From NCBI GenBank assembly GCA_000320545.1, contig ADNK01000487.1, forward strand, positions 13,736 through 77,735: a stretch of 64,000 bases of DNA, read 5' to 3'. The position numbers were made by a program, and so were the translations under genes. Below are positions 1 through 64,000 of the stretch, one piece after another (the first letter of the stretch is position 1; the number at the start of each line of letters is the position of its first letter). Source of the stretch: Bigelowiella natans CCMP2755 (Eukaryota > Protista > Cercozoa). The notes under the pieces were generated by a model. That model worked only from the letters and a program-made list of their open reading frames with translations, made no database searches and was not told the origin of the DNA.

Positions 1-170
1 AACTATGTGATTCCTAGAGGTCAGGTATGCGGTGCATATGTTATATTATAAATTTATACATTATGGCCACTACAATCAAAAACCACAAAATCTAGATGTT
101 ATGAGCTATAATGTTGCAATTTTAAATACATTTAAATCGGATATCAAAACTGAGTACAGACTAGTATAAT

Positions 171-1404
171 TCATTTCTTTTTCACATCACCCTTTTCAAA
201 CTTAGCATCCCAAGCTTTCTCCATTCTTCTCCTAAGGCGTTGCGTACGTCGCAAATGCCTCAGTGTCCGACGATAAAAGGTCACTCTGTTTCTTCTTTCA
301 AGATCAATACCCTTCAGGAGGGCAGTTTTCAAGCTAGTTTTTCTGTTGCTTGCCAACTGAGCAAGCAACTGATGCTTCTCGTCTCTTCTACCACAAAATC
401 TATCCTGATTTCGACAGGTCCGTGACCCTCCACCTCCTCCTTTTGTAACCGAAAACGCCTTGAGCAGCTGGATCATACACTTAACTCTCTGCTCGGCATG
501 GGCTCTCCTTTGCATCCGTCTTGAGATCATGGCCTTGCATTCCTCTGAAGAATGATGGCTATGAGGTAGGCAATGTGTTCTTGGACGAGGCGATGATGCC
601 ATACTAGAAGTGGATTCATCGGCACCACCATAAACTTCTAAAACTGCGTTGCCGATTCTAATGCAATCTCCAGGGTGAAGAGAGTGCTGATACGTAGTTT
701 AAATAGAGGAAAAAAATTAGAACATTTCTTTAAAGTTAAGAAAAAGTAGTGACACCTGCTCAACTCGAGATCCATTTACCCTTGTTCCATTTTTACTTGT
801 ATCTTTCAGTGCACCATTTGTTATAATGCAGTGGCTTTTCGAAACGAATGGGTCACCTGATAATATCCATGTTAGTATATCTCCTAGAATTTTAAATTTG
901 AATTTTATGAAAAAGCAGAGGTTGAATTTATCCCCCCCACTTTCAATTTCTTTCTTCCTGGTCTTCCCAAACTTACGAACCTCGAATGACGACATCATTG
1001 CGTCCACGCCTGCCAATAGTGACTCTTTTTCCTGTCAAGTCTACTCTGCGTCCCCTCCATAATAAAAACATTTGTTCCTTTTTGTCTTCGTCTTGTTGTT
1101 CTTTTTTATTTTCAATTCTTAAACCTGAACCCAGAGACAAAGAAAATTAGTTTGGAAGGCTGCGGTAGTCAAACAGTTTCACAGTTTTTATCCTTATTGC
1201 TTTTCTTTCACCTTCTTGGTTTGAAGATGTGGCAGCTGCACCCGCAGCAGCTGTGCGCTTCTGGGTGGTGGTTGGAGTCGAAATGGTGACTAAATCTTCT
1301 TCTATGGACCAAGGGGGGGTGGAAGGATTGCGTTCTTCCCTCTTCCTTGTCTTTTCGAACGGCGAAGTTGACAGCGATACACTGAATATATTCCTCAGAA
1401 ATTC
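171..1404 (-). CDS. FHA-domain protein (multi-exon; 5' end not resolved)
   Basis: Spliced exons read ...MFLLWRGRRVDLTGKRVTIGRRGRNDVVIR/GDPFVSKSHCIITNGALKDTSKNGTRVNGSRVEQ/HSLHPGDCIRIGNAVLEV. This has the FHA hallmarks G-R, S-x-x-H and S-x-NGT-x-VNG. A basic C-terminal tail ends at the stop at 171. An in-frame upstream S/T-rich exon lies at about 1212-1404. Confidence 0.8.
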
Positions 1405-2370
1405 CTAAAAAATCATAATATCTTTTCAATGCGTCATTAAAATATTGTTGTCGTAACTCTAAAGTAGAATAGTGAAGACAATACATGGAACTTTTTAATA
1501 AATCTGATTCACAGGAGACAAGCTGCTCACAACGTACCCCCCAGATAGCCAGATTCCCTCTTGCACAAGGAACTTACCAGATGAATGTTGATATCACATT
1601 GCGACAATACAAATTTTGCCTTTTATTGGAAAAAGTAGGATATTATTTTATGCTCTAAGCTGTATTATTGAATGAATTTGCACCCAAGGAATGGAAATAA
1701 AGGTCACTGAACTATGGAAGAGAATCACAAATCCATGAGCATTTTTCATGTAAGGCAGCGAAAATCGATGTCGCATTTTAAACACTACATCGTGTTGTTC
1801 TTTATTTCCATTTTACACCCAAAAAAGGCGCCAAAAACATGAGCGTACTCGTAGCTATCACGTCGTAATCAATAATTGAACAAAATCCCCGATATTATCG
1901 GTGTTGCGGTTTTTATTCGGAAAAATTATAATCATTCTCTTTTTTAGTGTTTTCCTGACAAAAGCCACCATGGCAAACAATAAATGCGACCGCTTGTTAC
2001 GATTTTCAGGCTAAATTCCGTAATGTGCGACTGGATATTTGTGAATGTGATCATGAAAAATCGGGGGGTATTTCATCCTACAGACGTCGAATTTTCATTG
2101 TCTCAGTCAATCAATCTCACATGGAGACTACAGGCATGCTGCTAGATTCCGAAACACCCCAGAATGGTGGGAGAAACTGATGTGAGACATTATGAATTGG
2201 ATAAAAGCCATGAAAACCTCCATCGATCTACCAAAATAAGGTAAGCACCAGCAGGAGATGTATCTGACGGTAACCAGCAAACGGCAAGTAAGGCTCCTTC
2301 GTCGGCCGCCACCACAGGAATGACCGACGCGCCCGACACTCCTTCAGCTGCATTCTGCACGTCTCCACGA

Positions 2371-3753
2371 ATGGATCGTGTTCATTTGTTTATCCTATGT
2401 CTATTTGCTGCTGCACTTCCAGCCTCGGCTAGCGGTTCACGAACAGCTCTATCAAACCGCTTCTCCACTCTCCGACGTGGTCTACGTACTCCGGTAGCAA
2501 GGTCTGGGTCTCAGGGCATCAGGTCTTCCGTGAAGGCCCGGGCCGGTAAGCTTTAAAATTTTGGTGCGAATTTTTGTGTTTTTTCCAGCTTTTTCGTGGT
2601 TGTTTTCAAAAGTTTTCTAACTACTTCATGGCCCCCCCGCCACCTCCGAGTAGGGTTGTTCACACTGGCACACAAAAACAGAAATGCTAAGAGGTGGTTC
2701 CTTGCCAAATGATTAAAAGAAGATTCTCATTTCTTTATTTCGAAAACATGTAGAGTTCATGTGTGTGATATTTCTTCTTCCCCCCCCCGTCTCCGTAATC
2801 AGTTGGATATGTAGTAATTCTGCTGCATCCGCTGATATCAACGAGGTTGTCGCTGAGCCATCAGGTAGTACTTTCATGTGCAGAAGCGCCTTCAATATTT
2901 ATTCTGTTATAAAATTCATATTAGCGGCTTCTTCTTTATCATCTTCCGAGCTTTCCGAAGCAGAGGCAGCTGCCGCGAAAACCAAATCCCTTGGTAACGA
3001 TGATAATGACAACGACGACAGCGCACGTGCAAATTCAAACTAAAACGAAATCAAGGAATAGGATTACATAAGTATATGTAAATAATAAAGCAATTCTTGT
3101 TGCAGGAAGATAATAATACGATGTTTCCGTGCCTTAGTTGCAATTTTGAGAGAATATTCAAACTCACGGGTTGTCTATAAATTGAAGGTCTGATCGCCTC
3201 CGCTGTGGTTTCTCCCCACCCAGCAAAAGTAATAGTTATTCCACCACGAAACTTGCAAATCCATGAAGTTTGCGGTAGAGAAGCTGGTGCTTCTCTGGAA
3301 TATGTGCATCGTGGCAACAGTTGAAACTTCCTGTCGATATGTGTTATGAAGGTGAAGAAGGGCGGCGAAGACGCGTTTTTCTTCAGATCCTCCCTCGTAT
3401 GTTCCAAAACCTCACAACTTCTCGATTTTTCCTTCCCTCAAAATTTGTTGAATTTTATGCGAATCAACCAGGACGGTGGTGCTATAGGCGTTGCAGACGG
3501 TGTTGGAGGGTACTACTTACCGACATATATGTTCTTATCCTCCGGGACGAGTTTCCACGTGTTATCCTTACTCTTTTCTCTTTCTCCCTTCTCAGGTACT
3601 CTGAGTACGGCATCGATCCTGGTATGTTCTCCAGAACTCTTATGCAACAGGTCTAGTTTGCAACCCCGCACCAAAATTTCGCGAATTATAATGATGATCT
3701 GCAGTAATACTACTCGAAAATACGCAAGCGTAAGCATACACACACACACACAT

Positions 3754-3794
<41 letters not shown>

Positions 3795-4307
3795 TGTGCG
3801 CATACATACGAACACAACAAACGCTGATATGATGTACGCATCGTCAACACCGCTATATAGCATCTTCCCGCTGTGCTAACGCTACTTTTTCCTTTTAGTT
3901 AAGTCAATCCGAGGCGAAACAGACTCAGGTCAACCCCGCGAGTGCCCTCAGAGAAGCGCAGGTGAGAGTGAGAGTGGGAGATAGAGAGAGTGAAAGAGAA
4001 AAACAGCCTGTGCAGTATTAATCATCGAATATTCTGCTAGTGCTGATGATGCTACTAATATCGCCTGATAGGAAGCTACACGCTTGCCTGGAGCATCTAC
4101 TGCCGTCGTTCTTCAGCTCAACGGTGAGAAAAGATTGAAGAGATGTACATCTGGAGAAAATAGGCTGTTTCAGCACTCTCTTCGGCGATGTAGTGTGCAT
4201 GAGCTTTCTTAATTCATAAACTTTCTTGGTTCTTTTGTTCTTCTTTCTTCTAAGTTTGGCTCGTGACGATTTTGTTAATGTCGCCCAGTTGTCATCACCG
4301 TCATCTT

Positions 4308-4348
<41 letters not shown>

Positions 4349-4794
4349 TCTCTTTCCCAACAATGTGCTACAGGAACGTCTCGAGAGGCAACCTACGCCA
4401 ACGTGGGAGATTCTGGCATCAGAGTCCTCCGAGATGGAAAGTAGTAGTAGTAGTAATAGTAGTACTTGATAATAAATCCTCTTCCTCCATTGCAAATGAG
4501 TTATTATGATTCTCTTTTTCTTGCGGTGTGTGTGGTGGGCGTTGTGTACCCTTCTCCTCTTCCTGATCATTCTCCTCCTCCTCCTCCTCTTACATTGCTT
4601 TTTGCGTCTCTTCTCCAGGATAGTTTACGCCTCACGGCCACTGATGCATGGTGCGTGTGTAGAATACCCCCTCCGCTTTTTCGTGTTAAAGCAGCAGCAG
4701 CAGCAGCAGCAGCAAATATGTAGTTGTTGTGTATAGCAATGATTGTCATTCGTGAGCGTAAGTAGACTGTGGTGTCGTACTGGTTCTCTCCTTC

Positions 4795-4825
<31 letters not shown>

Positions 4826-5112
4826 CTTCTTCGCCCTCTTCCTCAGGCTTCAACTGTCCATACCAGCTCGCATACACGCGGTTATCCCCCAATGCACAGG
4901 TAAAGAAAAATATCACAAGAGAGAATATTTCTGATGATACTTAATGACCTCATCTCGAGAATCGCCTGACGATAACATGGGGGTGTAGCTTGTTTGATTG
5001 TTTGTCTGTCGTATTAATCTTCCGTCGTGCGGTTTATGAGTTTTTGTGGAAACGTTCGTGTGTAGTATCTCCTCTGAATAGTGTGCTGGTTGTCACCATC
5101 ATCATCGTCATT

Positions 5113-5147
<35 letters not shown>

Positions 5148-5464
5148 TTGAAATCCAGACGATAAAGGACGCCGATATCGAGACAATACCGGTCATTTTC
5201 CGACAATTTATTATGATGATGATAAAATTGATATTGCTGTTGTTGATGCTGATGATGATGATGATGAAAATGATGCGGGCGGATGAAAGTAAAAATCATT
5301 AGAATGTATAAATATATAGATGTGTAGATATATATCTGTGTATGTAAATTATTCCTAAAATGTTACGTTCCTGTTTCTCTTGTCTTTCCCTCTCCTTTCT
5401 TCGCTCGCAGGTGCTGCCTGGTGATATCATTGTGGCTGCCACTGACGGAGTGTTTGACAATCTG

Positions 5465-5498
<34 letters not shown>

Positions 5499-6749
5499 TT
5501 ATCAAACAAAAAAGGATTATGACCATGATACATCAAAATAGTTTATGGATAAATGCTCGTCGGTAGACACATGCATGTAATTGTGCCATGCTGCTGCTGC
5601 TGCCACAACGCATACCATCGTCGCGTTTCCCTCGCAACGACAACAACACGCAACGACAACAACGACAACAACAACAACGACAACAACAACAAACCAACCA
5701 ACCGGAAGAAGCGAATCCTTATTTATGCTGCTCGCTAATACTGCTCTTGTTGTTATATAGGTTTGACTCGGATATCGAAGAGATTATATCGGATGAAGAA
5801 AGCGCAGGTCACAACAAACAACCAACAACACTCGGTCTCCCGGACGCACTCGTTTTTTGTGCAATAAGCTCTGCAAATTATTGACGGCAGAGATTGTTCG
5901 TATCACTGCTCACCTCAATTTTGTGGTTGTGGTTGTGGTTGTGATTTCGGTGGGGATGAACTTCGTCGTCGCTCAACAGCTGGTAGCTCTGATCTTGAAT
6001 TGGTGAAAAGCACTGCCAAAGCGCTGGCTGACGAGGTAGTGATGCGTTCCTCTGCTCTGCTATTCGTGTGTCCCTTTCATGGGAGAGAGTGTTGAAGGCG
6101 GGAATAGTGTGTTGTGCGTGTATGCAATGCTTCTCCCCATTAAGGAAGGAGGTCTACTACCGATTATCAGCTATGACCTTGTGCAGGATTTTCACCGCTA
6201 TTCCGCCATTATCATTAATCAGCAATATCAGTTTCACTCATTATGGCCGTCATCCTCATCCTCCTCCTAATCCTCCTCCTCTTTCTCATCATCATCATCA
6301 TGAATTACAACCACATCATCATCAACAACAACAATAACAACAGGCGTTTGCTCGCTCCATGGATGCGAGATATATGTCTCCTTTCGCGCAAGGTCTCTGA
6401 TATTCAGCCTTTCTTCCATCACGAACGATGCGTTGTACCCGCTGCTGCATCATCTCGCAGTGGATGATCTTACTTTCTCCCCTCCCCCCCCTCTCGTTAG
6501 CGAAAGGAGAGCAACAAGGCGGGTTCGTGTTCCAAAAGCCAATAGGGGGCAAGCCAGACGACATCACGGTTGTCGTAGCGCTGGCAAAAGAAGGTCCTAA
6601 TAATGAATAGATGATGATGATGATCATGATGACGATGATGATGATGATGATGATAGGGTTGTGCTGCTGCTGCTGCTGCTGCTCGCCTCTGTTGCCACTT
6701 CTTACAAAATAAGCAGGCTAATTCATCACATGTACATCCGCGCGCGCGC

Positions 6750-6788
<39 letters not shown>

Positions 6789-7323
6789 GGGAGGGGAGGG
6801 GAGGGGGGGGTGATAGTATGAAAAGTCCCTTGTTAAAACTGATTTCTATTAATAAATACCCTTAGGCGGAGTAGCGGGGGCTGAGTCCGAAGTGCTACGT
6901 TCTCAGAAGGAGTGGGAACAGGTGGTGTGGTGGTAGTAGTACTAGTACGAGTGATTGCTGCAGATCTGCGCTGCTGCTGACAGCAAAGAAGAGTCAAACA
7001 AGATCACAATCGTAATGAAGTGTGGTATCTTCTAAAAACGAAGGACACGCACTAACACACACACACACATGTTTATATAGGCTCAACTGGTGGTACAGAA
7101 GCTGCTGGAGGGCAGCGAAGATGTAAGTGCTGGCAAGACTGAACCCATCAAAATCCAACCACATACAAATATGATGCGTTTGTGTGTGCATGTCATATGC
7201 TGCTGCTACTGATGCTGCTTCTTGCTATCAGGTCGTACGAGCAACCCAAGAAGCTTTGAGTGCAGCAGAATCTGCAGGTGGGGCTGGGCTGGCTATGATT
7301 CATGCGTACTTCGTGCAGGGGGG

Positions 7324-7358
<35 letters not shown>

Positions 7359-7736
7359 TGTGTTTGTGTGTATAATTTATATCCACACCCAAAATTCCTC
7401 GAAATTTTGCTTGTATTATCTCCGCAAACAATTGCAAACATTGCTGCTATTTGTGCATGCATTCATCTGCTCGTAGTAGTAGTAGCGATGTGGTGGTGGT
7501 GGTGGGCATGTTCTTCCGTTGTGCTCGTAGCAAATCATCATCCCCTTCACTGCGCCAAAACTCCCCCGACGAATCTCATCATTATTATCTAATGACTACC
7601 TTGTCTAGTCGATGATCGGAGCTGCTGCTGTTGTTGTTGTTGTTGTCTATGGCTAGGGATGGTGGCATCAGCGAGACCAGCAGCATCAGGGCCACGACCG
7701 AAGAAGAAACCCTCTTCCGGTAATAAATTGTCTACC

Positions 7737-7767
<31 letters not shown>

Positions 7768-7988
7768 ACCTATCTACCTACCTACCTATCTGTCTCCTCC
7801 TTTCGATAACGGTGGAATAGAGCCACCACTGATGACGATGACGGACGTTAATAAACAACCCCCCCCGTGCTGCATCGCGGTCAATACGAAGGTATGCAAG
7901 TATTCGTTGAGTCTCAAGTCGCTGCTATGGTAATAATATCACAATATCATTTGTCTCAATGCCTTTCGTTGCCGATGGATCTTCTATT

Positions 7989-8029
<41 letters not shown>

Positions 8030-8260
8030 ATATGTATACACATAATATATATATATATATATATATATATCGTGTGTATGTGTGTGTGTGTGTGTTCCAC
8101 GGTTTCCATTCATATTCTTCTCCTTCCCCTTTCTTGTGATAACGATTGGTAGGACAAGGCTCAGCTTCAACGAACGCTTGGACAGCTCGGGTAGCGTATA
8201 CATAAACTACAGCGAGTATATCATGAGAATAAAGGATGTGCTTATCTATTCTCTCTCTGT

Positions 8261-8303
<43 letters not shown>

Positions 8304-8448
8304 TCCTCTTCCTCCTTTGTTTTTTTCCTCCTTATTGAATGACGATTATCAACTGATCATCCACTACTATCGTCAATTAACAAATAGCCTCCCGACCTCT
8401 GGAAAGCTATCTAGTCTGAGGCAGAGATTGCTGGACTACAGAGAGTAA
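2371..8448 (+). CDS. Plastid-targeted PP2C phosphatase (PTC7/PBCP-like), with probable C-terminal extension ending in a SAP domain
   Basis: Leader MDRVHLFILCLFAAALPASAS is followed by an S/R-rich stretch (signal + transit peptide). PP2C motifs are spread over many exons: HPAK/VKKGGEDAFF, GVADGVGG, GASTAVV, ANVGDSG, FNCPYQL, GDIIVAATDGVFDNL, GGKPDDITVVVA. A donor at 6594 joins in phase to six further exons (6866-6921, 7081-7122, 7232-7277, 7657-7719, 7821-7891, 8153-8190) and a last exon 8388-8448. The unspliced alternative stops at 6610. Confidence 0.85.
3737..3790. repeat. (CA)n intronic microsatellite, representative of dozens of (CA)n/(TA)n/(TC)n/(GAT)n/(CTT)n/(GCT)n tracts in introns
   Basis: Visible directly. 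Similar tracts occur at e.g. 4314-4352, 4795-4832, 5467-5496, 8045-8095, 11461-11493, 22147-22235, 53100-53200, 57535-57566 and 62099-62155. Confidence 0.95.
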
Positions 8449-8704
8449 CAACGATAAATGATGATGAGTATGAGGAACGAGTCACGATCGCGAATTCTAA
8501 CCGTGGATGTGTATTCCAAATCTGAACAATGGCTTCTCTAGTCATCACTCGCAACAGGATAGTAGGCTTGAGACATTTGAATTTTATTATGTGCATGCGT
8601 GTCCTTCGCGACACCATGAATTCAAGGTTTCTTGCGATAGAAGTTGTAAGTTAAGAATTATTGAACTCAAAATTTGTATTGATGTAAAATATTGTGCGTT
8701 TTGC

Positions 8705-9480
8705 GCATGCTAGCTATATAGCATGCATTTAATATGAGACAGGCTAGCTAGCGTAGCAGATGTGATGAAGTGATTAAATATTTTCGATGGTCATCCTGAT
8801 GACATAGCTGTGCAAAGCAGCGGCTACAGCGCTCATCATCTTGTGTCCATTTGTCTCTGTCGTCATGTGCTTCATGTGCTTGGAAGCATCCATGCTAGCA
8901 TGCTCTGTAGTAGATGCAATGTCACGCACAGTGTGCACAAATGCGCGCAGCTGTTTCTGCTCCTTTTCCAGCCATTCTTGCGTCATTTCGTGCAATCTAG
9001 CCATGCAGGCACAGTTGCATTGTCCATCTAGCCATGCTTGTCTCACTAGCTCCCATGAATCATGTTTGTGTCCATTGCACGTTGTGTTCAATGACAGGAG
9101 CGCGAGCATCGCGCTCATCATCAATTGCAGTCGACACCTCCAGACCTCTCTAGCTCTAGACCTCAGCGCGCACGCGCACGCACGCGCACACATGAAGTTT
9201 GCTTCAACTTCATCAACATCTCACCTCGCTAGCTCGATCGTTGATCGCACAACGCATTGCCAGATCTAGAGATTGCAAGCCAGGTTGATCGCGACGTGCA
9301 CAGCATCGCATTGTTTGCAACAAGATTGTGCAAGTATGCACAAGATGCGGCTGAAGCAGCGAGCTCGTTGGTGCAGATGTTGCGCCGCACGAGACAAGAC
9401 GCATTGCCGAGGCTGCGATGTTCGATCCGCACACAGACTGGGCTGTCAATGAACAATGAACAATGATGATGAACAAGCTG
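8705..9480. repeat. GCTAGC/GCATGC palindrome-rich intergenic tract
   Basis: Dense CTAG, GCATGC, TGCA and GCTAGC words, with no credible coding signal. Confidence 0.6.
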
Positions 9481-9690
9481 TCTGTCACGCTGTGCGACGG
9501 ATCGGGTCTAGCGGCAAAGCAACACCACCAGAACAATTGGTTACCCGAATACCCGGTAATATCGGTATATTTTGCTCTAATACCGGGATTCGATTCCATT
9601 CAACTCCTCCAATCGACGAGTACCACCACCTGCGTGCTCGCATAACAAGATCACACGCAGGCACGCACCACCCGCCCAACAAATCTACAA

Positions 9691-10456
9691 ATGGCAAATC
9701 GCATCAAGACCCTGCTCAAATCCAACAAGGTACCCGCAGAGTCTGGGGTTGGATTGTCCTTTTTTCGCCCGTGTTTGATTTGCGCGCCGCCCAGACGGTT
9801 GATGTCATTTGCGCTTCTTCTTCTTCGTCTTCTTTCGCTTACTTGCAGGTGGCCAAGGTGTTTAACTGTGGCCAATTCTTATCGCATAAGATGGTTGAGA
9901 TCCTAGGTCTTCACGGAGGCTATGACGGCGTCTTCATCGACCAGGTGTGTCGTTGAATGACCAATGGCTACAACTTCTTCTGAGGGAAGCCGTGTACTAT
10001 TTACGGAGAAGCGAGAGAGTGTCACATTCATCCTTATTCACTTCTGCATTTCAGGAACATATACCTTCCATCCTCCAGCGGGATATCGAAATTGCTGCGG
10101 TCGCAGCAAAGAGCTGGTATATATTAAACTCCATCCTTAAAAACTTGATCGTTGCTGCGTTTTCACGTTTTGCGAGCACTGCTTAGCGGAATGGATACCT
10201 TCGTTCGGCGGCCTGCAATCGACTACGCCTCCGCGATGGCTCCCCTCGAGGCTGGGGCAGGAGGGGTGTTGTTCAGCATGATAAGGTAGGTATCATTACT
10301 AGCAGCTATCACTACAACCCATTTTTCCTTCGTTCCCCAGAGACGCCTCCCATGCTCAAGAGGCGATGGAATGGGTTAAGTTCGCACCGGTACGTATCAC
10401 GCTCTTTTCCAATAAGAGAACAACACCGAAAAGAGAAAGAGAAAGAGAGAGAGAGG

Positions 10457-10499
<43 letters not shown>

Positions 10500-11306
10500 T
10501 GATCGTGCATTATTTGACTAATGATGCTGAGTAGTCGAGCGATATAGCACCACTACTGTTAGCAGCAGTATTGACTTGAGAAGCAACATTTATTGGCGCA
10601 GAGGGGCAAACGAGGCCTTCTGGGAGCCAACCGAGATGGAAATTATTTTTTGAAACCGACAAAGCAGTACATCAAGGTGCCCTAGCTGCATAGGAATGGT
10701 TGAGAAATAGTTGCAATTGATGATATAGATCACACAGCAGTAGCGATAGTGCTTGAGTTGTACTAGTAATTTTTCCAGCAAAGTGTGGTGATTGTTGAGA
10801 TCTCCTTCGTCGTGCAGGAAGCAAACGAGTCAACGCTTATCGGAATGCAAATCGAAACCGAGGGGGTACAGATTGTCTACATATTTTATTTTCCCATCCC
10901 TCCCGTGCATTGTGAGCGATAATCCCCATCGAGATGCTCAGAGTGTAGCTTGACTTGTGTGCATCGTTCCCCTCTTGAAGGCACTGGATGATATCGAGAG
11001 GATTGCGGGGATAGAGGTGTTTTTATTTTTGATAAAGAACGATTCTTTCCTATAAAGTCTCACCGTTGCGAAGCCGCCACTACTCCTAACACCAATGCCG
11101 CTGCCGCTTTCCCGCAATCGATCACGCATGCATTAAATCATCACTTAGGACTTGGATTTCGTGCTTTTTGGTCCTGCTGATATGTCTCAAGTACTCGGAG
11201 TTACGGGAGAGGTCTGCACATTCTATCTTGTAGTAGTAGAAGTAGTAGTAGTAGTAGTAGCAGTAGTACCAGACTCAATCTTGAATTGAGTGGAGTACCC
11301 TCATCA

Positions 11307-11341
<35 letters not shown>

Positions 11342-11457
11342 GTAGCTTACTGAATATCGCTACCTACATCCAGGTAAATCATGAAAAGGTTTGGGAAGCC
11401 ATCAGTAGCGTCTCCAAAGCTTGTGCAGAAGCTGGCATGGCCTGGGGAACGGTGAAC

Positions 11458-11500
<43 letters not shown>

Positions 11501-11765
11501 TTATGTGCATATATTATATTTAAAAAAGTATAAATACACATATGTATTGATATATTTATATATATTCTATTCTATTCTTGTCGGTGCTTCCAACCAGGTA
11601 CCTCCCAACGACGAGTACGCCAGCAGAGCTGCAGACTTGGGCTGCCAGCTTTTCCTAGCCGGGCATGATTTCGCTGCCATTCATCGCGGAATAATTGAAA
11701 CGAAGAACAGTTATCCGTCTCTGTTCGGAGAAAAATCGGAGCTAAAGCGGGAAGGTGCATATTGA
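9691..11765 (+). CDS. HpcH/HpaI class II pyruvate aldolase family protein
   Basis: Spliced product MANRIKTLLKSNK/VAKVF...GYDGVFIDQ/EHIP...FVRRP...LEAGAGGVLFSMI/R...VKFAP/RGKRG...EANESTLIGMQIETEG/ALDDIERIAGIE/GLDFVLFGPADMSQVLG...LGCQLFLAGHD. The DxEH His, the Arg, the QIET Glu and the GPAD Asp are all present. Confidence 0.92.
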
Positions 11766-11920
11766 TATCATCGCTCGAGCGCATTATCATGGCAGCATAC
11801 GATTATATGTATAGGCTGTATGATGAGCAAGTTCTATGAATATCTGGTATATTTATTCGCTTCTAAGCAAAAAGTAACAGTGCTTCGGTTATGTGATCGT
11901 TTAATATGCGATGGTTGGGC

Positions 11921-11961
<41 letters not shown>

Positions 11962-12049
11962 ACTTGCTCTCTATTTGAGAGTTATCTGCTATGTGTTGAA
12001 TGTTTGAATCGTGCCGTGGTGACTACTAAACTAGGGTGGCGATCCAAAT

Positions 12050-12940
12050 TGCTTGCTACTTTGCTTTACTACACTATCTACACATGCTAGCATGCTAGCA
12101 TGATTGGCATGTCCAGACATATTAGCTAGCATAGGTTCGGCGCGCACTTTTGCTAAAATATTTTTGCCTGTACGTTTAAACACGCGGCAATATACAATAT
12201 CTACACACAAATACTAGCGAACCAGCTGCAACTGGTAGAGCAAGTTCGATCCCAAACTGGATGCCTAGGTCGCTCGTGCTAGCAGCGTGTCCGCTAGCTA
12301 GCTAGACTGCATGGAATGTGCATGACTGTGCAATGTGCTTCAGATGTGCTGATTTAAATCGCTATCCTAGCTCTCGATGCCTTTCTAGCTTTGCATTCTT
12401 GTGAACCTTCATCTAGCTATGTCTTTTGCGGATGCGATCATGGCGAAACTAGCATGCTTGCGGCGAGTTCTGGAGTTAGCAGCCAGCCACAAACCTCTAG
12501 ACCTGCTAGCCTGGCTAGCTGGCTAGCTGGAAACAATGGATGCATTTTGCGTGCGCATGCTAGCATGCTAGCATGTAGTCTAGTAGTGCTAGCTAGCTAG
12601 ATTGGGCACTACTTGCTAGCTAGCTAGATCTAGAGAGCATGGAGGTCGCTGCTAGGATGCTCGATCAGATTATCTGAGCTTTGACGCAAGTGTTTTCCGT
12701 GGTTTACTTCCTAGACCTTTCATTGCAACTGACACCTCTGAACGATACGATAGCTAGATAGTAGAGACAGCGTGTACTGTCATTACATAGCATGCATTGC
12801 TCGACGTTGCATGCTAGCATGGACTGCGAAAGCGCAGGTTTGGAGGTGTGTGCTGCGTGGGCGATTTGGTCACTAGTCTACATGCTTTATGCGATGCATG
12901 GCGCACATTGTATCTTCCTCCGTAGCAGGCATGGTGCGTA
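12050..12940. repeat. GCTAGC/GCATGC palindrome-rich tract between convergent genes
   Basis: (GCATGCTA)n arrays at ~12082-12102 and ~12555-12575, plus runs of (GCTA)n. Confidence 0.7.
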
Positions 12941-13032
12941 TTCTACGCAAACACGATGATCACAGTCTATTTATTGTTTATGATAATCAATAATTGATGT
13001 TTTATCACAACCACTACTACCACACTATTGAA

Positions 13033-13168
13033 CTACATGCTTGTGGAAGCAATAACATCTTCACAGTAAATTATTCCGTTCATATGCTTAAGGCAGGACC
13101 ATTGCTTTCCCGTTTTCAGCAATTTCTTTAATATATCCTCCTGAGTATTATATATAAATAAATATATA

Positions 13169-13205
<37 letters not shown>

Positions 13206-13368
13206 GATAAAAGCATTGTCCGTTGATGTACACAAAAATTAGAAGAAACGGTGTTGCTGGTGACGATGATGATTGTATACCCCATCTTCTTCCTCGTCTT
13301 CTTTGGATTGCATTTTCCTCAAATGCTTATATATCTGGGGGAGGAGGGTGAAAGAGAGACAGACAGAC

Positions 13369-13406
<38 letters not shown>

Positions 13407-14998
13407 GGTATAAGAAACGGAGTACCGTCTAGGGAAACTGTCTGATTGTGGCATTATTCGGCACCTTGTCATACAGCTCTTCTCCTAGTATCTTGGAGCA
13501 GAACTTTTTGACCTGTACAAAGATTGAATGCTCAGCGGATGTGGTTGTGGCGAGAAGTCGTGTTGTTGACAACGCACAAGGCCCAGAAAAGCGTGTTTCT
13601 TTTTTTTAAAGATATTCCACGTAAAAGAAATGGATTTAGAAGCAGTAGTCCTTGATCATCTTACTACTCTCTGCAGACACTAAGCAAGCTAGCGACAGAT
13701 GATCAGAAAATGTACCACCTTTGCTATGTTGGCTTCCAATCTTTCTCGTGCTTTTGTGCGTTGCTCTGAACCCGAGTTCTCACCGCCATTCTACCATGCG
13801 TGCACGAGGTCATCATCATCGTCATCATCATGATCGTCATCATCATCGTTCACCATCATGGTCACAATGATGATGATGAGTGATATGGATGTTGATCTGT
13901 GTGCATGCGTGGACGTTACGCACCTTGGATTCCTTCGTGGTTTTCGTGGTAGCAGCAGCAGCCGTGAGAGAGGAAGTAACACTGTCGCTGCTGGCGCTAG
14001 CCACAGTAGTGGTGCAGGCGACCGTCGTCGTCGCTGATGCCGCTGAGTCGCCTCGGGGATGGGAGCTATCTTCGACAGTGGTAGCAGCGTTGGAGTGGTT
14101 ATTTCCTCTATGAATATCACCATCGCCACCAGCACCAGCACCAGCACCAGCACCAGCAGTGGACTTTGTAGAAGCTGCTGGAACTGCTGCTACGCCGCCG
14201 CCCGCACTAGCCGTAGGATTCAAAGGTTTGCCCGGGAGAGCTCCTGACGACATCGTTGCCTCCAATGGATCCTGACGTGTTATCAAACGTTGTTATGCGG
14301 TCAGCCACCCCTTGATTTAGAGAATCATCATTCATCATCATGATCGTCGTCGCCGTCGTCATCGTCATCATCATCATCGTGTGTATGCTCGATGATTCAC
14401 CACCTCAGCTATGGACGCTCCTGCTTTCTGGGAAGGGGCCAACACCAACTCAAATTGAGGCTGCTGTAGAAGCAAAAGGGAGGAGGAAATTTTATCATCA
14501 TCAGCTCGCCCCAGAATGCGTTTGAAGACGGATGTTGTTGTGCTGCTGTTGTTGCTGTTGTTGTTGCAATGATTACCTTTTTCTTTCGCTGGCCATACAT
14601 GGCCCTGCACCTCTTCATGTACGCACGCATCCTCTTGCTAGAACCTCCACTGCGACGAGACACAACACCATAAACCACATGATGATGATGATGTTAAGAT
14701 TACTCAAATCAAATGGCCGCTTTTGAGATATCACCGAGCGAGCGAGTGAGCAAGACGAGGGGGCGGAAAAACAACATATTATCGTAAATTCACTGCATGA
14801 AGGGAGAGTAGCTGCTAAACTCACGGTTTGGATGATGATGATCCCTTGCCCTCTCCTCTCTTGACCCTGCTGCCGTCGTCATCGCCACTCCCCTTGTGCT
14901 TGCTCTTGTCATGGCGACCTGTAGGTTGAACAGCGGTAGGAGGAGGATGTGGTCAGGAGAACATCGTATTTCAGAACACGATCACCACCATATGAGTG

Positions 14999-15040
<42 letters not shown>

Positions 15041-15556
15041 TGTGTGTGTGTGTGTGTGTGTGTGTATGTTAATATGCGCGCGCGTGCGTGTGTGTGAGAG
15101 CGAGGGAGAGAAAGATATCACCGTTGGTACTGCTACTGTTTACGGCATTGAGGTCGTTTTCGTCAAAGTTTGGTTGTCGGAACGTGGTGCGCTTTAAGTA
15201 GTTACAAACACATGGAGATTATCCTCTATCTATCAAGATTGATGATGATGATTTCCATACGACGTTCCTGTTATTTCGTTCATCATATTGGCAACAATCA
15301 ATTACCGGCTGTTCTCGATTGTCATGGTTGATCACCATAATCTCCTAAGAAGGTTTTGCGCGCACACCGAAACACACACACATTCAGGCCATAATCCTCG
15401 TTGGGGCGAACCATCAATAGAGCAAGAACAATGCTCTTCCCCAAATCTACTACTTTCAAACATCGAGGAGGTGGTAAATGAAGCGTCGTGCGTCGAAGGG
15501 GCAACAACCACTCGGAAAACTAACTACTATCCTCCATGAGCGTGTTTCATGAGAAC

Positions 15557-15597
<41 letters not shown>

Positions 15598-18500
15598 AAT
15601 AAAAAAACATCTCGGAATCGTAGTAGATGCAAGTTCATATCCGTACGGAAGGGGGCAACGATGGGAATAGTAGCAGCAGCATTAGGGGCAGGGATAAGGA
15701 GGAAAAGAGGATGATAAAAACCAGCACCGGGTGAGGTTGTTTCGCTCTCCTGAAAGCAGGCGACGGAATCACGCCTATCGAAAACAATGAGCTATTAGCA
15801 TGAGGATGCTGTCGTCCGACGACGAGGAACGTGATCGTTCTCACTACTATTCTTTCCTCTTATCTATCTGCTTCTCTTAATGGTAGTAGTAGCAAGTCTT
15901 CAGGGCAGCACGATGAGGTTGCTCACCATGGAGACGAGAACGCGCTTCTTTGATTCCTAATTGTCCATAGCAAATATTAAAATGGTCGGGGGTTGGTTTC
16001 ATGAGCCTTTCGAGAGGATTTTGCGTAGAGGAGAACATTCATCGTCAAGGATGCGATCACTCAAACTGAATACCCGATTTGAATCGTGCAAGGCGCTGCC
16101 GCTCCTCCTCCCTCTTCTGCCGCTTTAGCTCCTGAAAGAATAAGTGAAAAGCGACGTCAGCTACGTGGCAGAAGGAAACGAAAGCAATGTCTTTTGTCAG
16201 AAGACAACCTGTTGTTCCTCGAGCCACAGCCGCTTTCGACGTTTTTCCTCCTGATGAGCGTGAATAAGGAAGGCAAAGCCATCAACGTTAGATGATCTGG
16301 AGCAGGAGGAGGAGGAGGAGGAAGCTCTCAGCAAATCTTAGCAGGTGGAGCGCTATGTGTTCATGCGTGTCGTCGTTCTTTCTGCACCTCAGAGAGAGAT
16401 GTCTTCACTTTCGATGATACTCTTCGGAGCTGCTCCTTTTCCTTGCGAACCCGCGATGGTGACACCGCGCGCTCTATTGCCCCTTTTTTGGTGGCAGAGT
16501 AGCTCGTAGCAGGGGGGCGGTGGTGAGGATTAGGAGTGCGGTTTACCATGCCTACAACAAGATTACACAATTCCTTATTCACGAATTTTATGGCGGCCAC
16601 TGAAAGAAGAAAGGGGAGGGGGGATATGTACTCTTGACTCGCCTCACTCCTGGGGTTTGAGCCATCCGTGACGACACGCCGCTGCTTGTGTTTTGACTGC
16701 TGTGAGAAGAAGAACCACCACCGTATGTTGGAGAGGAGGACAGAGAACTGCCTTTGCTGCTTTTGATTCGGGCTGCTCCCCGATGTCCTCCTGCAGTGCT
16801 TTGCGGCTGCTCCTTTTGACGCTGATTAGAACATTTATAACCACGAATTAATCAACGACGAAGACAACGAGGAGGAGGAGGAGGAAGAGGATAACATAAG
16901 GGCAGATATGGTTCCAAACGAGAATTATTGTAATAGTTTGGCAGCATCGTAGTGATGGAACTAAGGCGGCTGGCTGGCTGCTACTACTATTCTGGGAATC
17001 CTGGTCGGTTTTCGCAGGCCCCCTCCTGCACCCCCACCGCTTCCTGCCTTTAGGAAGTGTCTCCTTGCGTGCACCGATGGCGGGGGAGTTACTGATCGAG
17101 CAATAGAGCGTGGCGTAGATAGTCGAGTAAGCCTTGATATAGAACCCCGTTTGGAACCGTTTCGTGGGGTACGGCTGCCATTGCTACTACTGCTACTCTT
17201 CTTACGATGACTCGGGGTAGGAACTGACATCACACCCGAGCTCGTGGTAGGTCGCCTCCTCACTCTTGCGGGTCTTCGTTTAGATGCATTCGCCTTGTTC
17301 TTTTGGATAAAGTTCATATGCGAGCTGCGGCGCCTTCGATGAGAGGGTGAGGAGAGAGAAGATTGGGGTGTATGCGGTCGGGATGATCCTGGCGAATAGT
17401 AGCGTGGGCTATCAATCTCAAGCACATCCCCGTCATGATGATGACCCCCCCCCCCCTTGCCGCCTCGGGATCTAAGAGATCGAGAGGTCGCAGGAGACGA
17501 CGGTGCCCGAGAGCGTTGTGGTGGGAGCGGGCTGGAGTGCATTCGGTTCGGCGAAAGAGAGGAGGAGTAGGGGGCGGGCTCTTTCTTTGGCCTCACTCGA
17601 GAAGGTGGAGATATGTCGTAATGCTCCGATGCTAGTTCCAGCTCAACTATAAGATCGTGTCGTCGTGCATAATATGCGGTAGATGGACTATTAGCTGTCG
17701 AAGCAGTATCATCGAGTGGCGAGGCGGCTGCGGCGTCCAGAGGGGTAGAAGACCAGTCCGTTTTGGAGTCGGGAACGGGTGGGGGTGGATCGAAAGGGGC
17801 GGAACCGTCATGCACGGTATTCGAACTCAACGCATCACTGAACTCGCTCTTACGAATCGATTGTTGTTGGCGAAATTTGTTGAATATGGCAGTTTATTTT
17901 TTTTGAAAATAATATCCCAAATCCAAGGATCAAAATCATGGAAGACCATCGTAGGTGGACCATAAGACCATAAGTAACCAGAATAAACATATAGTATCAT
18001 CAAGACTTACTGTGGATTTGAGCGAGTTCGCTTTTCTATCTTTGGCTGCTGTGCCTTTACTCTGTTGAGAAGTCGGAGAGGAGGCAAGACTCTGATGATG
18101 TGAGAGGCGGGTATCATTATTTCGTGTCCAAATCGAGAATTATAACAATTTTGACCTCATCTTCATCAAACGAAAACCCCATTGCTACAAACGCTTCTTG
18201 GCATGCATCCAGAGCTGTGTTATCGCATGAAATAAATATATGATATAAGCACATCTATCCTTCGTTTAAAAATGCCGACCAACATGAACTAAATTACCCA
18301 ATATTTGCTCAATTGGTGGCCTTAACTTAGGATCTTGACGTAACATAGATTCGCTTTGGTAGGTCAAACATGTACAATCGGGGAATCACGTCGATATTGT
18401 GCAGAAACGAAAACTATCCTTAAACTCACATGATTCGTGCTAGCTTCTTGGAATAGATGTCCGGTATTGGAGGATATTTTCCTCTTAGGATTTTAAGAAC

Positions 18501-19923
18501 CTATATTTTTATCCGAAGGCTTAGTGAAAACACCAAAAATGAAGTACGGAAGGCTGTTCGCTACCAAATTGGGAAGATTCTTTCCGGTAAAAGCTCTTCT
18601 CAAAGTCACAATTTCGTACAAGATGCAGCCGAGGCTCCAAATGTCGGACCCCTTAGAGTAAGGCCGACCCTCGCAAATCTCAGGTGAAAGATAGTAAGGA
18701 GTACCTGTTTTTACATGTATATCAAACTACGACGACACCAGAAACTGTATGAGTTGCCTCACCAATCACTGTTTGCGCAAGTTCTGTGTCGCTCGTGAGA
18801 ACCTGGTAAGTTGATCTCTGATTTAAACCATATCTTTGAGAATAAGGGATAATGGGGAAATTGCCTTTGATATGCCGAAATCTCCTATCTTTGCATCCTC
18901 CCCACTTCCAGTGAGAAATATGTTCTGAGACTTAAGGTCTCTGTGAAGGATGTTGTGACCTACGTAAAATTAGAGAGCGCGTCATCACATCAATTGAAAC
19001 TAAATTTCAATCGTGGAAAAATAATCGCACTATGAATAGCTTCCAATCCGAGTGCCATCTGGACGAACCATTTCATAACTTTTTCCTCCTTGAAGAATTT
19101 CCCATTCTGGTATTGGAAAGAGTTCGTGAGTATTTTCACGAAATCATAGAATGGGAACAAGTTGACAACCTTCTTCGCCAGTGCTATCCGTTGGGCTAGG
19201 TCCCCGCCTACGAGGGCCCAAAATCCATATTTCATAATCTTCGAAATGTGAGATTTTGAGAGGAACGTTACCATCACAATATTCCATCACAATGTAGAGG
19301 TTATTATTGTGCAAGAACGATTCGATATAGCGAACCACATAGTGGTGGTAGTCAAGAGTGGATAGCACTTCCGCCTTCAAAAGATAATAACTTAGATAGA
19401 GAATTTTGTCTCAAAAGAGAAAAACATAATTTACCTCCTTTTCCGCACTCTCCCTCTCCTCTTTCTTTAGAGAAGACAGGTTGATCTCCTATAAGAGTGA
19501 TAGCATTGCCGCTGAGATCGTTCCCATCAATGAGAAACTACAGGTATACCACCTTTACGACAACTTGACAACCATCCTTTGCACGACATAAATTTACGAT
19601 ACCAAAGCTTCCCTGGCCTATACGTCGTACGAGCTCGTATTGGCTTTGAAAATACATTTCGATCAGTTCGTGAAAGTCAAAGTTGCATTTTTGAAGATTG
19701 CACAGCACTTCAAATTGCCTTCAATGTCCATTTTATTATTAAAATATTTAAAAAACACACATACCGATATATACACGTACACACACACACACACATTAAA
19801 TAGTTAACCTCGCTTTTTTGCTCTCTTCCATCAGCTCCTGTTGCTAATCCTTAGGTTCACTATACGCAACGCAAGCTTCCCTCGAGCTGTTACGATCGAT
19901 ACCTTATCAATAACTGCGTCCAT
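13033..19923 (-). CDS. NIMA-related (NEK) Ser/Thr kinase with long low-complexity tail
   Basis: Exons give [31 protein letters not shown]...[15 protein letters not shown]...[38 protein letters not shown]...[23 protein letters not shown] and DPKLRP. An S/P/R-rich middle exon covers about 17000-17850. The C-terminal [19 protein letters not shown]...IIYCED resembles NEK1/4/11 tails. The tail exon structure is only partly resolved. Confidence 0.9.
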
Positions 19924-20931
19924 TTATATTCGTAAAAGTGCTACCTCTGCAGAAAACTCAACAGGCACGAAGAGGGGCAACTCGATTCCAGGAGGTGGTC
20001 TGAACGTGTTTATTTAGTCGTGTTTCGATATTCTCGATTCAAAAATGCTCTGAATGTACGTTGACGGCAGAATCTAGGCCTTGCCGCAGATTTAGAATGG
20101 CATTTATTACAAGTACTACGACACAGAAACAGGACCAGCGACAGTGAATTGGAATTCGAGGCACAAGCGCTCCAGGGACACAGCGGTTAGTTAGAGATGC
20201 AGCTTATGATGCAAAAAATGGGAGCATTTCTCCGGTATTTAATGAAGTTTTTGAAATTAATCGTAACTGTCCGAAAACCCGGGTTGAAATGAGCATTTTG
20301 TTCTAATTCACAACTCCAAATAATCAATAGCCTGGATCGATGCCACGTGGAAAGGCATCTGACATGGTACAACGACATATGGGGTATGAGATTTGATTTG
20401 AAAATTCTATTCAGTAATTGTATATCTTTGAGGCTAATTTGTGGATACTCAAAACTTAAAATTACTAACTTCAATATTAGCTTTTTTTCGGCCGCTACAG
20501 GGAAAAAAAACGTGCCCATAAAAATATGAAAATTATTAACGTATATATTCTATAATCTAGGAACTAGTCATAAATGTTTATTGACTAATGAGAAGAGTTA
20601 TTGTCACAATCCGTCATACGAACAAACTGTGTTGTCGCAACAATAAGTCATGCTGTATCCCATCAATATGTATTTAAATTATACATCTTTCAAAATCTAA
20701 AATCAAGATGCAAGTTATTTATATCATGCGTCATAGATGTATGTATGTCGCAGGTCATAATTTCATAAAACCTGGGAACAAAACTCGCCCGAAGACCGAA
20801 GACCCAAGGACCACGCCACCGAACGCTGACGGCAGGTACAGGATGAAACATACTTCGCATAGCTCTGGAATTCTTCTTCGTCTCCAAGAAAAATAATAAT
20901 TCCCACTATATGTATTCCTCTCCCAGATCCC

Positions 20932-22145
20932 ATGGAAGAGCAGAAGTGTTCCGTGGATTCGACTATTCTCACGAATATGGACGAAACACTCGAGCAAGAA
21001 AGTGATATCCTTGCGAAATTCCCTCAAGGATTGGAAGAAGTGAAACAAAAAATTTCGTCAATTGTGCAGCAAAGATGCAGGGCGATTACCGTGGCAGTAG
21101 CAGCAGATAATAAGGACTTGAGAGAAGAGTATGAACTAAAGATTCAGTCCCTTCAGAAAAACCTAGACGAGATTATGTCTCAAAATGAAATCATTATGAA
21201 GGGCAGAGAAGAATCAGACAAAGAACTCCAGGTATGCACTTTCCGTTTTAATTTTTGGTACATTAATTATTCAATTTTACTAAAGGCACTTAAAACTGCG
21301 AATACCTCTCTCAACAACAAGATCTCTGAGCAGAACAACTTAGCTTCACAATTTGAGATTAATAAGAAAGAATACGAGGAAAAGATCAAGGCTCTACAAC
21401 TGAACCTGCAAGATTTTGGAGGAAGCGAAGAGACATTGAAGTTGAAAGAGAAGGAAATCAAGGTTGGTTTATCAATTTTAAAAAAGTACACCTTGGTATT
21501 ATTGTCACTTGATTAATAATCAGGAGCTTTTGGAATCAAAGGACGTCCTTGCTAAAGAACTTCGTGAAGCTAAACTAACCATACACTCTTCGACGGAAGC
21601 TATTGAGAAAAGATACCAGGAAAAGATAATCAGACTTACAGAAGAAGGATCGAATAAGGATCAAGAAATATCCAGGCTATTAGAAAGCGAGAAGAAAAAG
21701 CAGGTTCGATTGCTAGATTGGCGTTTTTGTCGTTCTCACATCTAAAATAAAATAATCCAGCTACTCTGGTAATAATATCTTTATCCTGTCATCCAATTTA
21801 CAGGAGCTTTTAAGTGAGAACCAGGCACTAACTGAAGAGCTGAAAGAAACGAAACAAGCTCTTAGTTCCTCAAATGAAGCTGTGGAAGAAAAGGAGAGGA
21901 CACTTAAGGAGCAAATTGACAAGCTTGTGAAAGAAACGGGAGAAAAAGATCAAGAAATACTACGCCTCAAGGAAGTGGAGATGAAACAAAAGCAAGATAT
22001 TGAACAACTGAGACAAGAGCTAACATCTTCAGATGAAAAAGTGTGAATCTAAACTTACATGAATAAATAATATTTGAATTAGAAACTTCCCTTCGTCTGA
22101 TTACGTGTTTATACTAACATATATTATGGATACACACAAACACAA

Positions 22146-22182
<37 letters not shown>

Positions 22183-22184
22183 AT

Positions 22185-22236
<52 letters not shown>

Positions 22237-25200
22237 AAAGAGAGAAAGAGAGAGGGGCCGATAGACAGGCATATACTTACAAATATAATTAAAATATAAT
22301 CACGTAGGTATCATCGTTAGAGAAAGCGAATGGAGAATTTGGTGCTAAGATTGAAGAATTCATTGCCCAAAATTTGAATCTTGAAAACGAGATAAAGAAT
22401 TTGAAATCTGATGCTGAAGCTGACAAAGAGAACACTGACAGCCCACTCGTGAAGATAGCAAGTCTGAAAAAAGAAATCCAGGAACTTAAAGAAGATCGAG
22501 AGAGCGTTCTTGCGAAACAGGTCTAGATGCTGCTCATATCATTTTATTTTTCCTAAAATTCATTCTATTTTACAGAAAGAAATGGCTGGAGATATCCAGT
22601 CATTCCAACGTAGAAATGTCGAGCTTTTCAATGCTCTCAATGAGACAGAGAAGAAGCTTCAAGAGCAAGATGATGCTCGGAAATCAACGTCTAGACGTGT
22701 AACATTCTCTGGGATACGTAGGCCATCATTCGGCGGAATTTCAAAGAATGTTGAGGAATACAAGAAGGAAATAGCGGTATTGAAAGAGAGACTCCGAAAT
22801 GCACAAAGATCCACAGGAAAGTCATCTTCTACGTCGTACAAAACAACAGAGAAAAACAAGAAGGAGTTGGGAAGTTTGAAGGAGAAACTAAGGACTGCCC
22901 TTCGCGAGAAGCAGAACGCCCTCTCTCAACTGCAGACTCAAGAAAGAGAATTGAGGTTCTTACGTAAAGTGAAAGAACAGATGGCTGCTAAGTCAAATGA
23001 GTTAAAGAGTTCCGATTCTAATTTGAAGAAAGCTCAGAAAGAGCTCACAAACATGACCCGCGAGCATGATAAGATCAAAAAGGATTTGGACAGGAAGCTT
23101 CGTGACGAGAAAAATGCAAGGAGCAGCATTGAGGCCTCAAATGAGAAATTGTCGAAGGAAACAGAAAAGTTGCGAGATGAAAATGAGGATTTGATCCGAC
23201 AATATGAAAGCGCAAATATGGAGAAGGAAGGATTAGAAATGCAATTGAATGTAGTCGTCAAGGATCTCGAAAATGAAAGATCATCGGTTACGAGCTTAAA
23301 GAGGGATTCAGAGATGAAACTTCAGTCTATCCAAGCTGATCTTGAGGCAAAGGAACAAGAATATGAAACACTTGAGGCTCAATGTTTTGAAGTCAAGAAT
23401 ACAGCTTCTAAATATCATACACAAATTGTAGATATGGAACAGCATATGAAAAAACTGAAGGAAAAATTGTCTGAAGAACGTTCAAGGTGCAGCGATATGA
23501 ACAAGGAATGTTCTGAACTGAGAATTAAATCAAAGTGTTTGGAAGAGCGCTCTACGCATCACGAGCAACAAATTAATAAGTTCCAGCAAGATGAGAGCAA
23601 GTTAAGATCCGACCTGGCTGCAGCAAACAATGCACTCAATGATTTAAAGAAACGTGTTGAGAAGACTTCTTCTGAATTGGCTAATACGAAGCAGCTATTG
23701 GCTGAGAAAGTTGCGAAAGTAGTTGAATACGATAGCGAATTACAAGAAAAGTCGAACTTGGTTCAAAGTCTCACAGAGGATGTTAATGCTCTTCAGTCAA
23801 AATATGACACTGAAAAATCTCGAGTCGAATCTCTTAGTACACATTGTGAAGGGCTTCAGAAGTCACTTGATGAATTACAAAGTTCGCACAAAGAGCAGTC
23901 AACACTTAATAGTAATATCGTCGAGGAGCTAAAATCAGCGAAGGTTCAAATTCAATCCCTTGAAGAATCGAAGCAACAGCTGGAAGCCGAAGCAAGCGAA
24001 AGAAATTCAGAACTTGAAATTCTATCCGATGACTGCGAGCGCTTGATCTCTGAATGCGAGAAAACTAACAATGAATTACAAACCTTGAAAGAGTCAAAAC
24101 AAGAACTAACAGAAAGGTTATCCGAGAAGGAAACTACCTTAGAGAACATGCAGGAAGAGTGCAAACGTCTCAACGAAGACGTAGAGGAGGCTGTTCGTAT
24201 CGGACAGGAACTGAATCAGGAAAAGGAAGATTTGCAGGAGGAGAATGATGACCTTAAAGTCAAACTCGAACAGGAATACGATGAAAGAGAAAAGGCCGAA
24301 AAAAATCTTTCTGAATCCAAAAGCAGAATCGAAGAACTTACGGAAAAGAATGCTGATCTCACAAGCGAGAACAATTCTCTAAAAGAAACAGTAGAGAAGA
24401 ATAATGTCGAAATTCTACAATTAAATCAGACATATGAGAGTTTGCAGGAATGCAAAGAGCAACTAACCAAGGATATCTCCGTACTCAACCAGGAACTTGA
24501 AAGCTCACATCAGGAAAAAGCGGATCTGACAAGGCGATTAGAAGATACAAAAGAGTCTTCTGGTTTGAAATACACATCTCTTCAAGAGAAACACGAAAAA
24601 CTTCGTGATCTTTTATCAGAAGAACAAGCCGCAAAAATGATGCAAGAGCAGAAATTAGGTAAGGTTCAGGAGCAAATGAAAAGCTTAGAAGAAGAAATTC
24701 AAAATAGAGAACTCGAGAAAAAGAAAATAGAATCTTTGTTGGAGGAGAAGATGGATTTTGAGAAAAAATTACAGGAAAATATACAACAGCAGAAGGATGA
24801 ATTAGAAGCGAAGGCAAACGACAACAATGGACTTGAACACGAAGTTAATGCCCTCACCAATGCACTAGATCAAACAAATGCTGCGAAAAAGGAACTTGAG
24901 GACCAAATTCTTAACATGGGGGAAGAGATGAAGAAGAAGAGTAGAGAGCTTATGGAGGAGATACTTCAGAAGGAAAAGGAAATAGAAGATCTTGGAAATG
25001 AAGTTCGTGACATTACAAAAGAAAAGTCTGGGCTAGAGGATCAAATTAAAAATATCTCAGCTCAGCTTGAAAAATCATACGATGAGATGAAAGATGAGAA
25101 GAAAGAGAGCGCAAAGAGATTGAAGAGAATGCAACGTGAGCTTGACAACGAAATTCGAAATGCTGCTGTGGTCCAAAAGCGTGCAGACAAGGTGCGAAGT

Positions 25201-25839
25201 GAGAACGAACAGCTAATGAAAGAAAAACGGGAGATGATAAACAGCGTGCGAACAATGGAGGAACAAACTCAGAGAGGAAATGATGAAGAGATCAAGAAAA
25301 AGACTGCTCGATTACAGGAACTTGAAATACTTACGGCAGAGCTTCGGTCGAAATTACACCAAGCTGATGGTAATTTAGCAGAAGCTCAGAAACAAAGAGA
25401 AGCAGCAATAAACGAGATGAAAAATATGGGGAATAAACTTCAAACTGGAGTTGTAAAAGGCTCTGAAGCTAGTGCTCCACCTCTGAAATCCTCAAATTCT
25501 GATAGAGAAGTCTTAAAGTGGAAAACTCGATGTCAAAAGCAGTCTGCAAAAGTGAAGGCAGCTGTAGCAAAAGAACGTGGATACAAGAAAGACATTGAAG
25601 GCTTGACAAGCACGTCTGAACTTCAAAGACAAGCGCTTGCAGACAAGGATACTAACATTGCAGAAAAAGAGAAGGAAATTCTTGAACTGAATCGACAGTG
25701 CACAATCCTACGTAATGTCATCAAGAAAAATAACATGGTGAGTTCTATTCGTCGCAAGCAGCCGAGCGGCAAGGAGAACGTACAAATTCGCAAATCAACC
25801 CGCTTAAGGAAAAAAAACGAAATTAAGTCAAGAACTTAG
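20932..25839 (+). CDS. Large coiled-coil protein (~1,400 aa)
   Basis: Five short 5' exons, then a 3.26-kb terminal exon (22576-25839). The sequence is continuously E/K/Q/L-rich heptads with no motor domain. It contains RRVTF and a C-terminal KEN followed by a basic tail. Confidence 0.85.
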
Positions 25840-26019
25840 CTCGGGAGTTCTTACTATTGTTGCAAAATGCAACATTGTATATTAGCCAAAGGTACGACAA
25901 ATCCTATTTTTCAATGTCAAACCGTAGATCATGAAGTTGATTGCGGACATATAAAGTAAGTCGATTCATTACATCCTAATTTCACAGTGACATGGGCAAG
26001 AATTCTTTTTTAGGCATAA

Positions 26020-26460
26020 TCATGTCTAGCAGATGTCGATGTCTAGCTAGATAGATGTGCATCTACCTAGCTTGTAGCAGAAGATACCTAGCCAATGTTT
26101 GTTGTGCATACTACTACATCTAGACATTGCAGCGGCACACCGCAACAACAGCGTTGGCTCTAGCCCATTAGCTAGCTAGCTAGGCCGCCTACTAGCTAGC
26201 TGACTGCAGGCTAGCTAGCTAGCATGCAGTCTAGCAGTGTCTAGAGCATCATCTAGGTATGCTAGCTCGCTAGCTATAGTGTATGCATTACAGCGCATGC
26301 TGTCTAGCTAGCTTGGAGATGTCGATCTACGCACACGCTAGCTGTCGGTGGAAAACTGTCTTAACTGTCCAGCTGTGCTATAGCTGTCTAACTGTGCCTG
26401 CATGCGCAGGTCTAGCTATAGCTAGAAGTGTAACTCGATCATCATGTTAGCATGATTCGC
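26020..26460. repeat. CTAG/GCTAGC-rich tract between convergent genes
   Basis: Repeated gctagctagc and tctag words. Confidence 0.7.
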
Positions 26461-26591
26461 AGACTAGCAGACTGACTTGCTTTTGCATGACAAACGTTAA
26501 GTTTTTTATTAAATGAGAAGAAATAGGAACTTGAACATCTGACATGCTTATCTGATTATTGAGACGAAACGTTGCTAACGCTAGACACAAA

Positions 26592-26627
<36 letters not shown>

Positions 26628-26806
26628 TACAGAGCATATAATATGTCCATAGTTGCTCCAGATTTTGAAGATATTTGCAGCTTGTAGCTTTAGTATGAGA
26701 AGATCCCTTCCCAAATTTTTAAAAACTTGGATGTTGTTGCTTTATCTTCAGAAAAATGGTAGACTGGGGGGGAGTTACTGCATGATTTGACGAGAATTTT
26801 CGGAAA

Positions 26807-29800
26807 TTACTCATTTTGCGTGAAACTTTCGCTCAGTAGCTTGTAAACATCGACAATGTATTGCATTTGAATGCCCTTCGGAAAGTGCTTGAACCACTCC
26901 ATTTCGTTCATGTAATTGTCACCTACAGGCGCCCAACCGATGAAATCTGCAATTGGAGCTGAGGCAGAAGTTTGCGGCTCGATGAGCCTTTGGATGATGA
27001 GTTCCTGCATTGTAGGAACAAGAGTTTCGAGGTCCAAGCCCTTCGCATCTTGCTGTAACCTCTTCCCTTCATCTGCACCGAGGACCTCCTTGTAGCGAGC
27101 ATGCACGTTCTCAAATGGGTCTTTCACGGTGAAATCGCGGAGCGTCTTCCAGAGGGAGTCGATGTGCTTCAGCTTGATTTTGGATTGGATCGTGTGAGAG
27201 CCGAAATCCACATCCTTCATGAGGAGAACGTCTTTAACGTACTCAATCAGGAACTTATCCCCCACACCAATCTTTTGGATGTAGGAGCCTCCAGTGGCTT
27301 GGAGGAAGCTAATGCAGGTTTCCAGGAGGCGCATGGCTTTGTGCGCCATAGCTGGAGAACCAAGCTCGTTGAGAATTTGTTTTTGCTCTTCACGAGTGAG
27401 TGGTTCTTGGTCTACCTTCTCCTTCAGAAGGAGAGTATTAACCGCTCCTTCATCGTCGGTATATTGCACCATTCGCAACTCCATCTCTACAAGGGGCTTT
27501 CCTACGAAGAAAACGTCAAGCAGATACTGTTCAGCATTGTTGAAGTTGTAGATCGTGGCTCCATCATCTCCTATGCTGACGCATTGCTTCGCGACGAAAG
27601 GAACAAATTTCCCTTCCAAGTCGTACTTCAAAGTGTGGGCGACTGAGAAGAATTTAGACGAAACGACGTTCTTGCGCGAGGAGTTGCGTTGGAGCTCCTG
27701 GCCTCTGAGCAGGAGCTTTTCGTAGATTATTTCCACAAATTGGTTGTGGCGACGGGACAGGTAGTTCATGATACCAAGGCCACAGATTCCCTCATCCTTT
27801 TCCTGGGGAAGCACCATAGTGATTGGAGTCTTCTCATCAATCGAAAATTTCTTGTACATGTCGGGAATCTCGAGACAGGTGAATCGCTCCACGAATTTCC
27901 ACCCTAGGTTCCAGGCCTGCACATACCCCTGGAAAGCATCACGCCATCTCTTCTTATCAGAAGCCTTGGAGATGGCTTGGCCGATCGTCAGTTTCTGAGC
28001 CGCTTCCTTCGTCAAGGCACGGTTGAACTTCTGAAGAAGCAGTGTCTGGAACTCGATTGCGGCGGGGAAGTACTGCAAGGCTTGCAGGTTTTTCTCGGAG
28101 GACAAGAAGGCCGAGAGGACAGGGAAGTTGGCCTTGTTATCCTCGCTGAGGTTGAGTTCCATCGTGAAATCCTCGAGGGAGAACGGCGAGCGATACCGCC
28201 ACAGCGCTGGAGAGTGCTCCTGTCTCATCGAAGCAGGCATGATCTTGATGTCAGATTTTTCCATCAGCTCTTGCGTGAACACTTGTGCTCCGTCCTCCGA
28301 GTCCTGGGCGAACAGCTTCTGCGATGCCTCGAGACGTGGGGCCATGTTCTTGCTATCGAATACAACATCCACATTATTCTTCCCGAAGTGTGTCTCGAAG
28401 GCGTTTCTCTTGGGGATTGTGTCGAGCACCACCCAGCTGTGAATGCCTTGGACCGGGGGTTTCTTCGCTTCTACCAACATGGGCGGAATGGTATTGGTCG
28501 CGACTTGCTTGTTCGGCAGCACGAGATCGTTGAGTAGGGAGTGGAGCAGGATGCCAACATCATCCGGCGACTTTCTCACGAGCTTCGTCAACACCTTCCA
28601 GTCACCTCGGATGTGGTCTGCGAGGAAACCAGCGGTGTTCTTATGTGCTTTTGCACTAATGGTCTTGTTGAACAGCTTGGTAACCCGCTTCACCCATGTT
28701 TTTCCCGACACAATGGAGCCAGCGAGCAATGCACAGTGCATAAGAAGGCGCTGCGATCGGTCACTGATGGGCGTCATCGAGCGGACAGTCTCGAACGGCG
28801 CGCTTTCCTCCTTCGCCTCCTTGAGGCAGTAGTTTGGCTCGGATTTGTCCAGCGCCTTGGTCTTCTGAGAGTAGTTGGTGTTTCCTTCGAGCCCAGAATC
28901 AAGGTCGACCTGCCCTGGAAGGAGATTGTGATTCAGGCCGCCGATCTTAACACCGCACGTGGCGCATTTTTGCACGACGGTGGGGCGACCGCACTTGTCT
29001 ACGAAATACGCATGGCCGTTGGAGCACTTGTACCATCTTCCTCCCAAGATCCGCACGGCCATTGCCTGAGCATCTTCAAGCATGCAGGGCAGCCACTTGT
29101 TCACGCACGTCTCTGGCTTGAAGATGAGTCCATAGAAGAAGCGAGGGAGGCTGTTCTCAGCGGAAGACAGCGCAGCAACAGCAACATGCACGAGCACGCG
29201 GAACAGTACGATATCCTCGGTTTTGCTCTCTGGAGTCAGCTGTAGTAAGAAGCCATTGGCAGCTTCTTCCCATGCGAAGAACGCGATAAACTCGCGCTCC
29301 TGCGCTGAGAGGAAGGCCAGGTTAGGCGAGCTCTTGACCCAGGCTGCCAACTTCTTAATTTGGTTTCTGGTTGCTGCAGGAACGTCCTCAAGGACCTTGA
29401 GCAGGTAGCACTCGTGGAAGATCGCAGCAAGGAGCGCACCTTTGAGCGCGGGGATGCTTTCCTTCTTCTGGGTGAAGGTCTGCGTGCAGATCGCCTCGAG
29501 CTCCTTGAAGCCGGAGGTCTTAGGGTCGAGCCCAGTGCTCAGGGCCACGTGCACGTCGGAGAAGAGGGACTGCGCCTTAAACGGGTTGGTGTTAGGGAGC
29601 TTGTTGGAACCGAGGAAACGGATCAGTCCAGGCTCCGACGTATTCTTCCAATCTTTGAGCCATTTGCATTCGCTCAATGGCGACACGAGCATCGCAGAGC
29701 GCAGGAAGGACACCCCGCGGGATCTCTCAAGATTCTTAAGCAAGAACATGCGAAGGGAACGCACCATCGTCGCCTTGCTTTGGAAGACCGGCTCAAGGGC

Positions 29801-32800
29801 TTTAGACAGCTTCAAGACATCAGGCTTTAGCGCCTGAGCTTTAGTCTTTTCTTCCTTCTTGTCCTCAGTTGCCTGGAGCACTTGGTCGATACCATTTGCA
29901 AAGATGACGATGACATGCCGCAGTTTCGCAATCGTAGTCAATACCTTCTCTACCGGGTGAGAGTTCTTGCCCTTAAACTGGAACTCAAGTTGATCGAGCG
30001 CACTCGTCAACTCTGGCATTACAGCGAGGGCGTCGCCCACGGTCAGGGTTTTTTCGGCGAAAATTTGCTCCTGCACCGAAGCGTAGTTGACGCACAAGTT
30101 GGTGCCTAGATATTTTGCCTTCTTCACGGTCATTGCCATCACTTTATGGATCATCTGTTTTGTAAAGGGAAGATCAGGTGTGCGAGATTTCGATATATGA
30201 CCACAACTTTCGAAGCAATAATTTCCTCAAAGGAACATGCACACACGCACACGCGCACACTCTCACGCACAGGCAGAATTTAAGGGAATAATATCATCGA
30301 GACTTCGAAAAAATTAGACAAAAGTTACCTCCGTCGCCTTCCCCTTTAGTTTGGGGTCCGGAAGCTCCAAGATCTTTCGGAGCAAAAAGCTCTTACCCGC
30401 GTCAGATGGGACGACATCCACTGCCGTCTTCCTCATCTCTTTCAGCTTTTTCCCAGCTAACATCGCCACGAAATCGACGATGAGCTTGCTTTCCTTGACG
30501 TCCTTCCCAGTTGCACCAAAGCAGAGCTCGAAGAGGTAGAACTCCATAAACCGTGACGCAGCAGCCCTAAGTCCCTCTTCCGTGGCCATCGCCTTGAGCT
30601 TGTTCTTGAGGTCCGTTGCAGGCCTGAGCTCTTTAGTTTTTAGAGGCAGGTTTGTGAGCAGGTTGAGGTCATGGCCTTCCAGCCACTCTTCAATTGCTGC
30701 ACGCTCGTATATGCGGCCATCATCTACTAGGATCACAGGGTCCTTGAACGGCTCCAGCGTGATCGGGCAGATGAAATCATCTTTAGGGTTGATGATTTGG
30801 AAGCGAAGGTCGGAGAACATCTTAACAATGGCGCGGAATATAGAGGATGTGCGCAACTCGCCCTTCGCAGTTGGTTCCAATGTGCGTAAAGTGAGAGCCG
30901 GCTCCACCTTCATTGGGACAGAAACATCCCGTATGAACGTGTACGTGAAAAGGAGCTTCTCCCAAGAATTTGAGACTTCCTCAAGCGCGCTTGGAGGCTC
31001 TGAAAGACGTCCGCAAATGGCTAGTAATCCCTCCACAATAGGTCGAACATCCTCGAATTTGGTCATCCAATCGCCATAGTCCTGGACTTCCTTCCACTCC
31101 TGAGCGCTTGGAGCGAGACCGGCGATGACGTGTCCCACGAGCGTCATGTCAAGATCTGCACCCATGCTCTCTGCGGCTAAAACAGAGCCCTTGATGGAAG
31201 CTAGGCATGGAGGCACGGCATCGATCAGCCCAAAGTACGCAGTGATGGTGGTTTCTGTCTGCCAGTAGTAAGCATGGATCTCTGAGATCAAGGTTGGTTC
31301 GGACCCCTTGGCGAGAGAGACGATCTTCCACAATATCTGCGCTTGCTGTACACGATCCATGTTCTGCGAGAAGGCACAGTTCATGGCGGTGAAATCGTAC
31401 GCGTAGCGGAAGAGCGTTGCCTTGTCCATCTTGTCGGCAATACCAAACTCCCAATTGAGGAGCGAGAACTGCGACTGGAGAGACTTGGCAGGATTTTGGC
31501 TATCCTGGGTGAGGGATCGAGCCTCAGTGAGGATACGGGCCAAGAAGAACGAGAAGGGGAAGCGAGAGCGGAATGACTGCGAGGATGATCCGTCACTGAG
31601 GACCTCGACTGCTCCGCCTTCCTTTATGCTCATAAGCTGAAAGCCACCGAGATCATTCACTGAGCGACCGAAGAGGTACAACCAGATATCTCTCACTTTG
31701 CTTCCCGCCTTTGAGAGGAGGAATAAACCGGTGTTTCTGTCCATGTGCGACAGCAGGAGTGCAAAGGCTGAGGATAATGTGTCCAGGATCTGCCTGTGGA
31801 GGGCTGCTTGGAAAGTTCCAGCAAGAGCGAGGTCCTCCTCTTTCTTGGCGGCCTGCATAAGCTCGAGCTTCTTTCCGCTACGTCCTACAATCTCCTTCAC
31901 AGCGTCGCTCACAGGATCGATAAATTGAGGATCGGTCTTGAGCGAGTTTAGCAGGAAGCCAATTTGCTCCTTGACGTCTTCGTTGGTGCGCTCGTGCAGA
32001 TAGACCAACCGAGCCAGGGCGCGTCGGAAAGACGCGAGGAGAACCTTTTTGAGGTCGAGGAGCTCCATGATGTCCTTCATGCTGAGGTCTTTGGTGTTGA
32101 GCATTTGCTGGATGTCTGGGAGACCGGTGTTCGCAGCGGGCTCTATGTCGTCAACGAAGGCCATTCGCCAGCGCTTATCGTAGTCAATGAGGAACTGAAG
32201 ATCACCACGCGGCAGGTGGACCAGGATCACCACATGCACTCCTTTGGGTCCAACTGGTCCTCCTGCAGATCCTGATTTTCCTTCCCCCTTGCCTTCGCTC
32301 TTTCCTTCCACGCTCTCTGCGGTCGCCTTGCCCTCCGTCGCTTTACCCTCGGCTGCTTTGCCTTCGGGCGCTTTGCCTTCTTCCCCTCCAGATTTAGATT
32401 CCTTCGCATCCTTCGAGTCGTCGTCGTCCTTTTCGACTTTCGGTTTTGCGTTCTTCACCTCACTCCAACGGGAGCGGAGAAATTTGGATCGCGCGTGCTC
32501 AATGATGTATCGAGCGTGCTCAATGCGACGGAAGCTTGCTGCCTGAGGATCGCACTGGAGTAGGAAAACTGAGCCCTGCTCGCAGGTCTCGAAGAAGTCA
32601 GAGATAGCCGTTTTAAGGTCTCTTTCGGAAGACAGCTCGTGCAAAGTTCTGGTGGTAACTTTCTTCCATTTACTATGCTGAGATAGAGCCTTTCCAGAGT
32701 GGAGAGACATAGGAGAGAAGGTCAGAATCTGAGCTTGGACACCCATATCATCGCGAGCCCATGGCTCGAACATGTTGTCGGCAAACGTGATGAAGTCAGA

Positions 32801-35800
32801 ATGATGCTGCTTCTTGAAGTATGTATCAACGACATCAATGCTGTGGAGCTGCTTGAGGGCAACGGAACGCTCGCGCAGAGTCATCACGCGGCACGCAGAC
32901 TCGGGGGTTGCGAGCCACAAGAGGCGCTGGATACATTCTTGTGTCGTTTCCTGAATGTCGGACACCTCAGGCAAGGACTGGACCAGGGAGGAAAGCATAT
33001 CGTTGTGGAACCCTACGAAGCAAGTACGAAGGTCTGACATGGAAGGTTTCTGATTGCCTTGGCCTGAGGAGAATATGGTTGTGAATTGGCGCAGGTTCTT
33101 CTCCACCTGTCGCTGAACGTTGGAGAGAAGGTTGGATCGCTCCATCACTTGCTTCTCGAAACGATTCAGCAGTGGAGGCGCCAGTCGGTTGTATGCGTCG
33201 ATCTTCTCGACGACGACGATCACGCGGAAGGAGCGGTGGATCTCACAAAGCCTAGAAGCAGTACCGAACGCAAGGCGAACGTATAGTTTCCCTCCGTATT
33301 CGGTGTAATGCTGGTTGAGTAGGTCGTATAGGGATTCGTAAAGATCCTCGCAGTATACGAGAACAACTGTGCGACCTTCGGCCATACACAGTTTGATGTT
33401 TTGCAGGTTGAGGCAGACCTGAAGGTCGGTCTTATCTGCAGGGAAGTCGGATCCAAAAATAACCTCCGTATTCTCCTGCTTACGTAAGTTGTAATCGAAT
33501 AAGAGCGAGAGAGCAGCGTTATTCTTCGTCAGCAGCATAAGATGACGCGCTTCCTTGGAGCCAATATTTTGACGAATCAACTCCACAACGTCGTCCTCCT
33601 TAGATCCTTTGCGTGAAATACCCATAGTCTCGTAGAACACATCAAGGACTTTCTGCATGTCATTGGGCTTTCCACCAAAGTTGCGCTGCACCGCATTCAT
33701 TACCACCTGTGCGTTGAGCTCGGCGCCCTTCTCTTCCGCAAGCATACGGTTGATGTGGCGAACAGTCGAGTAGAACTCACGAAGTCCCCAGAAGTCCTGT
33801 TGTTTCTGAGATTCGTATACGGTAGAGTACGCTCGCGCAATCTTACGCAGGAATCCGGACAGCTGAGCGTTATTGACCATACCCTCGGCTGTTTTAGACA
33901 GGTCGCTCACGGTTGGGGCCGGGCGGTAGAGATGCACAGCGCGATTCATTTTTGCGGGGTCGAGCGCCCAGTTGGAAATACCGACGAGCGTGTATTCGTG
34001 GTCCTCATCCAGGACCTTGTGGAGAACCTTAAGTGGCAGGTGAGGGCTCTGTTCAGCCAAACCAACCTCATCAAGCAGGACCACGCAAATGGTGTCAGGA
34101 GCACTGAGCTTGTAGCGAGCAGCAGCTTGGAAGGCTTGCTCGATACCGTCGGAAGTAGAGAGTGGAGAGCACTGGTATGAGAAGATGTCCACAGGGGGGA
34201 GAGATCGGAGGAAGGCATTCTCTGAAGCTTCTCCGTTCATGTTCGCCTGGATGAGACCCATGGCCAGCGACTTGGAAGTTCCAGGCTTGCCGACGACGAA
34301 AATAGGGATCTTATTCAGAATCGATACCATGATCATGAAAAGGTTTTCCAAGAGTGCCTCGTTCAGGGCGATTCCTTCAGGAATGTTGATGTGTTCGACA
34401 AAATCGCGCATCACTTGATCAATGACCTTCGAGAATCTATCGGCGTTGAGCTCAAGCCACTGGCAGCGCGGTCCATACTTGGGTTCTTTCTTCGTGGTGC
34501 CGCCGAACACGGAAGCATACAAAGAGCCCTTCTCAACAAAACCGATAGGTTCCTGAAGTTTATCCCAAGTCTTTTGAATAATGACCCCGAATTCTTTCCT
34601 GTCCTCGCGACCGAGACGTGCATGGTAGCAGTAGGCAAGGGACATGATCATAGCCCGACGCACATAATCCCTTGCAACCTCTTCCACGTTGAAGAACTCG
34701 AAGACACCCCACTTCTTATCATCCTTTTCTTCACTCGCGCCCACATGGCCGGCGAAATGCTCACCGAACCAACAGAATACCTTGACAGCGCGCGACACAT
34801 CCCGTAGCGATACAACGGAGCGCTCTTCGTTGTGGATCTTTCTCACGAACTCCTGTGCAGCAGAGATGAGCTTCGCGAACACGGCGACGAACTCCTGGAA
34901 GGGGCTCTCGCCTTTCTTGGACTCCATCTCCTCCATGAGCTTCTTCATCTCCTCAGGGGCCAGGGTGGTTCCTCCTGCCGGGGTAGATCCCGATCCAGAC
35001 CCTTGTTGTCGTTGCAGATTGCGCTGATGCTGAAGAATGCTGACGAGATCATGCGTAGCTTGGTTTCGCTGTCTAGAGTTGCCTCCTTGCATGGCAGCTG
35101 TCATCAGAGAGCGGATACGAGCCATCTCTTCCTCCTTTGTGGAGCCCTGCGATGCCCCACCTCCTTGAGGTTGAGCTGGTGTTGCCTTCTTGTCTCCCTT
35201 TTTCTCGTCCTTCGTCGTCTTCTTCTTCTCCTCGGTTCTCAGGTAGATCGAAAGCTGGCGCTTGAGGATAGCAGCCACATAAAGCGCCTCCGTCGCGGCC
35301 GGAAGGGCGCCGAAATCAAAGACATGGTCAATCATGGATTCGGGAAGAGGGTGTACCCGGTACACTAGATTCTTCAAAGGATCACGGATACCCGTACCGA
35401 TGTTTTCTGAGCCGCCTTGGAATGTGTCGAACGCGAGACCTGCCATGGCCTCTTGTTCCAGCGCTTGCTTCGACTTCAAACGGTATGGATTGCAAGCAGC
35501 GATGATCCTCATAGAGTTGGGCAGGAAGCGACCCTGGACAGAGCGGTCACAGATTATCTCCTTGAAGAGACCCATGCAGTTACAGGTGTTCACTTCATCG
35601 AGGAAGATCACCACTCGCTCCTCGTCGTGCAACATCTCCGCTTCCTCAATACGAAGCTTGAGCCAGCTTACTACATCATCTGCTTCCATTCCACCGTGTA
35701 TATTTAATGTTCTCAACGGCGTCCGCAGCACAGCTGTGAGTTGCTTAATCAGTGAGGATTTGCCGCAACCGGTCTCCCCCATAATCATAACTGGCAGCTC

Positions 35801-38800
35801 ATTTCTCAATCTAAGCTGAATTGACAACATCTTAAGCAGGTTGTCAATAGTAATGACGTATCCAGCGTTAACAGGATCGAGTTTCATGTCAGAGGCCCCG
35901 GTTGAAAGCCTCCAGCCCTCCACCTTTTTTAGGATATCCATGGCCTCTTCAGAGGTCAGCCTGGACCAGTCTTTGTCAAGATGGCGAAGGCCCTGCGCTT
36001 TGAGATTCTCCACAAGGATGGGTGAGATGTATTGGTTGAGGAACCGGCGATTGAGCGAGAGAATGTTGAATCCCTCGTATCCGCCGCCTCTTCTGAAACT
36101 TTCGTACCAGATGCACACGGGGTGATCCGTATCGTCCCACTTCATCATGTTTTGGAATCGAACAGCAAGGTTGTCAGAGGCCTGGCGAACAAGCTCAGGG
36201 TCTGCCCCGCCCTCCCGTGCTTGCGCCTGATCAAAAGCATGGTGGGTTAATTACATACACGACGATTATCAAGAAAGAAGAAGAGTTTTTTCTGGGTGGT
36301 TCAACATTGTTTGTTATAGCCTAGTTGATTCAGAGAAAAATGAACACGAGCGTGACCTCTTGCAATCCGATCGAAGATTGGCGACCAAGTGCAGGCTGTA
36401 CAGGAGGGGGTGCACCAGCGCCAAGTGCCACTTGAGCTTGAAGTGATCCACCACCAAATAAGTTGTTAGCGTTGCCTCCCTGAGAGTAAGGGTTGCTGCC
36501 AAAGGGGTTGGACCTGTTGCTTCCCCCAGCAGAGCCTGTCGCAACGTTTGGAACTTTATTCTTCTTCTCGACACGGCCGAATTGACGGCCACGAGGCACA
36601 GCACGAAGTGTGAAATCCTTGGAGGTCTCAATCATCAGATTGCAGAAGACATGCTTGATACGTTTCAGTTCCTCGAGGAATTGAAGCACCTCATTTGTGA
36701 AAATGAAGTATCCAGTGGTAGGGTCCATTCCTTGGAAGCCCGCATACATGAACTTGATGAAGTTATCGAAGATTAAGTAGCTAGGCTCGTCTCCTGGGGT
36801 TTGCTTGTTCATGGTAAACATTCGCAAGAGCTCAAACGCTTCAGCGGGGGAGAGAGGGTCCATCGGGCCCGGGTTCCACGCGAGATCTAACTTAGCCCCC
36901 GGAAGGAACTTTTGCTCCTTGTAAGCCTTCAAGAAGTGAGTTACGTAGCAAATAGGATCGAGGGAAGTGGGTGCTGGCAGTCCGATTTGGGTGTTTTGGG
37001 GAGGATTCTTAAATATTGGCATTGTGAGAGACATGGTTTCTGGGCCGACTTTGAGGTGCTGCTTTGGAAGCAGGGCGGGGAACCTCAGAGCTTCCGCCGT
37101 CTTGTTTCTCTCAGAGTTAGGAATCTCGAGATAGTAACAGTCCTTATTGCTCCGTGGATACACCGCACAAGTTACTGGATTCTTCAGCACTCCCACGATC
37201 AAAAGCTCGAATAAGCACGTGTTCGCATTGGCAGGAATAATGTGACCGATGTCAATATGGAAGGCGTTACGCTCGCGAGAACCGCCAAACTTAGAGAGAC
37301 GGGCAACTAGAGTTCCCGAGGTAGAGCTTTCATGGTAAGGCACACGTCGGTATGCAAACCGTTCATTAGCGGCCTGGCGTTTACCAATCTGGGTGAGAAT
37401 GTAGTGGGATTTGCCGCCTCCATTGATATTGGAAGATACGCATGTAGTCTCTCCACACCATTTTTTGCACGCGTTCGCAAGGGAATGCTTCAGAGTTTTT
37501 TGATCAAGAGGACCAAGCTCCACAAGCTGAGCAGAGAGAGAGTTCAGCAAGACCTGACGAGGTTTACCAGAGACGAGTAACAGTTGAGCGGCATCGTCAG
37601 TTCCGAAATCCGCCAGCATTTCCCTCAACTTCTCGAGGACAGAGACTTGGTATGTGTATGGCAGAGCGTGGATATCCGCAACCGTGAAGACGTAATGGCC
37701 TCGCTGGTGTTTCTTGGCAGAGATGAAACGGTAGAAAATGAGCTCAATCTCCTCTAAGGTAGTCTGGGACGAGCAGAAAAGGATTTCTGAGGGCTCAGGA
37801 ATACGCCCACGGCGTACATAAACAGACAGAACCACCTCGATGACAGCTTCAGCACTTTCTGCACAAGTAACGAACACCGGCAGACGCTTCTCAGCCATGA
37901 TAGATTCCTCTTCCTCAACGGATACAAGCATATCCGCACGATTCTTCGCTTGAGCGCCTGGAAGCGGAATGGCTCGGAAGTTGGCCTGGTTTCTTCCTTC
38001 ATCCTTTTCTTTCTCGGCAGCTTCTTTCGCCTTTCCTTCAGCACCGGCTCCCTTGCCCTCCTTAGACACCTTTGTAGAGAGAAGGCCATCCAGCATCGAG
38101 CCCAACGACTCGAGCTTAAACACGTTAGCCTTGGAAGAGATCAAGCCCGTATCGTTGTCTTCCTCCTCCATCTGCTTTACCCCTTCCTTAAGCTTCTTCG
38201 AGAACTCGCTGAATACCTTCTGGACCTCCCGTATGTCTACGGAAGACTTTACGAGCGTGAGCATCGACCCAAAGTCCTTGCCCGAATCGTACTGGGTTGC
38301 GTTCTCGCGGTAGGATGGAGAGCGTGATCGCCTTCTCTTCTTAATTCCGCCAGCGTCAATGATCATCTTCGCAAATGCTTCTGGACGAGGGGTCATACAC
38401 ATTAAGCATTTCTCGGTGTCTATCTTGTTGTCGAATGTACACGATGGGCATTTCCAGATCTTCGGAAGGGCATCCTCCTAACATTATCATTATCAGCACA
38501 ATCAATAAAAAAGCTAACAGAGGAAAAATCGGAGCTGGGACTGATTGGTATCACACTTTCATGTCCCCCACAAATTTTGCATACGTTACCTTTGATTCCT
38601 TCTTTTCCTCTTCCTTATTCTGTTCTTCATTCTCCTCCTCATTTCCCTTTGCTTCTTGCGATGGCCTCCATTTTTTGCTCTCTCCCAATAGCAGGTCGAC
38701 CAACTTCAGAATCTCACGCATTGTGAAGAAATTGAGATAGTAGAAGTTCGTACGTGCACGCTTGATAATAGCGTTCCACGAGGAGAGCTCCTGCTGCAAA

Positions 38801-41800
38801 TGGGAAAATTCCTTTTTCAAAGCAGCTGCATTTTCGTCCATAGTGAAAGGAATTCGAATGTGATATCCAGTCTGGAAAGCAAAGTGCCCTTTCTGGAACA
38901 AGGAGAAGATAAGATCCTTAATGTCCAAAGAAATCTGCAACTGGTCGAGGAATTTAGCAACAAGTTTGCTCATCTTGTGCTCCCTCTCCATTTTCGCAGG
39001 AATTTCCGTCATCACAATCTTTGATCTCAAGTCCAATAAAAACTCGAGATTCTCTGTATGAGAGGCCTGCGCCTGCTTGGCCTTCTTCTGTTGTTCGGTT
39101 TCTTCCGCTACTTTTTTGTCCTTTCCTTCTGCAACCATCTTCTTCTCCCAGTGAGTTTCAAGCACAAGGACATCATTAGAATCAGAGGAACTCTTGAATG
39201 AAAGAACACCATTGTTAAGGAAGTGAATAATGTCCTTACAAGCCTTTATACCAGCAGATTCTTTTCCGCCTTTAATGATACGGTAAAGAGCCGCAAAAGA
39301 CTGGGTCACAGACTCAAGGTGGCCTATCAACTCTCCTCCTTGCATATCAACTTCGGTACGGAAGCAGTGGATGAAATCTTTGAGGCTCTTGTAGGGCGGA
39401 GCCTGGTATAGGAGCCTCAATAATGCGGTTCGCAGAGACACTAAAGATGCAACTGCATTGACGATGTTGGCTTCCCCACCGGAATCGTTCACGAACTGCT
39501 TCATCTGATTGAACTGGGCCTGATTCTTCTGTTTAAGAATCCACTCAACCATCTGCTCAGAGTTTTTGTCAGCCAGCAAGGTGAGGAACTTCAACTGAAT
39601 CGATGTAAGCTGCGCTCCGAGGTTCTTTTTAACTGGAGCAACCAGTTCCGTGAGTGAGAGTAGAGTTTTCTTGCTCCACTCTGCTTTCAGTTGTTCATCA
39701 AGGTCCTTGAGCTGCTCATACAGCTGATCTCCTTTCTCAGTTCCCTCAAATAGAGACGCAAGCATCGTCGTCCTCAGCTTTAAGATGGCAGGGATGGAGT
39801 TCTTCATATGAAGCAGCATCGAAAAGTCCTTCAGTTTAATGATAGCATCTTGCGTCCATCCAGCCTGGCCACCAACAAAACCGTCGCCAGTGGATGTCAG
39901 CAGGATTAACTCTCGTACGTATTCTTCGTCGGAAGCCAGGGTTGCGAAGGTTTGTTCCAACCTTGGAACAGTAATGGAGCCATCTCCGACAGAATCCTTG
40001 AGTTTTCGCCATTCTTTCTTCACACGGGGAAGCAGTTCAGCAAATACTTCCGCTCTGTTCAGTTTTCGTGTATTTTTTTCGTCATCGAGGTTGGCAAATT
40101 TTCCCTTTTGGTCTGCAATTCCGGACTTTTCACGAATAAGAGCACGCCCAGACATACGCCATTGATCGAGGAAAAGGCGCGAGTATTGGAGTTCAGACAG
40201 CCACTCCATGTAAGTCACCTCCCTCAGTTTCTTATTGGTAAAGAAATTTTTAAATTTCCTCTTGATATCGACAAGCATGAGGTTGTTGTAGCCTTCTGTC
40301 CAGCTCTTGATAGTTTTTTGCATTTCTGTGACTTCAATAGGGACACCACAGTCACAATAGAAGTTGAGAAAGGTATTTGTTTGACGCAGTAAGGTATCGA
40401 AGTTCTCCACCTCACTAAGCTGAATCTTCAGCATATCTTGGGAGAACTTGCATTTGATCCGGCCGAGAAGGCCAAGTAACTGATCCTGATTATTCTTAAC
40501 TATATTCATAGTTTTCATTGTGGCATGGCCCCATTTCTGGCAAGCCGTCCTGAACGCCTTTTGATCGCTGTCTTCCACATTACAGGTACTTGTGAAATCC
40601 TTCCATTGGCCATCGTTCGTGGAAAGATGCATGACAAATTCTGCATCGTCGTAACCCTGGTCAATCATTGTGTCGACATACTTCGTGGAGATCCCTGCCG
40701 TGTTCAGCATCTCGACAATTTCCATTTGTTTTTGTTTATTTTCCAGGCTTTTCTTCAATTTAGTTTTCTGTTCCTTGTTCATATTTTTGCCCTTCTTCTC
40801 CAACTCAGCTTTGAACCAGGCCCTTGCTTTCTCATAGGTGGGAATTGTAAGAGCTATGGCTGTTTGTGAGAGAGATTCGTGAACGTGTTTGAGTAAGCCA
40901 TTTAATGGGGTGTTTTGCTTCCATTCCGTAGGACTAGCCCCGCGAGTTTCGAATAGCAAGCTCCAAATAACTTCAAAGTTCAAAATTGAACTAAGTCCTG
41001 GCTGCGCGCCCCCTGCAGTCGCTGCAAGAGTGTACAAAAGCGTGTGGCTGAGATTCGACTCTTTGCGCAAGACCTTAATGGAGTCGAGCAGCTTCTTCAG
41101 CTCGTTCTGGTCTTTTGCGACAACTGGTACTACCTCAGCGAGAATTTTGACAGCTCGCTCTGTCAAAAAGGTAGCCAAAGGCTCCTTGTAGTTCATAAAC
41201 CCTTCGTACTTATGTCCGAGGTTTGCAATTGTTTTGAGCACGACAGAACTTTCCCCCTTTAAGCAACGACAACGACCCAATTCAAATAGTAGCGATTGGG
41301 GGCGCTCGAGGAAATACTGGTTCTCCATAAGGCGGTTAATAACATCACAGGCCTCCTCCAATGCGGCTGTAAGTTTCATCTCTTGCTCTGGAGGAGAAAG
41401 TTTCTTTGTCTCCCATTTCGTCACGTAGCCCTCTTTCACCTGAACGCGCTCCTCAAGATTTGGACGCATTGCGAAACCATTCTTAAACCAAGTGTAAGCA
41501 GCCTGGTCCAACCGAACGAATTTAGCCAAAAGTTCAGAGTTCGCTTTTGCTTTCGAGTCCTCTTTCTTGTCGCTACCTTCGGGTGGCTCATCGAAGTTGA
41601 TAGTGTGAGATTTGCAGCACAGTCGAGTGAAGCTCAAAATCGAACCTATGAACTTGGCTTCATCTGTAACACAGGACTTGGACTTGAAGAGGGCGGCTGC
41701 AACTTCAGGTGATTGAAGCATGGGGTACTTCTCCACAAGCTTCTGTAGAGGCCCAAGCTCTTCTTCAACCCATTGAGCAGAGGCAACCCAATCAGCAACA

Positions 41801-44143
41801 GCGGGGAGTGCTTCCTTTAGGTGGATGATAAATTCCTCAGTGAAAAGGAGCGCTAGACTTGCCGTGCATGGAGCGTAAAGAACTAGATGCTTGAGATATT
41901 CCGTCCCCATTCGTTGCATTATTTCTCCATCACTTTCTTTCTTCTCCGCCGCTTCTGCCTCGGAGACTGCCATGACAGCGGCTATTGCCTCGTCACCAGA
42001 CATTGCCGAGTAGTCTACGGCTGCCGCATTATTTTTCGATTCGGGTTTGTCCTCTTTCGCTGCGGCTTCAATCATAACTTGCGCGGATTTGATTGTGGAG
42101 AGAGCGAGCTGCATGAGATCCTTCCACTGCTTATCAAACGACTTTGTGAGTGCTGCACGTTTTTTCATTGCTTTCTTCGAGCCTAAGAGGAGAATGGTAA
42201 ATTACTTTTGAAACTCTAAAAACTCTAAAACACTTTTTGCTAAGATACAAAATGCTGTCAACCTTTCTCCAATTCGATTCGATCTTCCTCTACGTTATCC
42301 TCTTTGTCTCCATCATCGAATTGAACAAAGAAAGTGCCGTTGCTGTTCACACGTCCGATGTAGCCATTATAATAGGTTCCCCTTCCCTTATAGTTGCATC
42401 TTATCCTTTCTCCTTGCTGCAAGGTCTTGTTCAGACCAGCGTTAGGAGGTTGTGGGACAGGGGGAAGCATTTTCTTATCCTTGAGGAATGGTGCCACTCT
42501 GATCCACTGGTATGCCTCGTCATCCATAACACGTTCAGCAGCCTCCCGAAGACCAGCTGTACAGTAATGATAGTGGGGCCCCAATGCTTCCTTTAGATCT
42601 GTCTTCATAAGAGCGTGGACGTCAATGTTCTTAAGAACAAACCAGCACCATGCCGAGGGCTTAAGTTGCAGCTTCTTTTTTGTACCTCCTACGCCCTCTG
42701 TCATCTCAAATTTAGAGATTCCATGAGCTCCAACAACAGCAAGAAGAGCAAATATGATCATAGGATCTAAGTTCTCCTTCTTGGACTCTGCCATCATTTT
42801 CAGTCCCTTTTCCATTGCTTCTTCGCCCTGGTCTCTCGTTGCTTTCTTATTGTAGCAAGAATTCAGATAATAAACTCTGGTGACAAATCCCCGGGGGTTT
42901 ATCTGATAAATGCGAATGGAAGTTACTATGAATCAGCTTAACAAAACGATAACTTTATACCTTTCCATCAAGTAATAGTTGGAATGCAGCTTCAGTTGTA
43001 GATACAATCTGTAATGAAATAAAACACAGTTTCTTATGAATCACTGACGATTTTTTCAATTTATGAATGACTATTCTCGCTGGCTACGAGCTATTCGTAC
43101 CGTATCTGCAATTGTGGGCTGATTGTATCCCTTGAAGAAGCCTTTAGATCCCTTGTTATTCTTCCGTAATATCGCAAAATAATGGGAGTTGCAGGATTTT
43201 TTCCTGGATGAAATCATGTGAGAGAAAATTCATATACATCCTTTTTGTAGTCTGACCTCCTGTTCATTCCTCCTTCCAGATGAACTTTACCTTCAGCGTC
43301 CTGAATTCCGATTTTATACTCGAAAATACCTAATGAAGAACGATTCGAAATTAAATTTGCACTTCTCGCTGTCGAAATATAAATAGCATTCACCAGTGTT
43401 ACAGAATTCCTTTCTCTCGAAAGGCAATTCGATCGATGCCGAAAACATACGCGGGTCTGCCTCCTAAAAAGGAAAAATCACTTAATGTTAAACGAGTGTT
43501 TGGACACAGATTTTATGGAAGATAAACCTACCGATCTTGTCATTTGGACGCCCTTGCCTTCCCATTCTCCCATGATAGGTAGATTTCCCACAACAACTGG
43601 GACTGCTCCCTCAGGTAACCACTTAGCATCAAGCATTACGTGGAAATTACATGCACTTCGGGCCTCAGGATCTATAAGAAGAAATGTGATTTCAGCACAT
43701 GTAGTATCATGAAAACGTTACGAAGCTCACTTTTTGGTATGTATCCCTTGAATTTCGGTTGGTACTTGTCACATTCTTCCGCATAATGGAAACCTCGCAT
43801 TCCGATAATGCTGAATGTACGTTCGCGAAATCTGGTCCATCTGTAAAGGAGATTTTTAAATATATGAAAAGATATCGTTGAAGCAAACAATTCTATGCAA
43901 AGAGAAATTATAGCGAGAAATTTATCCGAACCTTTTATCACCATCCGTGTAGACAATGTGGTGTGTTCCTTTCTCATCATCCCAATTGTCAATATCTCCT
44001 TGGTACCATTTGTCCATTTTTGGCCAATGCACAGAGAGTGTTTTGCCAAGGAGAAACTCAGGGTCGGACTCGTCATATTGCCACTCTGCCTCCCCCGGCA
44101 TGTAATTGGGGTCTTTTGTGACCTCTGACGGAACCTCGGCCAT
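26807..44143 (-). CDS. RNF213/mysterin-like giant AAA+ ATPase / E3 ubiquitin ligase (~5,400 aa): Tudor, CBM20-like, Tudor, NZF, AAA core, U-box, RZ finger, CTD
   Basis: Phase-compatible exons 42902-42263, 42182-38590, 38477-36357, 36226-30329 and 30154-26807, plus about seven small 5' exons from the ATG at 44143. RNF213-type motifs: GGGKSHY, MGETGCGKS...FLDEVNT, IAACNPYR, LVYRVHPLPESM, VGKPGTSKSLA, SYQCSPLST, LLDEVGLAE, GISNWALDPAKMNR, LYDLLNQ, PLLNRFEK and RZ finger CSNGH...CGRP...CATC...IGGLNH. Confidence 0.93.
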
Positions 44144-45309
44144 TTTTTTGATCTACAAAGACCTGTATAAAATAAGCACGTGAGTTTGACGGCGAATATG
44201 AGTGGAATGCTCGAGCAATCGTACTGCCACTTTAAAGTTGGCACTTGAAAACATGCCATTCGAAAGAATGATCTCCCAAAATGTATCTCGATATGACTTT
44301 CGTACAAACAAATTCGAACAATTTGAGAAAGAAATAGAGGATTGAGAGAGTTGAATCGAGAGAATAGAGGGATGGAAGAGGGAGGGTACGAACAACCTCC
44401 GTGTAAAAAAGATCTTGTGGACTTGTTCGGGAGGGGCCAGCGATTCAGCTTTACGAAATGCCTTTTCTCGTGACCAGATCCCAGAATGTATTATGTTCCA
44501 CCTTAGCGGATTGTACTTTTAGAAGTCGTAAGGATATTTTAAGCTTTTGCGCATCGACAGAGAGAAAACTAGTTGGAAAATGCACGCAATCGAAATATCA
44601 GGATATTTTCTGGAGTGGTTTAAAGGAATGCAGCTGCAAATTCGCCAAACAATGATGAAATGGAAGTCGTTTAATACGAAATGCACAACAATTTACTCCT
44701 TTGAATGCTTGACTTTGCACTCAATTAAGAGTAAACTGCACCGAACTGGTAAGACAGAGCCCTGCAATTATTCATCCTTTGTAAAGTGTTTAATTGCAAG
44801 AAAATATATGAGGTTTCTCACATGAGACACAATTTTAAAGCAGTTAGCAATCACATTGTAGGATATAAGCAATATAACAGGCAATGAAAAAACTAAATAA
44901 ATAGCAAATCATTGCTGACAATTTCAAACTCAATACCAGAAAAATCTTCTTTTTGCAGGTGATTTTGTCCTGCATCCTGGATTGTAAGACAAAAAAGTTA
45001 ACTCGTTAGCTTTCCACTCTTTTCGACGGAAAAAGCTGAGATTCGTCTTTGGTTTCCGTTCGGTTTTTTTTTGTAGTTAACATCAAGATCCAGTAGATCA
45101 ACAGCTCGCGCGAGAATTTATTCCTAGTCTAGCTCCTAAGTACAACTGATTTTTTTTTCCCAGCTGGACTAATTCTATGTAATTCGAGAATGAAAATTTA
45201 CGTGTGCGATTTAATTTTCCCAAGAGGAAATCATACTTTTTCCTTGCTGTCTCGGTTAATTTTTTTCTACGTCGTAAAAATCCTCGTCATACATCTGATG
45301 TCAGTACCC

Positions 45310-45842
45310 CACTCAGCAACAACATCAATTTCATAGTTGTGTGTCGCACTCTTGTAAAACGATCCTTTTTGACGAGAGGTCGAAAATCGCTACGAACAGA
45401 CAATTTTTTTTCGTTATCTAGGGACATATTTTGCATACGACATAATTACAATTTCTCCGTATGCAGATATTGCCAGTACTGAGGGCGATATTATCCTCGA
45501 TAATAACGTTGTAATAATCTCCGTGGCGAGACGTGACTCCAAACTCCGAAAACAAGGTTTTCTGAGTTGAACATCATAATTCTAAATTACCAAAATTATT
45601 AGAGACGACAGAAGAAATACACTGTCGCATAACATGTGCATGTTAATAAATACGAGAACCACAAAATATCTTGATTTCTAATTGTTTTTAGAATCTTTTG
45701 AACCCTGATTTCTTGCTGGAATGCACGGACGCGTAGCAAATCTCTCTTCTCTCTTCTTTCTCTCTTTTGCCTCTCTTTGAATATCATGGCTGCATATTGG
45801 TACAAAAACGTCAAGCATACTTTGTAGACGTTGTCCAAAAAC
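45310..45842 (-). CDS. Possible small multi-exon hypothetical gene (ends not resolved)
   Basis: AG/GT-flanked in-phase segments FLDNVYKVCLTFLYQYAAMIFKERQKRERREKRDLLRVRAFQQEIR/KTLFSEFGVTSRHGDYYNVIIEDNIALSTGNICIRRN. No family recognised. Confidence 0.3.
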
Positions 45843-46446
45843 CTAGTCTAAATGCAATAAATTTTCATCTAGATATTTTTTAAGAAGACATAAGTTAACT
45901 ACAAAAAATATAATATCTCCTGTTTAAAGCACTAAAATCCCCATAAAGTCAAGATATTTGTCATTACAAGTGGTTTTCGCAAACAATATTAAAACTTGAG
46001 ATTGAATATGTAAATCTGATTTAATATCAATAGTTATAATCTCTCTTATGAAGAAAAGATTTATTGTCCGAACTGTGCCATTTTCAACATTAATAATCGA
46101 ATCGGTCTATCAAGATTCAATTACAATAATGAATTACGACTACACATATTGTGCATCTCAGTAATAAAAAGTAGTACGTTTAACACAAACTGCTATCTGG
46201 GAATTCAACAGATCTTCTGAGTTTTCTGGCATTGGTCTCCGTGCGTCAGACCCCGAACACGCAATCAGTCAAGCATTAGGTACCTCCTTGCGCATTGCAT
46301 CGCACCCCTCGATGCAAATGTTAAGCCGCTAATTTTCATTCGTACATTTCACGAGTAATATATTTACCATGTGTGAGTTGTCACTGTTCATTTTAGCAAT
46401 GTGCTTTCCCCTCAAATGTAACATATTGTCATTTCATCAGAACACC

Positions 46447-47424
46447 ATGGGAGGAAAGAAAAAATTATCTTTTGGAGAGAACTTCATGCTCTCTGGTGTC
46501 GCAGCCGTCACCTCTAAGACCGCCGCTGCTCCTATTGAGCGTGTGAAGCTTCTTATCCAGAACCAGGATGAGATGATTAAGCAGGGCCGTCTCAAGGTAA
46601 ATAAAGCAATATTTATGTGTCTCTGTGGGTAACTCCTGATTCTATCCACTCTTTCACCACAGACCCCTTACAAAGGAATGGTGGACTGCACCATGCGTGT
46701 CATGGCAGAGGAGGGTATTGGACCTTTCTGGCGTGGAAACACTGCGAACGTTGTCCGTTACTTCCCTACCCAGGCACTCAACTTTGCTTTCAAGGGAAAG
46801 ATTAAGGCTCTCTTCAAGGTTCCAAAGGATGCTAACTTCGCTGTGAGAATGGGATCTAACATTGCGTCCGGAGGATGCGCTGGTGCGCTCTCCCTGTGCT
46901 TCGTGTACTCTCTGGACTACGCTCGTACCCGTCTTGCCAATGACGCTAAGTCCGCTGGTAAGGGAGGGGAGCGCGAGTTCAATGGTCTCCTCGATGTCTA
47001 TCGTAAGACTCTTGCATCTGATGGATTCCATGGACTTTACCGTGGATTCTCCATTTCTTGTGTTGGTATTGTTGTCTACCGTGGTTTCTACTTCGGTCTT
47101 TACGATACCATCCAGCCTATGCTTGGAAAGAACGCTAGCTTCGCTGTTAACTTCGCCGTTGGTTACGCAGTCACAGTTGTTGCTGGTCTCCTCTCATACC
47201 CAATTGATACCATCCGTCGTCGTATGATGATGACCTCCGGACAGGCTGTTAAGTACAATGGCGCGCTTGACTGTGCTCAACAGATCATGAAGGCCGAGGG
47301 AGTTGGATCTTTCTTCAAAGGAGCAGGTGCTAACATTCTTCGTGGTGTTGCCGGAGCTGGTGTACTCGCTGGATTCGACGAAGTGAAGAAATTCTACATC
47401 AAGACTGCTTACCCTGATGCATAA
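46447..47424 (+). CDS. AAC: Mitochondrial ADP/ATP carrier (adenine nucleotide translocator)
   Basis: Exons 46447-46596 and 46663-47424. Motifs [49 protein letters not shown] and the AAC signature RRRMMM. Strong codon bias. Confidence 0.98.
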
Positions 47425-47489
47425 GCCTAAGCACCTAATGAAGTGTACCCAGATTAATGATGCTACGCATCCATCAGTGCAGGCACGAC

Positions 47490-48750
47490 TTGCATGTACA
47501 TGCAGTTCAGATTTTCTGAATTTACACTAGGTTTAGCATTGCATTTCTTGCCCATCATTCATTCACTCCTTGTCATTGCATTGTTGTGCGTTGCACGGCA
47601 TCTGAATGTGCGTGCATTGCATGTGGCAACAAGCATCTACATCTTGCTAGCTTGCATGGTCCGCAACACGATCGCTAGCTAGCAGATCATCGTGCATAAT
47701 GGAAAGTTCTGCATCTGTTGGAATGCTGTTATTGATATCGATCTGCTTTGTATCCAGCAAGCCGCGAAGGCTATGAGGTTGCAGCAATGCAAGCTAGCAG
47801 CTTATAGTAGCAGCGACGCGTGCGATCGTTTGCGATGCAGTGCTATGTACGTACGTACACAACGCTGACCAGCAGCTAGCTTCCTCATTCCTCATTGTGT
47901 CGTGAAAGGAAGCAGTGTGCCTCAATCATGCTAGCATAGCGCTGCCGCGCTGATGGCGAGCCACATCACTGCTAGATCTAGGGATGCATGACTGCATGAT
48001 CGAGAGTTGTGTTCAGTTCGATCAGGCATCATACTCGCCCGATGCACAACAACTTTGCATCGACTTTCGTCTAGCTTTGTTTGCCTAGCAGTCTGTGCAT
48101 GCTGCATCGCATGTGTACATGCATGAACGATCACGTTGCCTTCTAGCCTTCAACACAGGTTTGAGACAGCCACGTACCTGTCTAGCTGTCGTCCCCGCAT
48201 CGCTAGATCGTCCCATCTGCTAGCTAGCTGTAGCCGAAGCATTCGCCTCCATCGCGCACTGCTAGACTGCCTAGCTGCTTCCAACTTTCAACCTAGAAAC
48301 CACGACACCGCCAAAGCAATCTAAGCCCAATCTGCTCATGCACAGCACGCGCATTGATTTCCATCCCATGTGAAAACAGAGTTACGCTTGAAATCCGCCG
48401 TGCTAGCTAGCGGCGTGTTCGTCGGATTTAGTCGGTCGTGCTTGATCGATCAATCGCAATTCAATAGCTAGCCGCTGCTCTACTGCTCTAGTGCTAGCCT
48501 TTGCTGGCTACTACTAGCGCTGGCTGTGCGCGTCATCAATTGATCGGGATGCGTCGGTGGGGCCTGCTAGCCTGCCTCCAATTCATCGCGACAACAACAT
48601 TGCACACACCTACCTGTACATGCTGCGCTTATACGATGTGTGACAACCAACGCAACGCAACATGCAGCCCTGCAATTGCAGTAGCATGCACTGGAGAAAT
48701 TTTTGTATTTAATTGCAGTCATGTCTTTGATGCGGCGGAACACGGCTGCT
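47490..48750. repeat. GCTAGC/TGCA-rich tract downstream of AAC
   Basis: Dense gctagc, ctagc, gcatgc and tgca words. Confidence 0.6.
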
Positions 48751-49282
48751 AAGACAGCTACGACTCATAAAAAAGATGTCATCAGCCATAAAGTTAAAGT
48801 ATCAATACGAACTTAAATCTAAAAATGCCAAAGCACTCCTACGACTAGAACCTGTTGTAAGTCAAGTATTGCGACAAACGTGTGCATGCTACTAAACTTG
48901 TTCGCATAAATTGGAAAAGGAAGATGAAAAGCATGCGACTATTCGCTAGCCTAGCAGCTATACATTGCCTCTTCGGTTGTGTTTAGCACAGCAATGCTAA
49001 TTCAGCATCTTTCACAGATTGAGACACACTTCGAACCTCGCTATCCTCATCGCCAACAAGAAAACTACACAAAGAGCAGACGAAGAAGTCCACCCAAGGA
49101 GCACATGTTCCTCAACAAGACGATTAGACGACTACAAACAACTTTCCAAAGAGCACCAGAGAAACCCATTGCGAATAGCAATCGCGTGCATACTTTGAGT
49201 GTATGCGTCATGTAATACATCCTGACAGTATGTATCCAAATTCATATCCCCATACTCTTCTCTTTCCTTGTTCTTTGCGCCA

Positions 49283-49962
49283 TCACCTTCCGCCTTTAAG
49301 CTCCAGGTAAGCTGAGCATCCACTTATACCCCGACCGTCCTGCAGTGGAAGAGGCAGATGAGGAACTTAGAGGCTACGGTTTGGATGGATTATGTGGCGA
49401 GTAGAATCATAAAATGGGAGTCGGATCTTTGATACCCATAGAATATGATAAAATGCTAAGGAATCATAGATAGCTCTAGAATATCAAGTACCAAGCAGGC
49501 ATTATCAGTCGTGTTCAAAAGGGCTCTGCACTGCCTATCATACGCACCAGTCATCGTGTGAATTGAATGTGAGCGGATAGAAGACATCCGATATTCTTAG
49601 ATGGAGTTCAGTATGATGGTGTTCGACATTTATGGCTTTGATTCTTTCACCTTGGATACGGATCCACTTGGCTTTGGTGGCCAAAAGAGTCTACACTCCA
49701 TTAACCACTCTCTGGTGGCTTAAACCTTCATGGGAACACATGTATATTTACTTGTAAACGACGACTTCGAAGAAAGAATCTTGTGGAGAAACCTGTTGTG
49801 GAAATCATGAAGTTCCGGAATGGAATTAACGAAAATCCTGAATAGCATAAATTATTAAAGTATTCACCTAAATTTAGTTTATTCTTGGGGAATTTTGAAA
49901 CAGACTGCTGTCATTAATGTAGTGCACGAGCTACAAGGTAGATTATTTCACCTTAGAGTCAT
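49283..49962 (-). CDS. Possible small hypothetical spliced gene (~80 aa)
   Basis: GT-AG-flanked segments can be joined as MTLR/IFVNSIPELHDFHNRFLHKILSSKSSFT/NSFGHQSQVDPYPR/QCRALLNTTDNACL/DGRGISGCSAYLELKGGR*. No family recognised. Confidence 0.3.
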
Positions 49963-51226
49963 TCCTCATCCAAATATTTCACAAAAGATCTTATTAAGCG
50001 AAATGCTACAGATCTGCGCGGAAATTTTCACTCTGCACAGTGGTACATGCCGCCCGCCGGTACGCTTCCTGGCTCTTAGTAAAAGAAAATGCTGAAAGCA
50101 GCTCCATTTTTTTTTCCATGAAAGAAGAGGGTTAAACGAGAGACTACGTCACGAATACAGCAGCAGCAGCAGCAGCAGTAGTTGGCAAATGGTCAGCTTC
50201 TATCATCGTCAACATACAGCTGTGGTGGACTTCGAAAAACTGGATTCACACAGCAGCATCTCAGACCGTGTTTGGTGTCTGTCTCTCCTGACACTGCTCA
50301 GATAAACGGAGGAGGAGCACCCCCGAAAAGAAAAAGAAGGAGTCGTTTTCTTGTTTTTCCCAAACATGTGTCTATGAGTCAATGACTTCTCTTACTTATT
50401 TTGTCAGGAGACCGCACGAAGTACAGCAGTCGCACACCAACAATGACCACCAAAAAACGACGACGACTGTCACCACTGATTGTTACTTGATGTACAAAAC
50501 TCTGTGTAGGACCTACACAGAGTTTTGTACCTACACTGCAGGTTTAGTGTGGTTGTTTGCTGTTGGTTTTTCTTCCTGTCGTTGCTTATTTTTCCCGTCT
50601 TGGACTTCTCGTTTTTGAAGAAAATTTCCGACACGATACGAAGGGAAAATGTACTTTCGGTTCTTCTTACGTTGGTAAATGCAGGGCGCTTTATAGCAGA
50701 AAATATCTCAAATGCCGCTTTTATTGGAATTTTTATCGAATTTCGAGGCTGCTGAAAGAATCTCAAATCTGGGAACCGCGACATACCACGTGGCTCCCCC
50801 CCCCCCTTCACACGAGGAATTGGCCACAACGGAAAGAAGGCACATCATCCTTACCAATGTTTCGCCCTCAACGAAACATATCAGTGAAAGGTTCGAATAT
50901 TCACTGTTTGATCCCATTCCGCTGATTGTCGTCCGAATGTACAGGTTCGATAAGAGCGATTGCCCTGCTCGCGTTCCTAGTGGTAGGAAGAAGACACACA
51001 TTCATTTTTGTTAAAAAATAGTTCGAATAATTCGATTTGTTTCGAAAGGCTGGAGTCATGTATATTTTTCATCTACGAGAGACGACCAAAGGTAATTCAC
51101 CCTTCTGATTTGATTCATCGAGTGTTCGATTTAACAACCACACTGTGGATATTTCAGAATTGAGGCTGAAACAGGAATGGATTGACACCTGCGCCAATCC
51201 AATGTATACATTCTAAAAGTTTGCAG

Positions 51227-52143
51227 ACAAAATTAATACCCCTTACTCGACAATGGATCACCTGAGAACTACCCAAACTTCATTAACGCGTTCAACTTGC
51301 AGGAATTCAATTCGTCACGTAATGATGCCGTATACCAACGAGAGGATGGGGGATAACATGAAAAATTCATGGTTTCAGATGAATCCAGGCAGCATAAGGT
51401 AGTATATTAGTCTTGCTATCGTTGATTCTGTATTATTCATTAGAGAAACAAAATGTAGGGATCACAACAAAGAGTACGTTGAAGCGTGTACCAGTATCGC
51501 GGACGCGATCTCAACGGGTTCGTATATTTATTGTAGCATTTGACGAAATTCTTCTCCACTTTAAAAATATTATATCTATCCACTCACAGTCGAAGCGCAT
51601 GGGAGACGTAATATGCTGCAGTCCTCGATCGTTTCTGTCCCCTTTTTGGTATTTCAAGGAATTGCACTGCGAATTGCAGATAATACCTAACACTTGGTTG
51701 TGACCTAGGCAAAGAGTGCCGCAATGGCAGCTGGTCTTTGTTTGGCTCAGAGAGGAGGGTAACATCAATGATTATGCACAGTGTCATTGTTGACTGACAC
51801 TGATCTTATGTTTCGCACCACCGCAGATACATGACAATCCACACGGACGCTATGCCACCTGCTTTGAAGGCCATGACAAAAATGTAACAGTACCATCCAC
51901 ATAAAACCCGTTAACAAAAATGCACTTTCCTAATGAGGCCCCCTAAATATAGGTACCTTGGACTGGGAGAAGAGATTCTGAGGATGTCTAAGAAAGCAGC
52001 TCCAGTTGCGGAGAATCTCTATAATGTGAGCTATCAGTAAAAAAAAGCATATTCGCATATTAATAGTTATTGCTCCCATGATATTTCAACAGAGTATGGT
52101 TCGTAAATTCTTGGACGAAACAGTCAAACATTTGCAGCTTTAG
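51227..52143 (+). CDS. Hypothetical alpha-helical protein (multi-exon; 5' end not resolved)
   Basis: In-phase exons ...RDHNKEYVEACTSIADAIST/VEAHGRRNMLQSSI/AKSAAMAAGLCLAQRG/GYMTIHTDAMPPALKAMTK/MYLGLGEEILRMSKKAAPVAENLYN/SMVRKFLDETVKHLQL*, separated by short AT-rich introns. Confidence 0.45.
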
Positions 52144-53097
52144 GGATTCAAAGTCATAGTTATATCAAAAGGAATGGAAATACCAGCAAATCGTTTGGTT
52201 GTCAATGGAGGAATTGCTCTGTGTCATTGTTATTCAATTATGAATATAGTATGTTAGTACGTGGATAAATTATAATTACTTTTGTCTTGCTATCGTGTGA
52301 TGGTCTGCTTCATTTGCAGTTGCATCGAACTTAGCTGTGTGTTTGTTACATGTGATGTTTCATTGTATGTGTGATAAGTTGTGTATAGTAAATTATTATC
52401 TGTATACCACTCCCTCGAAGAGAACACATAGACAAGAGCTGCACTACATATTGTATGCACACACACACATACATACATGTGAACATGGGGTCAAGTTGCG
52501 CTAAGCTTTCTATGTAATGTGATGACCAATATAAAGACACCCATCGTCTAATATATACTAACTCCAGAATAATGCGAGCTTACATGCACACCGCAGCAAT
52601 GCTTTTGTAATTACCAGCTATGCTTACCAAATTAAATTCTGTACGCTATAGACAAAGTATCGATCTATTGTGTACACACATACGTATACGTCTACGGTGC
52701 ACAAATATGTGTGTGAGCTTCTCTTTTGCTCTGCTAGTCTGTAGTCGTATATATCAAAAATATGCATACAGAACTCACGGCCTATCGTGACTTAATTTGA
52801 AAATAGTCTAGGCCATAGCATGTAATGCTGGCATTAAGCATTGCAGAATGCTATGATGCGAGTGGTTTCAACCACAGTGTATGTGGCCCGTTGCGAGATG
52901 TATGGAGCGTGCGTGCCAGATGCAGCTTGTATGCACATATAAGCCTACAACAAGCAAGCAGTTAGTATTATAATATGCTCACTTTAACATACATGAGGAC
53001 ATTATTATTGCGACATGTAAATAGATCGAGTCAAGCATTCAGCACGGCACATAGCCATAGAGCCATGTAACTGCTAATGTGTGAACGCGCGCGCGCG

Positions 53098-53137
<40 letters not shown>

Positions 53138-53162
53138 CGTGCATACGCATGTGTGTGTGTTT

Positions 53163-53210
<48 letters not shown>

Positions 53211-53401
53211 TTTCCTATATATATGTGTATATGTATTTACACATTAATGTAACATATACACTCAGTAGCAGCAACGAAAACATGTATCAGTTTGCATTCG
53301 TACTAAAATAGGCGCTAACTACTATTGAATGATGAAGGCAGTGTTCAATAATATACGTGACTAGCATGCATCCCTAGACGCTGTACTGCCCCTTTCTTCT
53401 T

Positions 53402-53944
53402 TCATTGTGGCGCGAGCTGATAGTCCAATCCGACCAGCACTCCTAAGTTGTCCATCACAAAGGTGGGCTGCTTCTCGGGAGGTGTTTGCAGTAGCTGCCC
53501 GTGCGACGTTACGCCCGTAAACGGCATGGCTGTCTTACAGTTCGCCTGCCTGCCAAGTGCTATATCAGTGTCTAATCTATCCCCCACGCACATCATCTCG
53601 CTTGGCTTTACGCCATATTTCTTCATGAGGAAGGGGAGGAGGAAGTCCCCGCCCTTCCCCGTGTTGACTGGGACCCTCCCTGTAGTAGAGGTGATGGCGT
53701 CGGCCATTCCGCCGGTGCCCGGCATGAATCTCTGGTTGTCCAACATGTCGCCCGCGTCCATGTTCGTGACGACGAAGTGGCAGTCCTCGTTGCTCCGGAG
53801 GTACTGCGTTGCAATGGCCAGCTTACGGTAGTTGAAGTTCGGGTCGTGGGCAAGGACTACAGCTTTCACCTACTCGAGCAGCACCCACCATAACCACCAC
53901 CACCATCACATAAAAGCGCTTGAGTGAACATTATGGCCAGGGAT

Positions 53945-53981
<37 letters not shown>

Positions 53982-54086
53982 AAAGAGGGAAAGAGAGAGA
54001 GGGGGGGGGGAGGGTGTTAGATGCTGGTCATATCTTTGTTGTTTGTTGTTTGTTTGCTCTCCATCGTGAACGGGGCGCTTATATTA

Positions 54087-54124
<38 letters not shown>

Positions 54125-54416
54125 GTCATATCCACACGGCACGTATGCATCTATGAGGCTGGCATGGTGTCAGATGTGTCGCATATGCGAGTGCGTTCTT
54201 TGCACCACATTAGCGAGGGAGGGAAGGAATCAATGGTAATAATAACAGTGTAGGACCCGGACTTTGCTTTCTATGCTTATGTATTCACTACCATACCTCT
54301 GAGTCTAGTTGGAAATTCGCAAGTTCTTGATTGCTCATCGTAGTGGCCTCTTTGGGAACTTCCACTAACTCGAAGCCGTGCCCTTGCAGCTCTAATCGGG
54401 TACCCTGAAGAAGAAT

Positions 54417-54451
<35 letters not shown>

Positions 54452-55585
54452 ATCATACTTTCGCGAATGAGGCCCGACTGGCAAAGAATTTTACGCAACG
54501 TAGAGGGGGAAATGGAAAATTTATTTTAAACGTAATTATTGAAATTGACCTCATCACCAATGAACAATATTTTGCCTTGAAACTTTATCGACTCAAGGTA
54601 AGCAGCCGCCATGTATGAAGCAGGCACAATCTCATTCTTCGTTATCTCTAAGCCGACCTACATTGATGTAGATGATGATAATTATGGCGATGGCTATGGC
54701 TATTTTGAGAGGGGAAAATGATAAAACTAAGAGACTTAGTGTAGAATTGATGATAATAAGCATATTACACTGATATTCGTGATGGTAGTGGTCACCTTCT
54801 TCCATTTCTCCACGTACTGCTCGCGACTTTTTGCTGCGTTGTTCGTCACAAATAGGACACGGATCCCAAGATCCCGAAAGCGTTGTAAGGAAGGTAATGT
54901 CGAAGGAAATACCCTATCACCTCTCCACAGAACTCCGTCCTGAATCATGATATTGGTAAAGACGCAGCGCAGCTCACAACGACATCCCTCTCCCCCTATG
55001 GTTGCATTTGTTGTTTCACATCTGGTGCTACCTACCCATAAGAATTTAAGGGATGCATCTATTTATGTGCACTACTACGACCTGATCAAGTATAATCGTA
55101 TTGATCCCTTCAATGGCTGATGGTCCAGTACTCGGGTCCAAGACTTGATAGGTCTGGGGAGTCGTGGTCTGCGTGTCCACGGTCGTCGTTGCGGTGTCCT
55201 GTGCACACCACAACAAATCAGGAGCTAATCCACTGATGGGGTTCACTGGCACTATGCGTCCCAGTCGAACGGAAGAAGTAAACACTGAGTGAAACGTTTG
55301 TGAATGGCATACCTGTGCACGACAGAGGCGATTGTTTACCATGCAATTGAGAGCTGTAACAGCGTTTCCCATCGCTGAGCAAATTCGGTGGTGCGACCTG
55401 CGATTTAGGTGAGAGGACGATGATCTTGAATGTAAAACTTTCCTAAGTCCAGGCTTTATAGATCCGCGCAAAAGACATCCGATTGTTAGAATCGCAGCGA
55501 TTGCGGCCAGTCCAAGCCGTTTGAACCCCAACGAAGCTGCATTTGCCCGTCTCCTTGTGGTCCCCAGCAGCCCCATCATCAGCAT
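53402..55585 (-). CDS. PGP: Plastid-targeted phosphoglycolate phosphatase / HAD-IIA (p-nitrophenylphosphatase family)
   Basis: HAD motif I IILDQ/DGVLWRG is split by an intron. Also LFVTNNAAKSR, TNMD...MPGTG, GK, and motif IV VGDRLDTDIALG...TGVT. The N-terminal hydrophobic segment (LGLAAIAAILTIGCLL) is followed by an S/R/H-rich transit-like peptide. Confidence 0.93.
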
Positions 55586-56394
55586 GGAATTGGACTAAGA
55601 TTATATGCTATATTCGAACAGTCCCACACGTCTGATGCAAAGTGGCAGGGTACGTTGGGTCGAAATCGAGGGACCGATCGCACCACACACTACTACGAGA
55701 AGCTTTTGAGGGCAGGGGCTCGTTCAGCTGGAACCTGCTCTACCAAGAGAACCCGTGCTGGACGGGAAGAACACCGGGATTTCCTTTGAATACCAAAAGC
55801 GAAAGCGATTTTACTGTGAATACGCTGGGCGAAGGATGTTTTTTTGGCCTTGCTCGGCTTGTTCCGCCCAGAAGGAAATGTCACGTATCATCACGGGACC
55901 TTTCGGCCTTCAGGCATTAAGAGCGCGCTCAGCCACGAGTCGCACTAGGAAAAGTTCATTCGTTCTCCCGCCGACAAATATCCTAGAAAAACATCGTAGT
56001 CTGCTTCTCCCAAACACCCCCCCCCAAGCTAGAAGAGCGATCTATTCGAAGGAAACTATGGGGTTTTCTCACTGCGACACGAAAAGACTCAGGTCTTTGG
56101 GGTGCTCTGACAGGTATTCTCAAGCTTGGTGCACAGGTAGCAGCGGAAATCACTGGGGAATTCATTTTGCGTCAAGGGATATACCATGTCGTAATGCAAA
56201 GAGGACGATGTTTCCGACTCGGTTCTGCGAGATTAAGATATAAGACACGCAATTCGAGACGGGGTCGTTGATAGGGCTACTTGTTGCTGGTTGTTTCCCC
56301 CCCTCCCCTCCCCCAGGAAGCTCTCCCCAACCGCTTGACGGAATTTTGGAAAATCCGTACTAGCGGTGCTGACTAATCCCCTCTTCGGAAAACT
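55586..56394. promoter_or_regulatory. Divergent intergenic region / probable bidirectional promoter
   Basis: About 810 bp between the head-to-head ATGs of PGP and GPAT. CpG is retained, with no microsatellites or GCTAGC arrays. Confidence 0.55.
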
Positions 56395-57734
56395 ATGAGA
56401 GAAGCTCAAAGACGGGCGGCAGCAGCTGCTTTCCTTACACTAGTCGCGGGTACGCTACTCGCGTGCTTGGCATCTATTTCAACATCCTCTCTGGGATCCT
56501 CCGGGAAAGGAGTAGGAAGAACAGGGAGGACCCTTCCGAATCGGGTTCTGATCAATAGAAATGCAGCAGGCTTGGGTCTGCTTGCTCAAAGACAGCTTAG
56601 GAGGAGGTACCCTCAAATACTCAGTATTTTTTTCATTAAATTCATACACATATCCTGACCAACCAGACCTGTGCATATGCTTTTCTTGTCAGTTCATATG
56701 TGGTGCATCATATTATGTCAAATTGTTGAGTGGTTATAAGGTGCCCTGTAAATAATTGGATCAACACTTCAGGCGGCAAATACAATGCCATTCTGAGGCT
56801 GAGATTCGCGCGATAACAAAGCAGACAATGGACTACCTCATGGCTTCTGCACCTGAGGTAAAATATTCTTTGAGACTTAAAAATCAGCTGCCGTCATATG
56901 ACATGACCCTTACCCGGGATAATGAACAGGGTTCGCAAATGAGGGAAGCAGTATCGATCTTAGATGGGTTCATGAACGAGTATGCAGATTCAAATATAAA
57001 GGCTAATACCCCGGCATCAAAGTACAAAGAAATAATGACCCAATCGGTAATTCATCATCCACAGGCGTTCTGTCGGTCGTTATTGCTCCAGATAAGAAAA
57101 GCGAATTACTCGATACTTTGGTTGTTCTGCAGGTGAAGCTGATGGGGGAGGCACTGGCGAAGGGACACCAGTTCGACATCTTGCATCGAGCTATTCGTGA
57201 ACCCTTTGATTATTATAGGGTAATGCCAGTATACTGTTCCTGATTAAATGCATCGAGGGAATGAAAACCTTAAATTTGGGTTAATTTTACCCCTACTCCT
57301 GTTTCTTTCAGTTTGGCGTGGAGTTCTTCAGGCCTCTCCTGGAAATGGATAGCTCAAAGTTATTGGGGGGGGAGAATCTAGAAAAAATAGTGTCTTACAT
57401 TGAACGTGGTGAAAATGTGATCCTGCTTTCAAATCACCAGGTCCCTACTATTATTACAGAAAACCAACTGAGGCACAATACTATCTTGAACACAATTCAA
57501 AATGCATGTGTGTACGCCCAATGGTACTACCCTGTCTTCTTCTTCTTCTTCTTCTTCTTCTTCTTCTCCTTCTTCTCTTCTAACTTGAACCTTTCTTCAG
57601 ACGGAGGTTGACCCTCAGGCAATCGAAATATTGCTGGAGGAGGCCGACTGCGACCTTGCAAGTCAACTTATCTTTGTCGCAGGACACAAGGTCGAATCGG
57701 ATGAGAATCATACAGCTCCCACTATTTAGCTTGG

Positions 57735-57781
<47 letters not shown>

Positions 57782-58512
57782 TACCACACACACAAACACA
57801 CACATGTATGGAATAACAACCTTTAATAAACAAATGCGCCACAGGTGACGACAGACCCTCTTGCTATTCCGTTTTCTCTCGGCCAGAACCTGCTCAGCAT
57901 ACACTCCAAGAAGTATATTGAGAATCCTCCTGAGAAGAAAGCAGAAAAACAAGCCCATAATACAAAGACTATGAAGGTTCGCGTCGAGAAACAAATAGAT
58001 ATGTTCCAACGAAAAAAACTACTAGCCCTAGAAACGTAGCAGCTCTCGTATCGCATAAGGGAATTGACGTCATCACGTATATCTTCAGAAAATGCAGGGT
58101 TTGCTCGAGGAAGGAGGGACATTTTTGTGGGTCGCTCCTTCAGGCGGTCGCGACAGGCCAGATCCACTGACTCGCGAATTCGTTGTCGCACCATTTGATG
58201 AGCGCTCGATTCAAATGTTCAAGCTCATGGCCCAGAAGGTATACTAATTTGGTATTATGTTGTTTTTTGTGTCCTTGTGTTGAAATATGCTGTCGGAGCG
58301 CGAAGATCTGTCGTCGTCATCGATAAGAATTTTTTCGCCGAAATACAGGCTGAAGGATCTTCCGGGAGAAAGACTCATTTCTTCCCCATGTCAATGCTGA
58401 CCCATGAGCTCGTCCCGCCACCAGATGGCATTAAAGCTGGCGTGGGCGAAAAGAGAAGGTTGTGCGATGACATACCAATGTCGTACCGTGGCGCACACAC
58501 ACACACACATAT

Positions 58513-58554
<42 letters not shown>

Positions 58555-58846
58555 GTATACGTATCTATATCCTAACCCCTTTTGTCATAAATATATATCA
58601 GCGCCAAGAGAGGTGCTGCGTGCATCTGGTTTGGCGATGAGGTCACCGATGACCACTCAGCGGGGAGGTCGAAGGAGGCTCAAAAAATGTAAGCTCACAT
58701 TAATATTTCAAGACATAGTTTGTGCATCTGATGGCTTTTTACATCACAGATTTTACGACAGCATTATGAACCAAGTTATAGAAAAATACGACACTTTGAA
58801 GAACGATCGGTCTGAGCAACTGAAAAAAATGGCTGCACAAATCTAG
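56395..58846 (+). CDS. ATS1: Plastid soluble glycerol-3-phosphate acyltransferase (ATS1-type)
   Basis: Signal anchor FLTLVAGTLLACLA followed by a transit-like peptide. Motifs HRAIREPFDYY, GENVILLSNHQ/TEVDPQ (HX4D), FVAGHK/VTTDPLAIPFSLGQNLLSIHSKKYI, WVAPSGGRDR and HFFPMSMLTHELVPPP. Confidence 0.95.
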
Positions 58847-59029
58847 TGTCGTAACTCGAAAATACTTACTTCATGTATTAGTAATACATATAAAATAGTA
58901 TGATTGTTATTCAAGTAGCGCGTGTGCAGTTCAGTTTTTGGGCAAGTAACAAAAGTATATGCACATAAATTTGTTTTTAAAACACAGCGAAAAAACCTAA
59001 TTGCATCGTACGTTACTGGCTGCGACATA

Positions 59030-59940
59030 CTGGCTATGCTATACTAGTATAGTTACTGCATATCTAGATGTTGCAACTTTGAGAACTAGTTCATGACATG
59101 GGCTTAATTGTACGTTGCGCGTGTCTAGACGTACGTGGTCATTCTAAGGTGTAAACCGATGGGTAGACAACAACACTGCAACAGACATGTGAGTCCATCA
59201 TCACAGAAATCCATCTTTAGATGCATACATCTAGCCTATGAGCCATGCTAGCATGCTAGCATGCACGATTCATTGGCGTGGGTTCTCAACTAGTCGCAAC
59301 CTGTCCACAGCAATTCAATGTCTAGATGTTGCGTTGTGCGAAAGAGGAAGGCAAGCCTGATTTGCACATTTGAAGCATGCTAGCATGCTAGCATGTAGCA
59401 CACATGTGCAGCAATGCTAGAATGCCAGAATGCTTCAGTACGCATGGCTAGATGGGCTGTGATTGCACCTCCAACCTTCATTGTTGCCCATTCCAGCAGC
59501 ATTGCTAGATTGCATGCTGGCATGCCAGCGTGCTGGCAAGCTAGCAAGCATGCTAGCATGCTAGCATGGCTAGATGGCCTAGTGGCATGCTTGCATGCAA
59601 TGATGGACACAGCTAGCAGACAGTCTAGCAGTGATGCTGTGTGTGTTGTGCACGTGTTGCGTTGCGTTGTCCATTGTGTTCTCATTCATCATTGCACGAA
59701 CGCGATCAACGTGCAACACGCACACGCTAGCACCCCAGCTGGGTGGAAGCGTGCGGTGCGTTGGTGCGGTGCTGCGGCAACGTGGCATGCACATGATGTG
59801 ATGGTGTGGTGGATCGGAAACCTGGGTGCGTGGTGCAATGCTGCTGCTTGTCCTCAAGTTCTGCGCACCGCACCAAAGCTTGGCATGGAGGGAAACTTCA
59901 ACCCACAGCTAGACAGCTGAGTTGTGGCTGCGCAAGCGCA
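59030..59940. repeat. GCTAGC/GCATGC palindrome-rich tract downstream of GPAT
   Basis: (GCATGCTA)n arrays at ~59244-59263, ~59375-59397 and ~59540-59570. Confidence 0.7.
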
Positions 59941-60483
59941 CATCACCTCCATCCAACGTCGATACGCACCGATCTGTCACTGTGTACAGAGGTGCTTCTG
60001 CAAGTGAACATGGTGACATGGTGGGCGGGAAGGTCTACGAGCGGAAAGAACGGTGATGCATTCAGGGCAACAACCTAGTCGGCTGAAGAAAAATGAATGA
60101 TGAATGACCATCGATGTGTTCCCGATCAAACTGACAACAACGATGAATCTCACTCTGAGCAACTGGCTTCATCAAATCCATTGTCATTTAGCTAGGATTT
60201 CCCTTGCTAATGATACGGAATACATGCTACCAATTCGTTCTAAACTCGTAGCAGTCGCAGCAGTTGAAGCAGTGCTTGCTGGGGGATATTTTTTTCCGGG
60301 CAGATGGTGTTTCCACCTACCGGGGTTTTCTGAGGTGCGACAATTATCATATCCTGTCGTCCATTAAGGTAAGGTTCCCGTATTGCTGGTCTGATGATGA
60401 TGATGATGATGATGGTGGTGGGCCCAAGCCCAGGCAGCTCTCGATAAGAACGAATCGCTTACTCACCCGTCTGGAGCTGAAGC

Positions 60484-60736
60484 ATGGGGAACCGTGCTTT
60501 CACCACCGTCCCTTCCACGGAAGTACATGAGTATGTGAGGGCTCTAAACCAGAAACTTGGCTATCAATACCTTGAAAAACTCGGGGGTGGGAAGGTTGTT
60601 AAGGTATTAGACGACTCATTACGACTGTAAGATTTTGAGAATGCGCATAATGTGATCTTCCGCTCTCTTTTTATCTTATATATGTGCACATAATTACTCC
60701 TCATCCGCCTCTCTTTCTTTCTTCTCTCTCTTTCTT

Positions 60737-60778
<42 letters not shown>

Positions 60779-62092
60779 AATGGATATAAACCAGTGTCTA
60801 ATTATGTGATCTGAGTGCACACATGCGCGCGTGCGTATGTATTTCCGTAATTTTCGCAAAAGATCGACAGAATTTCATGCGCAGCATTATTTGCAAACGA
60901 TTTTGACCAATATGTTATGTCATGATGATCGCAGACCTGCCTATGCCGCTACAAGGGAGAAGGAAATTGTATCTTGATAGTGTATGCAAAACCAGCTGGA
61001 ATTTCAGGGGTAGCAACTAGCTAGCTTCCAACATATAATTCATAGTTTTGGAGCAGAATGTCATCAATCAGTAATTGGTGTGCTGTACATGTCAGTCGGA
61101 TCTGGATGCCCGGCTCGGACCTTTTATCTCGCGACTGGAAGAAATCAATGAAACAGTCAATCTTTTCACACATCCTGGAGTGATCACGAGGAGATTTATC
61201 CATGAGACCAAGCAAGCGCTGTACTTCTCGCGCCAGTATTTTGCCTTCAATTTATTCGACAGGTTTTAGCAAAAGATTGATTGTCATCATCCCTCTCGAC
61301 GCTTCTTGAACTACTACTAAGGATGCCAATATATTCCATCTGCTGCTGCTGCTGCTGCTCAGGTTTCATGTGAGACCCTTTTTCTCCCAAGTCGACAAGC
61401 ACTGGATTGCATATCAGCTGCTGCAGGTAAATAGAAAATCTGATGGCGTGCTTCATGCAAGCAGTGTCGTTACTATCACCGCGACTAAGCCCGTCTCCTC
61501 TTTGTCGTCCTTCTCCTTCCCCCCCCCCCCTCCCTCTCTCTCTATCCTCTCGTGTTTTTGCTGCTGCAATTTTACCACGGCAGGCAACGTACCAACTCCA
61601 CAAGAGTGGGATTCATCATGGGGGAATCAAGTGCGAGAATATCTTGACGACGACGTGGAACTGGTTGTTCGTCACCGATATATCCTTCTACAAGCCGGTC
61701 TACCTGCCCGCAGACAATCCTTCAACATACAACACATTCTTTGATACGGAAAAGCAAAGGTGCCACCCTGGCGATGGATGATGATGAGGATGATGAGATG
61801 TTGATAAGATGATGATAGTGGTGATTGATGACGATGATTCCTGAAACAGACGCATCTTTGCAACAGACGCATGCGTGTATAAAATGTACCGAAATAACTT
61901 TGCTTCCAGCCAAGCAATATTCATAACCCTGTGGATTGCGCAATCTACTCCCCATTCCTTCTTCTCTATGCAGGACGGTGCAAGCATGTTACTTAGCGCC
62001 GGAAAGGTTTTACGACTCAAATGTGGGTTCTCCATTAGATAGCAAGGTAATATTTTTAGGTGGGTAGTAGCATCCATGGAGGAGCGAATAAA

Positions 62093-62155
<63 letters not shown>

Positions 62156-62770
62156 GGCTTCTACGGAATCGTATGTTGTTTTATCATGGTCGTCATCATC
62201 GTTGCTATCACTGATTATTTGGCCTTTTCTTGCACTCACCATCACACGCATGTCGCTCCTTAGCTCACCGAAGAGATGGACATATTCGCGGTGGGGTGCT
62301 GCATAGCAGAGATTTTCCTGGAGGGCTCAGTCATCTTTGACTATTCACAGGTTTCTTCCTAAGATTGAGAGGGCGGCAGCCTTTTTTCTTTCTTCGCTTC
62401 TTCTCTTCTCTCTCCTTATCCTTACCGCACCCTACAAATCCTCACCAGCTCGTTGCTGCCATCCTCTGCCCTTGTATCATCGTCGTTTTCTTCCTCCCCT
62501 CCTCTTCCTTCTGGTCACTAGATGCTTCGATATCGGATGGGGGACTATTCCCCCGAGGACACGCTGAAGAAGATAGGCAACCCTCATGTCAGGGCTATCA
62601 TACGCCACATGATCCAGCTGGACCCGAAGAAGCGGCTCAAAGCTGAACAATACCTCGGTCCTGTGTGCAAGAAGAACAAGAAGAAGAACGCAGCAACAGC
62701 GCGTTCCCCCCCCCCCCCAATTTTTACATTTACTGAGTGCTGTGTAGCTCCTCTCCTTGAGCTCAAACCT

Positions 62771-62805
<35 letters not shown>

Positions 62806-63219
62806 ACACACAAAAAAACAGGGATTGCAGAATGCGAGGGCGAAATCGGTGACTCTATTAAGGCGATCTTCCCTCCGTATGAGACAACACTACCCACCCA
62901 TGCTAAGAAGCAAAGGGACAGCAAATCCAACTACATCCGCAACAACAATGATGATAGCTATGACCAAAAAAAATAGTTCCCTGTGTATTTCCTTTACGAA
63001 AACGATGGGCATCTTTGGATCTTTCCGTATTCGAGAATAGCGGCTTTCGAATTTCTCCTCAATCGCTGTCCGTCGTCTTTGTTTGTCTTAGAGCCTTTCC
63101 TTCGTTCGTGTCAGGTATTTCGAGGATATGTACCATCTGTTGAAGAAACTTCTCGATCCTTCCTTTGCAGGTGGCTGGAGTTACGATTGCAGCGACTTAT
63201 TGTTGTAATCATCATCATC

Positions 63220-63251
<32 letters not shown>

Positions 63252-63340
63252 TACCAAAAGATGCAGTTGGAGTTGTAGGAATGGGATTAGAAATCACATG
63301 GGTGGTTATGGGTGTGGTGGCATCCGACGCAAGGAAATGA

Positions 63341-63372
<32 letters not shown>

Positions 63373-64000
63373 GCAGTGTTTCCCCTCTTTTAGCTGACAC
63401 CCTTCTTCTTCTTCTTCTTCTTCTTCTTCTTCTCCTTCTTCTTGCTTTTGTTCTTGTTCTTCCTCGCTCTATTTGTTGTATTATCACGTGGTGTTTGTCC
63501 GTGCTTAGACCCGGATCGAAAAGTGAAATACCTTCATCGAGGCATCGACTCCATCATCACCCTAATGTAGTACGGCTATCCATGACCATGATAGATAATC
63601 TACCTACCCTCACAATTTTTCTGGAGGTCTTGAGATGGCACCACCTCTTACTATCACCTTGTTATATTATCCCCCCCCCCCCCCTCTTTCTCTGCCACCC
63701 TAGGTTCAACGAGAGCACGAAGGTGTCTGAGAAGAAGGCATCGTCTTCGTCCTCGTCTGGGCCCTCAATCAACAACCCCCTTGTGAGCCACAGCGCCTCA
63801 AAAAGCACTGGCCAAGGTACCCCGGGGAAGCTCGGAGCTTCATCTCCATTCTCTACCGCTTCTCCTTCATGGAAGAAAACCTCCTTTTATATTGTCACTG
63901 AGCGTCGTGGCTCCCCCTTTACAACCACGCTTCTTCTTCTTTCACTCACATCGACATAAAGGGGAAGCAGGACATGACCGGGTCATCCGCGACCTCCAGT
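60484..64000 (+). CDS. VPS15: VPS15/PIK3R4 (class III PI3K regulatory pseudokinase), 5' part; runs off the window
   Basis: N-terminal MGNRAF (myristoylation-type start). Motifs RQYFAFNLFDR/FHVRPFFSQVDKHWIAYQLLQ, HGGIKCENIL..WNWLFVTD..YKPVYLPADNP...FFDT, CYLAPERF, MDIFAVGCCIAEIFLEG..IF and MIQLDPKKRLKAEQYL. Confidence 0.92.

What the first reader, a model, noticed from the sequence alone, without database searches (positions are those of the whole stretch)
26807..44143. Protist RNF213/mysterin-like giant E3 ligase with a remodelled architecture (Tudor-CBM20-Tudor-NZF-AAA-Ubox-RZ)
Seen in sequence: five large ORFs plus small 5' exons join through GT-AG introns in compatible phase into one ~5,400-aa protein, about the size of animal RNF213. 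It has the RNF213 domain order: CBM20-like N-arm, stalk, AAA core with P-loops GGGKS, GETGCGKS and GKPGTSKS and acidic Walker B motifs, E3 module, RZ finger and CTD. Established: animal RNF213 is a cell-autonomous immunity ligase that ubiquitylates bacterial LPS and associates with lipid droplets. Inference: this alga-like protist has a full, apparently functional version with extra reader modules not present in the human protein. It is a candidate ubiquitin-based defence sensor against engulfed bacteria or viruses.
Basis: partly seen in the sequence, partly recalled or inferred. Interest (0 to 1): 0.92.

Follow-up and report, generated by a model that had tools for sequence, protein, structure and literature searches.

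The report
Giant RNF213-like ubiquitin ligase in alga
The alga Bigelowiella natans makes one 5,451-residue relative of RNF213, the human ligase of infection defence and Moyamoya disease; its RING finger is swapped for a U-box and extra reader modules are added, which suggests this family is far older and more modular than the animal literature I could search says.

Summary
On the minus strand, 12 coding exons (ATG 44143, stop 26807-26809) plus one 5'UTR exon give a single 5,451-aa reading frame. Spliced transcriptome contigs of 15-16.6 kb from three studies remove nine GT-AG introns exactly as modelled. The other two introns are supported by phase and by relatives.

The protein is a true RNF213 homologue. 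Against solved RNF213 structures, exon 11 scores E 2e-152 and exon 12 scores 2e-38. The Walker A and B motifs of AAA3 and AAA4 are intact. The RZ finger keeps all four zinc ligands and the catalytic Cys/His pair.

A canonical U-box sits where animals have the RING. A RanBP2/NZF finger with the ubiquitin-binding T-F...M signature precedes the AAA core. The N-terminus reads Tudor, CBM20, Tudor-like.

The organism is Bigelowiella natans: a JGI model is 100% identical but stops inside intron 9, so the public annotation splits the gene.

The design is not unique. Two paralogues in the same genome share it, and 17 of 29 aligned protist relatives carry the U-box. CBM20 is already known in human RNF213. 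I found no paper describing any of this. A defence role is inference only. Verdict: a new variant of a known kind, of moderate interest.

The parts
44399..44444 (-). 5'UTR exon (approximate), joined to exon 1 across a 234-nt intron (44165-44398)
   Evidence: The loose end of contigs X3 and X5 at 44164 maps to 44399 onward.
43932..44164 (-). Exon 1, with start codon at 44143. Encodes aa 1-71, including most of Tudor 1 (aa 27-79; 43934-44065 plus the start of exon 2).
   Evidence: Pfam PTM_DIR17_Tudor scores E 4.1e-5 on P0260:1-500, below the curated cut-off. phmmer to Tudor structure 7de9 gives E 4.4e-5. Atlas features score 0.87.
42961..43840 (-). Exons 2-7: 43840-43731, 43671-43531, 43462-43392, 43327-43256, 43202-43101, 43008-42961. 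The CBM20 domain (aa 133-203) spans 43597-43200 across exons 3-6.
   Evidence: Pfam CBM_20 scores E 8.6e-5 and 22.7 bits, against a cut-off of 23.3. BLASTP to the Pfam-significant CBM20 of homologue P0152 gives 3e-7. 29 of 30 named atlas hits are CBM_20, at 0.97.
42262..42902 (-). Exon 8 (aa 253-466): a helical region followed by a Tudor-like module at 42282-42413 (aa 416-459).
   Evidence: Pfam hits are to several Tudor families at E 7e-4 to 0.1, all below cut-off. 28 of the 30 weak PDB hits listed are Tudor domains, best E 0.012.
38589..42181 (-). Exon 9 (aa 466-1664): the N-arm or stalk. It has no named domain.
   Evidence: It is 100% identical to JGI Bigna1 model P0260. It is collinear with the N-arms of long protist homologues. 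There is no PDB sequence hit.
36357..38476 (-). Exon 10 (aa 1664-2370): NZF/RanBP2 zinc finger at 38382-38456, a linker, then the first AAA units with P-loop GGGKS at 37407-37421.
   Evidence: Pfam Zn_ribbon_RanBP scores 5.3e-8, above cut-off. The best PDB matches to the finger are HOIL-1L NZFs. GGGKS aligns with mouse RNF213 GVGKS.
30329..36226 (-). Exon 11 (aa 2371-4336): AAA3 (Walker A 35756-35779, Walker B 35594-35614), AAA4 (Walker A 34268-34291, Walker B 34064-34084), remaining AAA units, hinge and E3-back, then the U-box at 30590-30781.
   Evidence: phmmer to RNF213 structures gives 2.2e-152. Pfam AAA_5 scores 1.6e-12 and U-box 1.8e-9. The AF2 model has pLDDT 85.8. Foldseek and VIA-align both match RNF213.
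26807..30154 (-). Exon 12 (aa 4337-5451 plus stop): rest of the E3 module, RZ finger at 28913-29044, C-terminal domain, stop codon at 26807-26809.
   Evidence: Pfam ZnF_RZ-type scores 1.9e-18. phmmer to human RNF213 residues 4469-5189 gives 2e-38. Motif spacing was checked.

Best explanation
This is one expressed nuclear gene of the chlorarachniophyte alga Bigelowiella natans. It encodes a 5,451-aa member of the RNF213/mysterin lineage of AAA+ E3 ubiquitin ligases.

Shown:
- Domain order is Tudor, CBM20, Tudor-like, helical N-arm, NZF zinc finger, dynein-like AAA core, hinge and E3 module with a U-box in the RING slot, RZ finger, C-terminal domain.
- AAA3 and AAA4 have intact Walker A and B motifs.

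Inferred mechanism, by homology with mammalian RNF213:
- ATP binding to AAA3/AAA4 switches on the E3 module.
- Ubiquitin passes from an E2 to the RZ-finger cysteine (C4724 in my numbering, paired with H4745; zinc ligands C4713, H4717, C4733, C4736) and then to a substrate, possibly a non-protein one.
- Unlike the mammalian RING, which lacks the Lys/Arg linchpin and is dispensable, the U-box looks like a working E2-recruiting domain. It has the CPI loop, the YER motif and a Lys at the usual linchpin position. The enzyme may therefore have two catalytic routes, as a 2025 preprint (10.1101/2025.10.14.682297) reports for ZNFX1.
- The NZF probably binds ubiquitin already on the target, which would help further copies assemble.
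- CBM20 and the Tudor modules would supply target recognition.

The biological role, surveillance of bacteria, viruses or damaged organelles, is the least certain step. I put it at about 0.4.
For: - Single spliced transcript and one open frame.
- RNF213 homology: exon 11 E 2.2e-152, exon 12 2e-38, exon 10 5e-5.
- Walker motifs align with the mouse AAA3 and AAA4 motifs.
- RZ spacing is C-x3-H-x6-C-x8-C-x2-C-x8-H. It is identical to the ZNFX1 and RNF213 ligand and catalytic positions given in preprint 10.1101/2025.10.14.682297.
- U-box: Pfam 38 bits against a cut-off of 21.4; phmmer 1.3e-9 to the rice PUB12 U-box.
- Structure: AF2 model pLDDT 85.8 and pTM 0.80. The top nine Foldseek hits are all RNF213. 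VIA-align aligns model residues 71-487 with human RNF213 3701-4152 at Z 17.3, and the U-box residues 333-407 match U-box and RING domains at Z 9-10 and rmsd about 1.9 A.
- NZF: above the Pfam cut-off, with the T-F...M signature.
- Organism: P0260, named jgi/Bigna1/129044, is 100% identical. The polyubiquitin has a one-residue insert between monomers.
- Two paralogues keep the U-box, the NZF, the P-loops and the N-terminal modules.
Against: - No biochemical or cell-biological data exist for any non-animal homologue that I could find.
- The two Tudor modules and CBM20 each fall below Pfam's curated cut-off.
- The AF2 model of the N-terminus failed (pLDDT 42).
- The NZF-ubiquitin complex test gave no verdict.
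- That the U-box occupies the RING position rests on a collinear structural alignment range, not on a residue-by-residue superposition I could inspect.
- Introns 10 and 11 were not seen in reads.
- Raw RNA-seq coverage was sparse: 95 reads from about 6% of run X23.
Confidence: 0.75

Rival explanations
1. The enzyme is the same, but its job is housekeeping rather than defence. It would mark storage polysaccharide, lipid droplets or damaged organelles such as the plastid and nucleomorph compartment, with CBM20 reading the cell's own glucan and the Tudor modules reading methylated host proteins.
For: CBM20 is a starch or glucan binder by family. Mutating the mammalian RNF213 CBM20 did not change pathogen targeting (PMC11549300). 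From my own knowledge, mammalian RNF213 also acts on lipid droplets. The Tudor 1 type, PTM/DIR17/PDS5C-like, is a reader of the cell's own chromatin in plants. The three paralogues are only about 68% identical in the AAA core, which is not obviously a fast arms-race signature.
Against: The one biochemical activity characterised in detail for the family is pathogen or LPS ubiquitylation (PMC11549300; preprint 10.1101/2025.10.14.682297). From my own knowledge, B. natans has a record of giant-virus and virophage encounters. Nothing in the sequence discriminates between the two roles.
Confidence: 0.35
2. There are two or more adjacent genes, as in the public JGI annotation: an N-arm protein of 1,675 aa and a separate AAA-E3 protein.
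For: JGI model aug1.8_g3752 (P0260) ends after exon 9.
Against: That model ends only because it reads 12 codons into intron 9 and reaches a stop. Spliced contigs from three studies join 38589 to 38476 in phase. The frame stays open across the join. Long homologues such as P0132 and P0135 carry N-arm, AAA core and E3 module in one chain.
Confidence: 0.03
3. It is a decaying or catalytically dead relic that keeps the fold but not the activity.
For: No activity data exist. The loop 2 sequence of the U-box (NLLTNLPL) departs from the usual CPxT motif.
Against: A 16.4-kb frame has no stop. Transcripts appear in many runs. Every catalytic motif checked is intact. The motifs are also conserved in two paralogues.
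Confidence: 0.03

Closest known systems
Mammalian RNF213 / mysterin (PDB 6TAX, 8S24, 9JWG)
   Same: Giant single chain with the same order of modules: N-terminal CBM20, helical N-arm, six-unit dynein-like AAA core with active AAA3 and AAA4, hinge, E3 module, RZ finger with catalytic Cys/His, and C-terminal domain. Sequence E-values reach 2e-152, and the E3 segment superimposes on the human E3 module (Z 17.3).
   Different: A U-box without zinc ligands replaces the C3HC4 RING. An NZF zinc finger is inserted between N-arm and AAA core. Tudor-type modules flank the CBM20. Identity is only about 31-34% in the AAA core and about 16% in the E3-back region.
ZNFX1 (the other human RZ-finger protein)
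   Same: It has an RZ finger with identical ligand and catalytic spacing. It combines the RZ finger with a U-box/RING-like E2-binding domain, described as 'bi-catalytic' in preprint 10.1101/2025.10.14.682297.
   Different: ZNFX1 has an SF1 helicase core rather than a dynein-like AAA ring, and a Miz-type hybrid domain rather than a canonical U-box. There is no homology outside the RZ finger.
Unnamed protist RNF213-like proteins, for example Naegleria gruberi XP_002677863 (4,953 aa), Cercozoa sp. M6MM, Prorocentrum and Polarella proteins, and many EukProt and IMG sequences
   Same: They belong to the same family and sit in the same protist half of the core tree. 17 of the 29 aligned sequences carry the same U-box. 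P0152 has an N-terminal CBM20. P0121 has an NZF with the same signature.
   Different: Most lack the NZF. Some have a Cys-rich RING-like domain in the slot, and others have nothing there. Tudor modules were seen only in the three Bigelowiella paralogues. None has been described in a paper I could find.
Plant PUB-type U-box E3 ligases (OsPUB12/CIE1, GmPUB13, AtPUB14)
   Same: The U-box domain itself is 36-44% identical to these, with rmsd of 1.3-2.3 A.
   Different: Only the 65-residue domain is shared. The surrounding protein is unrelated.

Membership tests
RNF213 / mysterin family | Dynein-like core of six AAA units, with intact Walker A and B motifs in AAA3 and AAA4 | tested here: met
   phmmer gives 2.2e-152. 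GETGCGKS/IFLDE and GKPGTSKS/VLLDE align with the mouse motifs.
RNF213 / mysterin family | RNF213-specific E3 module fold (E3-back, shell and core) and C-terminal domain | tested here: met
   The AF2 model of exon 11 residues 1480-1966 matches only RNF213 structures at the top of the Foldseek list (E 2e-8, TM 0.52-0.61). VIA-align gives Z 17.3 to human residues 3701-4152. Exon 12 aligns to human 4469-5189 at 2e-38.
RNF213 / mysterin family | RZ finger with four zinc ligands and a catalytic Cys/His pair | tested here: met
   Pfam PF20173 scores 66 bits against a cut-off of 27. The spacing of all six residues equals that reported for ZNFX1 and RNF213.
RNF213 / mysterin family | C3HC4 RING finger in the E3 module, the feature that gives the family its name | tested here: not met
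   There is no RING pattern. A U-box lacking the zinc-binding cysteines occupies the slot. I therefore file this as an RNF213-like variant, not an orthodox RNF213.
RNF213 / mysterin family | N-terminal CBM20 domain (human residues 378-515) | tested here: inconclusive
   Pfam CBM_20 scores 22.7 bits, just under the 23.3 cut-off. BLASTP to the CBM20 of homologue P0152 gives 3e-7. Atlas features score 0.97. There is no usable structure model.
RNF213 / mysterin family | ATP-gated, RING-independent ubiquitylation of LPS, lipid or protein substrates | not testable with these tools
   This needs biochemistry.
U-box E3 domain (PF04564) | RING-like cross-brace fold without zinc ligands, with CPI...DPV...G.TYER motifs | tested here: met
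   Pfam scores 38 bits against a cut-off of 21.4. phmmer to OsPUB12 gives 1.3e-9. The model aligns to U-box structures at Z about 10 and rmsd 1.9 A.
NZF / RanBP2-type zinc finger (PF00641) | W-x-C-x2-C-x3-N-x6-C-x2-C. For ubiquitin-binding NZFs, also T-F after the second Cys and a hydrophobic residue between the last two Cys. | tested here: met
   Pfam scores 32.4 bits against a cut-off of 27. The sequence is WKCPSCTFDNKIDTEKCLMC. Actual ubiquitin binding is not established, because complex prediction gave no verdict.
Tudor domains (PTM/DIR17-type and Tudor_5-like) | Significant match to a Tudor profile, or the five-stranded barrel fold | tested here: inconclusive
   Tudor 1: Pfam 23.7 bits against 27.2, and PDB 7de9 at E 4.4e-5. 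Tudor 2: E 7e-4 to 4e-3, all below cut-off, with only Tudor structures among the weak PDB hits. The fold model failed.

The most novel reading that the evidence does not exclude
RNF213 is an ancient, pan-eukaryotic cell-autonomous surveillance ligase, present in Rhizaria, Alveolata, Discoba and animals. Its RING position is an exchangeable socket for E2 recruitment: RING, U-box, a Cys-rich hybrid, or nothing. In the Bigelowiella clade a fully competent U-box plus a ubiquitin-reading NZF would turn it into a two-site, ubiquitin-primed enzyme that builds self-amplifying coats on microbes or viruses. This would be an immune mechanism of a single-celled alga homologous to the human one.
Probability: 0.2. 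Interest if true: 0.8.

Novelty: new variant of a known kind. Interest (0 to 1): 0.55.

Why it matters
The RNF213 papers I could reach deal with vertebrates and simian primates. The one statement on deeper history I met traces the RZ domain of ZNFX1 to choanoflagellates.

This gene and its relatives show the whole machine in Rhizaria, dinoflagellates and Naegleria: CBM20, N-arm, AAA ring, E3 module and RZ finger.

The RING slot varies in nature between RING, U-box and absence. That fits the experimental finding that the mammalian RING is dispensable, and it offers natural variants for dissecting E2 choice.

The NZF and Tudor additions suggest how target reading can be re-wired.

It also corrects a split gene model in the B. 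natans reference annotation.

The limits are plain. This is comparative evidence only, the sequences are already public though unnamed, and no function has been tested.

Tried and rejected
- Pfam exon by exon on the small 5' exons gave only CBM_20 at E 0.13 and Tudor at 1e-3. The N-terminus became testable only when the spliced JGI protein P0260 turned up.
- The AF2 model of P0260:1-480 without an alignment reached pLDDT 42 and is unusable. No alignment could be built: the homologue search with residues 1-480 found nothing, and the search with exon 9 found only the protein itself.
- Complex prediction of the NZF with the organism's own ubiquitin and zinc gave no verdict (score 0.02). It is not evidence either way.
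- Pfam found no RING or U-box at the equivalent region of ten other long homologues. The alignment later showed that the domain is deleted or replaced in some sequences.
- The look-up of encoding contigs had no record for P0260.
- Literature searches for non-animal RNF213, for a U-box variant, or for RNF213 together with Bigelowiella found nothing relevant. Otten 2021 is not held.
- The 272-codon open frame 44490-43675 is rejected as an exon: its translation looks non-coding and the splice joints cut through it.
- Contamination or recent transfer from animals is rejected. The gene has Bigelowiella-type tiny introns and two paralogues, and it falls in the protist half of the tree.
- All searches used single exons or database proteins by reference.


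Full report
**Gene model**

The feature lies on the minus strand. Stop-to-stop frames gave large open frames at 42932-42261, 42201-38554, 38477-36333, 36250-30317 and 30226-26810.

The look-up of sequencing runs listed 20 runs from eight studies that hold the stretch. Read laying on 38380-44370 placed assembled transcript contigs from three studies: X1 16,414 nt, X3 15,110 nt and X5 16,622 nt. Nine introns of 53-112 nt are cut out, all GT-AG on the gene strand. Contig positions imply about 11.4 kb of transcript downstream of 38380, which is enough to reach about 200 nt beyond the stop at 26807.

The contigs' 5' ends continue into an upstream 5'UTR exon at about 44399-44444.

Combining these joints with two introns inferred from GT-AG sites and phase (36356-36227 and 30328-30155), a script found one open frame of 5,451 codons from ATG 44143 to the stop at 26807-26809. 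An in-frame stop lies just upstream of the ATG within exon 1.

- The exon 11/12 junction is confirmed by P0016, a 74%-identical protein from a 5.8-kb IMG contig that carries it as one unbroken open frame (sample 3300017235). That the sample is a transcriptome is my reading of its accession series, not a tool result. Its alignments to the two exon ends abut at residues 610 and 611.
- The exon 10/11 junction abuts within two residues in P0001.
- I could not view these two introns in reads.
- Raw RNA-seq (X23) gave sparse coverage, 95 reads, all in one orientation.

**Organism**

Exon 9 is 100% identical over its full length to P0260, which its source names eukprot jgi/Bigna1/129044/aug1.8_g3752. 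The sequence of P0260 equals my spliced exons 1-9, then runs 12 codons into intron 9 to a stop.

The genome is therefore Bigelowiella natans, a chlorarachniophyte alga in the Rhizaria, and the public annotation splits this gene. Earlier notes of this scan had suggested the same organism.

As an independent sign, the genome's polyubiquitin carries one extra serine between monomers. From my own knowledge, that is a signature of Cercozoa and Foraminifera.

P0260 gave me a legitimate reference for the spliced N-terminus. The joined full-length protein was never sent to any tool.

**Identity**

phmmer against PDB chains gave these matches to RNF213:
- exon 11: E 2.2e-152, in four collinear stretches
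- exon 12: 2e-38, residues 327-1089 against human 4469-5189
- exon 10: 5e-5
- exon 9 (N-arm): nothing

In the alignments, GETGCGKS and IFLDE match the mouse AAA3 Walker A and B motifs, and GKPGTSKS and VLLDE match those of AAA4. An upstream GGGKS aligns with mouse GVGKS. By position this is probably the ATP-holding AAA2 site, but that assignment is my inference.

Pfam places four domains above their curated cut-offs: AAA_5, U-box (38 bits against 21.4), ZnF_RZ-type (66 bits against 27) and a RanBP2-type zinc finger (32.4 bits against 27).

The RZ finger reads C-x3-H-x6-C-x8-C-x2-C-x8-H. This is the same spacing as the four zinc ligands and the catalytic Cys/His pair reported for ZNFX1 and RNF213 in preprint 10.1101/2025.10.14.682297.

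**The U-box and the RING slot**

I aligned exon 11 residues 1480-1966 with 28 homologous segments (alignment A1) and folded the exon 11 segment. The model has mean pLDDT 85.8 and pTM 0.80.

- The nine best Foldseek matches are all RNF213 structures (E 2e-8 to 2e-6, TM 0.52-0.61).
- VIA-align matched model residues 71-487 to human RNF213 3701-4152 (9jwg_A; Z 17.3, 391 residues aligned).
- Model residues 333-407 match U-box and RING domains at Z 9-10 and rmsd about 1.9 A.
- By collinearity this puts the U-box at about human residues 3960-4040, where the RING lies. The human RING coordinates are from my own knowledge, and I could not inspect a residue-level superposition.

The U-box aligns with rice PUB12 at E 1.3e-9. 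It keeps the CPI loop, DPV, G-x-x-YER and a lysine at the usual linchpin position. The mouse RING has a leucine at the linchpin position and is dispensable (PMC7311170).

**Other modules**

The NZF (WKCPSCTFDNKIDTEKCLMC) carries the T-F...hydrophobic signature of ubiquitin-binding NZFs. Its best PDB matches are HOIL-1L NZFs.

On P0260:1-500, Pfam gives:
- PTM_DIR17_Tudor: E 4.1e-5 at residues 44-70
- CBM_20: E 8.6e-5 at residues 133-203 (22.7 bits, cut-off 23.3)
- Tudor_5: E 4e-3 at residues 416-453

Supporting evidence for these three modules:
- Residues 27-79 match the Tudor structure 7de9 at 4.4e-5.
- The CBM20 region matches the Pfam-significant N-terminal CBM20 of homologue P0152 at 3e-7.
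- 29 of 30 named atlas neighbours of the CBM20 region are CBM_20 clusters, at score 0.97.
- Tudor 1 neighbours are PTM/DIR17 Tudor clusters at 0.86-0.87, which is a lead only.
- For Tudor 2, 28 of the 30 weak PDB hits listed are Tudor domains.

CBM20 is not new to the family. Human RNF213 has one at residues 378-515 (PMC11549300).

**How widespread is the design?**

The genome (91.4 Mb) holds two more loci, on contigs C1447 and C1107, with 68-69% identity in the AAA core. Both keep the U-box, an NZF, both P-loops and pieces matching the N-terminal modules. Only the window gene has the T-F pair in its NZF.

Public protein sets hold many relatives. Named ones include Naegleria gruberi XP_002677863, Cercozoa sp. 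M6MM, Prorocentrum cordatum and Polarella glacialis. None carries a functional name.

In alignment A1 the RING slot holds a U-box in 17 of 29 sequences, a Cys-rich RING-like domain in 4, and nothing in 8.

A FastTree of the AAA3-AAA4 core (90 rows) separates animals from protists and makes the two Bigelowiella copies sisters. That tree is quick and unrooted, so neither an age nor a direction of change follows from it.

An NZF with the same signature occurs in one further relative, P0121, and not in the other long homologues.

**Interpretation**

The anatomy supports an ATP-gated, RZ-finger-dependent ubiquitin ligase of the RNF213 type. It has an apparently competent second E2-binding domain (the U-box), a probable ubiquitin reader (the NZF) and three candidate target readers.

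The defence role is an analogy. A housekeeping role on glucan, lipid or organelles is nearly as likely.

I found no paper on non-animal RNF213 or on a U-box variant, but the library is incomplete.

**Verdict**

This is a new variant of a known kind. It is shared by a clade rather than unique to this gene, and it is of moderate interest.

Noticed in passing
window 38553-38588 (intron 9) and protein P0260: The public JGI model Bigna1 aug1.8_g3752 ends by reading 12 codons into intron 9 (…KESK then VTYAKFVGDMKV). The reference annotation therefore splits this gene into an N-arm protein and a remainder.
   Followed up: yes
L008:1489-1950 (G000:C3384): The polyubiquitin gene has one extra serine between monomers (…LRLRGG-S-MQIF…). 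From my own knowledge this is the insertion known as a Cercozoa/Foraminifera marker, and it fits the Bigelowiella assignment.
   Followed up: partly
G000 contigs C2538, C2552, C2734, C280: The Tudor-2-like module (P0260 residues about 410-470) also matches inside other very large open frames of this genome, of 3,608, 2,086, 3,183 and 1,914 codons. This suggests a Tudor-type module shuffled among giant proteins.
   Followed up: no
window 22510-25839 (+): A 1,109-codon A-rich open frame runs convergent to the RNF213-like gene. It has only sub-threshold coiled-coil Pfam matches (DUF1664, ATG16) and is probably a coiled-coil protein.
   Followed up: partly
alignment A1; proteins P0002, P0003, P0121, P0178: Four protist relatives have, in the RING/U-box slot, a Cys-rich RING-like domain that still keeps the U-box-like 'DPV' motif. 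Eight others have the domain deleted. This looks like a natural RING/U-box/none series.
   Followed up: partly
P0121, residues about 515-540: An IMG metagenome homologue of 4,123 aa has an NZF at the same position with the T-F...M signature (FSCSVCTFENSVNSTICAMC). The NZF insertion is therefore not confined to Bigelowiella.
   Followed up: partly
G000:C1447 about 64.7-84.8 kb and G000:C1107 about 17.5-41.3 kb (loci L001-L007): There are two paralogous RNF213-like genes with the same module set. In the C1447 copy the RZ finger is split over three exons. In the C1107 copy the RZ finger was not found at E 1e-3.
   Followed up: partly

Follow-up and report, generated by a model that had tools for sequence, protein, structure and literature searches.

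A U-box at the RING position of an RNF213 homologue in Bigelowiella natans

U-boxes are domains of the RING superfamily that hold no zinc and serve as docking sites for E2 ubiquitin-conjugating enzymes. In a 64,000-nt stretch of contig ADNK01000487.1 from Bigelowiella natans CCMP2755 (the window, to which all coordinates refer), a U-box lies inside a gene for a giant ligase of the RNF213 type. What the RING of RNF213 contributes is poorly understood. Mutations in this RING are associated with Moyamoya disease and it is a target of Shigella IpaH1.4, yet it has no linchpin residue and is dispensable for every activity measured to date; in the mammalian enzyme these include auto-ubiquitylation and LPS ubiquitylation, and the isolated domain is inactive (PMC12440826, PMC12075652).

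The gene that holds the U-box lies on the minus strand, is expressed, and encodes an RNF213 homologue of about 5,100 aa. Five large exon frames (185+1205+690+1944+1115 aa), drawn from the list of open reading frames and from transcript contigs, span 26807-42815 on that strand, a span that does not fix the true 5′ end; searches were run exon by exon. The 1944-aa open frame (30314-36148) carries a dynein-like AAA core at aa 76-1495 (31664-35923, minus strand), which phmmer aligns in four stretches with RNF213 structures from mouse and human (E 2e-151) and which contains Pfam AAA_5 (48 bits, aa 119-223) and AAA_7 (40 bits). At aa 303-1106 (26837-29248, minus strand) the last exon encodes the remainder of the E3 module together with the C-terminal domain, and this part matches human RNF213 4429-5149 and the mouse protein (phmmer E 2e-38).

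Transcript contigs of 15.1-16.6 kb from four runs in four studies join the U-box exon to the RZ-finger exon. They lack the 174-nt, phase 0 GT-AG intron between the two (30155-30328, minus strand) that was predicted from the uninterrupted homologue P0001. In three of the four studies the transcribed U-box is identical to the window, and the remaining study differs only at 30509 and 30515, both outside the domain. The idea that a U-box gene was mis-assembled into an RNF213-like locus, or fused to it by a faulty gene model, has practically no chance of being correct and was rejected: the AAA core and the U-box share one uninterrupted frame, transcripts of all four studies span the region and run on into the RZ exon, and the same architecture recurs in P0001, P0004, P0005, at least nine further clusters, and two paralogues.

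The U-box itself occupies aa 1790-1853 of the 1944-aa frame (30590-30781, minus strand), as placed by Pfam, structure matches, and the family alignment. Its peptide, DDFICPITLE...DLKNKL, begins with D1790 at base 30781, and the Pfam match runs to base 30590; of the bounds originally predicted, 30590-30785, the lower one stands and the upper one is 4 bases too high. The prediction of a typical U-box is borne out by PF04564: the match covers positions 3-66 of the 73 in the profile and scores 43.5 bits, where the cut-off is 21.4, with an E of 3.7e-11. At this score a chance match to the profile is ruled out. The domain contains only one Cys, C1794 of the ‘CPI’ motif, and one His. An AlphaFold2 model places a hairpin, helix, strand, and helix at model residues 405-454 and superposes on the PDB U-boxes of OsCIE1 and GmPUB13 with an rmsd of 1.8-2.1 Å, Z 9.0, and 36-42% identity, with moderate confidence in the domain (pLDDT 62-80, from an alignment of 6 sequences). 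The model thus predicts a cross-brace fold without the eight zinc ligands.

Locating this domain relative to the human RING required profiles, since a simple phmmer search of the PDB with the exon matched the AAA core alone and left the E3 module out. The E3-module profile A2 aligns over positions 29-512 (484 positions) with human RNF213 3607-4101 in one stretch (E 1e-13). It sets ‘eCpitL..DPv’ over human ‘PCSICLGDAKDPVCLPCDH’ and pairs the Cys of ‘CPI’ with C3997, where the human RING has its first zinc ligand. A profile built from U-box carriers alone also finds human RNF213 (E 1.5e-7), in an alignment that ends within the RING. Foldseek on the E3-module model returns RNF213 as all of its top 9 matches (E 2e-7), and the model aligns with the human E3 module (9jwg_A 3702-4156) with a VIA Z of 15.1 over 391 residues. 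These profile and model matches indicate that the composite helical E3 module (E3-back, shell, and core) is present.

The E3-back-like helical region before the slot covers aa 1405-1781 (30806-31936, minus strand), corresponds by profile to human RNF213 3607-3996 and by model to 9jwg_A 3702-4156 (VIA Z 15.1), and ends with the helix that precedes the U-box. The helices after the slot (aa 1860-1940, ‘...AAASRFMEFYLFELCF...VVPSDAGKSFLLRKILE’; 30329-30571, minus strand, reaching the exon end) align with human RNF213 past the RING and are kept in all relatives, whatever the slot contains. The U-box therefore sits between the last two E3-back helices, exactly where vertebrate RNF213 has its C3HC4 RING, and the fold search and the human alignment agree with the position originally proposed for it. 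The same prediction held that the E3 region has no C3HC4 RING: Pfam finds no RING at E<0.1 in the five large exons, and within the coding frames of 26.7-45.5 kb the RZ finger is the sole 50-residue stretch with at least 5 Cys. With no RING found by either scan and a U-box in the slot, the protein is classed with the RNF213 homologues, as one whose E2-binding insert is a variant, and not as a RING-finger protein.

The RZ finger (28913-29044, minus strand) lies about 440 residues downstream of the slot, so that the U-box has the AAA core before it and this finger after it, as first described. It was identified by PF20173 (66.2 bits), by residue alignment to human RNF213, and by a six-frame scan. 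Its zinc ligands C377, H381, C397, and C400 and its Cys/His pair C388 and H409 (numbering of the 1115-aa exon) align one-to-one and with the same spacing to human C4505, H4509, C4525, and C4528 and the pair C4516 and H4537. The C-terminal domain is homologous as far as human residue 5149, and the last 116 aa have no match in the PDB. In mouse, the C-terminal domain residues F5093, W5097, Y5106, and E5108 dock the E2. The corresponding motif F-x3-W-x8-Y-x-E is present in the relative P0081 and is interrupted by a 4-residue gap in the window protein, P0001, and P0002, at an identity where the alignment is unreliable.

An exhaustive search for relatives used only a profile of the pre-slot helical region (A6), so that ordinary U-box or RING proteins would not fill the list; P0009 was left out of this search. 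Earlier word searches had found 5 and 6 relatives, and a metagenome scan had found 3 loci. The exhaustive search yielded 82 relatives that reach the slot, classified as Cys-rich or RING (35), U-box (9), or empty (9), with the remainder unclear. The same point can thus hold a C3HC4 RING, an all-Cys variant of the RING, or a U-box, or be vacant, while the RZ finger is found at a constant distance in 43 of the 43 relatives long enough to show it. The proposal of an exchangeable slot upstream of a conserved RZ finger agrees with this pattern, and the slot is dispensable as well as exchangeable because it is empty about as often as it holds a U-box. A literature search turned up no description of an RNF213 with a U-box. 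The U-box form is not unique to the B. natans genome.

Phylogeny indicates that the slot has changed more than once. A family tree was built from the flanking sequence of one exon block and rooted arbitrarily on a vertebrate RNF213; with that root, the canonical RING occupies the basal grade. One well-supported clade, whose internal backbone is poorly resolved, holds the all-Cys RING variant, the U-box, and the empty slots, and on this tree the slot was emptied at least six times. A single clade of U-box carriers is rejected on a 47-row tree (AU p 0.0086), which argues that the slot changed state repeatedly, and is not rejected on a 10-row tree (p 0.17). At least two separate events in the clade involved the U-box. 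The insertion point thus behaves as a cassette site in the RNF213 family.

The slot and its flanks also tell different histories. Between the window protein and P0002 the flanks are 42% identical and the slot 25%; with P0004 the flanks are 28% identical and the slot 40%. The discordance fits the domain swap in place that had been suggested from the window. A different origin, in which the RING lost its zinc ligands stepwise and came to fold like a U-box without any domain replacement, would account for domain borders without indels and for the ‘C-x-I-x-L....DPV’ start common to the U-box, the all-Cys variant, and the human RING, and the half-RING, half-U-box hybrid of ZNFX1 shows that intermediates are possible. 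Gradual drift is nonetheless very unlikely: the canonical Pfam model recognizes each of the 12 family U-boxes (best E 5e-18), identity to plant PUB U-boxes reaches 36-42%, and identity to the Cys-rich domain of the window protein's nearest relatives is only 11-25% despite flanks at 38-43%. No partial-zinc-ligand intermediate occurs among the 82 classified slots.

Replacement of the domain leaves the matter of its function. The residues C, I, P, V, D, G, E, W, T, and P, invariant in the family U-box core, are all present in the window copy, and loop 1, ‘CPITL’, is unchanged. Loop 2 reads N-L-L-T in place of the S-P-x-T of relatives, as the original prediction had noted (LNLLT); Ser-Pro or Ala-Pro is found in the 11 other family U-boxes of the 12, and Asn-Leu in the window copy alone. 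The linchpin position is also Asn. The Ile of the loop 1 CPI and the Ser/Asp-Pro of loop 2 presumably contact the E2, as in the structures of CHIP and UBE4B. The change from Ser-Pro to Asn-Leu, specific to the window copy, may retune or weaken the predicted E2 site.

Structure prediction offers weak evidence of docking. The complex of the U-box with the genome's own UBE2D-like E2 (L006) scores 0.45 against 0.00 for the best of three controls, a weakly positive result; at least 54% of contacts agree between runs, and the partner pLDDT is at least 73. Of 78 solved complexes 51 pass the score mark, as do 2 of 108 mismatches, and the range at or below 0.60 holds only 5 of the 78 solved complexes but all 4 mismatches that passed. 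The score may also stem from solved U-box:E2 complexes that the model had learned.

The U-box might be a vestige, a folded plug without E2 docking that is heading for loss as in the empty-slot relatives. Such a fate would suit the repeated emptying of the slot, the catalytic silence of the mammalian RING, the Ser-Pro missing from the E2-contact loop in the window alone, and an identity to P0001 that is lower in the slot (64%) than in the flanks (76%). The retained invariant core, a domain above the Pfam cut-off, a U-box in all three paralogues, and the weakly positive E2 complex argue against it, and we consider decay unlikely.

We favor as probable the explanation that a real U-box occupies the RING cassette site of RNF213 and, by inference, works within a two-site ligase. 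According to this mechanism, a UBE2D-like E2~ubiquitin would find in the U-box a second docking site, of the RING type, the RZ finger would carry out transthiolation, and the window enzyme would resemble ZNFX1, in which the activities of both a Z-RING or Miz-like domain and the RZ finger downstream of it were shown experimentally (bioRxiv 10.1101/2025.09.05.674436, 10.1101/2025.10.14.682297). Points against the explanation include that the mammalian RING at the same site is dispensable, that nothing fills the slot in at least 9 relatives, and that the Ser-Pro is lost in the window. The empty-slot relatives mean that the core reaction need not depend on the domain.

A stronger form of the two-site mechanism would make the U-box, and not the C-terminal domain, the entry point of E2~ubiquitin in the clade, supplying direct transfer as well as the RZ finger in the manner of the ZNFX1 Z-RING. 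This extension is rather unlikely. If true, it would explain why a fresh E2-docking cassette followed loss of the RING and why the mouse C-terminal docking motif does not align, and the RNF213 RING slot would be an ancestral and still usable E2 port and not a relic.

The window protein shares the dynein-like AAA core, E3-back, shell, and core, and C-terminal domain with vertebrate RNF213, also called mysterin (6TAX, 7OIK, 8S24, 9JW1). Both have a cross-brace insert between the last two E3-back helices, at about 505-525 residues ahead of the RZ finger, and identical spacing of the RZ ligands. The insert is a zinc-free U-box in the window and a C3HC4 RING in vertebrates, and the mouse E2-docking residues of the C-terminal domain are not confidently alignable in the window. 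ZNFX1 likewise has a RING-superfamily E2-docking domain that lacks some or all zinc sites upstream of its RZ finger, but it is a helicase of SF1 that lacks both the AAA core and the C-terminal domain, and its docking domain retains one zinc site whereas the window domain has none and is a canonical U-box by Pfam. With the U-box E3/E4 ligases OsCIE1, GmPUB13, CHIP, and UFD2/UBE4B, the window domain shares the Pfam family, the fold, and the motifs CPI, DPV, G-x-x-YER-x-x-I-x-x-W, and P-L. Theirs is a terminal module with Ser/Cys/Asp-Pro in loop 2, whereas the window U-box is an internal insert in a 5,100-aa AAA+ ligase with Asn-Leu in loop 2 and Asn at the linchpin position.

Like ZNFX1, the RNF213 family includes RZ ligases in which the RZ finger is combined with a cross-brace domain poor in zinc, which makes it the second family of this kind. 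Its members form a natural series of canonical RING, all-Cys RING, U-box, and empty slot before a constant RZ finger, which provides ready-made constructs for testing what the site contributes. The appearance of another E2-docking fold at the same point at least two times argues for selection on E2 docking there in some lineages, and the empty-slot forms indicate that the core enzyme works without a slot domain.

The B. natans genome encodes three RNF213-type paralogues (the window copy, C1447, and C1107), all with a U-box. C1107 has no detectable RZ finger and is a possible exception to RZ conservation. A six-frame Pfam scan of the genome found one RZ finger, an undercount because the RZ finger of C1447 is split by two introns and was missed; a reading of the RZ finger as single-copy was dropped. 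The N-terminal part of the window protein differs from that of vertebrate RNF213 and carries an NZF finger (PF00641; 38382-38456), found by Pfam in the large exons, along with weak Tudor-like matches.

The RNF213-like gene of the window carries a U-box and no RING. The U-box lies on the minus strand at 30590-30781 (from base 30781, the start of D1790, down to 30590, the end of the Pfam match), within a 1944-aa open frame (30314-36148) that begins with AAA_5 and AAA_7 matches. As an isolated 94-aa piece it matches PF04564 (U-box) at 43.5 bits (E 3.7e-11, cut-off 21.4), and by model score and fold the insert belongs to the U-box family. None of the five large exon frames has a Pfam RING family match at E<0.1, and across all minus-strand frames of 26.7-45.5 kb the only coding stretch with at least 5 Cys per 50 residues is the RZ finger (Pfam, 66 bits), in the 1115-aa frame of the last exon (26807-30154, minus strand). 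Because the Pfam match is accompanied by neither a RING family match nor a second Cys cluster, the original prediction of a U-box without a RING is confirmed. Farther upstream, a 690-aa exon starts with a RanBP2-type NZF zinc ribbon (38382-38456, minus strand; PF00641, 32.4 bits, cut-off 27), and the contig of the relative P0003 likewise holds an upstream NZF ribbon. The most upstream large frame (42261-42932, minus strand) has sub-threshold Tudor-family matches (best 19-20 bits, cut-offs 25-31), and the frame at 43675-44490 has no Pfam match.

Homology to RNF213 was assessed exon by exon, with each exon as a separate query. In phmmer searches against solved structures, the AAA core (aa 76-1495) matches mouse and human RNF213 at E 2e-151, and aa 303-1106 of the last exon match human residues 4429-5149 at E 2e-38. 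In this alignment the RZ finger matches the human one at each of the four zinc ligands and at the Cys/His pair (human C4505, H4509, C4516, C4525, C4528, and H4537). P0001, a 72%-identical homologue, is uninterrupted across the gap between the U-box and RZ frames, and from it a phase 0 GT-AG intron of 174 nt was predicted at 30155-30328 (minus strand). Four runs, from four studies, gave transcript contigs of 15.1-16.6 kb that lack precisely these 174 bases and match the window elsewhere, so the gene is expressed as one very long mRNA with the U-box exon spliced to the RZ exon. In one of the four data sets, transcripts differ by A>G at 30509 and A>T at 30515, downstream of the U-box, which is likely a strain difference. 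The U-box and RZ match starts are separated by 521 residues in the window and 524 in P0001; human RNF213 has about 508 residues between C3997 and C4505. The window protein is an RNF213 homologue by four of five defining features, the E2-docking C-terminal domain being a putative one, but lacks the RING that gives the family its name. The organism is a eukaryote, as its 18S rRNA and GT-AG introns show, and its protein falls outside the animal sequences on a tree of the region preceding the RING position (the slot).

The U-box is positionally equivalent to the human RING, since profile alignment and modelled fold agree. Plain phmmer left the E3 module unaligned. A profile of the E3 region that combines the window with five relatives (A2) aligned over positions 29-512 with human RNF213 native residues 3607-4101 in a single stretch (E 1e-13). 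It places 'eCpitLeklkDPv' on 'PCSICLGDAKDPVCLPCDH', with the Cys of 'CPI' at C3997, the first RING ligand, and helices aligned on both sides. Because two of the A2 relatives carry Cys-rich domains, the search was repeated with a profile of U-box carriers only (A3), which still matches RNF213 in one stretch ending inside the RING (E 1.5e-7). When aa 1400-1944 were modelled with AlphaFold2 (pLDDT 70.7), the nine best Foldseek matches of the model were all RNF213 structures (best E 2e-7), and it superposes on the human E3 module 3702..4156 with Z 15.1 over 391 residues. Model residues 387-460 fit the solved U-boxes of OsCIE1 and GmPUB13 with an rmsd of 1.8-2.1 A and a Z of about 9. The order of helix 369-387, U-box, and helix 458-477 is the same helix-insert-helix arrangement seen in RNF213 (Ahel et al.), and the proposal that the U-box occupies the RING position is borne out.

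Relatives differ in what they carry in this slot. In a word search, which is blind to longer or shorter kin, P0001, P0004, and P0005 have a U-box and an RZ finger, and P0002 and P0003 have at the same columns an all-Cys pattern, C-x2-C-x10-C-x4-C-x4-C-x2-C-x15-C-x2-C, that RING models match end-to-end yet sub-threshold. The RNF213 of sturgeon and an RNF213-like protein of mussel have a RING there. A metagenome scan added L003, of the all-Cys type, and L005, an uninterrupted 2159-aa frame with an RZ finger (77 bits) in which profile positions 389-466 are absent. The all-Cys domain, 'EC-x-IC...PVRFC....CRRLVC..C...(15-17)...CFWCR', occupies the slot of one subgroup (P0002, P0003, L003, P0018, P0027, and P0152); it has no His ligand, unusual 4-residue spacings, and sub-threshold RING scores of 13-17 bits, and it may be an undescribed RING variant.

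Because an exchangeable slot hinges on the breadth of the family, an exhaustive search was made whose query profile covered only the region before the slot (A6). At E<=1e-3 this search yielded 665 cluster representatives (313 at E<=1e-10), and 82 of the best 150 reach the slot. These slots hold a Cys-rich domain in 35 cases (Pfam RING families recognise 25 of them at E<=0.01), a U-box in 9, and other kinds in 4; 9 are empty, with at most 27 residues between the flanking helices, and 25 are unclear. The nine U-boxes together with those of the window, P0001, and P0004 all match PF04564 (12/12). Every representative that continues for at least 650 residues past the slot (43 of 43) has an RZ finger; in classes whose slot end could be placed, the finger lies 376-483 residues beyond it whatever the slot contains. 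A U-box in the RNF213 slot is real and widespread, yet not a new kind of system; a full-text literature search of incomplete coverage found no paper on a U-box, all-Cys, or empty form.

The genome itself holds three RNF213-like copies, all of which keep a U-box. A six-frame scan detected one RZ finger, which is an undercount: a full-length second paralogue (contig C1447, 67040-84836, plus strand, loci L035-L038; 38-67% identical to the window exons) has a U-box of 54.9 bits with loop 2 'TAPMT' (Ala-Pro) and an intact RZ finger. This finger was missed by the six-frame Pfam scan because two introns split it into three exon pieces, among them a 42-nt mini-exon encoding GHAYYVDNCGLPMQ, and a single RZ finger in the genome is thereby ruled out. 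The third paralogue (contig C1107, 17539-39500, minus strand, loci L039-L041; 36-54% identical) has a U-box with loop 2 'ISPVT'. Family HMM and motif searches detected no RZ finger in its expected interval; the finger may have been lost or have diverged past recognition, or the copy may be decaying. The earlier view of an exchangeable slot beside a conserved RZ finger agrees with the survey, with the C1107 copy, if its loss is true, as a possible exception.

Slot and flanks are discordant in their similarity. Against its nearest all-Cys relatives, the window is 38-43% identical in the flanks and 11-25% in the slot; against P0004 and P0005, which are distant U-box carriers, the values are 27-28% and 40-43%. 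This discordance, and the fact that every U-box of the family bears the canonical Pfam signature, favour discrete domain replacement over stepwise loss of zinc ligands. A tree of 47 rows was built from the pre-slot region, leaving out the slot itself, and rooted arbitrarily on the sturgeon protein. Its basal grade carries RINGs, and one clade (SH-aLRT 99) unites every U-box carrier with the all-Cys variants and six empty slots. P0002, P0003, L003, and one row with an empty slot group with the window and P0001 (support 97), and the other eight U-box carriers are placed elsewhere (support 92). The tree requires ten changes of slot state, and a single group of all U-box carriers is rejected with 47 rows (AU p 0.0086) and not with a smaller 10-row set (p 0.17). 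A tree of the U-boxes themselves separates those of the family weakly from twelve others of the same genome (branch support 64); it would fit one capture and later replacement or exchange among family members, or several captures from similar donors. The domain may also have been lost and then re-inserted, since Fitch sets give the basal members of the clade empty slots.

Loop 2 contacts the E2 in the CHIP and UBE4B complexes. In an alignment of 12 family U-boxes, the window keeps all ten invariant columns (C, I, P, V, D, G, E, W, T, P), and the predicted loop 2 alteration is upheld: it alone has Asn-Leu where the other 11 have Ser-Pro. In terms of the RING, these two positions correspond to the seventh ligand and the Pro after it. 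At the linchpin position the window has Asn, P0001 has Gly, and human RNF213 has Leu. According to the ZNFX1 preprint, Gln, Asn, or Lys can serve at this position, though less well than Arg.

Anatomy, expression, positional equivalence, slot variability, and RZ constancy are shown; beyond them, the U-box would dock a UBE2D-type E2~Ub, so that the enzyme would have a RING-type site in addition to transthiolation through the RZ finger. The genome encodes an intronless UBE2D-like E2 of 150 aa (contig C3501, L006:1483-1935), with 'HCN' for the usual 'HPN' before the catalytic Cys. A predicted complex of this E2 with the U-box scores 0.45, and the best of three controls scores 0.00; at least 54% of contacts are common to the runs, and partner pLDDT is at least 73. 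Among 78 solved complexes 51 attain the pass mark, as do 2 of 108 mismatches, and scores of 0.60 or under include 5 of those 78 complexes and all 4 passing mismatches, so the prediction lends weak support. Because many U-box:E2 complexes have been solved, the pass may reflect only likeness to them.

In mammals, the RNF213 RING is dispensable and inactive in isolation, and the transthiolation E2 docks on the C-terminal domain (PMC12075652). The function of this RING has been called elusive (PMC12440826), a question for which the variability of the slot is useful. ZNFX1 lacks that C-terminal domain, and its zinc-poor cross-brace domain is a common E2 port for both activities. In the C-terminal 50 residues of the window protein (26810-26960, minus strand), the mouse docking motif F-x3-W-x8-Y-x-E is not cleanly aligned, with a 4-residue gap over its F..W part that P0001 and P0002 share. 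The motif is recognisable in the relative P0081 ('FSSEWSLNETIFSYLE').
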